Assembly (NCBI GenBank): GCA_963728565.1
Contig: CAVSLC010000010.1
Location: 160,001 to 224,000 of the forward strand
Source of the DNA: an uncultured delta proteobacterium
GTDB taxonomy: Bacteria > Desulfobacterota > Binatia > UBA9968
DNA length: 64,000 nt
Direction: 5' to 3'
Part shown: positions 1 through 64,000 of the stretch, one piece after another
Layout: the number at the start of each line of letters is the position of its first letter
Position numbering within the stretch: position 1 is the first letter of the stretch
The notes under the pieces: model-generated
Told to the model about the DNA's origin: nothing
The model's database searches: none
Seen by the model: the letters and a program-made list of their open reading frames with translations, nothing else
Made by a program: the position numbers and the translations under genes

Positions 1-1507
1 GTCTTATGCCGCATTAGCCGGCGCCACTGTTATCTTAAATCTTTCAGCTTCGAATATTACGATTGCCAAGGACGAGTATCGACACAACCTAGTCGCCAAC
101 CAGTCGGCCCGATGTATCGCCGCTTACCTCTATACCGCAGCAGGCACCGGCGAATCGACCACCGACCTTGCATGGGACGGCCATGCGATCGTCTATGACG
201 GCGGCGTTCTTGTCGGAGAGTCGGAACGGTTCCGTTACGACTCCCAGCTGGTGCTGGCGGAGCTCGATTTAGAGCGGCTGGCGCTCGAGCGCATGCGTCA
301 GAACACCTTCGGCCAGAGCATGCAGCTACACCGCGAAGAGTTGCGCCGCTTCCGCAAAGTTCCGTTTAGTCTCGAGACGCCGAAAACGGGCCGTCTATTG
401 TGCAGCCGAAAGATTGATCGATTTCCTTACGTTCCGTCCGACCCGGCGGTGCGCGACCGCCGCTGCTATGAAGCGTACAACATTCAGGTGCAGGGATTGG
501 TCAAGCGGCTCAAGAGTTCTAAAATATCCAAAATCGCTATCGGCATTTCCGGCGGGCTTGATTCAACTCACGCGCTGGTGGTGGCTGCGCGAGCGATGGA
601 TGTGCTGCAACTGCCTCGTTCTAACATTTCGGCCTATACCATGCCCGGCTTCGCCACCAGCCAGCATACCTTGGAAAACGCCAACGCGCTGATGGCGGCC
701 ATAGGTTGTGAATCCCATGAGTTGGACATTCGCCCGAGCTGCGAGCAGATGCTGCGAGATATCGGCCATCCCTATGCGAGCGGGGAACCGGTTTACGATG
801 TTACCTTCGAAAACGTTCAGGCGGGAGAGCGCACCAGCCACCTTTTTCGGCTCGCCAACCTTCATCAAGCATTGGTGCTTGGCACCAGTGATCTGAGCGA
901 GCTGGCGCTGGGCTGGTGCACCTATGGGGTGGGAGATCACATGTCCCATTACGCCATCAATGCCAGTGTGCCGAAAACTCTGGTGCAGTTTCTAATTCGC
1001 TGGGTTGCTGATACAAACCAGCTCGGTGAGCAAGCGAGCCAGGTTCTGCGGGCGATTCTCGATACCGACTTCAGCCCGGAGCTGATTCCCGCCAAGAATG
1101 ATGGAGAGCCGTTTGCCCAGAGAACAGAAGACGTCATTGGTCCTTACGAGCTGCAGGATTTCACGCTGTATTACACCCTCCGCTTTGGATACACCCCCTC
1201 GAAAATCGCATTTTTATCGTATTGCTCCTGGAGAGATCGGGCTCAGGGCCGCTGGCCCGAGGTTGCGGAGCTTAAGCGCAACCAATACGCCATCGGCGAA
1301 ATAAAGCACTGGCTTTCGGTCTTTGCCCGGCGTTTTTTTCAGCTCAGCCAGTTCAAGCGGAGTTGCATACCCAATGCGCCGAAGGTCGGCTCAGGCGGGT
1401 CTTTGTCGCCGCGCGGCGACTACCGGGCGCCCAGCGACAGCGAAGCGACGGTTTGGTTAGAAGAGATAAAGAACATTCCAGATCAGGATCTCGAAGCCGG
1501 TTCGTAG
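1..1507 (+). CDS. nadE: Glutamine-dependent NAD+ synthetase, 5'-truncated by window edge
   Basis: Frame open from base 2 (NLSASN..., [12 protein letters not shown]); synthetase motifs [45 protein letters not shown]. Confidence 0.95.
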
Positions 1508-1566
1508 CCGCTCTGGTTTTTAGCATGGCCAAGTAGCAGCGTTCAGATATCGACTCTGCAAGCTCG

Positions 1567-2274
1567 ATGAACGAAATCAGCGAATACGTTGCGCGCGTTG
1601 CCGAGCGCTTCCACTCTGAACTTGGGTCTTCGCTGGTAGGAGTCTATAAAGTTGGCAGCCTCGCCCACGGCGGCTTCAGCGCCACTTACAGCGACATCGA
1701 TGTGGCTCTTCTGCTCAACTGCCAAGAGCCGCCATCGGACTTCGCGGCGCTCGTGATTCAAGCCAAGAGTTTGCACCCCGAGTTAGGCAAAAAGCTCTCG
1801 GTGTTTTGGGGCAATCCCGTGTTCAGCTGGGGGCGCCTGCCGATAATCGATCGGTTGGATCTACTGGATCATGGGATTCCGATAGTGGGCGATCACCAAG
1901 CGGACTTTCCCCGGCCGACGCGGGTTGAAATTCATCAAGCGCTACGTGAAAGCATAGAAAAAAGTTGGCAGCCGCGTATTCCTGAGCTCCAGGGGTTAAC
2001 CCGGCTCGAAGCAAAAGACCGCAAGCCCTACGTGCGCGCAATCCTGTATGCAGCGCGCCTGATTTTCACCTGGGACAAGCTTCGGGTGGACTCGAACGAT
2101 CGCGCGGTCGAATATCTGCACCAGGTCCGACCTCCCGGCCTTGATCTCGAGTCCATCGAGAGGGCGCTCGCCTGCCGCCGAGGTCAGTGTACTGCCGAGG
2201 AGGTGTTTGCTCTGCGAGCCGATCTCAACCGCCAGGTCCAAAGCGCGCTCAGTTATATTTCGAAAAGAACTTAG
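1567..2274 (+). CDS. Nucleotidyltransferase-domain protein (aminoglycoside adenylyltransferase/MNT-like)
   Basis: GSLAHGGFSATYSDIDV Pol-beta-superfamily signature (GS...DxD). Confidence 0.7.
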   Translation: MNEISEYVARVAERFHSELGSSLVGVYKVGSLAHGGFSATYSDIDVALLLNCQEPPSDFAALVIQAKSLHPELGKKLSVFWGNPVFSWGRLPIIDRLDLLDHGIPIVGDHQADFPRPTRVEIHQALRESIEKSWQPRIPELQGLTRLEAKDRKPYVRAILYAARLIFTWDKLRVDSNDRAVEYLHQVRPPGLDLESIERALACRRGQCTAEEVFALRADLNRQVQSALSYISKRT

Positions 2275-2686
2275 GGCCAAACGGTTATGCGCGAGCAGCC
2301 TTTGAATTCAGAGTTTTCCTGCCGAGTGAAGAAGTTGTTTCGACTGAACTACTAGAGCTACAGCCTCACTGACACGAAGTCCTAAACTCCTACAGGAGGC
2401 GAATCATGAAAATCGCGACTGCCTTTCTTGTGCTGGTTGCCAGACAGGAAATTACCAGGAGAAAAGCTGGTTGCTTGCTCTTCTTGTCTGTCCATTTGAT
2501 TTCCAGTTGCGCGGTATTAAACAACAGCGTGAAATTTTATCAGGACCAACCGCGCCGGCCGATCAATTGGCGCGAATACACAAGCGACTGAGTGTGGTGA
2601 ATAAAAGAACCGCTCAAGCTCGCGGCTCGACGGTGCGAGAAGAGTAGGACTCTGGCTTGTCGAGAATGCCGTCAGAGCGCTTGCGC

Positions 2687-3277
2687 TCAGCCGGTCATCT
2701 CGTACGGCACTTGAGTCGGGCCGTCGATCTGCCGGATGGTTTGCTTCTCCAGATCATAACTTCCCTGCGTGGTTTTTCCGGCGACCCTTTCCGAGCGCAG
2801 GATGATAGCCACTGATCTGGTGGCGCCGCCCTGTTCGGCATGGATATCGAACGGCGGAACCAGATCTACTTTGCCTGCATTCCCTTCGGTGACGCTTTCC
2901 AATTCCAATTTCGCATAACCTTCTTTGCTCCGATCATCGGCGCGGCGGAATCGTTCGAGTCTTTCAGTGCCCTCCAAAATACCGTACGCCGTCCAGGCAT
3001 GCGCATGATCGTGGATGCTCCCTTTGCGACCTGGGACGCGGACGACACCGTTGATAGCAAAATTGAAATCCGGATCTTCGTAGAACAGTAGATTCTTGCG
3101 TCCTTCGGTGGAAGGCCACGATCTCGCGGCATTTTTAACGCTAGGATCCTTGACAAACTCTTCCAGCAGGCTCGCGCCCTTTTTCATACGAGCGTGCATG
3201 TCCGGCAATTCGGACCAGGCAGCGCGCAGTTCCTGGATAAACTTTTCGAATGCCGGAAGTTGTGTCGCAGTTGTCAT
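2687..3277 (-). CDS. Cysteine-dioxygenase-like cupin protein
   Basis: IHDHAHAW and PPFDIHAE metal-binding His motifs; GGAGGT RBS before ATG 3277. Confidence 0.7.
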   Translation of the reverse strand: MTTATQLPAFEKFIQELRAAWSELPDMHARMKKGASLLEEFVKDPSVKNAARSWPSTEGRKNLLFYEDPDFNFAINGVVRVPGRKGSIHDHAHAWTAYGILEGTERLERFRRADDRSKEGYAKLELESVTEGNAGKVDLVPPFDIHAEQGGATRSVAIILRSERVAGKTTQGSYDLEKQTIRQIDGPTQVPYEMTG

Positions 3278-3368
3278 CTGACCTCCAATAGCTGCTGGCA
3301 ACTAGCGCTTGCAGACCGAGAGTTTTGTTACTGATTTGAAGAATAGCATACTGAGACTGCAAGCAAGA

Positions 3369-4391
3369 TCATTTGCCGCTGTTAACTTGACGCACGAACC
3401 GGTCATCGAAAAACTGCCCCGGTGCCGCTTTCTTTGCTTCGGGGATGGTTTCCGACAGGAAATCCAGAATGCCCTGAACACCGGGTTCGGAAATTACCAG
3501 CTCCCGTCTGAAGCCCGCCCGCCGATAAAACTCATACGTCTTGTCGAGCACGTCGGCATCCGCTTCTTTGGTGTATTTGCCGATGACCTTCATGGCGAAG
3601 GGCTTGTCGCTGTAATATCGATCGATACCCGCGCGCACCGAGCGCAAGAGCGGCACTAAGCGCGAGCCGAGCTCGTCCATGCGGTTGCGCCGCACGACAA
3701 TCCCGACATTCTGATAGGGAACATCAAGTAAATTAACCATGGAACGAAAGCCGGCACGCTCCAGGACAAAGCTGGCGGGAGGCGCGCCCAAGCCGCCGAT
3801 GATCTGACCGCCGTGGAGAGCGGCAACGACCTGGGCACTGCTGCCGAGAGGAAACAGTTGCACGTCTTTCGGCGTGAGCCCCATTTTTTTGAGAGCTACC
3901 AGGGTGCCGTAAGCCACCGGCGTGGCCGGCCGGTCGGTGCCGACTAGCTTGCCCCTGAGTTGTTCCGGGCTTTTTATTTCCGGTCGCGCATAAAAGTCCC
4001 AGATCATCGTATTGAGCAGTCCCGCGACAAAGACGACGTCGTGACCGCGCAAGGAAGCGGTAATTACCGGTGCCGCCGAGACTTGAACCGCATCGATTTC
4101 ATTGGCGATGAGCGCCGGTATGGCGACACTCGAGGCCATCGACAAAACTTCGACTTCGACCCCTTCTTTGGCAAAGCCGCCGATCTCTTTAGCCATCCAC
4201 AGCGACGCCATTGTCGCCGACGTGCTGAGATAAGCGACCCTGAGGGGCCGGCTCGGGCGAGGAGATGCTTGCGCGAGGGTGACTTCGGCCTGAGTTATTG
4301 AAGATGGCAGCGATTGCAAAGAGGCTGCGCCGGCTTCAGCGCCGAATAGCATTCGGACGGCCATGCCGATCAGCAACAAGGCATTGCCCAT
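3369..4391 (-). CDS. ABC transporter substrate-binding protein (NMT1/SsuA/TauA family)
   Basis: Signal-like N-terminus, GGFAKEGVEVE, EQLRGKLVG, FFDDRFV C-terminus; the longer 5' ORF extension runs through a repeat element. Confidence 0.85.
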   Translation of the reverse strand: MGNALLLIGMAVRMLFGAEAGAASLQSLPSSITQAEVTLAQASPRPSRPLRVAYLSTSATMASLWMAKEIGGFAKEGVEVEVLSMASSVAIPALIANEIDAVQVSAAPVITASLRGHDVVFVAGLLNTMIWDFYARPEIKSPEQLRGKLVGTDRPATPVAYGTLVALKKMGLTPKDVQLFPLGSSAQVVAALHGGQIIGGLGAPPASFVLERAGFRSMVNLLDVPYQNVGIVVRRNRMDELGSRLVPLLRSVRAGIDRYYSDKPFAMKVIGKYTKEADADVLDKTYEFYRRAGFRRELVISEPGVQGILDFLSETIPEAKKAAPGQFFDDRFVRQVNSGK

Positions 4392-4461
4392 GAGCCGATG
4401 CCGCAAAAAAACTGAAGCGCGCAACCGGTAAAACAGCCTGATCGCGGTTCGACGTGTTCTG

Positions 4462-4561
4462 GCAGGCTGCTGAAAAAAGCCTCTTGCAGGCTGCTCAAAA
4501 AGATCCAGAGGCGAGACGATTGAGCGGCAACGAAGCATATGGGTCTTTTTCAGCAGTCTGC
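4462..4561. repeat. MITE-like repeat family A, copy 1
   Basis: Ends GCAGGCTGCTGAAAAA / TTTTTCAGCAGTCTGC(TAG) are inverted repeats; shares CCTCTTGCAGGCTGCTCAAAAAGATCCAGA and GATTGAGCGGCAACGAAGC with 58765-58914. Confidence 0.8.
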
Positions 4562-4752
4562 TAGGATGTGCTTCTTTTCTGGATCGATTCATTCTGTAGT
4601 CGTCACTCAGGCGAAAGTCAAAATTATCCGAACAAGCAAGGCAGGTGCAGAAGGAGCGTCAAGCATGAACATTTGCCAATCATGAACTCACAGGGTGCTC
4701 GAACAGAGCACCGCGGGTCAACGGATTCATGCGGCTTGAAGTTCAATGCGCA

Positions 4753-5376
4753 TTACTCCCTGTTTCGGCTCATTTGCTCGTCCCGTCGCGCTGCGTCGAT
4801 CTCCCATTCCATGCGATTGCCGACCCATTCCGCGGTTTCGATCACTCGCTGTGCGCTCCATCGACGATCGGTGATTTGCTTCAAAAAGCGCTCGATCTCA
4901 GATCTAACCTCTCGATTGCTATCCCAGTAAATTCCCTGGGGCAAATTGGCTTCAATATACTCGAGCCATTGGTAAATGGCTTTTAATCCGGCGGTAGTCT
5001 CCTGAAAACCCGGTTCTCCATGGTTCTGACGCACTAATGTGATACCAAGATAGAGTCGCGCCATTGCATCGTCTGGAAACTGTAACGTCGCCTGCTCGAA
5101 GGCTTGGCGCGCTTCCGAAAACCTCCCCAGCTGGTAAAGAGCGCGACCGGTATAGGTGACCGTGGACTGTGGAAGTGTGCTGAAATACAAGAACTCAGGG
5201 TCGAGCTCGGCGGCGCGTTGGAAATGAGCGAGGGCGGCCTGCGCATTGCCGGCAAGGAGCGCTTGCCTGCCTCTGTGCACTTCAATCATTGCGGTCATCG
5301 GTTTGCAAGCAGCATGGTTGAGGACGAAAGGAATTATCAGTAGGAGAAAGGCGGTCCTCATACTCAGGTTTGACAT
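4753..5376 (-). CDS. TPR-repeat putative lipoprotein
   Basis: Hydrophobic N-terminus with AAC lipobox-like site; TPR-like helices (ALAHFQRAAELDP, GRALYQLGRFSEA). Confidence 0.7.
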   Translation of the reverse strand: MSNLSMRTAFLLLIIPFVLNHAACKPMTAMIEVHRGRQALLAGNAQAALAHFQRAAELDPEFLYFSTLPQSTVTYTGRALYQLGRFSEARQAFEQATLQFPDDAMARLYLGITLVRQNHGEPGFQETTAGLKAIYQWLEYIEANLPQGIYWDSNREVRSEIERFLKQITDRRWSAQRVIETAEWVGNRMEWEIDAARRDEQMSRNRE

Positions 5377-5659
5377 ATTCAATAGTACGTGCCGCTTGAT
5401 GGTGCAAGAAGCCGCGCTCAGGTGGCGCGCGATTATCGAGGTATGGCGGGACCGGCGACAGAGCAGCCGAGACCACTCCTGATCGCGGCGAGTCGAAATA
5501 GCCAATACGGCTTCACGACGGCGTGCTCACAGAATCCTCAGCAGGTGAAGCACGACCGCGCAGCAACAATTTTGGTTATGGTTTGATCCGGTATAAAGGT
5601 AATTGCTTGGTATCGAGTGATCCCGGCGTGGCGCTGTGTCTAATCAGAAAAACTGTCGA

Positions 5660-6349
5660 TCATTGCGCAACCAGCACGGCTCCGGCGGTTTTACTTTCGC
5701 TAAAAACACCTAGTTTAGTCAATGTGTACTGCCCTGAGCCGTAAACCGGTCCCTGGTCCAATTGGCATCCCAGCCCGAGTGTCAGATGCAATTGGCTGTA
5801 GTACTCCATATCCATGCGGTGATCGATCTCCACATAGTAGCCGTCGAGGCGGCCGGCCGGAGTGTCGAACTGCGACGAAGAGGCGGGCTTTACCTGATGG
5901 GTCACGCGCCCGGCGCGCTTGAGCTTGCCGGTGGCAAGACTGTACATCTTGTAACCGGTCTCCCGATGAATAAGGTCGGAGGATTTGACATCGCTGGGCA
6001 TCACCGGCAGAGCCGAATCATAGATGATAAAACTCCGGCTGTTTGGCAAGTCGAGTCGCTTCATCGTCAATGCGCCGCCGGGTTCGCGAACTACATGGAC
6101 GGCAGCGTAGTTGCCGAAAATGAGCTTCCATCGTTTTCCGTTGGCAAGGTCGGGTTCGGACGTGAGCGGGACCACTTTGCCGCGGTCCTTGCCCTCGGTG
6201 ATCTTAAATTCTTTCTGCCAGCTGGCCAGAGGAATTAGCTCCCGGAGAGAAGATTCGGAAGGTAGCGGCAAAGACCATGCAAGGGGAGGTAGTGCGGAGA
6301 TTGACAGGCAGATCACTAGGTTGAAGATAACAGCCAGAGGACGTCTCAT
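5660..6349 (-). CDS. Hypothetical exported protein
   Basis: 229-aa ORF with signal peptide (MRRPLAVIFNLVICLSISALPPLAWS). Confidence 0.6.
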   Translation of the reverse strand: MRRPLAVIFNLVICLSISALPPLAWSLPLPSESSLRELIPLASWQKEFKITEGKDRGKVVPLTSEPDLANGKRWKLIFGNYAAVHVVREPGGALTMKRLDLPNSRSFIIYDSALPVMPSDVKSSDLIHRETGYKMYSLATGKLKRAGRVTHQVKPASSSQFDTPAGRLDGYYVEIDHRMDMEYYSQLHLTLGLGCQLDQGPVYGSGQYTLTKLGVFSESKTAGAVLVAQ

Positions 6350-6447
6350 CGGGTCTTTCTCTCCTCGTTCTGCGCGTCTGCGCCTTAGGCGGGACAAATT
6401 CTAGCCACTAAATCATAACTCACCAGCTATTTCAAATTTGCCGCGCC

Positions 6448-6456
6448 TGTTATAAT
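6448..6456 (+). promoter_or_regulatory. Extended -10 sigma70-type promoter upstream of ku
   Basis: TGTTATAAT (TGnTATAAT) about 70 bp before the ku ATG; AAGGAGG RBS. Confidence 0.5.
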
Positions 6457-6524
6457 ACAGGACGAGGTTCTCGTTCGCTCGGGGCTTTGCCTGAGCCTGG
6501 GTTAGACTTGAAGGAGGAAGCATC

Positions 6525-7382
6525 ATGCCCCCGCATTCTATTGGTTCCGGTACGATTTCCTTCGGTTTAGTATCAATTCCCGTTAGACTTTACTCAGCCG
6601 CCTCCTCGCAGTCGGTGAGCTTCAATCTGCTTCATGCCAGATGCGGCAATCGGATCCGGCAACAGCGCTTTTGTCCGGTATGTAATGAGGTCGTCGAGCG
6701 CGATGATCTGGTTAAAGGCTACGAGTTTGCCAAGGATCAATACGTCAAGATCCAGGACGAGGAGTTGAAAGCGCTTGAGGACGAGGCGTCCAATGCCATC
6801 CAGATTGCCGAATTCGTGCCGCTTTCACAGGTCGATCCTGTTTACTTCGAAAAGAGTTATTATCTCGGCCCCGACAAGGGGGGCGAAAAACCTTATCGTT
6901 TGTTGTCCGATGCGATGGCGCAAGCCGGCAAGGTTGCCTTGGCCAAATTCGTCATGCGCGGCAAAGAAAATTTAGTGCTGGTGCGCTCGGCGCAGAATGG
7001 CCTGATGCTTCACGCGATGTATTTCGCCGACGAGGTGCGTAATTTTGCTGAGATCGGTAAAGGAGAATCGGCCAAGGTCACGGATGCCGAAACCAACCTG
7101 GCGCTCAGGCTTATCGACGAGCTTTCGAGCGAGCAGTTCAGCCCGGAAAGGTATGAGGATGAATACCGCGACCGTGTTCTGGAGTTGATCAACAGCAAGG
7201 CGCAGGGCAAACAAATCACCATCGCCGCGCCCCCGGCGCCGCGTGCCCAGGTCATCGACTTGGTGGCCGCGCTCAAGGAAAGTCTCGGCAAAAAAATTCC
7301 GCAGGAAAAGAAGCCGGCAGTTCGGGCGAAGCCGGCCCAGCCTGAGAAGGCCAAAAAGAGAGCTCAATCCGGTAAGAAATGA
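6525..7382 (+). CDS. ku: Ku DNA-end-binding protein (NHEJ)
   Basis: GTISFGLVSIPVRLYSA, LVKGYE, VDPVYFEKSYYLGP, VIDLVAALKES; basic C-terminal tail. Confidence 0.97.
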   Translation: MPPHSIGSGTISFGLVSIPVRLYSAASSQSVSFNLLHARCGNRIRQQRFCPVCNEVVERDDLVKGYEFAKDQYVKIQDEELKALEDEASNAIQIAEFVPLSQVDPVYFEKSYYLGPDKGGEKPYRLLSDAMAQAGKVALAKFVMRGKENLVLVRSAQNGLMLHAMYFADEVRNFAEIGKGESAKVTDAETNLALRLIDELSSEQFSPERYEDEYRDRVLELINSKAQGKQITIAAPPAPRAQVIDLVAALKESLGKKIPQEKKPAVRAKPAQPEKAKKRAQSGKK

Positions 7383-8200
7383 AACTGTTCACCACCGGCG
7401 AGGTGGCGAAGATTCTCAACCTTCCGGGCAGTCGCATCCGCTCTTTTGTTCGCGCCGGATTTCTCAAGCCCGGCCGCGGCAAGAAGAAATCGCTGCAATT
7501 TACGTTTCAAGACGTTCTCTTTCTCAAGACAGCCAAAGGTCTCCTCGACTCCCGCGTTCCATCTAAAAACATCATCCGCATGCTGTTGTCGTTGAAGCGC
7601 CAGCTTCCCGGCGATCAACATCTGTCCAGCGTGAAAATATATGCCGACAATCGACGAGTGATCGCGTGGGACGGCAAGGCACGCTGGCAGCCCGACTCCG
7701 GACAGTTTTTGTTTAACTTTGATGCCCGGGCCGTAGTGCAAAGCCTGAATGCGCCGATAACTGCGGCAAAGCCGCAAGCCGGCAAACTGAGCGCTCAACA
7801 TTGGTTCGATCTGGCCGTGGAGTTGGAGGAGAGTTCAGTCAAGGAAGCTCAACGGGCCTACCACATGGCGCTGGAGCAAGACGCGAAAATGGCGGATGCG
7901 CACCTAAATTTGGGAAAGCTTTATCATGACCTCGGTGAGCTCAAGAAAGCCGAAGCTCATTACCGCGCTGCCGCCGAAAGCGCACCGAAGGATCCGGCGC
8001 CGAAATTCAATCTCGGTGTGTTGCTTGAAGATGCGCGGCAAATCCAAGCCGCCCGCTGCGCTTACCAGGAAGCAGTCAAGCTCGATCCGGGCTTCGCCGA
8101 TGCCCACTATAATTTAGCTTTGTTGTGCGAGTCGTTAAATGAGAAAGCCGAAGCGGTGGCACATTTCCGCGCTGCGCGAAAACTCTATCTGAACAAATAG
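7379..8200 (+). CDS. MerR-type HTH + TPR protein, translationally coupled to ku
   Basis: FTTGEVAKILNLPGSRIRSFVRAGFL (MerR-like HTH); C-terminal TPRs (AHLNLGKLYHDLG, AHYNLALLCE); ATGA overlap with the ku stop. Confidence 0.85.
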   Translation: MKLFTTGEVAKILNLPGSRIRSFVRAGFLKPGRGKKKSLQFTFQDVLFLKTAKGLLDSRVPSKNIIRMLLSLKRQLPGDQHLSSVKIYADNRRVIAWDGKARWQPDSGQFLFNFDARAVVQSLNAPITAAKPQAGKLSAQHWFDLAVELEESSVKEAQRAYHMALEQDAKMADAHLNLGKLYHDLGELKKAEAHYRAAAESAPKDPAPKFNLGVLLEDARQIQAARCAYQEAVKLDPGFADAHYNLALLCESLNEKAEAVAHFRAARKLYLNK

Positions 8201-8214
8201 TATCTCGCCAAGGT

Positions 8215-8961
8215 TCATGGCCGGGAAGATTTTGTCGACTGCTCATGGCGCTCCTTGAAGCGTTTCAAGAACCATGACGCAGCGATGAGAAGCAACACTA
8301 AAACCACTATCAAAGCAACGAAGCTACCCGCCCCTGGATTGCGCAGGACCTGTTCGATTTGAAGTCCGGCAAACGTCAGTACGATGATACCGGGTATCCT
8401 GCCGACGATGCTGGCCGTAATGAAGTGTCGGAAGCGAATAGGAATGCTGCCGATAAAGATATTTACCAGTGTGAAGGGCGCTACCGGTAAGAGGCGCATA
8501 GTAAGCACGGCCAAGAAACCATGGCCGGCCGCTTGTTCGAGAAGCCGGTCGATTCGCGGACCGGCGAATCGGTGAAAGAGCTTGTGCTTGAAAGCCCGAC
8601 CTATAGCATAGCCCAGTGCGGCACCTGCAAGCCATCCTGCGAGACCATAGGCGTTGCCCCGGATCGGCCCGAAGGTAAAAACCGTGGCGACGTTGAGGAT
8701 GGTCACCGGGAAGAGGACCAGACTTCCCGCTAAATAGGTGCCGATCACGAATAAAAGCGCCGCCGGATGAGCGCGCACGGAGTTTTGCCATTCGACGATA
8801 GTTCTGAAATTGATCCATTCACTGATCGGCGTCCAGCGCCAGGCGATGGATAACCCGAGTAGCACAGCAACAAGCAGGAGACATTTGAGCAGCGGGCCGC
8901 GAGTTTTCTCAGCGGTTTCGACTTCGCTCTCGTGCGGAATCCCTTTAGCTGCTTCTCCCAT
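8215..8961 (-). CDS. TVP38/TMEM64 (VTT/DedA-superfamily) membrane protein
   Basis: FGPIRG, RLLPVAPFTLVN, GRIPG motifs; multiple TM segments. Confidence 0.85.
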   Translation of the reverse strand: MGEAAKGIPHESEVETAEKTRGPLLKCLLLVAVLLGLSIAWRWTPISEWINFRTIVEWQNSVRAHPAALLFVIGTYLAGSLVLFPVTILNVATVFTFGPIRGNAYGLAGWLAGAALGYAIGRAFKHKLFHRFAGPRIDRLLEQAAGHGFLAVLTMRLLPVAPFTLVNIFIGSIPIRFRHFITASIVGRIPGIIVLTFAGLQIEQVLRNPGAGSFVALIVVLVLLLIAASWFLKRFKERHEQSTKSSRP

Positions 8962-9115
8962 TTGATTTAGGGTAAAGGTCGGATTGCCGTGAAGCAAGGT
9001 CGGATTTGTTATTCTCGCTATTGGGACACGAAGTCGATCCAGCTATGGGTAACCGGCTGTCAATGATGCCGCGCGCATCATCCAACCATCAACTCTCGGG
9101 TGCAGCGAAATCTGC

Positions 9116-9130
9116 TGGCGCAGGCTTTGC
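9116..9130 (+). promoter_or_regulatory. sigma54 (-24/-12) promoter upstream of the LigD polymerase gene
   Basis: TGGCGC-AGGCT-TTGC(T), exact GG-N10-GC spacing, 15 bp before ATG 9146. Confidence 0.65.
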
Positions 9131-9145
9131 TTTTTGACTACGTTG

Positions 9146-10174
9146 ATGCCGCAAAAACCAACTTCCGAAACGGCAACGAGAGATCGTCGTCGGCCAACGC
9201 ATCGTGCAAAATCGCGGACGGCGGGCGCGCCTGACTCCAGCCCGTTGCGCATTCCCAAAGACCGGGACAGCGTCGCAATCGATTGGGAAGGCAAAAATGT
9301 TACGCTAACCAATTTGCGTAAAGTATTTTGGCCTGATCTGGGGATAACCAAAGGCGATCTGCTTCAGTTCTATGCCGATGTCGCGCCGGTATTGTTGCCC
9401 CACCTGGTAAATCGCGCAATGGTTATGAAGCGCTATCCTCATGGCATCGCCGGTGAATTCTTTTTCATGAAACGCGCGCCGTCGCCGCGGCCAGAGTGGA
9501 TCGAGACCTGCGCGATTGAGCACTCGTCCGGGAACGTTATCGATTTTCCGGTGATTCGGGATCTCGCCTCGCTCCTATGGGTTATCAATCTTGGATGCAT
9601 CGATTTAAATCCTTGGTATGCTCGCTGCGATGATGTCGATCGGCCGGATTATTTACATTTCGACCTTGATCCGGTGAAAGGTGCAACCTGGGAGCAGATG
9701 TTGGAGACCGCCTCGGTAGTGCATGACGCCTTGGAGAGTCTTAAGTTACCCTCCCTGATCAAAACTACCGGCTCGAAGGGCTTTCATATCTACGTGCCGA
9801 TCATGCGCGGGCCAACCCAGAAGCAGGTCTGGGCGGTCGCTAAAAAGTTTGCCCTCACCTTGGCAGCTCTGCGTCCAGATTTAATGACCGCCGAATACCG
9901 AATCGCCAAGAGGCCGAACAAGCGAGTTCTGGTTGATTACAATCAAAACGCCTGGGGCCAAACCTTATCCTCGATTTACTCGGTAAGACCGCAGCCTAAA
10001 GCAACCGTTTCGACTCCGATTACCTGGAAGGAGCTGAAGAAGGGACCGGGTATCGAAGACTTCCACATCGGCAATGTTCGCGAGCGGATTCACAAGCTAG
10101 GTGATTTGTGGGCGCCTTTGCTGGCGCAAACCGGACGCGCCAGATTGGAAACCCTGTATGACGCTATCGATTAG
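9146..10174 (+). CDS. ligD: Stand-alone LigD polymerase/primase (AEP, Prim-PolC-like) domain
   Basis: LTNLRKVFWP, TKGDLLQFY, KRYPHGI..FFMK, FDLDP, KTTGSKGFHI, LVDYNQN, YSVRP, VSTPITW; no ligase or phosphoesterase domain. Confidence 0.92.
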   Translation: MPQKPTSETATRDRRRPTHRAKSRTAGAPDSSPLRIPKDRDSVAIDWEGKNVTLTNLRKVFWPDLGITKGDLLQFYADVAPVLLPHLVNRAMVMKRYPHGIAGEFFFMKRAPSPRPEWIETCAIEHSSGNVIDFPVIRDLASLLWVINLGCIDLNPWYARCDDVDRPDYLHFDLDPVKGATWEQMLETASVVHDALESLKLPSLIKTTGSKGFHIYVPIMRGPTQKQVWAVAKKFALTLAALRPDLMTAEYRIAKRPNKRVLVDYNQNAWGQTLSSIYSVRPQPKATVSTPITWKELKKGPGIEDFHIGNVRERIHKLGDLWAPLLAQTGRARLETLYDAID

Positions 10175-10220
10175 CCCGTCGTTTCCGCCCATGGAAGCCT
10201 CGTGCCTGCCCAAGATCCCT
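10158..10220 (+). pseudogene. 5' remnant of an ATP-dependent DNA ligase (LigC-like)
   Basis: MTLSISPSFPPMEA resembles LigC N-termini (xLPxxPPxxPMEA) and overlaps the polymerase stop; the KxDG motif does not follow. Confidence 0.5.
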
Positions 10221-10299
10221 CGGCCGCATGTAAAAACGCTGCGCCGTGTCTTGATGAGCGCGCTTCAGCGACGCAGTATGAATTCAGGAGGTTAAAAGC

Positions 10300-10491
10300 A
10301 TGAAATACGAAGTCAAAGAATCAAAGGAGCGATCCGGGGAATTCCTTGCGATTGCGGTCAATGAAGCCAGTCACAACGAAATATTTTCCGCGCTTTTCTG
10401 CGGCCCGGACGCAAAGCAACGAGCCGAGGAGTATGCCGCCTGGAAAAATAGCCAGCTGGAAGTGACCGGCGAACAGCTGTTGCAGCGATAA
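10300..10491 (+). CDS. Small hypothetical protein
   Basis: AGGAGG RBS; FCGPDAKQRAEEYAAWKN. Confidence 0.65.
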   Translation: MKYEVKESKERSGEFLAIAVNEASHNEIFSALFCGPDAKQRAEEYAAWKNSQLEVTGEQLLQR

Positions 10492-10493
10492 TT

Positions 10494-10988
10494 GTGCGAG
10501 GTCCGTCAAAAGCAAAACAGCCGGCGCCGTCTTCGGATGCGGCGCCGCGCCTTTTTGCCCGCTTTCTCGCTGAGCTTCTCGATCAGCGTTTCACGATTCC
10601 CGGGACCTCGATCCGGATTGGGCTCGATCCGCTTATCGGGCTAATACCCGGCATCGGCGACACCCTCGCCAATCTCGCCGGGTCAGCGATTCTTTTCATC
10701 GGCGCGAAGTTCAATCTGCCGAAAGTAGTCTTATTACGTATGGCTTTGAATATAGCATTGAATACGCTGATCGGCGCTATTCCGTTCGTTGGAGATCTCT
10801 TTTCGATTTGGTTCCGCAGCAACGTCAGAAATGTTCAATTGTTGGAGCGCTACGCAAGCCAGCACCGTCAAAGAGCGGCGGCCGCGGATTGGCTTTTCGT
10901 TGTGGCGGTCATAGGCGGGCTGGTGTTGTTGTTGATCGCTGTGCTTGTCGGACTGGGTTGGTTATTGCAGCAGCTGGTGCGCACTTAG
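10494..10988 (+). CDS. DUF4112 membrane protein
   Basis: LLDQRFTIPGTSIRIGLDPLIGLIPGIGD; GAIPFVGDLFSIWFRSNVRN. Confidence 0.9.
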   Translation: MRGPSKAKQPAPSSDAAPRLFARFLAELLDQRFTIPGTSIRIGLDPLIGLIPGIGDTLANLAGSAILFIGAKFNLPKVVLLRMALNIALNTLIGAIPFVGDLFSIWFRSNVRNVQLLERYASQHRQRAAAADWLFVVAVIGGLVLLLIAVLVGLGWLLQQLVRT

Positions 10989-11122
10989 CTGCGGTGATGA
11001 CGATCTTCTCCTTGCGACCAGGGCACACAACGTATGTCTCGGTTTTGAGAAAGAGTCCCACAGCTGAAACAGCGAAACTCTACGCAGGCTTTGAAGAGCT
11101 TGGTAGCCTCTCGGTTTTCGCG

Positions 11123-11137
11123 TGGCACACCAGTTGC
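11123..11137 (+). promoter_or_regulatory. sigma54 promoter upstream of the BON lipoprotein
   Basis: TGGCAC-ACCAG-TTGC perfect consensus, 37 bp before ATG. Confidence 0.8.
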
Positions 11138-11174
11138 GCAGAGTAGCTGTTGAACGAACTTTACTGGAGGCGCC

Positions 11175-11576
11175 ATGAAATTATTGCTGATTGTTTTCTT
11201 TTCAGGTTTTGTAATGCTCGGATGTTCTAAAGAGCAAGATCGGGCTGATCAAACCGGATCAAAATCTTCGTCATCCGTTGCGGCTGATAATACCGCTAAG
11301 AACGAGCGGGATCGCAACGATGCAACGAAAACCGCGGGAGATCAATCGGAGAATGAAGCCGACCGAAAGATCACGCAGGAAGTACGGAAATCCATTGTCG
11401 ATGACGACAAGCTTTCCACCAACGCCCAGAACGTGAAGATCATCACCAACGACGGCCAGGTCACCTTGCGTGGTCCGGTGAAGACCGCAGAGGAGAAAAA
11501 AGCGATCGAGAGCAAGGCGAAACAAGTAGCCGGGGTGAAGAACGTCGATAATCAGCTTGAGATTGCCAGCAACTAA
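11175..11576 (+). CDS. BON-domain (OsmY-like) lipoprotein
   Basis: Lipobox MLGC; DRKITQEVRKSIV, NVKIITNDGQVTLRGPV, VAGVKNVDNQL. Confidence 0.9.
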   Translation: MKLLLIVFFSGFVMLGCSKEQDRADQTGSKSSSSVAADNTAKNERDRNDATKTAGDQSENEADRKITQEVRKSIVDDDKLSTNAQNVKIITNDGQVTLRGPVKTAEEKKAIESKAKQVAGVKNVDNQLEIASN

Positions 11577-11605
11577 TTCTAGTAAGATTTATCTTCAAAG
11601 AACGG

Positions 11606-11634
11606 AGAGGGGCGATGGCACTATCGCCCCTCTT
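11606..11634 (+). terminator. Rho-independent terminator-like hairpin
   Basis: AGAGGGGCGAT...ATCGCCCCTCT stem after the BON gene. Confidence 0.6.
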
Positions 11635-11847
11635 GCGTTGACGGTCAGTTAACCTTCAGTAGGGCCGCCTCTTCTCCGTATCAAGATTCTCTCCATTGAA
11701 GCCCGGCCACCCGCGAAGCGGGTATCGAATCAAGGTGTTCTGGCTTGAAGCCGCCGGATTCAACGTCCTTCCAGCTGACTTGAAACGTTGTCTTGCTAAT
11801 TCGGGTCCTCGCCTCGGTGCCGTGTCGCATGCATTGACTCCCTGCCA

Positions 11848-12426
11848 ATGACGGGTAAAAAGGGATGTGGCGCGGAGAAGTGCGCTATCAATCTTACAAG
11901 TCGAATAGAAACCATCCGACAGCATCCGTTCCTGCTCGGGTTATTTTTCGCTCTCGGAGTGCTCGTCGGCGCGGGTCTTATGAGCTGGCGCCCCACCGCT
12001 CCGGCAGGGCCCATGGGCTATCGTGATCTATCCAATGATGATCTGTCTGAAAAAGGAGTAACGATGGCGCGCGCCTTACGCGCTCTCGCCAGAGAAATGA
12101 TGGCTACGGATGAAAAGCTTCGAAGACGCTGCGATGGAGAAAACGAGTTGGCTAAAACTGAACAGGCCAAAAACCAACTCCGGCAATCGTGCAATGATGA
12201 ATCGCTCAAAGCCACGCAAAATTTTCTTGGCCAATACGAGGACAGATATAAAGCCGAGGTGCTGATACTGCGCGAAGAGATGCTGCGCAGACTACCGGAG
12301 CTCAGACAAAAAGCCGCGCCACCCGTTCTAGCGAGTCACCCTACCAATGCTTTAGGCTTAGGCGAAGTCGCCTCCACGCTGGAGGTGCTCGCTAAGCTGC
12401 TACCCAAAATGCCGTCTAAAGCTTAA
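11848..12426 (+). CDS. Hypothetical membrane-anchored protein
   Basis: 192-aa ORF, one TM segment (FLLGLFFALGVLVGAGLM) then a helical region; start uncertain. Confidence 0.55.
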   Translation: MTGKKGCGAEKCAINLTSRIETIRQHPFLLGLFFALGVLVGAGLMSWRPTAPAGPMGYRDLSNDDLSEKGVTMARALRALAREMMATDEKLRRRCDGENELAKTEQAKNQLRQSCNDESLKATQNFLGQYEDRYKAEVLILREEMLRRLPELRQKAAPPVLASHPTNALGLGEVASTLEVLAKLLPKMPSKA

Positions 12427-12498
12427 TCCTAGTCGAACCCTATTGCCCCGTCAGAGCGCGGCGGTTACTCTGTATGGAAATCTGGAGCAGTCCTTCCA

Positions 12499-14211
12499 AT
12501 GCAGGATAGGTTTTATATAGCCGGACAATTGAGGCAGATCGGTCGGTTTCTCAGCGTCATGGGCGAGAACCCATTCAAAATAAGAGCCTATGAACGGGCG
12601 GCGCGGGCGTTGGAAAACGCTGCCGGCGACTTCGATGCGCGCGTCAAAGAGGGACGTTTAACCGAGATCGATGGGATCGGCAAGGCTTTGGCAGCCGTCA
12701 TCGAAGAAATCTACCACACCGGTGAGAGCGCTCTGTTGCAGCAGCTAAGCGAGCAGCTGCCTACCGGCGCCGTCGACCTCAACCAAGTTCCCGGGCTAAC
12801 TCTCAAGAAGATCGTCGCGCTTCACGAAAGTTTGGGTATCAAGAGCGTTGATGATCTGAAATCCGCTTGCCAGAAGGGGCTGGTGCGGGCTGTCAAAGGC
12901 TTTGGCCAAAAAGCTGAAGCAAACATTCTCGCGGGCATCGAGAAGTTGCAGCATCGGGAGGACCGCACTCTAATTTCGCAGGCGCTGGCAGATGCCGAGC
13001 CGCTGCTTCAATATTTACGAGCCTGTTCGGAAATTCATCATTGTGAGATTGCCGGCTCGCTGCGACGCCGCAAAGAAACAGTGCGGCGGATCTGTATAGT
13101 TGCCGCGAGCGCAGATCCGAAGACCGTGATCGAACGTTTCCTGCGCTACCCGTTATTCGCCCAATCCGATGAAGCCGGAACGAATCGTTGTGTCGGGCGT
13201 CTCGCCAGAGGTCTGGAGGTCGAGCTCGACATCGCGGCGCCGGCGCAGTACGCCGCGGCTCTGCATTACTCGACCGGCTCAAAGGATCACTATGCAGCTC
13301 TGGTAGATCGCGCGCGATCGCAAGGTCTTATGATGAGCGCGGAAGGTTTGCGCGGGCCCAAGGGTAAAGCGTTGAAGGTTGAAACCGAAGGCGATATTTA
13401 CCGGCGACTGGGACTCGAATACATAGCGCCGGAGCTGCGCGAGAATCAAGGCGAGATCGAGGCTGCTGCCAGCGGCCGCTTGCCGGAGGCCGTCGTCGCC
13501 GAGGACATTCAAGGCATGGTTCACTGCCATACGACCTATTCCGATGGGCAAAACACGGTTGAAGAAATGGCCCGAGCCGCCGAAGCCTTGGGCATGCGGT
13601 ACATTACTTTCACCGATCATTCGCCAACCGCGTCCTACGCGGGCGGAGTCAAGATCGATCGCTTGCGGGCGCAGTGGGAAGAAATCGATCGAGTTCAAGA
13701 GCGGGTGCGGATCAAGTTGTTAAAAGGAACCGAATCGGACATTCTCGAAGATGGCTTGCTCGATTATCCGGACTACATTCTGGAAAAGTTCGATGTCATC
13801 ATCGCCAGCATCCACACACGGCATAAAATGAACGCCGATCAGATGACCGCTCGTTTGTTGCGCGCGCTGAAACTGCCGCTATTTAAGATTTGGGGACATC
13901 CACTCGGCCGCTTGATTGAGTCGCGCCCGCCGTTTGAATGTCATATGGATGAAGTGCTGGATGCGGTTGCCGCTTCCCGCGCGGCGATAGAAGTTAACGG
14001 CGACCCGCGCCGACTGGATCTCGAGCCGCGCTGGATTCGAGCTGCGCGGCAGCGTGGAATCAGATTCGTCGTATCCACAGATGCGCATTCGCTCAAAAAT
14101 CTAGAGAACCTACCATACGGCGTGGCGATGGCGCGCCGGGGCTGGTTGGCGCGCGGTGATATCTTGAATACCTTGCCGGTTGACGAGTTTATGGATGCGG
14201 TCCGGCCGTGA
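12499..14211 (+). CDS. polX: DNA polymerase X/PHP protein, non-canonical polymerase site
   Basis: GENPFKIRAY, HhH IDGIGK, GSLRRRKET, YSTGSKDH, PELREN; PHP motifs HCHTTYSDG, TDHS, GHP, STDAH. Confidence 0.93.
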   Translation: MQDRFYIAGQLRQIGRFLSVMGENPFKIRAYERAARALENAAGDFDARVKEGRLTEIDGIGKALAAVIEEIYHTGESALLQQLSEQLPTGAVDLNQVPGLTLKKIVALHESLGIKSVDDLKSACQKGLVRAVKGFGQKAEANILAGIEKLQHREDRTLISQALADAEPLLQYLRACSEIHHCEIAGSLRRRKETVRRICIVAASADPKTVIERFLRYPLFAQSDEAGTNRCVGRLARGLEVELDIAAPAQYAAALHYSTGSKDHYAALVDRARSQGLMMSAEGLRGPKGKALKVETEGDIYRRLGLEYIAPELRENQGEIEAAASGRLPEAVVAEDIQGMVHCHTTYSDGQNTVEEMARAAEALGMRYITFTDHSPTASYAGGVKIDRLRAQWEEIDRVQERVRIKLLKGTESDILEDGLLDYPDYILEKFDVIIASIHTRHKMNADQMTARLLRALKLPLFKIWGHPLGRLIESRPPFECHMDEVLDAVAASRAAIEVNGDPRRLDLEPRWIRAARQRGIRFVVSTDAHSLKNLENLPYGVAMARRGWLARGDILNTLPVDEFMDAVRP

Positions 14212-14843
14212 ATCGGATTTTTCTGCTTTCGCCTGCCAATTGTAATGGGGTGCGGGCCGGCTGGATTCTCCGTCCTCAGGCTCGTTCCGAGCTCGCCCGG
14301 CGCTTGCGCAGTCCCGAAGGAGCGTCTCTCGCCGAAGTCTTCAGTTTTCTTAGCGCCCTTTATTTTCGCGGCAAGCTTGCCTATGCGCGGGCCTTTGCTC
14401 ACCCGCCGGTCCCATCTTCGGGAGTCCTATTGATTACTCCGACTGCGGGTTTGATGCCCGACGGCGCGTTGGTGCGGATGTCGACATTGCGTGGTTTTAG
14501 CCGCGTTCCGATTAGTGTAAAGAGTCGTCGCTACCGAAGCGCTCTCCTGCGAGACGTCAAGCAACTGGCCCGCGAGATCGGCCGCGATTGTGAAGTGGTT
14601 TTGTTGGGCAGCATCGCCACCGGAAAGTACCTGGATATCCTCAATCAAGCGCTTGGCGACCAACTGAGGGTTCCGGCCGAGTTTGTTGGTCTAGGTGATA
14701 TGAGCCGCGGCGCGCTATTGCTTCGGTGCGTGAAAGAACGGCGGGAGTTAAACTATATCACGGTTGCGGCTGCTTCCGAGCGCTGCTGGCGTGCCATCGC
14801 GCCGGAAGCAGTGCAACCGTCCGTTGAAACAACTGTATGCTAA
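14208..14843 (+). CDS. Conserved hypothetical protein coupled to polX
   Basis: GTGA overlap with the polX stop; FLLSPA, FLSALYFRGKLAYA, VVLLGSIATGKY, GDMSRGALLL. Confidence 0.75.
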   Translation: MNRIFLLSPANCNGVRAGWILRPQARSELARRLRSPEGASLAEVFSFLSALYFRGKLAYARAFAHPPVPSSGVLLITPTAGLMPDGALVRMSTLRGFSRVPISVKSRRYRSALLRDVKQLAREIGRDCEVVLLGSIATGKYLDILNQALGDQLRVPAEFVGLGDMSRGALLLRCVKERRELNYITVAAASERCWRAIAPEAVQPSVETTVC

Positions 14844-14877
14844 GCGCGTGTGTGACTGAGCGCGCTCTGAACTAGAG

Positions 14878-15778
14878 CTATCTTTTTTTCTTCTTCTTGC
14901 TTTTACTTTTAGATGAACTCGAGCTCTTGCTCTTGCGCGACCTTGTCGATGCTTTGGCTGATCGCTTCGGCTGGATATCTTCTTCCTCTTCTGAAGCGTC
15001 AATTTCTGAAACATCGAGCTCTTCCGTCGACCCTGAAGCTTCGTCCATGGTCATGCTTGTCAGCCAATCGCGAACTTTCTCCAGGTGCTCTTGTTCCTCT
15101 TCGTACGCTTTGCGGCACTGTTCTTCGAGATCGTCTTGACCCAGCTCCGCGGCGATGTCTTGGAGCATCTGCCAGCCATCGTTATCGACGAGCTCTGCCG
15201 TGAGCATCGCCTGCAGCGTTTGCGGAATGGTGGTCCGAGGATCACTGACCACCTGCATGACACCATGACTCAATACCCCGGCGACATCCGCCGAAGGCGT
15301 CTGCACGGTGGCATCCCCGCCCAAAGCGGTGATGGCATTTTGCAGCAGGTGAAAATGCTCCAGTTCTTCGTCGCAGATGTGGCGCAGTTCTTCGGCAGAA
15401 GGCCCCGAGGCGTTTTCCAGATTAAGCGACTCGCATTTCTGTAGGAACGCCTCGTAAAGCCGAGTGCCTTGCCTTTCAAAGGCCAGCCGCTCGCCTAACT
15501 TGTCGAGCAAAACCGGCTAATCCATCGAATTGTCCGACACTCTCACCGTCTTCAGAAACTTCCACCATAACCGGTGATGAGCCGATCGGCACGGCCTCCT
15601 CTATATACTCGGCCTTAACCGCTGCCATCTCCGTGGCACCGCCTTGTGAGCTTGGCACGGTTTGTTTGGCTCCCTCGATCATTTCGATACTGAGTTCTGG
15701 ATTGGTCATGATTCCCGTGCGATTACCGGGAATTTCCTGTTTCGAATCTGACAGAACGTCCATTTCATGCGTTTCCAT
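14878..15778 (-). CDS. Ferritin-like (di-iron) protein, split by a +1 frameshift near 15512 (probable sequence error)
   Basis: NRTG N-terminal part joins LLDKLGERLAFERQGTRLYE; EELEH, ELVDNDGW, EEQEH; acidic then Ser/Lys-rich tail. Confidence 0.8.
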
Positions 15779-15798
15779 ACGATGGTCTCCTGGTTTAT

Positions 15799-16998
15799 TT
15801 ACGCAACTTTAGTTTGCAGCTTCTTGATATCGGGAGTTTCTTCCGCCAACTCGGTGCCGGGCTTCCACTGGTAGCCGGCGGCGACGGTTTCGGACGGCGA
15901 GCCTTTTGAATTCATCTGCTCGCGGTAAACCACCGACGGCGAATCGGCTCCTTCATCATCTTTGTCGATGAACTGGGTCTTGCGCGCGCGTAAATCGACT
16001 TCCTCGCTCAATGTCTTGCGCACGAATTCGCGATGGCTTCGGTATTCGATGGGCTCCGGCAGCGATTCCGGGATAATCTCGGCTGGGTCACGCTTTTCGA
16101 ATTTCTTGAACAAGTCGAGAACATAATGGAAGTGCCCTAGCTCGTAGTCGAGGAAGCGTTGCCAGATTGCCTTCACTTTCGGATGGCTCTCGTACTGCAG
16201 GCAGCTGTAGTAATTATAAATTTCGCCGGCTTCGTGCATCAACCATTTCTCCAGCCAGGTCTCCTCCGGGTCGATGATCGATTCGTATTGGGTGACATGT
16301 TGTTCTTCGATAGAAGCGATTTCGGCATAGAGCTGCCGGGCTATGGGGTCGGCGAACATAGGTCCGATGGTCATGTAATAGTCATGCGTTTGATGTTCGC
16401 CGGCCATAATCGTTACCGCGTTGAGCTTGCTGATCGGCGCCGCCTTCTTGCGGTCGTAAGCTTCGCGTAGATCGTCTTCCGGCGCGCGGTGTTCCACGGC
16501 AGTGGGGCGTCCCGGCAGGATGTCGGTATAACTCTGAAGAATATTATTGGCGTCACAACCGATAACTCGATCCATCAAGGCGGAGAAGCGATACATATGA
16601 TCGAAATCTTCGAGCAGCCCGAAGCGGTAAACCTGGGCCAGGTAGGGGTCTGGTTCGTGTTCCGCTACGCTCGCGGTCACTTCAATAGCGACCTGCTCAA
16701 AGCCGATGGTTGTTTCGAGCGGCGAAAGATCGGCGGGTAACAGCCAGTTGACCATGGTTTGTTGATGTTGTTCGATGCGCCGCACCCGCGCCAAGGCAAG
16801 CTGCAATTCTTTATTCATGCGCGCGCAGGCGTGTTGGAACCGCAGCGCCTCGGACTCGATGCCGTTCATCAGGATAATCCGCACCCGAGTAAAAGCGTCG
16901 CTGTCTAGCTTGCTCGTCGGCACCCCCGCGATATCGCGCCAATTAAATTTTTGTTCATCCAAGCCAACTCCTTTTTCCTTCATCAAGTCTAAACTCAT
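15799..16998 (-). CDS. Tandem ferritin-like-fold hypothetical protein
   Basis: Repeated ExxH motifs (IEQH, LEDFDH, GEHQTHDYY, IEEQH, YELGH); AAGGAG RBS. Confidence 0.8.
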   Translation of the reverse strand: MSLDLMKEKGVGLDEQKFNWRDIAGVPTSKLDSDAFTRVRIILMNGIESEALRFQHACARMNKELQLALARVRRIEQHQQTMVNWLLPADLSPLETTIGFEQVAIEVTASVAEHEPDPYLAQVYRFGLLEDFDHMYRFSALMDRVIGCDANNILQSYTDILPGRPTAVEHRAPEDDLREAYDRKKAAPISKLNAVTIMAGEHQTHDYYMTIGPMFADPIARQLYAEIASIEEQHVTQYESIIDPEETWLEKWLMHEAGEIYNYYSCLQYESHPKVKAIWQRFLDYELGHFHYVLDLFKKFEKRDPAEIIPESLPEPIEYRSHREFVRKTLSEEVDLRARKTQFIDKDDEGADSPSVVYREQMNSKGSPSETVAAGYQWKPGTELAEETPDIKKLQTKVA

Positions 16999-17114
16999 AA
17001 GGTCTCCTTTCGTCTGGAACAGTTGCAGTGATTGGTCAGCCGCTCTAACGCGCTGTAACAGAACTTCAAGTTGTGCAGAAATTTCGAAGCAGAAGGTGTC
17101 GCGCAGCAATTAGT

Positions 17115-17129
17115 GCAAGTGAGGTGCCA
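17115..17129 (-). promoter_or_regulatory. sigma54 promoter for the ferritin-like operon
   Basis: Minus strand TGGCAC-CTCAC-TTGC(A) perfect consensus. Confidence 0.8.
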
Positions 17130-17292
17130 GTAAAAAACGTCTTGCTTCGATACCTGAGTCTCCGGCTTGCGACATTTCTCTCAGAACTGTTCCGTAGTTG
17201 ATTGATATTCTGCGCCGTTTCCGCGTAGCACCTTGTGGTTCGAGCGAAGATAGGTCAGATTTTAAGAGATATTCTCAAAGCAATGGTTTTGC

Positions 17293-18231
17293 ATGATCCC
17301 ATCAAACGCGCCGGTTATAGAGATTCACTCCGTTTCCAAACAGTTCGGCGATCGTATGGCGGTCGACAATCTCGACCTGGAAGTACCGGCTCGGACTTGT
17401 TTCGGTTTGCTCGGGCCCAATGGCGCCGGGAAAACCACCACATTGCGGATGATCTACGGCGTCACCCAGCCTTCCAGCGGTACTATCCTGGTTTTCGGCA
17501 TGGATATCGGCCCGAATTCCCGAGCTGTGCGCGCCCGCCTTGGGGTTACATTGCAGCAAAACGTCTTGATCGAGGCGCTGTCGCCCAAAGAGAACCTTCG
17601 GGTATTCGGCCGCTATCATTTGTTACATGAGCCGGAGCTGTCGCGCCGGGCCGAGGAATTGATCGACTTTCTCGAGCTGCGTTCCCACGCCGACGTCCCG
17701 GTGAAACGTCTGTCCGGCGGTTTTCAGCGCCGCCTGGCGATCGCTTTGTCTCTGATCAACGGCCCGGAACTGCTGATTCTCGATGAACCGACGACCGGCC
17801 TCGATCCGGCAGTTCGCCTCGCTTTATGGTCACGTATCCGTGAGTTGCGCGCATCCGGAACCACGGTGCTGGTCACGACTCATTATATGGACGAGGCGCA
17901 GCGTTTATGTGACCGGGTGGCCATCGTTTCTGCCGGAAAAGTCATTCGTTCCGGCGCGCCGGCAGAGCTCATCGTGGGACTGGCAGCGGAAACGATCGAG
18001 CTGGATTGTTCGATTGAAGAAGAAGCGGCGCTGTTAAATGGCTTTGCCGCCGACGCGCAGTGCCTGCGAATTGGCCAGCGGCTGATGATTTACCTGGAAA
18101 ACACCACCGGCCTGATTGACCACATACGTCGTAGCGATCACGGTGATCGCCGGCCGATCATCGTTCGACCGACAAATTTGGAAGACGTTTATTTGTCACT
18201 CACCGGTACTCGGCTCGAGGGCGGCTCATGA
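17293..18231 (+). CDS. ABC-2 exporter ATP-binding subunit (NodI-like)
   Basis: GPNGAGKTT, LSGG, LILDEPTTGLDP, TTHYMDEA. Confidence 0.92.
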   Translation: MIPSNAPVIEIHSVSKQFGDRMAVDNLDLEVPARTCFGLLGPNGAGKTTTLRMIYGVTQPSSGTILVFGMDIGPNSRAVRARLGVTLQQNVLIEALSPKENLRVFGRYHLLHEPELSRRAEELIDFLELRSHADVPVKRLSGGFQRRLAIALSLINGPELLILDEPTTGLDPAVRLALWSRIRELRASGTTVLVTTHYMDEAQRLCDRVAIVSAGKVIRSGAPAELIVGLAAETIELDCSIEEEAALLNGFAADAQCLRIGQRLMIYLENTTGLIDHIRRSDHGDRRPIIVRPTNLEDVYLSLTGTRLEGGS

Positions 18232-18995
18232 ACCTTTCACCTGCGTATGCATTGGCGGTTTGGTTGCGAAACGCAGCCATGTACCGCCGCACCTGGATGT
18301 GGAATCTGTTGCCCAATTTTTTTGAGCCGGTGTTCTATCTTTTTTCGATTGGCATTGGGGTAGGCGCTTACATCTCACAGATGGAGGGACTTACCTATGT
18401 CGCGTTCATCGCGCCGGGCCTGGTTTGTGTTGCGGCCATGAATGGCGCCAGCTACGAAGTCACTTACAATATTTATGTACGGCTGACATTCGAAAAGGCT
18501 TACGATGCGATGCTGACAACTCCGATAGAACCCGACGACATTCTAGGTGGCGAAGTCTTGTGGGCGATTACCCGCGCAAGTATATACGGCGGCTGCTTTT
18601 TTGTCGTTCTAGCGGTGTTTGGCCTGACGCCGTTCCCGTCTTCTCTTTGGGCGCTATTGGTGATCCCGCTCACCGGGCTGCTCTTTGCCGCAATCGGCAT
18701 AACATTTTCGCTGCGCATTCCCAATATAGATTCATTCAGCTTTTACTTTACTCTATTTTTGACGCCGCTGTTTTTGTTCTCGGACGTATTTTTCCCGTTG
18801 CAAGAGCGACTATCGCCAGGCTGGCTGTGGGTTGCCGAGGCGTTGCCGCTGCTTCACCCTGTGCGTCTTGCGCGTGCCGCCTTCAGCGGAAACTTTAGTG
18901 TGATGGCCCTGTGGGATATTGCCTACTCGCTGGTGGGGTCGTGCTTGCTGCTGATGTGGGCGAGACGCGCCGTGCGTCAACGTCTGACCAACTAG
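18228..18995 (+). CDS. ABC-2 exporter permease (NodJ-like)
   Basis: FEPVFYL, YVAFIAPGL, YDAMLTTP, FFP, LPLLHPV; overlaps the ATPase stop. Confidence 0.9.
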   Translation: MNLSPAYALAVWLRNAAMYRRTWMWNLLPNFFEPVFYLFSIGIGVGAYISQMEGLTYVAFIAPGLVCVAAMNGASYEVTYNIYVRLTFEKAYDAMLTTPIEPDDILGGEVLWAITRASIYGGCFFVVLAVFGLTPFPSSLWALLVIPLTGLLFAAIGITFSLRIPNIDSFSFYFTLFLTPLFLFSDVFFPLQERLSPGWLWVAEALPLLHPVRLARAAFSGNFSVMALWDIAYSLVGSCLLLMWARRAVRQRLTN

Positions 18996-19016
18996 CTGCT
19001 TACAGATGGAAGGGTC

Positions 19017-19307
19017 TTAATGGGCGGTGCGGCGAGCACGTTGCAACCGTGCTCCAATCAGGCGAGCCGCTCCTACCACAGTGATGGCGCCAAGAACCGC
19101 GGTTGCATAGGAGCCGAAAGAATTGCTCCCGATGATGACCCAGAAAAACAATGAGTGCCCAAGCAGCGCGCCGATCACACCAAAAATAACATCGCGCAGA
19201 TGGTTGTTGCCTGGGCTGGCGCCTCTGCCGTCCCGTTCTCCGTCAGCGGCTATTCCGGTCAACCAACCGGCAATCGCACCCAACAAGATTCGCGCGAGAA
19301 GATTCAT
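19017..19307 (-). CDS. GlsB/YeaQ/YmgE (transglycosylase-associated) stress membrane protein
   Basis: ILLGAIAGWL...GVIGALLG...AVLGAI pattern. Confidence 0.75.
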   Translation of the reverse strand: MNLLARILLGAIAGWLTGIAADGERDGRGASPGNNHLRDVIFGVIGALLGHSLFFWVIIGSNSFGSYATAVLGAITVVGAARLIGARLQRARRTAH

Positions 19308-19418
19308 AGGGGCCTTCCTTGCTGATGTGCAGCGAACCGGAATGTTTCGTGTCCGGCAGGCGAGCTCAAGCGAAGCGGAGAAAGCGGGCAAGAAAATGGC
19401 GCTGGTTTGCTCGAGGGC

Positions 19419-19928
19419 TCACGCCGGTCTTCCAGCGCGAAGCGCCTCGCTAACCTGTTCTTCCACCGCGCTTTTGCTCTCGCCAGTCACTTCCGAAATC
19501 TCGCACACCAATAGCTTTCGAGCTCGAGCCAAGATTTCCCGCTCAAAGGGCGATAGCGATTTAGTTCCGGCCAAGCTGGTCAACGATTCGATGATCACCG
19601 CCAGATCGAATGCCGACCCCGAGCTTAAAAGTTTTGTGTTATCCGTATTGCGTTGGCGCCAGTTTTTGGCGACGTCGGCTTCCTTCGTTCCGGATATTTT
19701 CTTGAGGCGGCGCAGCAGTTGGGGGATCTCACACTTATCGAGCAATGCGCGCAGATGCAAATTGGCGAGGTTCTCTACCGGCACGAACAACTCGCCTTTA
19801 CTATCATCCAGTAGTGCCAGAGGATAGAATTTCATGGTTTGCCCGCCGACCACCTTTTTAACGACTTCGCCGATTAGACAGGGGCCGCGGCTCGGGTAAA
19901 CGACTTTAGCTCCAACCGTTAACATCAT
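19419..19928 (-). CDS. carD: CarD/CdnL-family transcription regulator
   Basis: VGAKVVYPSRG, LFVP, NWRQR, LARARKLLVCEISEV. Confidence 0.85.
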   Translation of the reverse strand: MMLTVGAKVVYPSRGPCLIGEVVKKVVGGQTMKFYPLALLDDSKGELFVPVENLANLHLRALLDKCEIPQLLRRLKKISGTKEADVAKNWRQRNTDNTKLLSSGSAFDLAVIIESLTSLAGTKSLSPFEREILARARKLLVCEISEVTGESKSAVEEQVSEALRAGRPA

Positions 19929-20336
19929 TGAAATCTCCATTCTGCTGGAACTTAACCGAGGCATAATCCAGCGAGACCACAGTTCTCAGGCGAAAATTGC
20001 TAGCTCAACGAGACCGGCGATATTATCAAGGCGTGTCGCTGTTGGCTGCAACGGAAGTCAACACAGAAGTTTTCATCCGGATGGCAGTACCATCTGATCC
20101 TACCACCCCTGGGTCGGATAAGATACAGACTGATTGAACGTCTGGCGGGTAAAGACTACCGATGTAGCCGAAGAGATACCCGAATGGAGATTACGACGAG
20201 TGATGAGGCAGAAAACTCTTCATCTATAAATATCACGGGTGCGAGCGACATGGATACCCGACCGGGCAAAGGCGCTCCCCAAGAGCCGGGTACGGCCCGC
20301 CGGGAGCACCTTAGAACAAACTAAGAATCTGCAGTG

Positions 20337-20564
20337 TTAGTAAATGATCGAGCCCTTCTCAATCTGTTTTTTACGGTCTTCATATTCTTCACGAGATATT
20401 CGCCTATTCCTGTAATCCTCCTCCAACTGCTGCATCTGCCGGTAAGCCTGATACTCGTAACCGCCTCCAGCAGCCCCGGCGCCTACCAATGTTCCCGCGA
20501 GAAACTCGCATCCCGATTGCGTGAGACCTGTTATGAGCAGCCCTACTACAATAAGTTTTTTCAT
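20337..20564 (-). CDS. Small lipoprotein
   Basis: MKKLIVVGLLITGLTQSGC lipobox; AGGAGG RBS. Confidence 0.7.
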   Translation of the reverse strand: MKKLIVVGLLITGLTQSGCEFLAGTLVGAGAAGGGYEYQAYRQMQQLEEDYRNRRISREEYEDRKKQIEKGSIIY

Positions 20565-20662
20565 CGGAACCTCCTAGTTTTAAACTTACAATATTGCTCC
20601 AAGCTATCGCGAATTCCTTTAATCCGCCGCAGTAATCTCATGGTAAGCTTATTATCCATGGC

Positions 20663-21293
20663 CTAATTGCTCGCTACCGGAGCGCTTATTTTCTTTTGCT
20701 TCATCGCCTGAACCAATTCCTCGAAAGAGGATTTGGACAGCACTCGATTGAATTGCGAGCGGTAGTTATTAACCAGGCTGATGTTTTCTATGATAACGTC
20801 GGTAACCTTCCACTCGCCGTTCACATCGATAAGCCGGTAATCGAGCGCGAAGTTTTCACCCTTTCTGTTGATTAGCTTTGTGTTGACTTCAGCAAAATCG
20901 TTTTCCTGCCGCTCGTTGACGAACTGAATTTTCTCGCCGCTGTACTCTTCCAGTTTGCTCAAGTAGGTGCCTTCGAGCAGATCCGTGAACAGCCGGACGA
21001 ACTCCTGTTGCTCTGCCGCGCTGCGCTTTTGCCACTGCGCGCCCAATGAGCGCTTCGCCATCTCCTCGAAAGCGAATCTTTCATGGACGGCTTCCTTGAG
21101 CTTCTGCCGCCGGCTCGCACTCTTGGCGTCCCCTTTTAACGATGGGTCAGCCAAAATAGTCTGGATTTTTTCTACCGATTGTTTTAACTGATCGCTTGCC
21201 GCACCGGCCAAAGCTGGGCTGGGGAGCGACAAGTAGAAGTGTACCGAGCGCCACAGCCGGCCATTTCTGACGTCTAACGGCCGCGGTCGACAA
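20663..21293 (-). CDS. mlaC: MlaC/Ttg2D phospholipid-binding protein; signal peptide out of frame (probable 1-nt indel near 21222)
   Basis: FEEMAKRSLG, WKVTDVIIENISLVNNYRSQF; the upstream frame reads RQKWPAVALGTLLLVA. Confidence 0.85.
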
Positions 21294-21456
21294 ATCTGTT
21301 TTTCAAGCGAACGCGAGAACTGAGAAACAGATCCTGCAGAATGTATGAGACGAGCAGGTTCACTCGACGCTTGTTGCCGGACAGCGGCTTAACTTCCTCG
21401 GTCACTGCAGCCACGAGATCCCCTAATGTGCTATCTGTATTCGCTTGCCCGCGCAT
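21274..21456 (-). CDS. Small hypothetical protein
   Basis: AAGGAGG RBS, TLGDLVAAVTEEV; directly downstream of a sigma54 site. Confidence 0.65.
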   Translation of the reverse strand: MRGQANTDSTLGDLVAAVTEEVKPLSGNKRRVNLLVSYILQDLFLSSRVRLKNRFVDRGR

Positions 21457-21533
21457 ATGATGCCTCCTTTTTTCCGCTCACCAGTCTATCAGAGTTCCGG
21501 GATAGGCGGTGAATGAAGCCAGGGTTTCAACGA

Positions 21534-21548
21534 GCAACGCATATGCCA
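21534..21548 (-). promoter_or_regulatory. sigma54 promoter for the small-protein/mlaC operon
   Basis: Minus strand TGGCAT-ATGCG-TTGC(T). Confidence 0.75.
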
Positions 21549-21852
21549 TACTGCGGAAGGGCGGCGCTATCTCCTTAGATATACAGGAAGTTTTCCATTT
21601 GAAGGGAGAATCTCAAGAAAACAACAATGAAGGTTTTTCCAGTCGTTTTTTTATGATAGAAAACGACGTTGGCTATACTCTCGGTCAACACTCACGATGG
21701 TTAATCGATTGAAGATGGTTCGACGCCATCACTTCAGATCGAGCAAAAGATTAGGCGTTTATGTGCGTGACAAGCGCCGCTGAAGTGATATTGTTCTAGA
21801 GCAAACTGGCCGCAGCTCATTCAGCAATCTCCTGGTAAGGCATGAGTCACTG

Positions 21853-24156
21853 GTGATTCAAAACAAGCCACAAATGAGTTTGATACACTCGGCATTGTCC
21901 GAACGACGACTGGTTATTGTCTCCAACCGCTTGCCCTTCAATGTAAAGGTCGAGAACGGAAAGATGACATTCCATGAAAGCGCCGGTGGCCTGGTCACGG
22001 GATTGGCTTCATTCATGCAATCCCGCAGACGAACGCCGGCTTTGAGTATGGAACATCTTTGGGTCGGCTGGCCGGGAAGCACGGTCGAGGTCTCTCTCCA
22101 GGGGCAGCTGATCCGCGAGGCGCTCAGTTCCTTTCAGTCTTACCCGGTGTTTCTCAGCGAAGAACAGATGGAGAAGTTTTATCTCGGATTTTGCAACTCG
22201 ACCATTTGGCCGCTGTTTCACTACTTTCCTACTTTCACCGAATATCAGTCCAATTACTGGGCGGAGTACAAACAGATCAATCAAATCTTCTGCGATGCGC
22301 TCGTAGAGGTCGTCAGACCCAACGACATCTTGTGGATTCATGATTATCACCTGATGCTGCTGCCGCGGCTGATCAAAGCCCGGCGGCCTCAAGCGTCTGT
22401 AGGCTTTTTTTTGCATATCCCCTTCCCCTCATTCGAGGTGTTTCGTCTTCTCCCGGGAGAATGGCGTCGCGAGATCCTGGAAGGCTTGCTGGGCGCTGAC
22501 TTGATTGGATTCCATACTTATGAGTACACGCACCATTTTCTCCAGTGCGTTCTGCGCATCTTGGGCTACGAGCATCAGATGGCCCAGCTTTTGACACCCG
22601 ATCACCTCGTCAAGATCGACACGTTTCCCATGGGGATCGATTTTGACAAATACTCCAGTGCGCCCGCTGAGCCTGATACGCAGCAGGAAATACAGGCGCT
22701 GCGCAGCACGCTTTCCGAATTCAAGATGGTCTTGTCGGTCGATCGGCTCGATTACTCCAAGGGGATTCTGAACCGACTGGAGGGATATGAGCTTTTCTTG
22801 GAGAGCAATCCCCAGTTTCACGGAAAGGTTGTTCTGCTGATGATTGTCGTGCCGTCGCGCATCGGAGTCGTGCAATACGACCGTATGAAGCGACAAGTTG
22901 AGGAACGGGTCGGCAAAATCAATGGACACTTTGGACGAGTCGGTTGGACACCGGTGGTGTATCAGTACCGCCATGTCCCGTTCTCATCACTGGCGGCGTT
23001 CTACTCGGTTAGCGATGTGTGTCTGGTTACGCCGCTGCGTGACGGAATGAATCTAGTCGCCAAGGAATATGTGGCTACACGGACCGACGGCACCGGGGTT
23101 TTGATCCTGAGCGAGATGGCAGGTTCGGCCAAAGAGTTGCCCGAAGCAATCATCATCAATCCAAATAACCGGTCGGAAATCGCCAGTGCCCTCAAAGAGG
23201 CGCTGGAAACACCGCTGGAGGAGCAAAAACGCCGCAACAAGATAATGCAGCGGCGCTTGCGACGGTACCATGTCACGCGCTGGGCGAATGACTTCCTCAA
23301 CAACCTTGTCGCCTTACGCGAAGTCCAGGATCGGACCGAAGCCAAACTGCTTTCGCCGCAGGCGCGGCGGGCGGTTGTCGAACAGTATAGAAAGAGTTGC
23401 CGGAGAGCGTTGTTTCTCGACTATGACGGTACCTTGACTCCATTGGTAAAATCGCCGGAAATGGCGAAACCGGATGAGAACAGGCTCGCGCTATTACGTT
23501 CTTTAACCGCCGATCCGGCTAATGACGTGATCATCACAAGCGGACGCGATCGCCAGACTCTGCAGCAGTGGTTCGGCGACCTCAGGATCGGCCTGGTTGC
23601 CGAGCATGGCGCATGGTTCAGGAAGGCGGCCGAGACATGGCAGCTTTTCAAACCATTCTCGGTGGCATGGATGCGCCAGCTATTGCCGATACTGGAGATC
23701 TATGCAGACCGATTGCCCGGCGCTTTTGTTGAGGAAAAGGAGAATTCCGTGGCATGGCACTATCGTTCGGCGGATCCTGAGCAGGCCCATTTTCTCGCCG
23801 CCGAGCTGACCGATCATCTGTTGAGCCTGATCTCCAAGACTGATCTTCATGTCCGGCAAGGGAGCAAAGTGGTTGAAATCACTAACGCCGGGGTCGATAA
23901 GGGAACCGCAGCATTAAAATGGATTATCGAAAAAGATTACGACTTCATTATGGCTATCGGCGATGATCTGACCGACGAGGATCTATTCAGGGTTCTACCG
24001 GATTGGGCAGTCTCCATTAGAGTCGGCATCGCCGGGACCCAGGCGCAACACAACTTGCGCAGTGATCCCGAAGTGGCCGAACTGCTGCAATCATTGGTTC
24101 AGACTTCAGGCGTGTCGTTGAAAGCCAGTAAAAGTTCAGGCCGATATCCGAGTTGA
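21853..24156 (+). CDS. otsAB: Bifunctional trehalose-6-phosphate synthase/phosphatase
   Basis: VSNRLP, AGGLV, WPLFHY, WIHDYHL, HIPFP, DRLDYSKG, DGMNLVAKEY; HAD motifs FLDYDGTL, GDDLTDED. Confidence 0.95.
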   Translation: MIQNKPQMSLIHSALSERRLVIVSNRLPFNVKVENGKMTFHESAGGLVTGLASFMQSRRRTPALSMEHLWVGWPGSTVEVSLQGQLIREALSSFQSYPVFLSEEQMEKFYLGFCNSTIWPLFHYFPTFTEYQSNYWAEYKQINQIFCDALVEVVRPNDILWIHDYHLMLLPRLIKARRPQASVGFFLHIPFPSFEVFRLLPGEWRREILEGLLGADLIGFHTYEYTHHFLQCVLRILGYEHQMAQLLTPDHLVKIDTFPMGIDFDKYSSAPAEPDTQQEIQALRSTLSEFKMVLSVDRLDYSKGILNRLEGYELFLESNPQFHGKVVLLMIVVPSRIGVVQYDRMKRQVEERVGKINGHFGRVGWTPVVYQYRHVPFSSLAAFYSVSDVCLVTPLRDGMNLVAKEYVATRTDGTGVLILSEMAGSAKELPEAIIINPNNRSEIASALKEALETPLEEQKRRNKIMQRRLRRYHVTRWANDFLNNLVALREVQDRTEAKLLSPQARRAVVEQYRKSCRRALFLDYDGTLTPLVKSPEMAKPDENRLALLRSLTADPANDVIITSGRDRQTLQQWFGDLRIGLVAEHGAWFRKAAETWQLFKPFSVAWMRQLLPILEIYADRLPGAFVEEKENSVAWHYRSADPEQAHFLAAELTDHLLSLISKTDLHVRQGSKVVEITNAGVDKGTAALKWIIEKDYDFIMAIGDDLTDEDLFRVLPDWAVSIRVGIAGTQAQHNLRSDPEVAELLQSLVQTSGVSLKASKSSGRYPS

Positions 24157-24187
24157 GGCGCCGGGTCGGTAGCTCTGCAGGTCATCG

Positions 24188-24589
24188 ATGGAAGAAAGGT
24201 TTGTTCAACATAGGGGAGCTTGCCACTGCGGGCGCGTGCGATTCGAAGTCGACGCAGCGCTCGACATTGATGCATTGGAATGCAACTGTTCGATCTGCAG
24301 CAAAAGCGGTTTTCTCCACCTGATCGTGCCGCGCGCGCGATTCCGGTTGCTCCAGGGATCCGCAGACCTGGCAACGTACACATTCAACACCGGTGTCGCC
24401 AAGCATCTATTCTGTAAGACCTGTGGCATCAAACCTTTTTATGTCCCTCGTTCTAATCCCGACGGCTACAGTGTCAACGTTCGCTGCCTCGACCCGGCGA
24501 CCATTGGGCACGTGAACGTCAGCTCCTTCGACGGCAAAAATTGGGAGGCCCACGGCGCCGATCTCGCCGTTCGATCATTGGAGCGGTGA
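24188..24589 (+). CDS. GFA/CENP-V family Zn protein
   Basis: GACHCGRV, CNCSIC, FCKTCG. Confidence 0.9.
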   Translation: MEERFVQHRGACHCGRVRFEVDAALDIDALECNCSICSKSGFLHLIVPRARFRLLQGSADLATYTFNTGVAKHLFCKTCGIKPFYVPRSNPDGYSVNVRCLDPATIGHVNVSSFDGKNWEAHGADLAVRSLER

Positions 24590-24624
24590 TAGGTTGAAGC
24601 TGCCTCGAACGGTTGAAGGTAAGC

Positions 24625-24835
24625 GTTACCCTAATCCGAAATTATTCGGATCCCGCGAGGCGAGCGAGCCCGACAGCGTGGGCAATGGGACAGTGCCTTA
24701 AGGCCAGCGCGCGTTCCCCTGATGATATTTGGTAGCGGGTCTCAGGAGCTAACTGCGTGTTGACTGCCCACGGCTTCCGCTCTCGCCACCTGGCTCACAG
24801 CTGACAACGCTCAACTATGGTCGGATTAGTGTTAC
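24625..24835. repeat. Structured intergenic repeat family B, copy 1 (MITE-like or ncRNA)
   Basis: Imperfect TIR GTTACCCTAATCCGA / TCGGATTAGTGTTAC; inner stem CGTGGGCA / TGCCCACG; homologous in reverse orientation to 52206-52426. Confidence 0.7.
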
Positions 24836-25058
24836 TTGATGGACAAAGTCCGGCGCAATTGATAAGGCATAAAGATGGTGTGCTTTATTAACCCGAATTC
24901 CCTAGTTGCATTGGCTCTGGAGGGCTGGCCGCTTGATCGCTGGGCCACTTTGAACTACGGAATCCGGGATTAGTGGAGAACTCGTTGCCGATTATATCGC
25001 GATACCATGCAATCGCTTCATTTATTGACGTTTTCCTCGTTCAACTCAGGAGGTGCAA

Positions 25059-26756
25059 ATGGCTTATGATCTGTTAATTCGCGGTGGGCGCGTCGTCGAT
25101 GGCTCGGGCTTGCCCTCTTACGTCGCCGATGTCGGAGTAAAAGGCGGCAAGATCGTGGAAGTTGGACGGTTAACCGGCACAGCGGCGCGGACGATCGATG
25201 CCGCCGGGTTGGCTGTGTCGCCCGGCTTTATTGATCATCATACGCACTTGGACGCGCAGATGTTGTGGGATCCCTACGGAACTTGTGAACCGCAGCATGG
25301 TGTTACCAGCGTGGTCATGGGTAACTGCGGCTTATCGCTTGCCCCAGTCAAGAAGGGCGATGAGGACGCCATTGTCAAAAGTTTCGTTCGAGTCGAGGCA
25401 ATTCCGCGGTTCGCTCTGGAGCAAGGGGTGAAATGGGGATGGAACACCTACGGCGAATACCTCGACGCGCTGGAGGGGAAACTCGGTATCAATGTCGGCG
25501 GGCTGGTCGGCCATATCGCCATGCGCCACAACGTCATGGGTGAGGAGGCCGTGGAGCGCACGGCTAGCGCCAAAGAAGTCCAGCAGATGCGCGGCTTGGT
25601 CTTGGAAGCGATGGAAGGCGGCGCCTTGGGATTATCGACCAACCGCAACGAGCGTCATATGCGCGAGGACGGCAAGCCGGTGGCGAGTCGTTTGGCCGAT
25701 GATGATGAGCTGTTCGCGCTGTGCGATGTTTTGGCGGAGCGCAACGGCGGCGTTATTGAAACCATTTTGGGCCGCAACAAGATCGAACATTTCAAATTTT
25801 ACCATGAGCTGGCAAAACGGACGCAGCGACCGGTCCTCTGGCAGAGCCTGCAACATCGATGGGCAGAGCCCACTCTGTGGCGTGAACAGCTCGACGCCGT
25901 AGAACCGATTTTCCGCGAAGGTTATCAAGCGTATGGCTTGTCCCATACCGTGCCGCTCGTGCGCCACTTCGAGCTTAGGAACTGCCAGGTTTTCGATGAA
26001 TTTCCGACCTGGAAAAATCTCATGTTCCTTCCCGTGGAGGTGCGTAAGCAGGCTTTTGCCGACGGCGAAACCAGACAAAAGTTGCGAGCCGATCTCGCCA
26101 ATCCGGCGCCCACCAACTTTCACCGAAACTGGAACATCGTCCGCGTCGAGAAAGTGATGAAACCCGAGAACGAGAAATACAACGGCAAGACAATCGCTGA
26201 GCTGGGGGCGATGCGCAATCAAGATCCGCTCGACGCCTTCCTGGATCTCGCGCTCGAGGAAGATCTCGGCACCGTTTTCTGGAATGCTAATAACGGCGGC
26301 GACATCGATGCAATGGGCGAGATCCTGCGCAGCCCGTATGTGTTGATCGGAACTTCCGATGCAGGGGCCCATGTGCAGTTTGGCGCCGATTTTGGTTATT
26401 GCACCATCCTGCTGGGTATGTGGGTGCGCGAGCGTCAGGTAATGAGTCTCGAACAGGCCGTCCATAAACTGACATTCCATGTGGCATCGATCTTCGGCTT
26501 GGAGGATCGCGGTTTGTTACGGCCGGGCTATGCCGCCGACCTGGCGATCTTCGATCCCAAAACCGTCAATTCTCATGAACCGGAATGGGCTCATGACTAT
26601 CCGGCGGGAAGCAAGCGGTTGATCCAGCGTTCGGTGGGGATGCACTATACCATCGTCAATGGCACGGTGATCCATGAAGACAGCCGCATGAGCGGGGACT
26701 TGCCAGGCCAGGTCCTGCGCGGGCCGCTCTACAGAGAGCAAAAGGTCGCGGCTTAA
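25059..26756 (+). CDS. N-acyl-D-amino-acid deacylase-like amidohydrolase
   Basis: GGRVVDGSG, PGFIDHHTHLD, VMGNCG, SDAGAH, RGLLRPGYAADL. Confidence 0.9.
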   Translation: MAYDLLIRGGRVVDGSGLPSYVADVGVKGGKIVEVGRLTGTAARTIDAAGLAVSPGFIDHHTHLDAQMLWDPYGTCEPQHGVTSVVMGNCGLSLAPVKKGDEDAIVKSFVRVEAIPRFALEQGVKWGWNTYGEYLDALEGKLGINVGGLVGHIAMRHNVMGEEAVERTASAKEVQQMRGLVLEAMEGGALGLSTNRNERHMREDGKPVASRLADDDELFALCDVLAERNGGVIETILGRNKIEHFKFYHELAKRTQRPVLWQSLQHRWAEPTLWREQLDAVEPIFREGYQAYGLSHTVPLVRHFELRNCQVFDEFPTWKNLMFLPVEVRKQAFADGETRQKLRADLANPAPTNFHRNWNIVRVEKVMKPENEKYNGKTIAELGAMRNQDPLDAFLDLALEEDLGTVFWNANNGGDIDAMGEILRSPYVLIGTSDAGAHVQFGADFGYCTILLGMWVRERQVMSLEQAVHKLTFHVASIFGLEDRGLLRPGYAADLAIFDPKTVNSHEPEWAHDYPAGSKRLIQRSVGMHYTIVNGTVIHEDSRMSGDLPGQVLRGPLYREQKVAA

Positions 26757-26760
26757 TCGG

Positions 26761-27084
26761 ATGGGAGTGAGCTATATACCGGTTGCCCGGATTGGCGAGT
26801 TGGCGCCGGGTGTCATGAAAGAAGTCGACCTCGGCGGACGTCAGGTGCTGTTGACGTTCGCCGGGGGAAAATACTTTGCGTTCTCGAGGCAGTGTCCTCA
26901 TGAAGACGCCGACCTGCAATCCGCCGGACAACTGCTGGACGGAACCAAGTTGCGTTGCAACAACCATGGCTATTGTTTTGACCTCAAAACCGGCGAGTGC
27001 ATGCTGCCTCAAGGAGGACCGCCGCTGACGGTGCTTCCGGCCGAGGAAAAAGGCGAAGATGTGTGCATTCGCCTCGAATGGTAA
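26761..27084 (+). CDS. Rieske [2Fe-2S] ferredoxin
   Basis: CPH...CNNHGYCFDLKTG. Confidence 0.85.
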   Translation: MGVSYIPVARIGELAPGVMKEVDLGGRQVLLTFAGGKYFAFSRQCPHEDADLQSAGQLLDGTKLRCNNHGYCFDLKTGECMLPQGGPPLTVLPAEEKGEDVCIRLEW

Positions 27085-27280
27085 GTAAGCCCATCTTTTT
27101 GCCGCGGGATTGCTTCTGAGGCCCCTCCGCGGTTCCGTTTCACGCTACCAAGACTGCCGGTAGGCGATTTACAACCGTCTAACCGCAGCTCTGGTCAACT
27201 TTCGTGAGAAAAGGTAAATTTCTACATGGCTGGCTTGCATAGCCTGCTCGTTCGATCGGGCTGTTGAAGCGCAGAACGTC

Positions 27281-28171
27281 ATGGCACCTCACAGAAAATT
27301 ACGTTTGCTGACTCTGCTCGGGCTCGGATTTTTATCTGTTGCTTTGGCCGGCCAGCTAAGCGCGCAAGAAAAGAGCTTCCTCTGGAAAGTGGATTCCGGC
27401 CAGAACAATCTTTATATCCTCGGCTCGATTCATTTGCTGAATAAGGAGGCCTACCCACTCAAGCAGAGCATTGAAAACGCATTTGAGCAGGCGAATAAAC
27501 TGGTTTTGGAGATCGACTTGCTCAGCGTAAATGCCGAAAAGGTTCAGCAGCTGATGCTGCAGCAAGGGGCCAGTACCGATGGCAGCGGGTTGCCTCAGAA
27601 TGTCTCCAAGGAAACCTACGAAAGTGTCACGACGAGGGCCAAAGAGCTGGGTATCGATATTCGGCTGTTGAATTCTCTTAAGCCCTGGATTGTCGCCACG
27701 ACTATGGCGGCGATGAAGCTGCAACAGCTGGGATTTGATCCGAGATTGGGGATCGATCGATACTTTGCCGGGCGCGCCATTCAATCCAACAAGCCCACTG
27801 GCGGCTTAGAAACTGTTGAATTTCAGCTCAATTTGTTTGATCACTTTTCGGCAAAGGATCAAGAACTCTTGCTGCGCCGGAGTATGAATGAGATGGACCA
27901 TTTGGAACGAAATGTCTCCGAAATCGTGCGCGCGTGGAAAACTGGCGACGTCGACTCATTGGAAAGACATCTCCTGGCGGGCATGCGCGATTATCCGGAG
28001 ATCCATCGAAGAGTGATCGATGATCGCAACCGGCGCTGGCTGCCGCAGATCGAAGGCCTGTTATCGAGAGGCGAGAACGCGTTGATCGTCGTCGGCGCGG
28101 CTCATCTGGTTGGCAAAAACGGCGTCATCCAGTTATTGAAGGGCCGAGGCTATAGGGTGGAGCAACAATAA
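27281..28171 (+). CDS. TraB/GumN family protein
   Basis: LYILGSIH, GLETVEFQ, RNRRW, VVGAAHLVG. Confidence 0.9.
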   Translation: MAPHRKLRLLTLLGLGFLSVALAGQLSAQEKSFLWKVDSGQNNLYILGSIHLLNKEAYPLKQSIENAFEQANKLVLEIDLLSVNAEKVQQLMLQQGASTDGSGLPQNVSKETYESVTTRAKELGIDIRLLNSLKPWIVATTMAAMKLQQLGFDPRLGIDRYFAGRAIQSNKPTGGLETVEFQLNLFDHFSAKDQELLLRRSMNEMDHLERNVSEIVRAWKTGDVDSLERHLLAGMRDYPEIHRRVIDDRNRRWLPQIEGLLSRGENALIVVGAAHLVGKNGVIQLLKGRGYRVEQQ

Positions 28172-28665
28172 TGGAAGCTGTAAAGACCTCCAACGAGATC
28201 AAGGTGGCAGACTGGATGACGGAGACGGTTTTGGCGGTTGAGATCTACGATAGTATTTCCGTCGCTCGGCAGCTCATGGCCAAGCACCGCGTCAATCAGT
28301 TGCCGGTGCTCGATCATGACCGTTTGATGGGGATTGTCACCGATCGAGACATCCGTGATGCGTATCCGACCAGCATGTTGATCGGACGCACTAAAGAGAT
28401 CGACAAATTCGCCGAGTCCTATACCGTTGAGGAAGTGATGACGCATGATGTCTTTACGGTCGAACCCGAAACGCCGTTAGCCACCGCAGTAGCGTTGTTG
28501 CGCCATCATCGGATCGGCTCGCTGCCGGTGGTCAAAGAAAAGCAGCTGGTGGGAATAATCACGCGCAGCGATATTCTGGACTTCGTTTTGAGCGGGGCCG
28601 GTATCAAGAGGCTCAGGCGCGCGCAAAAAGGCGCGCAAGAAATCGCCGGCGGCAAAAAAGGGTAA
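28171..28665 (+). CDS. CBS-domain protein (AcuB-like)
   Basis: LPVLD..LMGIVTDRDI and LPVV..LVGIITRSDI. Confidence 0.9.
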   Translation: MEAVKTSNEIKVADWMTETVLAVEIYDSISVARQLMAKHRVNQLPVLDHDRLMGIVTDRDIRDAYPTSMLIGRTKEIDKFAESYTVEEVMTHDVFTVEPETPLATAVALLRHHRIGSLPVVKEKQLVGIITRSDILDFVLSGAGIKRLRRAQKGAQEIAGGKKG

Positions 28666-28726
28666 ACGTTCCAAGGCCGCCAGGGTGCGCAGAGCCAGTA
28701 AGGTTCTCTGATTGGTGGTCGTAAAA

Positions 28727-28864
28727 TCTTGCAAGCTATGAAAAAGAACCAGAGGCGAGGCTGGCGAAGTACAAGGATGAAAGCGGAAATCTGAAAGCGG
28801 AATTCAAGTTTCAGCTTTTAAACTCATCTTTCCAGAGCATACGAGTTTTTCAGCAGCTGGCTAA
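28727..28864. repeat. Repeat family A, degenerate copy with internal GGATGAAAGCGGAAATCTG module
   Basis: TCTTGCAAGCTATGAAAAAGAACCAGAGGCGAG ... TTTTTCAGCAGCTGGCTAA. Confidence 0.6.
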
Positions 28865-28879
28865 AGCAGGAGAAAATTC

Positions 28880-29371
28880 ATGGCGTCTTTCGATGTTGTT
28901 AACCGTATCGACCTGCAGGAAGTCGATAACGCGGTGAATATCACCAAAAAGACAATTCAATCGCGCTACGATTTTCGCGAATCAAAAACGGAGATCGTGC
29001 TGGATAAGAAAGACAAGAAGATCAACGTTACGACTGAAGACGAAATGAAGATGCGGGCGGTGCAGGAAACATTGGTGGAAAATCTGGTCAAGCGAAAAGT
29101 CGACACCCGGTGTTTGGAATACAAGCCAAGCGAAATGGCAGCACAGGGGATGATCCAGAAGGCGATCACGATCAAGGAAGGAGTCGATTCCGATACTGCC
29201 CGGGCGATTGTCAAAATGATCAAGGATCAGAAGATGAAGGTTCAAGCGGCTATACAGGAAAAGCAGGTACGAGTCACGGCCAAAAAGATTGACGATCTGC
29301 AGGCTGTCATCAAACTGCTAAGGTCGTCGAATCTGCCCATTCCCCTGCAGTTCATCAATATGCAGAGCTGA
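28880..29371 (+). CDS. yajQ: YajQ family nucleotide/c-di-GMP-binding protein
   Basis: SFDVV..DLQEVDNA, RYDF, KVQAAIQ..VRVT.KKIDDLQ. Confidence 0.95.
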   Translation: MASFDVVNRIDLQEVDNAVNITKKTIQSRYDFRESKTEIVLDKKDKKINVTTEDEMKMRAVQETLVENLVKRKVDTRCLEYKPSEMAAQGMIQKAITIKEGVDSDTARAIVKMIKDQKMKVQAAIQEKQVRVTAKKIDDLQAVIKLLRSSNLPIPLQFINMQS

Positions 29372-29398
29372 GCGAGCAGGGTCGTTCAGGAGGAAACC

Positions 29399-29803
29399 AT
29401 GAGTGAAGCAAAGGAAAAGATCGAAAAGTCCGATGAAGAGTGGCGCAAAGAGCTGTCGCCGGAGCAGTACGAGGTGTGCCGCCAGAAAGGGACCGAACGG
29501 GCTTTCACCGGAAAATACTGGGACTGTCACGACCAGGGAACTTATCATTGTGCCTGTTGCGGCAACGAACTATTCAGCTCCGACAGCAAATTCGATTCCG
29601 GCACCGGGTGGCCGAGTTTTTACCGGCCGATTGCCGAAGACAAGGTCGAAACCGAAAGCGACAACAGCTTTCTTATGCGCCGCACGGAAGTGCTCTGCGG
29701 TCGATGCAATGCTCATCTAGGCCATGTTTTTGATGACGGGCCTGCGCCGACTCACTTGCGCTATTGCATCAATTCGGCCTCATTGAAGTTGGAAAAGAAG
29801 TAG
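29399..29803 (+). CDS. msrB: Peptide methionine-(R)-sulfoxide reductase
   Basis: [35 protein letters not shown]. Confidence 0.97.
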
Positions 29804-29816
29804 ACCCTGCCTTTCG

Positions 29817-30272
29817 ATGGATGGGCAAGCATTTCAGGATCAGGGCACGGTGCGCTACTGCCACGGCTGCGGCGCCGACAACCAACAAGGTTTACGCATC
29901 AAAAGCTACTGGGATGGCGAGGAAGCGATAGCAAGCTGGCATGCGCAGCCGCACCATTGTGGCGGGACCAAACAAAACCTCAATGGCGGCATCATTGCTT
30001 CGCTCATCGATTGCCACAGCTTGAATCTGGCTATCGCGCACGCCTACAGGCAGGAGCAACGTTCGATAGGTAGTACGCCGCGCATCGGCTACGTCACGGC
30101 GAATCTAAACGTGTCCTATCTAAAGCCTACGCCGCTTGCGGAACTGATCCATTTGCGTGCGCGCATCATCAAAATCGAGGGCCGCAAGGCATGGGTCAGT
30201 TGCGCATTGACCGCCGCCGGCGAGCTTCGAGCCACAGGAGAGGTGCTCGGAGTGCGGGTGCATTGGGAGTAA
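29817..30272 (+). CDS. PaaI-family hotdog thioesterase
   Basis: CHGCG.N..GL, NGGIIASLIDCH, VTANLNVSYLKPTP. Confidence 0.85.
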   Translation: MDGQAFQDQGTVRYCHGCGADNQQGLRIKSYWDGEEAIASWHAQPHHCGGTKQNLNGGIIASLIDCHSLNLAIAHAYRQEQRSIGSTPRIGYVTANLNVSYLKPTPLAELIHLRARIIKIEGRKAWVSCALTAAGELRATGEVLGVRVHWE

Positions 30273-30275
30273 ACA

Positions 30276-30369
30276 GGTTCAAAATTAAGGTTCAAATCGT
30301 TCAAGCCGATGAAGTCCACGACGCGCTCTTAACGTTTTGAACTATTTGAACGTATTAAACGGCTTGAAC
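30276..30369. repeat. Cluster of GTTCAA direct repeats followed by TTGAAC inverted copies
   Basis: GGTTCAAA..GGTTCAAA.CGTTCAAG ... TTTGAAC..TTTGAAC..TTAAAC..TTGAAC. Confidence 0.6.
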
Positions 30370-30386
30370 AGACGTTTCTGGGATCT

Positions 30387-31331
30387 ATGGAATACACTAT
30401 TTTAGGTCGCACGGGTCTTAAGGTAAGCGTCGCCGGTCTGGGCTGCGGCGGGCCGAGCCGCCTCGGGCTGCGCGACAACGCCGCCGCCGAAGCCGGCGCC
30501 GTTTCGCTGGTTCGACAGGCCATCGACTTGGGTATCAATTTTCTCGATACCGCTCAGTCGTATGGAACCGAGCCCGTCGTCGGCAAAGCGATTGCCGGAC
30601 TACCACGGGAGGACTTGATTGTCTCGACCAAAAAGACCTTACCGCCGGTCGATCACAGCAACCCCGCGGAGCAGGTCATCAAGGGTCTGGAGCAGAGTCT
30701 GAAATCAATCGGCACCGACTATATCGATATCTATCATCTTCATGGCGTCGAGCCGAAAGATTACGTCTTTGCCAAAGAAGAATTAATGCCGGCCATGCGG
30801 CGCCTGCGCGATCAAGGCAAGATTCGCTTTATCGGTGTTACCGAGGGGTTTGCGACGGATACGTCGCATCGGATGCTCCAAGAAAGTTTGACAGAAGATC
30901 TCTGGGACGTGGTGATGGTCGGCTTTAACCTTCTCAATCCGTCCGCGCGCAGAACCGTCTTCCCGTTGACGGCCGCAAAAAAGGTCGGGGTTTTGGACAT
31001 GTTCGCCGTCCGCAGGGCTTTGAGCCAGTCGGATCGTTTAAGAAGCTTGTGCGGCGAATTGATGCAAAAGGGAGTGCTTCCGCATGGCGCTGTCGATGCG
31101 GACGATCCGCTTGGTTTTCTTCTCGAGGAAGAGGTTGCCGCGACAATCCCGGAAGCGGCTTATCGCTTCTGCCGGCATGAACCCGCCGTCGATGTTGTCC
31201 TCACCGGCACCGGCAACCCCGAACATCTTAAAGCCAATATCGAAGCTATTCTGAAGCCGCCCTTGCCCGCACCGGCACTCGAACGATTGGAAAAATTGTT
31301 CGGCGAGCTGGATTCACTCACCGCGAACTAG
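30387..31331 (+). CDS. Aldo/keto reductase
   Basis: LGRTGLKVS, GINFLDTA.SYG, DYIDIYHLH, GKIRFIGV. Confidence 0.92.
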   Translation: MEYTILGRTGLKVSVAGLGCGGPSRLGLRDNAAAEAGAVSLVRQAIDLGINFLDTAQSYGTEPVVGKAIAGLPREDLIVSTKKTLPPVDHSNPAEQVIKGLEQSLKSIGTDYIDIYHLHGVEPKDYVFAKEELMPAMRRLRDQGKIRFIGVTEGFATDTSHRMLQESLTEDLWDVVMVGFNLLNPSARRTVFPLTAAKKVGVLDMFAVRRALSQSDRLRSLCGELMQKGVLPHGAVDADDPLGFLLEEEVAATIPEAAYRFCRHEPAVDVVLTGTGNPEHLKANIEAILKPPLPAPALERLEKLFGELDSLTAN

Positions 31332-31340
31332 TCTAGGCTG

Positions 31341-31465
31341 GCAGGCTGCTGAAACAGACCCGATATGCTTCGTTGCGCTCAAATCGCCTCGCTGCAACGT
31401 TGTGGAAGTACGCCTTAGCTCGTCGATTTTTGCGCGCCTTCTATCTTCATTTTGAGCAGCTTCTT
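31341..31465. repeat. Repeat family A copy, opposite orientation
   Basis: GCAGGCTGCTGAAA...ATGCTTCGTTGCGCTCAAATCGCCTCGCTG...AAGTACGCCTT.GCTCGTCGATTTT...TTTGAGCAGC is the reverse complement of 58765-58914. Confidence 0.8.
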
Positions 31466-31550
31466 ATTCCGAAGTAGATCTTCTCTGTGACATCTCAGGC
31501 AGCTTTTCGTCGCGTGTCAGCCGGTGCCAAATCAACGATTCCTGCTGCTA

Positions 31551-32663
31551 TTAGGGGTTCGACTCAAACAGCTTTGAGTATTGCTCCCATGGTGCGGGTG
31601 CGACGCGGGCGGTGCGCATGTTTTCTTCGACATGCTTGAGCTGTTTCATGCCCACAAGCGCGGTGGTGACTCCCGCGGTCGAACGCACGAATTGAATCGA
31701 TCTTTGGCTGTCGGTTTCAAGCCCGTTTAATGCGGCGCCGATCATCGACGGAAGATTGGCGGCGAGCTGGCCCTGTAGAATGGAGGCGCTGCACATAACC
31801 GTAACGTCCAAGGCTTGCGCCGCTTCTAAAACGGTAACGGTTTTGTCTCCTACTGTTTGGTTTGGCAGGGACAACGCTTCAGTCATGCCAAGATTGAACG
31901 GCAATTGTATGACCGCAAAATGGTGATCTTTGCCGCCGGCTTTTGTCGCTAGACCGATTATCTCGGCCAGCGACAGGTAATCCTTTGCCTGCGGATCACT
32001 GCGATATCCGTTCCAGGTCGCGGTGCCGTACATGCGGATTTTTCCCGCCGAGACCGCCTGCTCCATTGCTTCGAAAGCCTTCAGCAAACGGCTATTGAAT
32101 TCCTCACGGGATATTTTGCCTAACTGGCTTTCCGGATTGTGGACGTAATAGATATCGAGGCACTCGAGAGACAGATTTTTCAAACTGCAATCGAGCTGAT
32201 TCAAGAGATAAGCCGGGCTCATGCAATGAGAGTTGCTGACGATGTCGGAGGCGCTGGCGATGCCGGGCTGAAAGAAGGTTTCTTCAAAATAGCGCCGCAC
32301 ATCGGCTGGCGGCGAGCTGTCATAAGGAATGAACCCTCCCTTGGTGGCGACAATAATTTCATCCCTTTGAAATCCCTTGGCCGCAAGATCCTGCAAGGCT
32401 GCACCGACTGCGCGCTCGCTTCGTTGCAGGCGATAATTTATCGCGCTGTCGATCACGTTACAGCCGCACTGAACCGCGCGGCTGATAGCCTGGCAGTACT
32501 GACGGTCGGTCTCCGTGTTGTAATCCCCGAGATAAGTGCCGATCCCGACCGAAGACATCCACAAGCCTTGAGATTGCCGAAAGTGATCGCGGTGAATTCT
32601 ATCGGCAAAACGCTCGCGGTAACGGTCCGTGCCCGCAAGTGTCGCTGCGCCGGGGATTATCAT
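31551..32663 (-). CDS. Aldo/keto reductase
   Basis: SSVGIGTYLG, IDSAINYR.QRSE, TKGG, LDIYYVHNPE, GKIRMYG. Confidence 0.9.
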   Translation of the reverse strand: MIIPGAATLAGTDRYRERFADRIHRDHFRQSQGLWMSSVGIGTYLGDYNTETDRQYCQAISRAVQCGCNVIDSAINYRLQRSERAVGAALQDLAAKGFQRDEIIVATKGGFIPYDSSPPADVRRYFEETFFQPGIASASDIVSNSHCMSPAYLLNQLDCSLKNLSLECLDIYYVHNPESQLGKISREEFNSRLLKAFEAMEQAVSAGKIRMYGTATWNGYRSDPQAKDYLSLAEIIGLATKAGGKDHHFAVIQLPFNLGMTEALSLPNQTVGDKTVTVLEAAQALDVTVMCSASILQGQLAANLPSMIGAALNGLETDSQRSIQFVRSTAGVTTALVGMKQLKHVEENMRTARVAPAPWEQYSKLFESNP

Positions 32664-32968
32664 CGTGATCCTTTACGTTTGCTGCTCAGGAGTGGACCGT
32701 GCAAACCTGAGTTTTTGCCTGCATGGTGAGAAAATCATAAAAAGTGCGATCATGAGCATTGCTGCCAAGTTGGGAACGCCGCCTAGCGAGCGAGATCAGT
32801 GTAGCAGAGACAGGTTCATTCTGAAAAGTTTATTGTTGAAGCAGTTGCCATCGGCAATCTGCTTACTTGAATGAACCAGTCCGCGGGCAGGCATGGTTAA
32901 TGGTTTCAGTATGGCGCGATACCCCGGGCGCTCCCGCTTTCCGCGCCACCTTCTCTCACACCGGGCCG

Positions 32969-33736
32969 TTAAAAGGAGTCTTTGAGCCGGCGCACTTTCG
33001 CAAAGACGGAAACAGGATCTGCACGGAGATCAGGGTCCTGAGATTTGAGGGTCGCTTGAAGCTCTTTACTATCCCAGCGCAAGAACGGGTTAGTTTGCTT
33101 TTCTTCTTCCAGGGTGGCGGGAACCGTGGAAGCGCCGCGCGCTCTTAATCCCTGCACCCGCTCAAATCTGGAGGCCAGCTTATGGTTCTTTGGTTCCAGT
33201 GTCACGGCAAAACGGAGATTGCTTTCGGTATATTCGTGACCGCAATAAACTTTCGTATCATCCGGAAGCGCCAGCAGTTTTTTTAGCGATCCATGCATCT
33301 GCTCGGGCGTGCCCTCGAACAGCCGGCCGCAGCCGGCGGTGAATAGAGTGTCGCCGCAAAACAGGTTGCTGCCGAAGAGATAAGCGACATGGCCGCTGGT
33401 GTGCCCGGGAACAAAAAGAACTTTGCCGCTCACATCACCGATCTTGATCTCATCCCCTTCTTCGACGCCTCGGGTCAAACCGAAGATTCTCGCGCTATCA
33501 CTCTTATGACCGTAAACATCGAGCTTGTGGTGCGCAAGAATTCCCTCGTTGCCGCCGGTGTGATCGCGATGATGATGTGTGTTTAGTATCGCCGTGAGAG
33601 TGACGTTTTCCTGTTCTGCTCGCCTCAAGACCGGCTCGGCTTCAGAGGGGTCGATGACCGCCGCCTCTTTGCTCTTATCGCAGATAATTAGATAAGCGTA
33701 ATTATCCCGCAGTAGCGGAACCTGGATGATCTTCAT
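32969..33736 (-). CDS. gloB: Hydroxyacylglutathione hydrolase (glyoxalase II)
   Basis: DNYAY, THHHRDHTGG, PGHTSGH, GDTLFTAGCGR, CGHEYT, TNPFLR. Confidence 0.95.
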   Translation of the reverse strand: MKIIQVPLLRDNYAYLIICDKSKEAAVIDPSEAEPVLRRAEQENVTLTAILNTHHHRDHTGGNEGILAHHKLDVYGHKSDSARIFGLTRGVEEGDEIKIGDVSGKVLFVPGHTSGHVAYLFGSNLFCGDTLFTAGCGRLFEGTPEQMHGSLKKLLALPDDTKVYCGHEYTESNLRFAVTLEPKNHKLASRFERVQGLRARGASTVPATLEEEKQTNPFLRWDSKELQATLKSQDPDLRADPVSVFAKVRRLKDSF

Positions 33737-33970
33737 GTGTAAGGAATGCGCCTTTCGAATCGGAACGAGCCCCGTCCCTGTTGATAAAGAGCTATCACAT
33801 ATTATCACGTATCTAAAGCGAAACACGATTAGAAGCTGAGTTGCGCGGCAGACCACGATCGCGAATCGATTGATCGCTGCTAGTTCCAGAGAACTCCCGT
33901 GTGGTTAAAGATCGGTGTTTCATGATATGACCCGGTCCATCGACCTGGAGCAATTTCGAAAGGACGTAAC

Positions 33971-34945
33971 ATGAAACCAATCCTAATTAGCCTTGTCCTT
34001 CTGATGTGGACGCATGCTCTTGGAGCCGCGGATAGGATCCGGATCGGCTACAGTTCGATCAGCGGCGCCTACATCCCCATCTGGGTTGCGCATGATGCCG
34101 GCTACTTTGCCAAAGAAGGCCTGGAAGATCAGATCGTGCTGATTCCCAGCGGCACTCAGCTGGCGCAAGTAACCGTCGCCGGCGAAATCGATGTCGGCTC
34201 GATGAACGGCAGCTCTGCAATGGCCGCGGCGCTGCAGGGCGCCGATTTAAAGATCATTGGGAATTCCGGCAATAAGATGATCTTTTCTCTCTATGTCAGG
34301 CCTGAGATCCAAACCATCGAAGCGTTGAAGGGGAAGAAGATCGGCATCACCCGTTTTGGTTCTGCGCCCGACATTTCGATCCGTTACGCGCTGAGAAAAT
34401 ACAACATCAATGCAGAGCGAGATCTCACGTTGATCCAGCTCGGCTTTATGGCGACTGTTGCAGCCGGGCTGCAAGGTGGATCGATCGAAGGCGGAGTGGT
34501 TTCGCCGCCAACCCAATTCGCAGTCGAAAAGGCCGGCTTCAAAGAATTGATCAATATTACGGATATGGACTTTGCTTTCCCCAATCCTTCTCTGGTGGCG
34601 GTCGGATCCGTCATTAAAAGCAGGCCCGCTGTCATCGACCGCTTCATGCGCGCCTATGCGCGCGGCGTTCAGCGCGCCCGCAGCGATAAAGAGTTGACGT
34701 ATAAGTCGATGTCCAAGTACACCAAAATCCAGGACCAGACGGTTTTACACAAGGCTTACGAGCTCTACATGGGCAAGGTGCTGGAGAAGGCGCCCTACAT
34801 CAACATGACCGGGCTGCAGAACGCGCTCGATGATCTGGCGAAAACAGTGCCTGCCGCCAAAACCGTTAAGCCTGAGCAATTTGTCGATCGACGCTTCCTC
34901 GATAATTTAGATCGAAGTGGTCTCATGAAAGAGCTCTATCCATGA
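33971..34945 (+). CDS. ABC transporter substrate-binding protein (NMT1/SsuA family)
   Basis: Signal peptide; GYFAKEGL, LKGKKIGITRFGS, FVDRRFL. Confidence 0.88.
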   Translation: MKPILISLVLLMWTHALGAADRIRIGYSSISGAYIPIWVAHDAGYFAKEGLEDQIVLIPSGTQLAQVTVAGEIDVGSMNGSSAMAAALQGADLKIIGNSGNKMIFSLYVRPEIQTIEALKGKKIGITRFGSAPDISIRYALRKYNINAERDLTLIQLGFMATVAAGLQGGSIEGGVVSPPTQFAVEKAGFKELINITDMDFAFPNPSLVAVGSVIKSRPAVIDRFMRAYARGVQRARSDKELTYKSMSKYTKIQDQTVLHKAYELYMGKVLEKAPYINMTGLQNALDDLAKTVPAAKTVKPEQFVDRRFLDNLDRSGLMKELYP

Positions 34946-35370
34946 TTGCGCGCGCGGCTTGCGCTGGTCCATTTGCTAAAAGGCATGCTTATCGACCGCG
35001 CTACCGTGGCGCGCGGCGGTGCACATGGGAACCCTCGAGTAGGAGCGGCATTTCCCGATCTGTCGCCTCGCAGGACAAAGATAGCAGATGAAAAAACGAG
35101 TCATTATGAGATTTATCAGAGTTGGGGAGAGATCACGATTAACAAGGGATTATTGCCGGTGACCTTCTATCGCTCGATCGGGAGAGTGGCGTCGACGGGC
35201 AGTAAGGGCGCGTTCGTCAATCAAAGACGGCGCCGAAGCGCACATCGGCATGATAACAGACTCCCGGCTATTCTTCTCTTCGGACGCTGCGTCAAGAAAT
35301 TGGTGTTCCGGGTAAGTTAGGTGTGTTAAACTAGGCAGGTTCCACTCGGCGACTGCCGATTCAACTGCTC

Positions 35371-35754
35371 ATGCACCTCCGAGCTTCAAAACCTAAGACC
35401 GTCATCAACGCCAAAGGCTTCAGCCTGCTCGAGCTGCTTGTGGTCGTTGCCATCATCGGCTTGTTGACTGCCATCGCCATCCCAGAGTTTCTATCATACC
35501 GGGCGCGCTCCGTGGACAGCCAAATGAAAAGCGATCTCAAGAATGCCGCTCTGGCGATGGACTCCTACTTTGCCGAGAAGAAAGTATACCCCACTTCTGT
35601 TGCCGCCATCGTAGCCGTGGGCTTCACTCAAACAGAGGGCGTTGCCCTGACGATTGCCGTTCCCACGCCCTCTTCATTTACAATCACGGCCAGCAAGCCT
35701 AGCGGCACCCAGCCTAGTTTCACTTTCAGTAGTGTCACCGGCACGATCAATTGA
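35371..35754 (+). CDS. Type IV pilin-like protein
   Basis: Prepilin cleavage motif KG/FSLLELLVVVAIIGLLTAIAIP. Confidence 0.9.
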   Translation: MHLRASKPKTVINAKGFSLLELLVVVAIIGLLTAIAIPEFLSYRARSVDSQMKSDLKNAALAMDSYFAEKKVYPTSVAAIVAVGFTQTEGVALTIAVPTPSSFTITASKPSGTQPSFTFSSVTGTIN

Positions 35755-35760
35755 CGCTGC

Positions 35761-36726
35761 TTACAACCAGCCGGCTTTGCGGAAACGGATGAAAAGGTAA
35801 GCGTCGATGACGACCATTGTGATCAGCGTGAAGGGATAACCCCACGGCGAACTCAGCTCGGGCATATGTTGGAAGTTCATTCCGTAGATTCCCGCGATCA
35901 GCGTGGGTACGGTTATGAGCGCCGCGTAGGACCCCAGACGCTTGGTAATTTCGTTTTCCTGAATCGTAATAAGCGACAGGTTGACTGAAATCGCCGTTAC
36001 CACCATATCGCGCAGGCTATCGATGGATTGATTCAAGCGGGTCAGATGATCGTAAACATCACGGAAGTAATCCTGCAAACTTAGACATAGTTGCGGCACC
36101 CGGCCGCCGAACAGACGGGTGATTGCTTCGATCAGAGGCTCGGTGGCATGTTTCAAAACGGTCAGCTTACGCTTCAGTTCATAGAGGTCCTCGATGTTTG
36201 CGCGACTATTTTGGTTAGCGAAGATTTGCTCTTCGATGCGCTCAAGATTCGTGTCCAAGGCGTCGAGGATGGGAAAGTAGCGGTCTACCACCGCATCCAT
36301 CAGCGCATAGAGCACGTACCCGGTGCCGTGCTTCATCAGCTCGGGCTCGCGCTCGCATCGCTGGCGGACCTCGACGAAGCCGCGCTGCGCCTGCCGGCGA
36401 ACCGACAAGACGTAATTCCGGCCGACGAAGATCTCTGTTTCGCCGACGACGAGCTCATCCCCGGCGAACTCAATCATGTGCAGAACCACAAAAAGCGACT
36501 CGCCGTACTCCTCGATTTTGGGCCGCTGATGACCGTGTTGCGCATCTTCGACAGCAAGCTCGTGCAGTCCGAAGACTTTCTGCATCTTTTCGAGCTCACT
36601 CGGCTCCGGGTCTTTCAAGGCAATCCAGACGAAGCACGCCGGCCGGTTGATATAGGCAGGTATCTCCTCGACGGAAATGTCGGCGAGCTTGTGGCCGTTC
36701 TCGTAGGCGGCGCAGTTGATGATCAT
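35761..36726 (-). CDS. corA: Magnesium/cobalt transporter CorA
   Basis: GLHELAVED..HQRPKIEEY, YFRDVYDH, GIYGMNF..MPEL. Confidence 0.95.
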   Translation of the reverse strand: MIINCAAYENGHKLADISVEEIPAYINRPACFVWIALKDPEPSELEKMQKVFGLHELAVEDAQHGHQRPKIEEYGESLFVVLHMIEFAGDELVVGETEIFVGRNYVLSVRRQAQRGFVEVRQRCEREPELMKHGTGYVLYALMDAVVDRYFPILDALDTNLERIEEQIFANQNSRANIEDLYELKRKLTVLKHATEPLIEAITRLFGGRVPQLCLSLQDYFRDVYDHLTRLNQSIDSLRDMVVTAISVNLSLITIQENEITKRLGSYAALITVPTLIAGIYGMNFQHMPELSSPWGYPFTLITMVVIDAYLFIRFRKAGWL

Positions 36727-36890
36727 ACTGTCTGAGCTCTCGTATCTACAGGAGTTCCGTGAGTTCCGCGGCTCGGCGCTAGAATTTATTTTCTGCGGAT
36801 CAACTTACCTATCTAGTTCACGGGCCCAACGCTCGGTTATAGGTTTATGACGGCTAACAAGGTTCTTGCAGGTTCCCTGCCGGCAGTTTT

Positions 36891-37628
36891 TTACCTGGGA
36901 GTTCGCAAGAAAAATGTCTGTCCTGTGACAAATCTGGTTGCATCGCTCAGCAGATACCTAACCAGTCCGACGATCTCGTCTTTCTGAGTGAGCCCGTCCA
37001 GGAGCGGCGGAACTTCTTCGCGCTTTTTGAACTGTTCGGGTGTAAAACCGATCCTCGACATCGGCGTATCGGTTGCTCCCGGGCACACCGCGTTGACGGT
37101 GATGTCGTATGGCGCCAATTCCATCGCTAATGATTTGGTAAAGGCGATGACGCCGGCTTTGGATGCGGCATAGTGCGCTGCTCGAGCTTGTCCGGCGACG
37201 CCGCGCCCGGAGGCGATGCTCAAGATGCGTCCCTTTTTCTTTGGTATCATGTGCCTGGCGGCCGCCTGGGAACAGAGAAAAACGCCCTTGAGATTGATTC
37301 TCATGACCCGGTCCCATTCTTCTTCGGGCATGTCGACCACCGCAATGCGATCCATGACCCCTGCGCCGCAGAAAACGTAGTCCACCGCGCCGTATTTGGC
37401 GATGGATTGATCCATCATCGCGGCGACGCTCTGCGGATTGCCGACATCGACTTGGATGGCGCTCGCTTCTCCGCCTGACTGACCTATTTCTGCCGCGACT
37501 TTTTCCGCCGCGTCTTTTGCATAGTCGGCGATGAGTACCTTTAATCCATCGCTCGCCAGCCCTCGGCACAAGTCGGAACCAATGCCACCGGCGCCGCCGG
37601 TCACGATAATGACTTCGTTCATATCCAT
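36891..37628 (-). CDS. SDR-family oxidoreductase
   Basis: VTGGAGGIG, YAASKAG, VNAVCPG. Confidence 0.92.
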   Translation of the reverse strand: MDMNEVIIVTGGAGGIGSDLCRGLASDGLKVLIADYAKDAAEKVAAEIGQSGGEASAIQVDVGNPQSVAAMMDQSIAKYGAVDYVFCGAGVMDRIAVVDMPEEEWDRVMRINLKGVFLCSQAAARHMIPKKKGRILSIASGRGVAGQARAAHYAASKAGVIAFTKSLAMELAPYDITVNAVCPGATDTPMSRIGFTPEQFKKREEVPPLLDGLTQKDEIVGLVRYLLSDATRFVTGQTFFLRTPR

Positions 37629-37684
37629 CTATCTCCTCGATCGTTTTTTCGCCGAAGCTACCACTTGTGCTTGCGATGGGTCAA

Positions 37685-37803
37685 TCAGGCGACGGCGCGC
37701 GAATCACAAGGATGAAAGCGGAAATCTGCAAGCGGAATTGAGTTTTCAGCTTTCATAATTCATCTTTTCGAAAGCATGTGAGCCTTTTTCGTCAGACTGT
37801 TAG
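37685..37803. repeat. Degenerate family A repeat end with the GGATGAAAGCGGAAATCTG module
   Basis: ACAAGGATGAAAGCGGAAATCTGCAAGCGGAATT..TTTCAGCTTT..TCATCTTT nearly identical to 28771-28832. Confidence 0.65.
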
Positions 37804-38207
37804 TAATCGTCTGGAGTGCTTCGGTGATACTGAAGCCGTACGTTGCCTTTCTCGACCATGCGGTCGAATCGCCGCCGCAGCCAGCGCTTGAAGATGGTTC
37901 GGGTGAAAGGGATCAACAGCACTAGAGCGGCGAAGTCGGTGATGACTCCGGGTACGACAAACAGAACTCCACCGGCAAAGATCAAGACGCTATCAAGCAT
38001 CTCTTCCGCCGGCAGAATACCTTGCGAAAGGTTTTGCCTGATCTGATGCAAGGTTCTGAGGCCCTCGAAGCGGGCAAGCAACAATCCCAAGAGCCCGCTG
38101 AAGATTATCAAGGCGATGGTTAGAAGTGGGCCGAGATAGCTGCCTATTTTGATCAGGATATATAATTCCAGGAGAGGCAGTCCGATAAATAGAAGAGCCA
38201 GACGCAT
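37800..38207 (-). CDS. fxsA: FxsA family membrane protein
   Basis: PLLELYILIKIG, GGVLFVVPGVITD..LLIPFTR. Confidence 0.9.
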   Translation of the reverse strand: MRLALLFIGLPLLELYILIKIGSYLGPLLTIALIIFSGLLGLLLARFEGLRTLHQIRQNLSQGILPAEEMLDSVLIFAGGVLFVVPGVITDFAALVLLIPFTRTIFKRWLRRRFDRMVEKGNVRLQYHRSTPDDY

Positions 38208-38209
38208 GG

Positions 38210-39127
38210 CTAAAGATTAACCCTTTTAGCGAGATCAGACGATATCGGCGCTGGAGATAATTCCGGATGGACAAGCTGGCTGAGTATTTCCAACCCGTCG
38301 ATGAGACGCGGCCCCGGCCGACTAAAATAATCCGCGCCGCTGACTGCGAAAACGCGGCCGTCTTTGACCGCGGGCAAGGTTTGCCAACCCGGGCGATTCT
38401 TCAGCGAGAAACTTTCTCGAACTGCGCGGTCCAGGTCAAAGCCGCAGGGCATTAAAATCAAGACCTCCGGCCGGGATGCGGCGACGGCGTCCCAATCGAC
38501 TTTGGCCGAACGCTCGCCTGCGGCTCCCAGAATGGCGTTACCGCCGGCGATCTCGACCATTTCGGGTACCCAATGGCCCGCCATGTAAATGGGATCAAAC
38601 CACTCCAAACAGGCCACTCGTGGTCGTGAAGCTGATCGCGTCGTTCGATCGCGTACCGCTTGTATTCGAAATTCGAGCTCTTGAACCAGTGACTCGGCCT
38701 GCTGCGCCCTATGGGTCGCTTTGCCGATGCGCAACACATCGTTCAATATATCACCGAGACAATGCGGGTCGAGTGAGACGATGCAGGGATCTCGCGCAAG
38801 CGAGCGCGCCGCTTGGACGACATCGTTGTAATCCAGCGCGCAGACGTCACATAATCCTTGGGTGAGAATGACGTCGGGTTCACTGTCTTTGAATCGTTTC
38901 TCATCGAGCGCGTACAGGCTTTGCTGCGAGCGCAGCAGATCGCCCACTCGTCGATCGATTTCTCCGCTGCCGATCATCGTCGGATCGATCCGGCTTCTTA
39001 CCATCACCGGTTTCGATCGAGCTGCCGCCGGGAAATCGCATTCGTGACTGACGCCGACGATCTCGTCGGCCAATCCGAGAGCGCATGCGATCTCGGTGGC
39101 GCCGGGAAGCAGGGAACAGATCCGCAT
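38210..39127 (-). CDS. BtuF/cobalamin-iron-siderophore-binding-like protein
   Basis: MRICSLLPGATEI..LG, VGVSHECDFP, TQGLCDVCA, GHWVPEM, FSRPGPRL. Confidence 0.85.
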   Translation of the reverse strand: MRICSLLPGATEIACALGLADEIVGVSHECDFPAAARSKPVMVRSRIDPTMIGSGEIDRRVGDLLRSQQSLYALDEKRFKDSEPDVILTQGLCDVCALDYNDVVQAARSLARDPCIVSLDPHCLGDILNDVLRIGKATHRAQQAESLVQELEFRIQAVRDRTTRSASRPRVACLEWFDPIYMAGHWVPEMVEIAGGNAILGAAGERSAKVDWDAVAASRPEVLILMPCGFDLDRAVRESFSLKNRPGWQTLPAVKDGRVFAVSGADYFSRPGPRLIDGLEILSQLVHPELSPAPISSDLAKRVNL

Positions 39128-39363
39128 AGCTTGTGCTTAGCCGATCGATCGCGCATTTGCCACCTGAGCCAGTTATGTCCCAGGCTATTCGGTCACGCTA
39201 GGAATCTTGACCCGATTCGCTGCAGCTTAACCGAGTTCAAGTGCTAAACCCCCTTGCCGCGGTCGTTCCCCGAAGGAGATCGCTCCGCGTTTCGAAGTGG
39301 GTAGTTGCACCGGGAACAGCGTCAAAACTCACGCCTGATGCTGATGGAACTGTCCTAGCCACA

Positions 39364-39398
39364 TTCCAATGATCACATCGGCGATGTGATCATTGGAA
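39364..39398. repeat. Perfect 17-bp inverted repeat with 1-nt spacer
   Basis: TTCCAATGATCACATCG-G-CGATGTGATCATTGGAA, with CTAG on each side. Confidence 0.85.
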
Positions 39399-39524
39399 GC
39401 TAGATCATTCTCAAACGCATCAGCTAAATTCACTCCGATCCTAATTGCCCAGGCATTCACTTGACAATGCATAGGAGTCGGAATGAAAATCACTCCACGT
39501 AAATCACCTTCGATGGGAGATCAT

Positions 39525-40250
39525 ATGAGCGAGCGAATTTGGGATCGACTACTGAGCGAGCAAGACCGCGCGCATTTGGCGGCAAGCCCGCGCAAGCACA
39601 TTGGATTGGGCTCGAAGCCGGCGCTCCTTCTCATCGATCTTTACCGTTGGGTCTTCGGCGACAAGCCGGAACCCTTGCTCGAAGCGATCAAAACATGGCC
39701 CTTGAGCTGCGGGCTAGCTGGCTGGAACTCCCTTCCGCATATTCAGAAATTATTGGCAGTCGCCCGTGAGCTGGGCATTCCGGTAATCCATGTCGTGAAC
39801 ATGGACGGGAACGGAGTGGAGGGCAGGTATCCGAATAAGGGACGAGAAGATTTGAGCCCGGAAGCGCTCGAGCGCCGGCGGAGGAAGTACGAGATTGTCG
39901 ATGAGCTAAAGCCCATTCCCGGTGAAACTGTTTTGCAAAAATCTTCCCCGAGCGCTTTTTGGGGCACACCTCTATTCGGCCATCTCAACTGGCTGAGAGT
40001 CGACACGATTCTGGTTTGCGGCGAAAGCACGAGCGGCTGTGTTCGCGCTAGCGTCGTCGATGGCTGCACCAATCGTTTTCGCATGGTCGTGGCAGAGGAA
40101 TGTGTCTTCGACCGGCACGAAACAGCACACGCGATGAATTTGTTCGATATGGACCGAAAGTATGCCGCGGTACTGCCTGTCGACGACGTCATTAAGTATC
40201 TCCGCGGGTGGCAAGCGGAACTAGGCGGTCACGGTGAACCGGTAGGCTAG
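39525..40250 (+). CDS. Isochorismatase-family cysteine hydrolase (maleamate/N-carbamoylsarcosine amidase-like)
   Basis: PALLLIDL, K..PSAFWGT, GESTSGCVRASVVD, EECVFDR. Confidence 0.88.
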   Translation: MSERIWDRLLSEQDRAHLAASPRKHIGLGSKPALLLIDLYRWVFGDKPEPLLEAIKTWPLSCGLAGWNSLPHIQKLLAVARELGIPVIHVVNMDGNGVEGRYPNKGREDLSPEALERRRRKYEIVDELKPIPGETVLQKSSPSAFWGTPLFGHLNWLRVDTILVCGESTSGCVRASVVDGCTNRFRMVVAEECVFDRHETAHAMNLFDMDRKYAAVLPVDDVIKYLRGWQAELGGHGEPVG

Positions 40251-40259
40251 TCCAACCGA

Positions 40260-41288
40260 TCACTGCACCTTAAACACCTGCCGATATTCGTCGTAGTATT
40301 TCCTGTAGTCCGGGGCCAAGCTGATATCGCTCGCCATCAGATTGATTCCTTCCACAAGCGTCGGCGGCTCGGCCTTGACATCCGACCGCACCGGTACCCG
40401 GGAGGTTTTGACCAATAATTCCTGCCCCTCCTTGGAGAGCAAAAAATCGACGAAAAGGCGGGCGGCACTCGGATGGGGCGCATGAGCGGCAACGCCAACG
40501 ACATAGTGGTACGCGATCACAGGATTTGCCCTTACCCATTCTATCGGCGCGCCGCTCTTCTTCATGACCTCCATCCTGGGAGTATACAATACGGTGCCGA
40601 GCTTGAACTCGCCGGCAGCCACGAGCTGCGCCATCAAGGAGTGGCCCGCGCGAAAAGTAAGATCCTGAGTAGCCAGTCGCCGCATATACTGCAGACCCTT
40701 GTCGCGCCCCATAAATTTCAACATATTGGCAAACCATTCCGTCTCTTCGCGATCCATGACCATTTGTCCCTTCCACTTCGGATCCAAGAGATCGGACCAA
40801 TCCTTCGGGGCTTCGGCGCGTGGAACCAGCTTCGTATTGTATCCTATGGTTGCGGGATTCATGTAGAAACTCGTCCAGTGTCCCTCCCGGTCCTTGAAAT
40901 CGTCCCGATAGAACTTCGAATGAGGCGAGGCATACTTCGCGAACAAGCCTCTCTCCACAAGCACGTTGCCCTCGAAAGACCGGATATTGAAAACATCAGC
41001 CTCGCGTCTTCCCGCCCGCGCCTCCGTGAGAACTTTTTGCAGCAGACTGTCCGATCCGGCACGAAACTGGGTTATCTTCAGGAACGGATACTTGCTTTCA
41101 AATACTTTTCTAATGGTCTCCGATTCACTTGCGGTAATCGACCCATAAAACACCACCGACCCTTCCTTCTTTGCTCCCTCAACGAGCTTGTCATGCCTTT
41201 CCCTTTCAGCCTCCGCAGCCGCAGCATGGCCAATCGACGGCAAAATAAGCAGAACCGAGGCGATCAAGTAAATGTAAAACGCTTTCAT
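40260..41288 (-). CDS. ABC extracellular solute-binding protein (Fe3+/thiamine-like, SBP_bac_6)
   Basis: GAKKEGSVVFY, YNTKLV, DLLDPKWKG, APHPSAARLFVDFLLS.EGQ. Confidence 0.88.
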   Translation of the reverse strand: MKAFYIYLIASVLLILPSIGHAAAAEAERERHDKLVEGAKKEGSVVFYGSITASESETIRKVFESKYPFLKITQFRAGSDSLLQKVLTEARAGRREADVFNIRSFEGNVLVERGLFAKYASPHSKFYRDDFKDREGHWTSFYMNPATIGYNTKLVPRAEAPKDWSDLLDPKWKGQMVMDREETEWFANMLKFMGRDKGLQYMRRLATQDLTFRAGHSLMAQLVAAGEFKLGTVLYTPRMEVMKKSGAPIEWVRANPVIAYHYVVGVAAHAPHPSAARLFVDFLLSKEGQELLVKTSRVPVRSDVKAEPPTLVEGINLMASDISLAPDYRKYYDEYRQVFKVQ

Positions 41289-41635
41289 TTTTTGCACCCC
41301 TCTTGTCGAATGGAGAGAGCCATTACAAAGTAACTTTGCGCGGAGTCTTAGAGATATTTGAGGGTGCACCCGACTGTCAACACAGAAAGCGGTTGGGGAT
41401 CCATTCTGCGCGTCTCTAGTTGGAATACATCAAAATAAGACCTGGCCCTCCATGCTCGCCTCCGCAGGTATTTTCCGATGCTCTCAACCGAAAATTAACT
41501 TGACGTATGTCAATTCTATATTAGTGTGACCGCTAGAAACTGCATTGCTGCTCATCGCCACTGTAGGCCCTGTTCTATGGAAGCAGCACAACAATGAAGC
41601 ACTATGTTGCCGAGGACATGGAAGAGAGGTCAAAT

Positions 41636-42028
41636 ATGCTGAAGAGGAAAATCATGACGGTGGTTCTGCTCTCTCTCATTGCCGGCACGCTGATGGCTTA
41701 GGAAGCTAAGGTCACGTCTCTCATGTCGAAGGTTATGACGGACGTTTCCGGCAAGGAAGGCCTGCTGATAACAGTAGAGTATCCGCCCGCCGGGTCGGAC
41801 CCTATCCATCGTCACAATGCGCATGCATTTGTATACGTGCTGGAAGGCTCCCTCGTGATGCAGGTCGAGGGCGGAAAACAAGTGACGCTCACACCGGGAC
41901 AGACCTTCTAGGAAGACTCCGACGATGTTCATATCGTTGGACGGAACGCGAGCAAAACCAGGCCGGCAAAATTCCTTGTGTTCCTGGTCAAGGACAAGGG
42001 CGCTCCAGTGCTCGTGCCAGTGAAGTGA
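41636..42028 (+). pseudogene. Secreted cupin-2 protein with two in-frame TAG codons
   Basis: Signal peptide, YPPAGSDPIHRHNAHAFVYVLEGS, VTLTPGQTF*E..DVH..GRNAS..PAKFLVF; TAG at 41699 and 41909. Confidence 0.8.
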
Positions 42029-42241
42029 CTGGGGAGCGTCTCCCGCGTGCTCCGGATTATCGTCGACGGAGCACTGGAAGGACACAGGAGAAACGAGCCG
42101 TTACGATTCAACAAATATCGGCAACGTTCCCACACGGATGCGCCTAAAACGTATTGCGAATCCCTTTGCTTCTTAACCAATCTTGACCGTGGCTGTTGCA
42201 AGAGTATAAGACACGCACAAGACCACGCGAGGAGAAGATCT

Positions 42242-43312
42242 ATGACATTAGCAATAACAAATGAAGAAGCTGTAAATCTTTTGTCGATGAAGGACTGCCT
42301 TTCTGCTCTAGAGACCGCCTATAAAGAACTAGCGGCAGGCATCGCTGTAAACCGTCCTCGATCTGACATACACACGAATACACCTACTCCCCAACAAACA
42401 TTTCGGTTCAAAAGCATGGAGGGAGTTGTCCCAGGACTTGGGGTGACAGCTCTTCGCGTTAATTCAGACATTGTCAGCTGGCCCGTGGTGGATGGAAAGC
42501 AACGCCAAATAAAAGTGATGGCGGCGCCTGGAGAAACTCAGTGTGCCTTCATCATGCTCTTCAAGAACGATACCGGCGAACTTCTGGCGATCATTCACGA
42601 CAGCTACGTGCAGCGAATGCGAGTCGGAGCCGCAAATGGATTGGCAGCGAAGTATCTCGCGCGGAAGGATGCCACATCCATAGGCTTGATTGGATCTGGA
42701 TGGCAAGCTGGCGCCCAGCTCATGGCCATATGCGCGGTACGGCCGATTCGGTTAATAAAAGTCTACAGCTCTAATGCGGAACATCGCTCAAACTTTGCAA
42801 AAGAAATGACTGAGACCCTCGGCATCCAGGTGCAGGCCGTTAGGTCAGGTGCCGAAGCTATGGAAGGCTCGGAAATCATGGCTGCCGCCACCAGTTCTAT
42901 GGAACCCGTTCTGTTTGGTGAATGGTTGAAGCCGGGGGTTCATGTAAGTGGAATCAAGCGTTTTGAAATCGATGACGATGTATTTAAGCGCAGTGATCTC
43001 ATTGTGGTTCATGTCAAAGAAGGCAAAGGCCCTAACTATCTTTCCAGCAATGCACCTACAGACGACATTCCATACATGAAGGGTGATCCGTTTGACATCC
43101 AGGAAATGCATCGCATGCCGGAACTAGCAGATGTTATTGCGGGGAAACATCCTGGCCGAGAGAACAACAATCAAATCACATTTTTTATGAATAACATCGG
43201 CATCGGGATTCAATTTACTGCGTCGGCCCACGTGGTTTATCAACGAGCATTGGAGTGTGGAATCGGAAGAGAAATTCCATCAGACATTTTTCTGCAAACT
43301 TGGCATTCCTAA
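42242..43312 (+). CDS. Ornithine cyclodeaminase/mu-crystallin family protein
   Basis: TGELLAII, RMRVGA, IGLIGSGWQA, AATSS..P, WLKPGVHV, GIGIQF. Confidence 0.9.
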   Translation: MTLAITNEEAVNLLSMKDCLSALETAYKELAAGIAVNRPRSDIHTNTPTPQQTFRFKSMEGVVPGLGVTALRVNSDIVSWPVVDGKQRQIKVMAAPGETQCAFIMLFKNDTGELLAIIHDSYVQRMRVGAANGLAAKYLARKDATSIGLIGSGWQAGAQLMAICAVRPIRLIKVYSSNAEHRSNFAKEMTETLGIQVQAVRSGAEAMEGSEIMAAATSSMEPVLFGEWLKPGVHVSGIKRFEIDDDVFKRSDLIVVHVKEGKGPNYLSSNAPTDDIPYMKGDPFDIQEMHRMPELADVIAGKHPGRENNNQITFFMNNIGIGIQFTASAHVVYQRALECGIGREIPSDIFLQTWHS

Positions 43313-43328
43313 TTTAGATAGGAGATAT

Positions 43329-44345
43329 ATGAATCGCAGCGCAGAAAGGAAAATCTTGCAGAGTGTCACCCTGATTCTGATATGCTTTTTCACCAGTATT
43401 GCCCATGCTCAATCGCTCGAGAAGCTTATTATCGCCTATTCGGCAATTAGTCCGTTCCAAGTCATCGTGAAGGTCGCCGAAGACTCAGGGATATTCAACA
43501 AAAACGGCTTGGATGCAAAACTTGTTTTCATCGAAGGTGGTTCTAGAGGAGCCCAGGCCCTTTTGGCCGGCGAGGTGCCTTTCGTTGTTGCAGATGGATC
43601 AAGTGCCGTAACGAGCCGATTAGCTGGCGCAGATACAGTTATTATACTCGGTCTCGTAAATACGTTCCCGTACACATTGATCAGCGCACCACAAATTAAA
43701 GACGTAGCTCAGCTCAGAGGCAAAAAGGTTGCGATCAGTCGGTTTGGTAGTGCCACTGATGTGGCGACACGAGTTGCGCTGCTAAAGGTTGGACTTAATT
43801 CGGACCGTGATGTGACTATATTACAAATCGGCGCCCAAAACGCGCGCTTTGCCGCCCTGAAAGCGGGCAGTGTCGACGCGGCCGTGATCACGCCGCCATT
43901 CACGTTGACTGCGAGAAAGCTCGGCTTTCATAGTTTGTTGAATATGGTTGATTTGAATCTGCCTACCTCGCAGTCGGCCGTTCTAACGACCGATTCCGTT
44001 ATTCGGCGAAAACCGGAACTGACGTCAAAAGTTGTCAAATCCTTCGTCGATGCGATCCACTTCTATAGAACCCAGAAAAAAGACTCTATTAAAATCCTTA
44101 AAAACTTCCTACGTTACACGAGTGACGAGGAAGTGGAAGAAGCGTACAACGAAGCCGGACTTAAACTCGTACCTGTCAAGCCGTATCCCAGCCTAGAGGG
44201 GCTGGAAAGCATCCTGCAGACCGTGGAAGAAAAGAACCCGAAAGCAAAAGGCCGTAATCCGGAAGAGTTTGTGAACGTATCCATTTTGGAAAAACTAGAT
44301 AAGAGCGGCTATATAGACCGACTCTATTCGAAAGACTCTCGGTGA
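43329..44345 (+). CDS. ABC transporter substrate-binding protein (NMT1/SsuA family)
   Basis: Signal peptide AHA/Q; GIFNKNGLD, LRGKKVAISRFGS. Confidence 0.88.
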   Translation: MNRSAERKILQSVTLILICFFTSIAHAQSLEKLIIAYSAISPFQVIVKVAEDSGIFNKNGLDAKLVFIEGGSRGAQALLAGEVPFVVADGSSAVTSRLAGADTVIILGLVNTFPYTLISAPQIKDVAQLRGKKVAISRFGSATDVATRVALLKVGLNSDRDVTILQIGAQNARFAALKAGSVDAAVITPPFTLTARKLGFHSLLNMVDLNLPTSQSAVLTTDSVIRRKPELTSKVVKSFVDAIHFYRTQKKDSIKILKNFLRYTSDEEVEEAYNEAGLKLVPVKPYPSLEGLESILQTVEEKNPKAKGRNPEEFVNVSILEKLDKSGYIDRLYSKDSR

Positions 44346-44612
44346 CCTCTTTCTAAAGTCCTCTCTGTTCTAATCAACAGGCAGCCCAGAACTCCGGGCC
44401 GCGCGCTGGCAGGCAGATTAAGAGGCACAGACGCTCCGGTGAGAATTTTTTCTGATTCCCTTTTTCAATCATTGGGGAATGTGTGATCACCTGATTGACG
44501 CGCCCCTGTTTTCAAGACGTCGGTGTCGGCCTGTCGGTCCGCATCAGTCACCCATCAGGTTCAAGGCTTTGGGAGCTGTCCTCTATGGACAGCGATCTCC
44601 CACCCCTGGCAC

Positions 44613-44870
44613 GTACTTGATTGCATAGTGACCTGCAACCACGTTCACCTTTTGATTAGAGTCACCGGTCCAAAGTTTATCGCCGATAGCACGCAACTGA
44701 TTGCGGGCCGCAGTGGTCAAGAATACAATCAGCGCAAAGGACGCCCCGGTGCATTCTGGGAAGACCGCTATAATGCCACGACCATCGAGGCTAACGAGCA
44801 CCTTCAACGTTGTCTTGTTTACATCGATCTGAACATGGTTCGTGCGGGCGCCGTAAGCCATCCTGCGAAG
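44613..44870 (+). mobile_element. Remnant of a REP-associated tyrosine (RAYT/IS200-like Y1) transposase
   Basis: VTCNHVHLLI (HUH), YNQRKGRPGAFWEDRY, YIDLNMVRAG..HP; N- and C-termini missing. Confidence 0.75.
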
Positions 44871-44927
44871 CGGGAGGGAAAGTGTCAGGCCTTCCCTTTC
44901 CCTCCCCTTCCAGGTTGTTCGAGTCGA

Positions 44928-46076
44928 TCAACGAGGCTGTAGCCATTTGGTCCCGAGCAAGCTCCGGAAAATGCGGGACGCCCCGTTCTGCACAGAAACC
45001 GCATATCCCAACTCGACAATCTCAGATTCTGTAAATTCCGCTTTCAGATCGTCGAAAACGGCATCGCTAACCTGCCCTGTCCCCACTAGCCCTTCGGTGT
45101 AGCGCAAGGCAGCCTGCTCGCGCCGCGAGAAAACGGTCAGATCCTGCGCGCGCAAGGCGGTTCGTTCACGGGAGCCAATTCCTGCTGCAGTCAGTGAGGT
45201 ACTAGCTTCCGGCGCCCACGCTGGGCATTGTACATATTCAGCCAACAGGACACGCTGAAGCTGTTTGATACGGTTCTCCACAATCCCACCCTCCACGACG
45301 GCCTCATAGAGCGCTCCCCATGTGCCAGGTAAGATGGGGTGGGGGGAGAGAAACTTCAACCAGGCGGGTGGGGGCGACCGGCGCTGCATGGCTCGGTCGA
45401 GTAAATCTGGAATCGACAGCATTGGCGGATGTGGAATAGGAGGGCGCGGTGTTTCCGATTTTACTGCATCCGCGTAAGCAAGACGGACGGGCAATGCTTC
45501 GAGCACTACCTTTCCGTCTCTCTTGTAGCCTTCCGCGCCCCAAGACGTGAGCATGTTGGGACCACCAAACTGCCAGGCGCAGAGTGTGACGACCTCGATC
45601 ATTTCCTGTTCTGAAAAGACCCGGAGCAAATCTTCGTAATCGCTTTGGTTCAAGTCAGGCCATTCGTAGCATAGCCTTTTGCCAAACCGCAGAGCCGCTT
45701 GCTCCCGTGGGGTGACTCCTTCAGCATCGGCGTCACCAGCCTCGGTCAACTGCTTCTCTGTCAACCCTTCGTGCCTCGCCGAGGCAGAGCGATGGGTGGC
45801 TCAGTAGTCACAGTTGCGCCATGAAGCGATCTTTACCCGTAGCAGTTCTTTCAGGCGATGCTCGACCAGGCCTTCGTGGAAGATAAACCACATGAACCGC
45901 CGACCGGCTCGCTGCGTATCGCGATTGTGCGCATCGAGCGACAGCGACGTCGGTGGTGGGGTTCCCTCGATGTATGATGTACGGAAGTGGGCCTCGACTT
46001 CCGGATCGTTCCAACTCTCCACGACTTCACCCGGGACCAAGCTGAGTCGTGGCCTCGGAATGTCAACCATATTCAT
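44928..46076 (-). CDS. Two-domain AhpD/carboxymuconolactone-decarboxylase-like selenoprotein (CxxU), 382 aa with UGA read-through
   Basis: LKELLRVKIASWRNCDY-TGA(45801-45803)-ATHRSASARHEGLTEKQL stays in frame with the 44928-45764 ORF; GGAGGGA RBS at the 5' start. Confidence 0.8.
45764..45800 (-). promoter_or_regulatory. Bacterial SECIS-like hairpin immediately 3' of the UGA
   Basis: UGA-GCC-ACCC-A-UCG-CUC-UGCCUC-GGC-GAGGCA-CGA-A-GGGU; G-initiated apical loop 20 nt from the UGA. Confidence 0.65.
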
Positions 46077-46658
46077 TTTGTCCCTCCCTTCTCTTAAAAT
46101 ATGTCAGGCAAAAATCTCTTCAGAGGGCCTACTACGTGAACAAGGAATCAGAGGAGATGGATGTTTTCAAGGCCACAGTAAATAAGACGTCGAATAGGCA
46201 ACAGGCAACAGTAAGAAGAGAACTCGTTCAACGGTTCAGTCGTTCAAACGTTCAACGTCGGATTTATCCGAACACGGCCTTCAGTTTTGCCGGCAAAAGT
46301 GAGGCTCAAGGCATCAAGACACATTCGTTTGGAATGAAAACATGAAATCGCGGGCCGGGTCGGTCGGACCACGTTATGTCTAAGTGATCTCAGCGTTTTC
46401 ATCCCACAATAGTGTATTTCCCGCCTTAAAGCCTCACTTACGGCCGTAAAACTGGCGCTGTAAGGTTCACTCTCCTCTCCAAGCGATACGTGCCGCTGTC
46501 CTCCAACACTCTGCACCCATGGCTTTTGATCCGAGTTCGCTCTTCACCTTATGAATGAAGATAGAGTCGCCAACCGCAATCGCCTCCGACCACCGTTCGT
46601 CTCATCCCCCAATCTCGCGGCTCTGCGCTTCACTTACCCACTGAATGAATCTGGAAGG

Positions 46659-46856
46659 ACGACGCTCGACCGGGTGGATGCTTCAATGCTCGTGCAAGCC
46701 AGCGATCGGACGATTGGGTTGAGCGCACTGCTTATGGCCGAGCAGTACCGCCGGCCGAATTTCCTTCGTTTGGCGAACGCGCTGTCGGCGTTGTATCCTA
46801 AGTAAAGTGAAGAGGAGCGGCTGCTGGACGCAATGCTAGTAGCGGTGCCGAGGTGA
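46659..46856 (+). pseudogene. C-terminal remnant of a DUF1156-type adenine DNA methylase
   Basis: TTLDRVDASML...FLRLANALSALYPK*SEEERLLDAMLVAVPR, recalled as a DUF1156 C-terminus; internal TAA at 46803. Confidence 0.55.
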
Positions 46857-46875
46857 GTAGCGGATAACTGATCTT

Positions 46876-47100
46876 ATGGCCGGACGACAGCTTAGAGGCA
46901 TAGGTGGTGAGGAAGCGGTAAAGGCATTCGTGAAGGTGGGCGGAGTGCGGCGGGCTGGCAAAGGCGATCACGTCAACATCAAGATGCCGAACGGTCAGCT
47001 CGTCACCGTACCCTTGCATCGAGATCTCAAAATCGGCTTGCTGAAGGCTGCTATCCGCAAGGCAGGATTAACCGAGAAAGAGTTTTTGGATTTGCTTTAG
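46876..47100 (+). CDS. hicA: HicA-family mRNA interferase toxin
   Basis: GKGDH catalytic His, VTVPLH.DLKIGLL..IRKAGLT..EF. Confidence 0.9.
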   Translation: MAGRQLRGIGGEEAVKAFVKVGGVRRAGKGDHVNIKMPNGQLVTVPLHRDLKIGLLKAAIRKAGLTEKEFLDLL

Positions 47101-47112
47101 AAGGAGTATTCC

Positions 47113-47334
47113 ATGCAATACACAGTTGTCGTGCACAGTGCAGAGGAGGGCGGATATTGGGTGGATGTACCGTCTCTACCCGGCTGTTTCAGTCAGGGTG
47201 AAACAATCGACGAGGCGATGAACAACGCCAGGGAAGCGATTGAGCTTCACATCCAGGGGTTAAAAGACGATGGACAGGAAGTTCCTAAAGAAGAAGGTTT
47301 AGTGATCGGTCGAGTGGACGTTAAAGCCGCTTAA
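47113..47334 (+). CDS. hicB: HicB-family antitoxin
   Basis: EEGGYWVDVPSLPGCFSQGETIDEAMNNAREAI. Confidence 0.93.
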   Translation: MQYTVVVHSAEEGGYWVDVPSLPGCFSQGETIDEAMNNAREAIELHIQGLKDDGQEVPKEEGLVIGRVDVKAA

Positions 47335-47341
47335 GGGTCCA

Positions 47342-47530
47342 ATGAGCATTTACGCTACACCTTGGTGGCTCAAGTTTCCGCGTTATGGCGACGAGTACAT
47401 CGGGTGCGAATGGATCAGAGTTAGCGCCAAAGGGTTCCCGCCCACATTGGTACACCCACGCCGGGATTCGGTTACAAGGATGGCGACCCATACGCCGACT
47501 TTCCTCCCTCCGGCAGTGGACGTGAACGCC
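47342..47530 (+). pseudogene. Frameshifted fragment of a hypothetical protein
   Basis: MSIYATPWWLKFPRYGDEYIGCEWI then, in a shifted frame, GVPAHIGTPTPGFGYKDGDPYA; truncated. Confidence 0.45.
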
Positions 47531-47824
47531 GCCCCCCGGTCGCAGGCCTGCTGCGGCGAAGGCTCAGCAAGCTCCGGAAACTAAATCGAGGCAGCGCACA
47601 CGGTCGCATGGTAGTCGTGGCGCACGCCGGGGGGCGCCAAGTCGAAGGCGTTTGGTTGCTTCCGGAGGCTGAAGCCGTCAATAATCTCCGAGGTTTCAGC
47701 AGTTGGCAGTCAACTTTCGGACCAGACCCGCGTGTACGGACGAGTTAAGTGAGTCTTGGGCAACTTTCTTCGTCGCCGGCGCGCTACAACTACAGTGACA
47801 TAGCGTCCAGTTTTCTCGGCCTCG

Positions 47825-49174
47825 TTAAGCGATCCCCTTGCCGAGCTCGGTGGTGCACGGGCATTGATCGGGGAAGCGCTCGCAGTCGATATCGACAGCC
47901 GGCGATTTGCGGGCGCGCTTTCGGCGCGTTCTTTTCTGATCTGCGCTCTGAGGGTTTGGGTGATCAGCAACCAGACCGCGACCGTTACCAATAACACCCA
48001 GGTCATCCAGCTGGTATCGAGTGGCATCGGAATCTTTCCATCGGGAGCCGCCCGCTTGAGCCAAATGAGAATAACGAGCGCGCCCAGCGCCTCGGCGATT
48101 CTTGCAGCAATGCCGTCGACGGCGATCTTCACTGACGAGCGTTGGGTGGCTGCGACCGGGATAAACGCCTGTTCCCAGATCGACCGATGCACAGAGGAGC
48201 GCAGTCCGCCCTCAGTCACGCGCAGCACCGAAAGACTAAGCGCGGTTGCCGCCGCAGTCGCGAATGTGGCGCCGCCGATCAGCGCCAGCGGCAGTACCAT
48301 GAGCCCGCCGCGCAAGCCGACCTTGTCCTGAATCGTCGGCGTCGCAAACAGTTGCAGCAGCAACGAGCTGAAATTCAGCAGGATATAGAAATTGGCGAAG
48401 AAATTCGCGTTGCCTTGCGATCCCATATCGGCGCTGGTTGCGGCCGCATAGAATTGGAAATCGATGAGCAACCCGGCCAGCGCTCCGGTCATGGCAATGA
48501 ATAGAAGGGTTCGCGCGTACTTATTCGACAGCGAAACCAGAAAACCGAATTTGTTTTTTGGCTCATCGGGTTGCTTCGGTCACGATGTTGCTGGGAAAGC
48601 GCTTATGAATTTGCCGCACCAGGACAGCCACGCCAACCATCATCATAGCGCCGGAAAATATCATCCATTTGGCATCTAGATAGGGAGCGAATCCCTTGGC
48701 GATGAGTCCACCGAGCATCCCGCCGGCGAGCGTCGCCGCGCCGATCTTGCTGAAGGCTCGCGCTGCTTCGCGTTTTTCCACATTTTCGAAAATGTCCGAG
48801 GCCAGCAGCCACAGACTTGCGAAGATGATTCCGAAGATTGCCGGGATGAACATGAACACAGCTAATAGAAGCGTGCTTTCGCCGGGCTGTAGAAAAGGCG
48901 CGGTCAGCGCCAATACCGTAGCCGCAAATAGCAGTATTCCGATTCTGGCTGAGCGCGCGCCCCAGATCTTCATAGCCTTGACGAAGAGCAGCGCCAGCGG
49001 CAAGGCGGCGCCGGCGATGTTGATGTAGATGAGCGGCAGTTGTAAGAGGCCGCCGCCGCCTTGAAAGAACAGCGCGTCGCGTCCGGTTTTGGCAATGATA
49101 AAAGCCAACGTGGTTAAGCCGAGCGCGAGCGCGAGAGACACAATCGCCAGGTCGGTTTGTTTTCGAGGCGTCAT
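47825..49174 (-). CDS. Npt1/TLC (nucleotide translocase)-like MFS transporter, interrupted by frameshifts near 48575 and probably 47920
   Basis: KTGRDALF, LWLLASDIF..REAARAF, LIDFQFY, ANFFANFY, EGGLRSSVHRSIWEQAFIP..RSSVK..VDG. Confidence 0.75.
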
Positions 49175-49425
49175 TGTTTTTGCCCGCCGTAGATGATGAA
49201 TCCCGGATTGTTCATATCGTAACTCGCGATAGATCAGCCGTTTGCCAATATGCCCAACTTAGCCGCCCAAGTCGACCGATTTGGCTCGATTATCGCGGGT
49301 GAATCGTTTATGTCCGCCGCGGGAGGATGCTTTGCGACACGGCGATTTTGCCAGTTGATCGGAAACCATCCGGCTTGCCAGCGCAGTCGAGAGAAGCTTG
49401 ACGTTATCGTGACGGTGGAGAGTAA

Positions 49426-52074
49426 CTACTCCATCGATTCGCCATATTGTTGAATCAGCTTTGCCACCAGGGCGGTCCAGCCGGTCTGATGGCTGGCGCC
49501 GATGCCCGCGCCGTTATCGCCGTGGAAATACTCGTTGAAAGGAATCAAGTCGCGCCAGTAAGGATCGCTTTGGAACTTCTCGCTACCGCCGAAGACCGGC
49601 CGTCGCCCATTCCGGTCGCGGGTAAAGATGCGGGTCAGCCGTTGCGAAATCTCTCCTGCGACTTGCCAGAGATTGGCTGTCTGACCGGAGCCGGTCGGGC
49701 ACTCTACCTTGTAGCTATCGCCGAGAAAGAAATGAAATTTCTGGAGCGATTCGATAAGCAGGAAATTTACTGGAAACCAGATCGGCCCGCGCCAGTTGGA
49801 ATTGCCGCCGAAAAGACCGGTGCTCGATTCCGCCGGCTCGTAATCGACCCGATACTCCGTGCCATCGACTTTGAGCGTGTACGGGTGATCGCGGTGGTAC
49901 CTCGACAGCGCGCGGATGCCATAGGGAGACAAGAACTCATTCTCGTCGAGCATGTATCGCAGCACGCGTTTCAAGCGATGGCGGTTGACCAGCGATAAGA
50001 AGCGTTGCGGACCTTCGTCGGTGGATTGCGTTTCGATGTGTTCGCTCAAGCCGGGGCGATTCTCGATGAACCATTGCAGGCGTCTCTTAAAGCCCGGCAG
50101 AGCATCGACGATCGCCGGGTCCAGAGTTTCGACCGCGTAGAGCGGGATCAGCCCGACCATCGACCGGACCTTCATTGGCAGACGCTCGCCGCTGGTCATG
50201 TTCAAGACATCGTAGTAGAAACCGTCTTCGACGTTCCACAGTTTGATCCCGGCGCCGCCAAGATTGTTTATCGCCTCGCAAATATAAACGAAGTGCTCGA
50301 AGAACTTGCTCGCCACGTCTTCATAGACAGTATTCTCGCGCGCCAGTTCCAGCGCAATCGCCAGCATGTTGAGGCAGTACATGCCCATCCAGCTGGTTGC
50401 GTCCGATTGCTCGATATACCCGCCGGTCGGCAGCGGCGCGCTGCGGTCGAATACGCCGATATTGTCCAGACCTAAAAAGCCGCCCTGGAAAATGTTTCTG
50501 CCCTCGGCATCTTTGCGGTTGACCCACCAGGTGAAATTCAACAGCAGTTTTTGGAAGATTCGCTCGAGGAATTTTCGGTCGCCCACGCCGCGGCGCTTTT
50601 TTTCCACCTTATACACCCGCCACGCTGCCCACGCATGCACCGGCGGGTTGACGTCGCCGAACGCCCACTCGTATGCGGGTAGCTGACCGTTGGGATGCAT
50701 GTACCACTCCCGCGTCATGAGCAACAGCTGTTCCTTGGCGAAATCCGCATCGACCAAGGCCAGCGCAACGCAATGAAAGGCGAGATCCCAGGCGGCATAC
50801 CACGGGTATTCCCATTTGTCCGGCATCGAGATCACGTCGGCATTGTAAAGATGCCGCCAGTCCGAATTCCGGCCCTTGAGACGCTGGCGCGGCGGCTCGG
50901 GCCCGGATGGGTCGCCTTTGAGCCAGCGATCGACGTCGTAATGATAAAATTGCTTGCTCCAGAGCAGACCGGCCAATGCCTGACGCATAATATTGCGGCA
51001 GTCCCGGCTGGTATTCTGCGGAATGACCGATCGATAGAACTCCTCCGCTTCGTCGCGGCGTTGCGCCACGAGCTGATCGAACTTTCCATCGAGCGCCTCA
51101 CTCGACATCGGCGCAAGATTGCTGAAACGGAGCCGAGCCGTGAAGGTTGCGCCTGGCTGCAATACCGCCGAATAATGCACCGCCGCTTTAGTTCCCGAAG
51201 CGTCGGGATTTACGCTGTTCAAAGCTTTGTGAATCAAGTAGTCGTTGATGCCGTCTTTTACGAAGCGAGTGGCGTTCTCGGCATTGAACAAGCGGCTGTG
51301 ATTGGTTTCATTCTCGGTGAACAGCAACTCGGGATTTTTCTCGCAGTAAAGCCAGCGCTTGCCGTAATAATAATGATTGAGATTGATAGCCGCGATTTCC
51401 GTGGTCGCATCGCGACGCAGGCGAGGCCTGCGTGCGTCGAGTCCCCACGCCCAGGTATTGCGAAACCAAATGGTTGGGAGTAGGTGCAGCGGCACAGACT
51501 CGGGTCCGCGGTTGATCGCCTCGATGCGAACTAAAACGTCATCCGGCGCCGCCTTGGCATATTCGACGAACACGTCGAAGTAGCGGTTTTCGTCGAAGGC
51601 TCCGGTATCGACAAGCTCGAATTCCATGTCTCGCTTGGTCCGCCTGCGGCTTTCCTCTACCAGTTGCGCATAGGGAAACTCGCACTGCGGGTACTTGTAG
51701 AGAAACTTCATGTACGAGTGGGTCGGCGTCGAATCGAGATGAAAATAATATTCCTTGACGTCTTCGCCGTGATTGCCTTGATTGCCAGTCAGCCCAAAGA
51801 GCCGTTCCTTGAGAATCGGATCTTGGCCATTCCAGAGAGCCAAAGCGAAGCAGATGTATTGATGGCGATCGGAGACGCCGCCAATGCCGTCTTCGCCCCA
51901 GCGGTAGGCGCGGCTGCGGGCGTGATCGTGCGGCAAATACTCCCAGCTGTTACCGTCAGGGCTGTAGTCCTCGCGCACCGTGCCCCACTGGCGGTCGGCT
52001 AGATAAGGTCCCCAGCGTTTCCAGTTCGCCTTGCGCCGGCGATCTTCCTCGAGTCTTTCTTCTTCCTTGGTCAC
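49426..52074 (-). CDS. GH63/MGH1-like glycoside hydrolase (glucosidase)
   Basis: [70 protein letters not shown]. Confidence 0.92.
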
Positions 52075-52205
52075 TCTACGTTCCTTGGCAGGTTGCCGGA
52101 GATCGGATTAAACGTGCAAGAATTCTATTTCATGGTTCGCTTCAAAAATCGCAATGCCTGACCCCGTGCTTTCCATTCTATTGCATCGTCCACGATTTTT
52201 CATTC

Positions 52206-52426
52206 GTTAGCCCCAATCCGGCAATAGCTCACGTCACGAGTCGGTCAGCGACGCCAGCGAGTCTGGAAACCGTGGGCACGTAAACGTACAGGTTGTCTGC
52301 AGGCCGGCGCCATCGGTAACATCATCCTTGGTGTTTTGGGGAGTGGCCCTCAAGGCACTGCCCCATTGCCCACGGTGGTAGGGCTCGCGGGCCGAGCCGG
52401 GTCTGAAAAATGTCGGATTTGGTTAG
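52206..52426. repeat. Structured intergenic repeat family B, copy 2
   Basis: TAGCCCCAATCCGG...CCGTGGGCA...AAGGCACTGCCCCATTGCCCACGG..GGGCTCGC...TCGGATTTGGTTAG; reverse-complement homolog of 24625-24835. Confidence 0.7.
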
Positions 52427-52664
52427 ATGCTAGTTGAAGCCATTCGACCCGACAGTGGCTGCTTCTCGGATGCAAGAACCAGCCGATCTAATCGCTGTTC
52501 CTCAGGGACCAGGCTTGAACATGCGCTTTGCAGTTGGCGTCCAGTGCGCTGCTCTTTGGATCATTGCGGAAGGTCATGGGACTATGCTCAACGATGGGCT
52601 CTTTGCCAGTTGCGCGAGCAGGATTGAACGCCGCGCGGTCATCGACTCTGAATTCGCTGAAACC

Positions 52665-53216
52665 TCAGAGGGTCCTTGGCGGGAAATTGATTGGCGAGAG
52701 CTCGACATCGATATTTTCTTGTCTCTGTATCTCGAAGAAACGTTCACGCAACGAATTGATATTCACTTTCGCCGGCACTGAAATATTTGCTTCAAGTCGG
52801 AAGATCGGCGTGCCGCTGTCCGGAGCTGCATACGTCTTGGTCTCCATCGATTCGATGTTGACTCCCAGAGCGCTCAACACGCCGCTCAACTGATAAACGA
52901 TGCCCGGATGATCCATGCATGACGCAGTCAGGCGATAGGGGAGATAAGATTCTGCGGTCTTGCGTTTGGACGGGGTTTTGATGGAAATCGTCAGAGCGGT
53001 CTGCGCTTCGAGGGCCCGGTGATCATTGGCAATCTTAAAGAGACTGCCGCTGTCGCCGGTGAGCAAAAGAATTACGGCAAATTCGCCGCAGAAAACAGCC
53101 ATCTTGCTATCTTCGATGTTGCAGCCGTGGCTCGAGATGAATTCCGAAAGCTTTTCGACGAGACCCACCTGATCGGGTCCCACCGCCGTCAGGATAAGAT
53201 GATCTTTTTCAGCCAT
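52665..53216 (-). CDS. gcvR: GcvR-like ACT-domain protein (glycine cleavage repressor)
   Basis: LILTAVGPDQVGLV..GCNIEDSKM...EFAVI; DHPGIV..VNIESM. Confidence 0.85.
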   Translation of the reverse strand: MAEKDHLILTAVGPDQVGLVEKLSEFISSHGCNIEDSKMAVFCGEFAVILLLTGDSGSLFKIANDHRALEAQTALTISIKTPSKRKTAESYLPYRLTASCMDHPGIVYQLSGVLSALGVNIESMETKTYAAPDSGTPIFRLEANISVPAKVNINSLRERFFEIQRQENIDVELSPINFPPRTL

Positions 53217-53231
53217 AGACACTCTGTTTAA

Positions 53232-54524
53232 TCACGCCAAGAAGAAACCGTTAATGATGGCATCGTGCCACAGTTTCGCCACCGGCGTGGCAATGCCCTG
53301 CGGCAGTTCGGGCTCCGTTTGAGACCAGGTATGTACTCCCGCGCCGATGGAGACGCAACGAACTTTCGGAGGGGGATTCAGCTTGGCAAACAGCGACAGA
53401 GCCTTGTCACAGCGGGACAAGGTGACGGTATCGTCGTTAATCCCGTGAAGCGAGAGGAAAGGCGGCACAGGTTTGACTCCGGGACCGGATAACTCTCGGG
53501 TGTAGCCCCAATACCGTTGCGCTAGGCGCTCACTATCTGTGGCCGACAAATTCAACCGCGCCGCGGCAGCGCGGGCGGCTGCCTCCAGGGCCTTCACCGA
53601 ATTCTTGTGGACGAAGTCTTCAGCTTTAAAGTTCGGCCGTTTCTTGTTTTTCTCCCAGCGCTCGAAGGTGAGCTCGATCAGCATCGGCAAGCCGATCCCT
53701 TTGTCTTTCATACCTTCGTAGAGGTACCGGGCTGTATCGCGCCAGGTGCGAAGCCGCAGCCGATTAAACGGGAATTCCCAGTTGTCGCCGCTGACCTGTG
53801 GGTACATGTAACCGAATGGGGAAGTGCCGTAACCGATGACGCCGACGACATTGGCGATGCGTTGCGTTGCCATCATGGCAAACGGCCCTCCGGTGGAATG
53901 GCCGTGCATATAGATCGAGAACCGGCCTTGCGGTAGGTGGCGTCTGGCGGTTGCTTGGATCGCTTCCTCGAACGCCACTGGCCAAGCCGCCATACGGTGA
54001 TAAAATTCTGTGCCTTGCCTGGCCGAGAGCGAGATCAAAGTTCCGTAGCTTTCGCGCTTGGAACCATCTTGCACGATCTCGTACTGGTCTCTGGTTATGT
54101 TAGTTTCTTTACTCCACAGCGGCGTGCGTGCCGACCCATCTGAACGTTCGACATCGCCGGGCCAGTCCCTGCTTGGATCGAGCAGGTAGAACCTGCCGGG
54201 AAAAGTCATGCTGGCGACTTTGATGCCGAACTTCTGCGCCAGTATTCGAGCGATGCCGTCGACCGATTTATAATCCGACACGCCGCCGTGAAGGAGGAGG
54301 ACGCCGATACGATTGCCGTCGGGCCCGAATGGAATTTTCGTAGCATCGGAGGGCTGGTAAACAACCACCCCGATATCCCATGCCATTTCCAAGGCATCAA
54401 TGCGGAAGACGTCCTCGCGGACGTTTAACGAGAGATCCGGCATTGCCGCGACCTCATGATGAAGCTGTAGAACTTCTTCGCGGGAGACGACGGAAGCTGG
54501 TTCCCAAATTGAATGGATCGACAT
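53232..54524 (-). CDS. Hypothetical alpha/beta-hydrolase
   Basis: LLHGG oxyanion motif, GHSTGG nucleophile elbow, HG.NDD, GVH. Confidence 0.65.
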   Translation of the reverse strand: MSIHSIWEPASVVSREEVLQLHHEVAAMPDLSLNVREDVFRIDALEMAWDIGVVVYQPSDATKIPFGPDGNRIGVLLLHGGVSDYKSVDGIARILAQKFGIKVASMTFPGRFYLLDPSRDWPGDVERSDGSARTPLWSKETNITRDQYEIVQDGSKRESYGTLISLSARQGTEFYHRMAAWPVAFEEAIQATARRHLPQGRFSIYMHGHSTGGPFAMMATQRIANVVGVIGYGTSPFGYMYPQVSGDNWEFPFNRLRLRTWRDTARYLYEGMKDKGIGLPMLIELTFERWEKNKKRPNFKAEDFVHKNSVKALEAAARAAAARLNLSATDSERLAQRYWGYTRELSGPGVKPVPPFLSLHGINDDTVTLSRCDKALSLFAKLNPPPKVRCVSIGAGVHTWSQTEPELPQGIATPVAKLWHDAIINGFFLA

Positions 54525-54586
54525 GATCGAATGTTCTTTGCGGTGAGCGTGACGAGTTTAAGACTAAGCGAAACCCAACAACCGTG

Positions 54587-56488
54587 TCAATGCAGAGCGG
54601 CGGAAACGTCGTCCAGCACGCGGCCGCTTGAGTTCTTTGGAGCAGGAAAACCAAGCAACCCTGAAATGGTTGGGGCGAAATCGATAATGCGGACGTTTTG
54701 CAGCCGGCGTCCCGCGGCGATTCCCGGGCCTTGAAAGAGCATGAGAGTGCGCATCGAACTTTGCTCCGGACTGGCTCCATGGCTTCCGTAAGGTTCGACT
54801 TGCGTGATCACCGGCTCCGGAGTCGTCCGTGGATCAAAATCGTAGCCGGGGACGAGCTCGATGTAGACGTCCCCGCCCGAAGGACCGCCAATGCCCATTT
54901 CTGCGCCGTGGGTTTCGGCATCATATACGTTTTTGATCACCGGTTGGTCGCCATCGCGCACCCCGCTGAGCAGCTCACCTACCTGGCGCGCGAGTTCTTT
55001 ACGTTCTTCGGCAGCGACGATACCGTTTTTGCGATCCATCGAGTTGATCAGCAAGTAACCATTGTTGATCGAGGGATAGAGAACTTTCGTCTTGGACAGA
55101 TCGATCCTGCCTTGTGCATCGATTGCCAACAGCCCTTTCTGTTGCAGCAGCCGATTGATCGCGAAACGTTTATTCGCCCCTTGCATGCCGTGATCGGAAA
55201 TCACCGCGACGATCGTGTCCGCAGAGCGATCGGCCAAGAGAAGACCCAAATGATCATCGGAGGTTTTGTAAACCTGCTCCAAGAACGGGCGGAGCCGATC
55301 GGCGACCTCTTCACGGTAAGTCGAGAGCCCGGGATCCAGATAGCCGCGCCAGAGGTGCTCGCTCTCATCCGGAAACGGGGTGTAGGCAAAGAACAGGTCC
55401 CAGGGAAGATGCGCCAATGCCCAGCGGTTGGTTTCCATAAGCTGATGCTGCGCGAACCTCACAGTCTCGAGATATCTCGCTTCGGCGCCGCCGCTGCCGC
55501 CGCTGGGGATCGTTCGACCGAAGCTTCCCTGCTGATAGAGAATGCCCGCGCCGTTGCCAATGAATGAACGTACCGTGTCTCCGGCGCCCTCCAGCGCATC
55601 TTCGGGAATCACCATGGCGCGGGCGGGTCGGGTGAAGTAAAGAAAAAAATCGCTGCCATCGCCTCTGAGCTCGAACAGCCTGAAATAAACACTGGCGCTA
55701 CGCTCCCCGGTGGTTTTGACTTCCACCGGGCCGCTCCAGAAGAGCTCCCCTGCGGCCCCGGCAGGGATGCTTTTGAGCTTTACTTCAATGTCTTCGGCGT
55801 TGCGGCTGCGGGTGAGAAGCAAGGTGTCGTAGCCAATCTGTTCGTCTGCCGGATCATCGACGAGCAGACCGAAAAACTTGGAAGCGGCGACGGCGAAACT
55901 GATTTCGAGCGCCGGCGCATCGCTGGCCGGGAGCTTGTCCCAAGAAGCAGCCGGCTGCGGCGTGCTCAGCCGCGGCGTGACAACACCATCCCGTCCGGTA
56001 ATCATGTCGTAGCCGTAGAGTCGCACGGTACCCTCCGAATTTTCTGCCGCAAAGGAGGGGATATGGGAGATCACCACCTTTTTACCGGCGCGTCGGGCCG
56101 CGGCCCATATGGACTCCGCGAGCAAAGGCGCCGCCGAAAACCCAGCCATGCTGTCAAGAATCGTGTGCTCGGCGCGGGGCTCGCGCGGCACTCGATTGCC
56201 GCTAATGCCGGTTACGCGCGGTGGCGCGCCGGTCATCAGCGAGGCAAAGCCGGGCGCCGTCTTCGACGGAAATCCGGGCCTCACATCATCGGCAAAAGCA
56301 CCGCCGGCAATGAGCTTTGTCAGATTGGGCAGCTTTCCTTGGCGAGTCAATTCATCGACAAAGGTTGAAACCGTGCCGTCCCATGCAAGTACGATCGCTT
56401 TCGTGGTCTGGCCTTGAGTCGCGCCGGGAATGGCAGCGGCGCAGATGGCACACGCTAAGAATGCGATTTTACGAAGACAATTACGCAT
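54587..56488 (-). CDS. Secreted alkaline-phosphatase/nucleotide-pyrophosphatase family protein
   Basis: LAWDG, FPSKTAPGFASLMTG, D..EH, SDHG, GSHG, IIDFAPTI. Confidence 0.85.
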   Translation of the reverse strand: MRNCLRKIAFLACAICAAAIPGATQGQTTKAIVLAWDGTVSTFVDELTRQGKLPNLTKLIAGGAFADDVRPGFPSKTAPGFASLMTGAPPRVTGISGNRVPREPRAEHTILDSMAGFSAAPLLAESIWAAARRAGKKVVISHIPSFAAENSEGTVRLYGYDMITGRDGVVTPRLSTPQPAASWDKLPASDAPALEISFAVAASKFFGLLVDDPADEQIGYDTLLLTRSRNAEDIEVKLKSIPAGAAGELFWSGPVEVKTTGERSASVYFRLFELRGDGSDFFLYFTRPARAMVIPEDALEGAGDTVRSFIGNGAGILYQQGSFGRTIPSGGSGGAEARYLETVRFAQHQLMETNRWALAHLPWDLFFAYTPFPDESEHLWRGYLDPGLSTYREEVADRLRPFLEQVYKTSDDHLGLLLADRSADTIVAVISDHGMQGANKRFAINRLLQQKGLLAIDAQGRIDLSKTKVLYPSINNGYLLINSMDRKNGIVAAEERKELARQVGELLSGVRDGDQPVIKNVYDAETHGAEMGIGGPSGGDVYIELVPGYDFDPRTTPEPVITQVEPYGSHGASPEQSSMRTLMLFQGPGIAAGRRLQNVRIIDFAPTISGLLGFPAPKNSSGRVLDDVSAALH

Positions 56489-56654
56489 AGAAATGACGAG
56501 AGTAGCCGATGTGAAAACAAGCTGTCAATTGATGCCTGCTAGGAGAGACTGGCGGCCGGTTGCGGCTGCCGCGATTATTTCATAATCAATGCTGATACCT
56601 CCCGTGGGATGTTCATTCTTTTGCGGAAGCCCCGGGAGTCCGGAAAGGCAATCA

Positions 56655-58685
56655 ATGGCGAAAAAAATTCCCGCCGAGTTTCAAAAACACGGCCACTTGC
56701 GTGTCGACGATTACTATTGGCTGAAAGACCGGGATAATCCCGACGTGATCGCTTACCTTAAAGCCGAGAACGAGTATTCCGATCGTATAATGGCTCATAC
56801 CAAGGCACTGGAGGAAAAGATCTTCGAAGAAATAAAATCCCGGATTGCCCAAACCGACATGTCGGTGCCCTACAAACGTGACGGTTATTTCTATTACACC
56901 CGTTACGAACAGGGTAAAGAGTATCCTATTTTCGCGCGCAGGAAAGGTTCGCTGGATCAGCCGGAAGAGATTATGCTCGATGCCAACGTGCTGGCGCAGG
57001 GCCATGAATTTTTTTCCATCGGCGGGTGGGCCCTCAGCGCCGATCAAAATCTGATGGCGTATGCGGTGGATACGCAAGGCCGAAGGATTTTTACGATCTA
57101 CATCAAGAATCTCATGACCGGGGAACTGTTGCCGGACGTCATCGCCGACGTCACGGAAAATCTCACCTGGGCCGACGATAATTCGACGCTTTTTTATGCC
57201 AGGCAGGAACTAAAAACCTTGCGCGCGTACCAGATTTACCGCCACAGGCTCGGAACCTCCGCGGATACCGATCAGCTGGTGTTTGAGGAATCCGATGAAA
57301 CTTATGTGGCCTATGTCTACAAGACTAAATCGAAAAAGTATCTCATGATCGTTTCGGCACAAACGCTCAGCCAGGAATATCGTTATCTTGAGGCTCAAGA
57401 TCCGTTTGGCGAATTCAAGATCTTTTTACCGCGGCAGCGCGAACACGAATATTCAATCGATCACTTCGGCGATCGCTTCCTGATACGCACCAATGATCAG
57501 GCGAAAAATTTTCGCCTGATGGTCACGCCGGTGGAAAAAATCGCCAAGGAGCATTGGCAGGAAATCGTTCCAAACCGGCAAGATGTCTATCTCGGCGACT
57601 TCGAGATTTTCAAGGACTATCTGGTTTTGGAGGAGCGTAATCGAGGTCTTACCCAGATCCGGGTGATACCCTGGTCGGGCGGACAAGGCTACTATCTTCC
57701 GTTCGATGAGCCGGCGTATCGCGCCAATATTGGAGTTAATCCGGAGTTTGATACAACCATTCTGCGCTACGAGTACACGTCGATGAAGACGCCGTTGTCG
57801 ATTTATGATTACGACATGGTGACGCACGAACGGACATTGTTGAAACAAGAACAAGTGTTGGGCGGTTTCAAGTCAAGTGATTATGATTCGGAGCGGCTGC
57901 ATGCAACCGCTCCGGACGGCGTTGAGGTGCCGATTTCTCTGGTCTACCGCAAGGGATTGAAGCGGGACGGTGAGAATCCGCTGCTCCTCTACGGTTACGG
58001 CTCCTACGGCGCCAGTATCGATCCGGCATTTTCTTCGCCGCGCTTGAGCCTGATCGATCGCGGATTTATTTTCGCCATCGCCCACATCCGCGGCGGTCAA
58101 GAGCTGGAGCGGCAGTGGTATGATGACGGCAGGCTTTTGAAAAAGAAAAATACCTTTACCGACTTCATTGCGTGCGCCGAATATCTCATCCGCGAAAAAT
58201 TCACCCGTCCGGAAAAGCTGTTCGCCATGGGCCGCAGCGCCGGCGGCCTGCTGATGGGAGCAGTCGCCAACATGCGGCCGGATCTATTCAAGGGAATTGT
58301 TGCCGAGGTGCCATTTGTCGATGTGATCACAACGATGCTCGATCCCAGTATTCCGCTGACCACGGGAGAATACGACGAATGGGGTGATCCTAATCAAAAG
58401 GATGTTTATCAATACATGCTTTCGTACTCGCCGTACGACAATGTGGAGACTAAGCAGTATCCCAACCTGTTAGCCACCGGCGGCTTACACGATTCCCAAG
58501 TGCAGTATTGGGAGCCGGCGAAATGGGTGGCCAAGCTCCGGGATCTAAAGACCGACAACAACCGGGTGCTGCTCAAGACCAATATGGAGGCCGGTCACGG
58601 CGGCTCGAGCGGGCGATTTCGGCGCCATCGCGAGACCGCGTTTTCCTATGCCTTTATCCTCGACTTGGTCGGGATTAAAGAGTAG
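56655..58685 (+). CDS. ptrB: Oligopeptidase B (S9A)
   Basis: DDYYWL, YGYGSYG, HIRGG, KKNTFTDF, GRSAGGLL, DSQVQYWEPAKW, AGHGG. Confidence 0.95.
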   Translation: MAKKIPAEFQKHGHLRVDDYYWLKDRDNPDVIAYLKAENEYSDRIMAHTKALEEKIFEEIKSRIAQTDMSVPYKRDGYFYYTRYEQGKEYPIFARRKGSLDQPEEIMLDANVLAQGHEFFSIGGWALSADQNLMAYAVDTQGRRIFTIYIKNLMTGELLPDVIADVTENLTWADDNSTLFYARQELKTLRAYQIYRHRLGTSADTDQLVFEESDETYVAYVYKTKSKKYLMIVSAQTLSQEYRYLEAQDPFGEFKIFLPRQREHEYSIDHFGDRFLIRTNDQAKNFRLMVTPVEKIAKEHWQEIVPNRQDVYLGDFEIFKDYLVLEERNRGLTQIRVIPWSGGQGYYLPFDEPAYRANIGVNPEFDTTILRYEYTSMKTPLSIYDYDMVTHERTLLKQEQVLGGFKSSDYDSERLHATAPDGVEVPISLVYRKGLKRDGENPLLLYGYGSYGASIDPAFSSPRLSLIDRGFIFAIAHIRGGQELERQWYDDGRLLKKKNTFTDFIACAEYLIREKFTRPEKLFAMGRSAGGLLMGAVANMRPDLFKGIVAEVPFVDVITTMLDPSIPLTTGEYDEWGDPNQKDVYQYMLSYSPYDNVETKQYPNLLATGGLHDSQVQYWEPAKWVAKLRDLKTDNNRVLLKTNMEAGHGGSSGRFRRHRETAFSYAFILDLVGIKE

Positions 58686-58764
58686 TCGCTTTGGCTCAAT
58701 CAACCAGGATGCCGCAGCGAAAGTAACCACTGCAGCGAAACCGATCGAGCGAAACTAGACACTA

Positions 58765-58914
58765 GCAGGGTGCTAAAAAGCCTCTTGCAGGCTGCTCAAA
58801 AAGATCCAGATGCAAGGCGCTCGAAAAATCGACGAGCGAAGGCGTACTTACAGTACGTTACAGCGAGGCGATTGAGCGGCAACGAAGCGTATGGGTGTTT
58901 TTCAGCCAGCCTGC
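58765..58914. repeat. MITE-like repeat family A, longest copy
   Basis: (CTA)GCAGGGTGCTAAAAAGCCTCTTGCAGGCTGCTCAAAAAGATCCAGA...TTTTTCAGCCAGCCTGC(TAA). Confidence 0.8.
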
Positions 58915-59092
58915 TAAGCACTCTCTTGCTCTCGTCGGCCGATGTCAGTGGGTCTCTCGTGAGGTCAGGAGTCTGCCGTTTATGAACGAAGCCCAATGCG
59001 CTTCGCTTAATGCGCAGCTTGTCTCCGTGAGGTCGTTGGAGTCGAACCTGGCAATACATCACATTCGATCACCACACGAGTGGTAAAAACTT

Positions 59093-60266
59093 TTACGTCG
59101 TGTAGTAGGCGTTTTCTTTGATGTATCCCTCGGTCAGATCGCAACCCCACACACGCGCTGCAGCTTTGCCGAGGCCAAGCTCGACCGAGATCGTGACTTC
59201 GGATTGACCAAGATAGTCGCGCAATCCTTGGAGATCGCAATCCACGGGCGAGCCTTTCTTGAAAACCCTGGTGTCGCCGAAGCGGATTGTAACCTTGGCA
59301 GGATCGATGGCAGTGTCAAAACTTTTGCCAATCGCCATGATCACACGGCCCCAGTTGGGATCGCATCCATAGACAGCCGTTTTGACCAATGGCGAGTTGA
59401 CGATGGACTTCGCTACCAATTTTGCTTGAGCGCCGCTCTTGCGAGCCGGCGACATCGACAATGATAAGTTTGGTTGCGCCTTCACCGTTCCGGGCAATCT
59501 CCCGGGTGAGAAATTCGCAAACATGCGATAGGGCGTCTTCAAAATGCCGCAGATTGACTTTGCCGGCCAATCCGTTTGCCATCAGCACGACCGTATCGCT
59601 GGTGCTGGTGTCGGTATCGATGCTCATGCAATTGAAAGTTCGGTCGACGATGCGGCGCAGCATGGGCCGCATCGTCGATCTCGGCAGCTCCGCGTCGGTC
59701 ATAAGATAGACGAGCATGGTCGCCATATTCGGCTCGATCATGCCGGCGCCTTTGGCGATTCCGGCAATCACTGCCGAACCGACCTGGCAGAAAACGTACT
59801 TCGGATACATATCGGTGGTCATGATGGCTTCGGCGGCCAATTTGAGATTGTTAGGCTTGAGTTCTTTGCCAATGCCTTTCAATCCGGCGCGAATTTTGTC
59901 CATCGGCAGGGGCCGCCCAATGACCCCGGTCGAAAAAGGCAGGACGTCATAGGGACTTATGCCGAGCTCTTTGCCGACGATCCGGCAGGTTTCGATTGCA
60001 TTGGCGACTCCCTGCTTCCCCATGGCCACGTTGGCGTTCTTGCTGTTAATCACCAGCGCCTGGACGAAGCCGGTGGCAATATGCTTCCTGCCGACAATCA
60101 CCGGCGCGCCAGGGAAGCGATTGCGCGTAAACATCGCTGCGGCGCGAGCGCGGACGGTGGAATAAATCACAGTGAGATCCAGCGTATCGTCTTTAATGCC
60201 GACGTTCTTTGCCAAAGAGAGAAATCCTTGGGGATGATTAGATTCTGCGGGCGCGACCTGTTGCAT
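59093..60266 (-). CDS. argJ: Ornithine acetyltransferase/N-acetylglutamate synthase, frameshift near 59445
   Basis: NSKNAN, STGVIG, AIMTTD, KGAGMIEPNMATML, DTSTSD, GEGATK; second frame SPLVKTA..DPNWGR, WGCDLT..YI..NA.Y. Confidence 0.9.
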
Positions 60267-60334
60267 GTGTCGGCGATGACTCCTGAAATGGTGCTTAATG
60301 GATCGAGCGCAAAGACGAGCGTGTCGCTCGCTCT

Positions 60335-61385
60335 TTACTGCACGAAAAGCTTCTTTATCTGTTCGACCACCTCTGGCGGTTGGGTCATGACTTCTTTCGC
60401 TGTTGATTGCAGGTGTTCGCCGCGCAAATGCGTGATCTCGATGCGCAGCTTCTTCGCCTCGGCGAGCAGCTCCGGATCTTTGGCGGCCTTTTCATGGGCG
60501 GCGCGCAGAATGGCGACACGGTCCGCGGGCGTTGCCGGTGGAGCCATCAACGATCGCGCCCATTCGCCTCCCTGGAGCATCGCCTCGGCCACCCGGCGCT
60601 TGGTTGCCGGTGTTTTGTATTCATCCATCAGCTCGTAGACGGTCGGCGCATCGGCAATTCGGCTGTCGCGTTTGCGACCGCTCTGGGCAAGGAATCTGAC
60701 ATACTTGTCCTTGTACCAGGTGCCAAATGGCTCGCGGCCGAAATAGGTGGCGATGGTCAATCCCATACAGGAAACCTCGCCTCTTTCCAGGGCTATCGCA
60801 ATTTCGCTGCTGCCGGGGTAGCCGGTAACATGAGTTACCTTGGCGCCGATGGTGTCCTCCAGCACCTTGGACATCACATAGTCCGAGCTGCCCACGCCGG
60901 TGGAGCCGCATTTCGGTTGTTCTTTGGCTTTGATGATGTCGGCTATCGATTTATAGGGCGCGTCGGCGCGACCGAACAGCATCATGTCATCGTTTTCGAG
61001 AGAGCCGATCCATTGAAATTTTGCCAGATCGAACTGGACTTCTTTTTGTCCCGAGAGCTGGCTCAAGTAAACGTTATTGTGCGGCGCCAGCAAGGTCAGA
61101 CCGTCCGGCTTCGCCACACCCCAGACGTAATTCGCGGCGGTGACGGAGCCTGCGCCGGGCATGTTTTGCACCAGCACCTCCGGATTGCCCGGTATGTACT
61201 TGCCGATGAAGCGAGCGAGCATGCGCGCCGCGCGGTCGTAGCCACCGCCGCTGCTCAGTCCGACGATGATGCGTATTTGTTTTCCTTTGTAATACGGCTC
61301 CTGCGCCGAACCCGAGCCGCGGTCCGGTGAGCATTAACAGAGAGGCGAGAACAAAGATTATAATCACCACACTACGACGCTTCAT
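60335..61385 (-). CDS. Tripartite tricarboxylate transporter (Bug/TctC) substrate-binding protein, frameshift near 61310
   Basis: Signal peptide then, shifted, AQEPYYKGKQIRIIVG..GGGYD; VQNMPGAGS, KPDGLT, GYPGS. Confidence 0.85.
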
Positions 61386-61699
61386 GAGTTTTCCTCCACG
61401 GTGTTTTGATGACGGGTTCTAAGTAATAGGATCGTAAACTTATTGATTTGCTTTGCAATACGCAAGGAATGCTCTTATACAGACGCAGCTAAACGACCGA
61501 CGTGCAAATGCCGATCGGAAATGGCATGAGAGTCTCGGTCTCTTCTCACGTCATCATCTGATCAGCATTTTCGTTTTACTCCTTTCATTAGCAATCTTTG
61601 ATGCTGTTCGCAGCTGTTGGTAAATTGCCCTTCATTGCGCCTTCCTTGACTTCATTATCCTGCGAGCCCTATAAGAAACTAATTCTGTAGTAATGAGGA

Positions 61700-62890
61700 G
61701 TGAGAGTGATAATCGATTGCGATAGTCATCTGATGCCCAAGGATGCTTTTGACAGTGTTGGCGGCCGCTTCGGCTCGCGCAAACCGATATTGAAGTTCGC
61801 CGACAACGGGCTGTACGCCGATGTCGAGTTTCCCGGCAATGCGCCTCAAGTGCCCGGGACCAGCCCGCTCGGCGCACCCGGTTCCGGCGCCATGTTCAGA
61901 AGCTTGTGGGATGTGGAAGCGCGCATGAGCGACTACGATGAGCGTCTCGGGATCGAAAGGCACTTCGTATTGCCGCAATTTTCCGGCTGGTGGTCCTACG
62001 TGATAGAACCCGAACTGGCCGGGCGGATGGCCCGTTCGCACAACGAGTCGATGCTGCGGATCATGGAAAAGTATCGCGGCAGGATTCTCGGCGTCGCGCT
62101 GGTGGCGCTGCAGGACGTTGCCGGATCAATTCGCGAGCTGGAATGGGCCAAGGAACGCGGCTTTGCTAGCTGCTGTCGTCGATAAGATTTTTCCCGTCAA
62201 AGATCATCCTTACGGCGAGCCTCTCGGCAGCCGGCGCGAGCTCTGGCCGTTCTTCCGAAGAGCCGAGGAGCTGGACATGCCGCTGTACCTGCACAACGTC
62301 CAGCATGGCCATCGCCTCAGTAACTTGCTGCCGTTCCAGAGAGACGGGCTTTACGTCTTCGCGCCGCAGGAAGGGCACATGAGCTTGGTTTCATTGTTCA
62401 CCAGTGGTCTATTGGATGCTTGCCCCAAGCTGCAGTTTATTTACACCGAAGCAGGCACCGCGTTTATCAAACCCCTGGTCCAGCGTCTCGATAAAATTCT
62501 AGAAGCGCCGCCGGTGGATTATGACGATCAGGAAGAAGCGCCGCTGGGCAACGGCAATTTGTCCAAGACAGGCGAGAAGCTTCGCCGGGCGCGCGCGATC
62601 TCTGCCTGCAAGCGAGTTCCTTGAAAAAAATAAACAGCCGGCGAGCCATTATTTTAAAAATAACTTTTCCTTCACCATTGAGACGGAAGAGCCGGAGCTT
62701 GCCGAAGCCATTCAATTCCTCGGCGCTGAACGATTCCTCTTCGCCACTGACTATCCACACGACGATCCCGGCGGAAGGATGAAATTCCAAGACGTGCGAA
62801 TTGCTGAGAAAACACCCGGACATCTCAGAAGAAGATAAAGAACTGATACGGTGGAAGAACGCCGTCCGTTTGTTTCATCTGGAGTCGTGA
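61700..62890 (+). CDS. Amidohydrolase_2 family protein with frameshifts (about 62165, 62600, 62815)
   Basis: IIDCDSH, ALQD, FFRRAEELDMPLYLH, EAG, LFATDYPHDD, NAVRLF. Confidence 0.8.
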
Positions 62891-63378
62891 TGCCCATCCC
62901 TGAACGCTACAATCTGGGCTACAACATCGGTGTGGGCGGCGCGGTGGTGCGTGACGGCGAGCTGTTGCTGGTGCGGCGCGCTTCGCGTCATGGCCGCGGC
63001 AACTGGCAATTGCCCGGCGGCTTCATCGAACCCGATGAAACCATCGAACAGGCGGTTGTCCGCGAGGTGCAGGAAGAGGCGGGAGTTGAGGCCGAAGTCG
63101 AAGCCGTCTTGGGCTTGCGGAGTCGCTATGATCCGGACTCGGGAAACGGCGTATACATCATCCTCTTGCTGCGGCCGGTGAGCGGCGAACCCACCGCTGA
63201 CAACCACGAAGTCGATCACGCCGGCTATTTCACCTTGGAGCAGATTCGCGGCTTGAATCCATTGCCGCCGGTCAACTGGGAGATCGCCCAACGAGTGCTC
63301 GCGCCGGATCGCCGCTTGCTGTTTCCCAAGCCCCTCGCCAATTTAAACGGCGCGCAGTACACGCTGTTTGTCGGCTGA
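62890..63378 (+). CDS. NUDIX hydrolase
   Basis: WQLPGGFIEPDETIEQAVVREVQEEAG Nudix box. Confidence 0.93.
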   Translation: MPIPERYNLGYNIGVGGAVVRDGELLLVRRASRHGRGNWQLPGGFIEPDETIEQAVVREVQEEAGVEAEVEAVLGLRSRYDPDSGNGVYIILLLRPVSGEPTADNHEVDHAGYFTLEQIRGLNPLPPVNWEIAQRVLAPDRRLLFPKPLANLNGAQYTLFVG

Positions 63379-63412
63379 GCGATGGTTTCCGAGTCCAGTC
63401 GTATTCCCGAAC

Positions 63413-64000
<588 letters not shown>

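Follow-up and report, generated by a model that had tools for sequence, protein, structure and literature searches.

An in-frame TGA interrupts a single coding sequence

Two open reading frames (ORFs) lie in the same frame on the minus strand of the window, the whole 64-kb stretch of DNA analysed here. The upstream ORF (46076..45801, -) encodes 91 residues whose C-terminal end, WRNCDY, is followed by TGA; the next 36 nt (45800..45765, -) are 12 sense codons that lead in frame into an ORF of 278 residues (45764..44928, -). With the TGA decoded, the gene (44928..46076, -) runs from ATG 46076 to a final stop TGA at 44930-44928 and encodes 382 residues (91+1+12+278). The initial annotation had proposed such a joined protein, and its coordinates and frame check out; the features that it described are all present on this strand. 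A Shine-Dalgarno-like (ribosome-binding-site-like) run, GGGAGGG (46082..46088, -), lies 5 nt 5' of the ATG, and a scan of 44600-46600 for promoters and terminators gave nothing above shuffled expectation. The internal TGA (45803-45801), the proposed Sec codon, closes the redox motif TGT GAC TAC TGA (45801..45812, -), read as C89-D-Y-U92.

The coding sequence is continuous across this TGA. A Pfam CMD match (PF02627; score 35.6 bits, cut-off 23) covers residues 53-131 and crosses the TGA, and the same domain is matched by 7/7 full-length family members. Homology to the aligned relatives extends both 5' and 3' of the TGA, and the full-length homologues run through it without a break. A reassigned genetic code was rejected, because TGA is an ordinary stop in the window, ending 26 of its 66 long ORFs. 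Elsewhere, a search for frame pairs joined by TGA returned 32 in the window; all except the 382-residue gene are adjacent genes or off-frame ORFs.

The TGA column is occupied by Cys in most full-length relatives

We compared the DNA of the window with that of three relatives (L001, L002 and L003), all from Chloroflexota MAGs. At the proposed Sec column, the window shares the codon TGA with L001 and L002, and L003 has TGC. In full-length alignment, the window protein is 60 % identical to L001, 46 % to L002, 41 % to L003 and 54 % to the metagenomic protein P0007. The residue carried by homologues at this column had been named in the initial annotation as a refutation test: it is Cys in seven of the eight full-length relatives (P0015, P0019, P0030, P0032, P0033, P0035 and P0037, all CxxC carriers) and Trp only in P0007. 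Only 20 representatives reach E <= 1e-30 among 1.84 billion clusters.

Other relatives are fragments. C-terminal pieces make up 17 of the 21 matches in one homologue search. Among 11 clusters of N-terminal fragments, 10 break off precisely at C-x-Y, and the four N-terminal fragments obtained through the representative search all stop at C-x-x; P0041 is common to both N-terminal lists, leaving 13 distinct clusters that stop right after C-x-x. Such breakage is the pattern that gene callers would leave on splitting a gene at a stop. The L001 relative is likewise divided in its public annotation (P0180 and P0014), and the splitting extends to JGI pieces that bear the name 'alkylhydroperoxidase family enzyme'.

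The same splits could be read at face value, as two separate genes or a nonsense-broken pseudogene giving two products, one of 91 residues and one of 278 residues started at TTG 45764, whose expression would be unconnected. Standard ORF calling yields exactly these two ORFs, and the L001 relative is cut identically, yet a single CMD domain spans the break and the Cys homologues are single chains. TTG 45764 is also without a usably spaced ribosome-binding site, since GAAGGG abuts it directly. Random nonsense mutation is unlikely because three DNA sequences share the stop at one identical column, as do 13 fragment clusters. We regard this explanation as extremely unlikely.

A conserved SECIS-type hairpin follows the TGA

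The minimum free energy (MFE) fold of the window sequence here (-16.7 kcal/mol for a 48-nt stretch) is a stem-loop (45764..45797, -) with a lower stem, internal loops and an upper hairpin. It is the very structure described in the initial annotation (ACCC/GGGU, UCG/CGA and UGCCUC-GGC-GAGGCA), with a G-initiated loop 20 nt downstream of the TGA. Its core, UGCCUC-GGC-GAGGCA (45772..45786, -), is a 6-bp upper stem capped by the apical loop GGC (45780-45778), the start of which lies 20 nt after the UGA. According to a published model of bacterial SECIS (bSECIS) elements (PMC13188914), the loop measures 3-9 nt with a G within its first two positions, the upper stem has 4-16 bp, the distance from the UGA is 16-37 nt, and the MFE does not exceed -7.5 kcal/mol. 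The window hairpin agrees with all of these constraints (loop GGC, stem of 6-7 bp, spacing of 20 nt, MFE of -16.7 kcal/mol), bearing out its assignment as SECIS-type.

The upper hairpin is conserved in both TGA-containing relatives. Its 15 nt are identical in the window and L002, and L001 differs only by a compensated change of a U-A to a C-G pair, although third-position identity across the gene is only 44 %. The L002 hairpin contains that gene's sole AGG (1 of 32 Arg codons) and sole TCT (1 of 17 Ser codons). The hairpin is thus present at the same spacing in all three TGA forms and absent from L003, the single TGC form read as DNA, in a sample of three hairpin-bearing DNA sequences with one compensatory pair. 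Conservation is limited to this upper part, the lower stem being kept in neither L001 nor L002.

Taken alone, the hairpin is weak evidence, because hairpins with bSECIS geometry and at least six Watson-Crick pairs follow 62 of the 2046 TGA trinucleotides in the window (~3 %). Folding z-scores against shuffled sequences are unremarkable for the window (-2.41 for 76 nt and -1.14 for 48 nt), as are two further values (-0.75 and -1.21). The recurrence of TGA column, hairpin and spacing in orthologues of 60 % and 46 % identity, both from genomes of much higher G+C, indicates more than chance. The core has no exact copy in the window beyond the expected site, six window sites match it with at most two mismatches (3.9 expected), and L001 and L002 each contain one core site. 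A scan of the whole window at Rfam gathering thresholds gave no match; the mir-204 hit from a permissive scan of 45600-45900 (E 2.2) is a chance match only.

An active and a degenerate AhpD-like repeat are fused in one chain

The first CMD/AhpD-like repeat spans residues ~22-185 (45522..46013, -), as delimited by Pfam, PDB-profile and hhalign matches, those to PDB profiles covering positions 36-166. It contains E77, C89 and U92, of which E77 and C89 are invariant in the family alignment. The family pattern E-x11-C-x-x-C/U is in register with the AhpD-family chains 2ijc, 7xw1, 2oyo and 6k40, and U92 falls on the second Cys of their CxxC motif, the position to which the initial annotation had assigned the TGA. 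In M. tuberculosis AhpD, a conserved His after the CxxC relays protons. H95 is kept in the window protein, L001 and P0007, and is replaced by Asn, Ser or Leu in the other family members.

The limits of the second repeat (residues ~215-375; 44952..45434, -) come from hhalign and from PDB profiles, with matches to 2o4d and 2gmy at positions 238-367. Each half of the protein matches the PDB protein PA0269 (as 2ijc and 2o4d). Alignment of the N-terminal with the C-terminal half by hhalign (probability 99.1 %, E 7e-19, 148 columns) places C89 on C284 and U92 on the invariant W287. In place of CxxU this repeat has C284-P-A-W287 (45227-45216, -), the lone CPAW noted previously, and with CxxU confined to the first repeat, the fused active/degenerate architecture proposed at the outset holds. 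The predicted structure has a pLDDT of 83 and a pTM of 0.87.

The segment that joins the repeats (residues ~168-200; 45477..45575, -) is the most conserved, family-specific part of the alignment. It reads A167-W-Q-F-G-G-P ... S-W-G-A-E-G-Y-K ... L-P-V-R-L-A in invariant or nearly invariant columns and coincides with the stretch of highest nucleotide identity in the gene.

The two Trp residues at the U92 column and its paralogous position bear on how the UGA is read. Because P0007 has Trp at the former and the second repeat an invariant Trp at the latter, Trp is structurally tolerable at the Sec column. Near-cognate suppression could in that case place Trp, or some other standard amino acid, at the UGA. 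TGG is one base from TGA, and P0007 still keeps the hairpin-encoded peptide S-A-S-A-R. Set against this, the column corresponds to the second CxxC Cys of AhpD and holds Cys, never in a Trp-like context, in 7/8 full-length relatives; the Trp of P0007 may itself be an artefact of a pipeline that reads TGA as Trp. Suppression would leave the conserved bSECIS-type hairpin without a role and the use of TGA instead of TGG for Trp unexplained across lineages of 46-60 % identity, and TGA terminates 26/66 ORFs in the window. We consider such suppression very improbable. The reading that we favour, and consider likely, is that the two ORFs form one 382-residue gene with the internal TGA as a Sec codon in an AhpD-type active site.

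Relation to known selenoproteins and AhpD-fold proteins

AhpD-like (COG2128/YciW type) and CMD-domain CxxU selenoproteins are described from the Sargasso Sea and GOS metagenomes in the available portions of two reports (PMC1088965, PMC2398784), in keeping with the statement of the initial annotation that such proteins are known in bacteria; a COG2128 CxxU selenoprotein is also listed in a review. Chloroflexota/Dehalococcoidia are counted among the selenoprotein-richest bacteria in the accessible part of another study (PMC13326102). As far as the available descriptions go, the published proteins and the window protein share the fold family, Sec at the second CxxC position, Cys homologues and, just after the UGA, a bacterial SECIS whose small loop contains a G. 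The window protein differs in being an active plus degenerate tandem of 382 residues with a family-specific linker (AWQFGGP...SWGAEGYK...LPVRLAY). A tandem AhpD-like selenoprotein is not described in the literature consulted on AhpD-like, CMD and YciW selenoproteins.

The window protein scores far below the cut-off of every NCBIfam (seleno)protein model tried. The best-scoring named families are NF053654 ('YciW-related (seleno)protein'; 64.7 bits, cut-off 310), which each half matches separately, and TIGR01926 ('peroxidase-related enzyme'; 37.4 bits, cut-off 81.8); the GSU3128 family, NF041047, gives 27.3 (cut-off 110). TIGR01926 is also the nearest proxy model for the AhpD-like selenoprotein family of Zhang and Gladyshev (COG2128 proteins with CxxU); the window protein does carry the CxxU motif. 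Both NF053654 and TIGR01926 describe single-domain proteins of ~180 residues, whereas the window protein is a tandem, and it is not a member of either because its scores lie below the curated cut-offs.

Among solved proteins, PA0269/AhpD of P. aeruginosa (2ijc, 2o4d, 7xw1), D. radiodurans AhpD (6k40) and the debrominase Bmp8 (6ohi) share the E-x11-C-x-x-C register and the helical fold. They differ in being single-repeat Cys proteins, 13-27 % identical to the window protein, that assemble from separate subunits. By analogy, they suggest thiol redox chemistry on peroxides, on disulfides or, as with the debrominase, on a carbon-halogen bond. Compared over the whole chain, the predicted model best matches the structure of Sestrin2 (5cuf, 5dj4, 5t0n), although weakly (E 6e-4, TM ~0.5, 10-12 % identity). 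Sestrin2 carries two AhpD-like lobes in its chain and keeps a redox Cys in one lobe only. It is, however, eukaryotic, without Sec and has leucine-sensing functions; the likeness is one of architecture, not membership.

We regard the window gene as a well-supported and previously unannotated probable member of the known AhpD-like CxxU selenoprotein kind, with a tandem active/degenerate architecture. Joining the split ORFs corrects the annotation of this gene and its relatives, and AhpD-like selenoproteins gain a separate, tandem subfamily; knowledge of Sec decoding and of the AhpD family as a whole is unchanged. The active/degenerate pair, together with Sec, Cys and Trp at one column, offers a compact system for asking what advantage Sec has over Cys in an AhpD site.

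Proposed decoding and chemistry

We infer that the hairpin 20 nt after UGA92 recruits SelB with Sec-tRNA(Sec), so that Sec would be inserted and termination avoided. The first repeat keeps the AhpD-type active site, with Glu77 separated by eleven residues from Cys89-x-x-Sec92. The second, its active site lost (Cys284-Pro-Ala-Trp287), most likely plays the structural role of the second subunit of a CMD dimer, and the resulting body would be two-lobed, like that of sestrins. Judged from the family, Sec92 would be the nucleophile that attacks an oxidised or electrophilic substrate; candidates are a protein or small-molecule disulfide or sulfenate and a hydroperoxide, with a halogenated or organosulfur compound as a further possibility. 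Cys89 would then resolve the adduct as a selenenylsulfide, which a cellular thiol system may re-reduce.

Genomic context and the state of the window copy

On one side of the gene is an IS200-like transposase remnant, with a 15-nt overlap at the 3' end of the gene, and on the other a HicA/HicB pair; given this setting, the gene could be a recent arrival. The initial annotation had placed it in an 'accessory catabolic patch', a description that is loosely supported. Its favourable part is that neighbour families, an NMT1-type binding protein and an ornithine cyclodeaminase, recur near the gene and its relatives; the copies are only 20-29 % identical (20-23 % for the NMT1-type proteins, 29 % for the cyclodeaminases). 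When the neighbours of the L001 gene served as tblastn queries, neither L002 nor L003 nor the window showed an orthologue among its own neighbours; because of this and the low identities the argument for a shared operon was dropped.

A tRNA scan of the 64-kb window returned no genes, and hence no tRNA-Sec; the window also has no sel gene, and neither tRNA nor sel genes occur in 54 kb of flanks around L001, L002 and L003. This raises the question of whether the family is truly one of selenoproteins while the window copy is silent or decaying after horizontal transfer into a Sec-incompetent host, where only a 91-residue stub would be made. Its position between the transposase remnant and the HicA/HicB pair, the window without sel genes or tRNA-Sec, a G+C of 54.6 % against 69-73 % in the three MAG relatives, and apparent damage in close relatives (a frameshift in P0186, an internal deletion in P0177) would all fit such a history. 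On the other side, the 382 codons and the hairpin are all intact behind a good ribosome-binding site, metagenomic relatives at 87-97 % identity (P0002-P0006) keep the downstream frame intact, and the absence of sel genes from 64 kb says little about the whole genome. A silent copy is accordingly improbable in our estimate, and under the preferred reading, a functional Sec-decoding gene, the source organism probably uses Sec.

A bolder reading combines several of these observations, and we hold it to be unlikely: the proteins would be pseudo-dimeric selenoenzymes of sestrin-like build, few in number and restricted by lineage, that act on a specific substrate and not as general antioxidants. Sec would be the prevailing, possibly ancestral state, with Cys forms having arisen at least twice, and the conserved inter-repeat segment would form the substrate pocket, suited to one particular small molecule that the cell imports, for example an organosulfur or halogenated compound. 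Such a substrate would fit the recurrence of NMT1-type binding proteins nearby and the precedent of the debrominase Bmp8. The Trp at the W287 site and that of P0007 would record TGA-to-TGG conversions which, if true, mean that Sec can be lost in a way that differs from the usual Sec-to-Cys change. As to the lineage itself, the three relatives found in genomes are all Chloroflexota.

A single gene continues through an internal TGA

The 91-codon and 278-codon ORFs on the minus strand are one gene rather than two. Translation in a single frame runs from ATG 46076, 5 nt after the end of a GGGAGGG run, through an internal TGA to the stop TGA at 44930-44928. The first part of the frame has 91 codons and ends ...W-R-N-C-D-Y immediately before TGA 45803-45801; 12 sense codons then lead into the 278-codon ORF, for which standard calling selects the start TTG 45764. 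With the internal TGA counted as a residue the product has 382 residues and the motif C89-D-Y-U92, and our reading of the frame reproduces all the counts and coordinates of the initial annotation. The Pfam CMD match covers residues 53-131, spanning the TGA (35.6 bits; gathering score 23). The genetic code is standard, because TGA closes 26 of the 66 long ORFs in the window.

Relatives carry TGA or cysteine at the same column

Searching 5.8 billion proteins by word index yielded 21 relatives. Three are full-length (P0007, P0015 and P0019), one (P0022) is a distant CMD protein of 443 residues, and the other 17 are pieces of 213-283 residues that hold solely the sequence following the TGA. In the complementary direction, the 91-residue stub retrieved 11 clusters, ten of which terminate exactly at C-x-Y; one of the ten (P0177) has an internal deletion with 18 residues absent, and the eleventh (P0186) carries a frameshift some 38 residues in. 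Run as a filter-only HMMER query over 1.84 billion representatives, a profile of the seven full-length sequences gave 3167 matches at E <= 1e-3 and 20 at E <= 1e-30; the family proper is therefore small. Twelve sequences were retrieved among the 150 matches listed: all four N-terminal fragments terminate at C-x-x, all four longer chains covering the column (P0032, P0033, P0035 and P0037) have CxxC, three fragments begin directly past the column, and P0040 has no first repeat, being a piece joined to part of a dehydrogenase.

The codon itself was read at three loci, all in Chloroflexota MAGs, confirmed among 88 pattern matches in a scan of genome contigs. By full-length alignment, L001 is 60 % identical to the window protein (motif C-E-Y, then TGA), L002 46 % (C-V-Y, then TGA) and L003 41 % (C-A-Y-C, codon TGC), which makes the column a TGA/Cys pair. 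The homologue alignment proposed at the outset agrees, with Cys in seven of eight full-length relatives and Trp in one (P0007). P0007 keeps the S-A-S-A-R peptide encoded by the hairpin and falls among TGA and split forms in the tree described below; its Trp would therefore be either a TGA rendered as Trp by the translation pipeline or a recent TGA-to-TGG change.

In a maximum-likelihood tree of 32 rows (3 TGA-in-DNA, 21 split fragments, 7 Cys and 1 Trp; P0008, P0014, P0022 and short or fused pieces omitted), six Cys forms make a single, well-supported clade (99/97). P0015 stands apart, so the Cys label takes two changes. TGA and split forms make up the remainder, and the group sister to the Cys clade is among them. 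Since the 'split' label is inferred from where a fragment starts and the root is arbitrary, we do not use the tree to infer which way the states changed. UGA read-through without Sec, and two separate genes or a pseudogene, each receive a small share of the probability.

A SECIS-type hairpin is conserved downstream of the TGA

The minimum free energy fold of the window's 48 nt from the UGA (-16.7 kcal/mol) is the stem-loop drawn in the initial annotation. Its upper part stood up to comparison with relatives, but the lower stem is unconserved, so the element is taken to be the upper hairpin alone. The bacterial SECIS model set out in PMC13188914 specifies a loop of 3-9 nt, an upper stem of 4-16 bp, a G within the first two loop positions, a spacing of 16-37 nt and an MFE no higher than -7.5 kcal/mol. 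With its loop GGC, six Watson-Crick pairs and spacing of 20 nt, the window hairpin satisfies every constraint given there, in line with the geometry originally claimed.

By itself the hairpin is weak evidence, because a comparable one lies downstream of 62 of the 2046 TGA trinucleotides in the window and folding z-scores are -2.41, -1.14, -0.75 and -1.21; comparison with relatives carries the weight. The 15-nt core is the same in the window and L002, and in L001 the sole difference is a compensatory U-A to C-G exchange. Nucleotide identity among the three genes is only 58 %, and third-position identity only 44 %, at G+C contents of 54.6 % (window) and 69 % and 71 % (L001 and L002). The L002 core holds that gene's only AGG (1 of 32 Arg codons) and only TCT (1 of 17 Ser codons). 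The Cys orthologue L003 is without such a hairpin.

The protein is a tandem duplication with the AhpD active-site register

Searched against solved AhpD/CMD proteins, the family profile matches with both halves, the first to 2ijc, 7xw1, 2oyo, 6k40 and the debrominase Bmp8 (6ohi) and the second to 2o4d, 2gmy and 5dik; 2ijc and 2o4d are one Pseudomonas protein, matched by opposite halves. The invariant E77, C89 and the Sec column align on E-x11-C-x-x-C of these structures, which places the TGA, as first proposed, at the second Cys of the AhpD CxxC. Residues 22-185 and 215-375 align to each other with 99.1 % probability over 148 columns (hhalign, E 7e-19), pairing C89 with C284 and U92 with the invariant W287. 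This makes the second repeat the degenerate copy that its CPAW motif (C284-W287, 45227-45216) had suggested, and in three Cys-type relatives C284 is replaced by His or Tyr.

An AlphaFold2 model built on 7 aligned rows reaches a mean pLDDT of 83 and a pTM of 0.87, with weak regions at the hairpin-encoded residues ~95-120 and the linker 196-203. Its best whole-chain matches are Sestrin2 PDB entries (E about 6e-4, TM about 0.5), whereas single CMD proteins cover one lobe each (target-normalised TM 0.58-0.73); the predicted likeness to Sestrin2 is one of architecture only. The best NCBIfam match, NF053654 'YciW-related (seleno)protein', is matched by both halves but scores 64.7 bits where its cut-off is 310, and TIGR01926 and NF041047 likewise score under their cut-offs; this leaves the protein within the CMD superfamily but outside the curated selenoprotein models.

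A likely selenoprotein of a known kind

We consider it likely that this is a genuine selenoprotein gene. The proposed mechanism draws on bacterial Sec decoding and AhpD chemistry. SelB with Sec-tRNA(Sec) would bind the hairpin so that UGA92 is decoded, Sec92 would attack the substrate and Cys89 would resolve the adduct to a selenenylsulfide, while the degenerate repeat may stand in for a partner subunit. That this copy has ended up in a host lacking Sec machinery seems improbable. No tRNA, Rfam family or sel gene was found in the 64-kb window or in the flanks of L001-L003. The P0007 Trp, P0186 frameshift and P0177 deletion may point to loss or decay of Sec in certain lineages.

The gene was previously unannotated, but its kind is already known: CxxU selenoproteins of AhpD-like (COG2128) and CMD-domain type have been published since 2005 (PMC1088965, PMC2398784, PMC1794560 and PMC9312934). 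PMC13326102 lists Dehalococcoidia among the selenoprotein-richest bacteria. No description of a tandem AhpD-like selenoprotein was found in the literature searched. The gene is helpful in annotation and can serve to mark Sec use, and would not surprise specialists.

Genomic context

An IS200-like (Y1 transposase) ORF at 44523-44942 on the plus strand converges on the selenoprotein gene, whose 3' end it overlaps by 15 nt; it is N-terminally truncated, since of the 121 profile positions the match takes in 42-119 alone. A HicA toxin/HicB antitoxin pair (46876-47334, plus strand) lies some 800 nt upstream of the selenoprotein gene, and the interval 46100-46870 between them has no recognised gene. 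On the far side of the transposase remnant, genes for an NMT1-type binding protein and an ornithine cyclodeaminase lie in DNA of 48-51 % G+C. The window holds three NMT1/THI5-type substrate-binding proteins (3369-4592, 33971-34945 and 43257-44345), and the one next to the selenoprotein gene may be there by chance, since the family is abundant near relatives. The NMT1-type and cyclodeaminase families near relatives are 20-29 % identical and not conserved in order, so the context gives no substrate.

The whole stretch 40500-44500, with a solute-binding protein, the ornithine cyclodeaminase and the NMT1-type gene, has 48-51 % G+C against a window mean of 54.6 %, and may be a separately acquired block. 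Elsewhere, methionine sulfoxide reductase B (Pfam 'SelR'; 29399-29803, plus strand) is an uninterrupted ORF without in-frame TGA, preceded in the same frame by a DUF520 gene whose own TGA stop lies between them. ArgJ (ornithine acetyltransferase; 59093-60491, minus strand) is spread over two frames, with profile positions 6-273 from frame 60491-59321 and 264-377 from ORF 59542-59093, pointing to a frameshift or sequencing error near 59.4-59.5 kb. An end-joining repair cluster at 6525-14211 comprises Ku (6525-7382), a LigD primase-polymerase domain (9134-10174) and a PolX/PHP polymerase (12499-14211).
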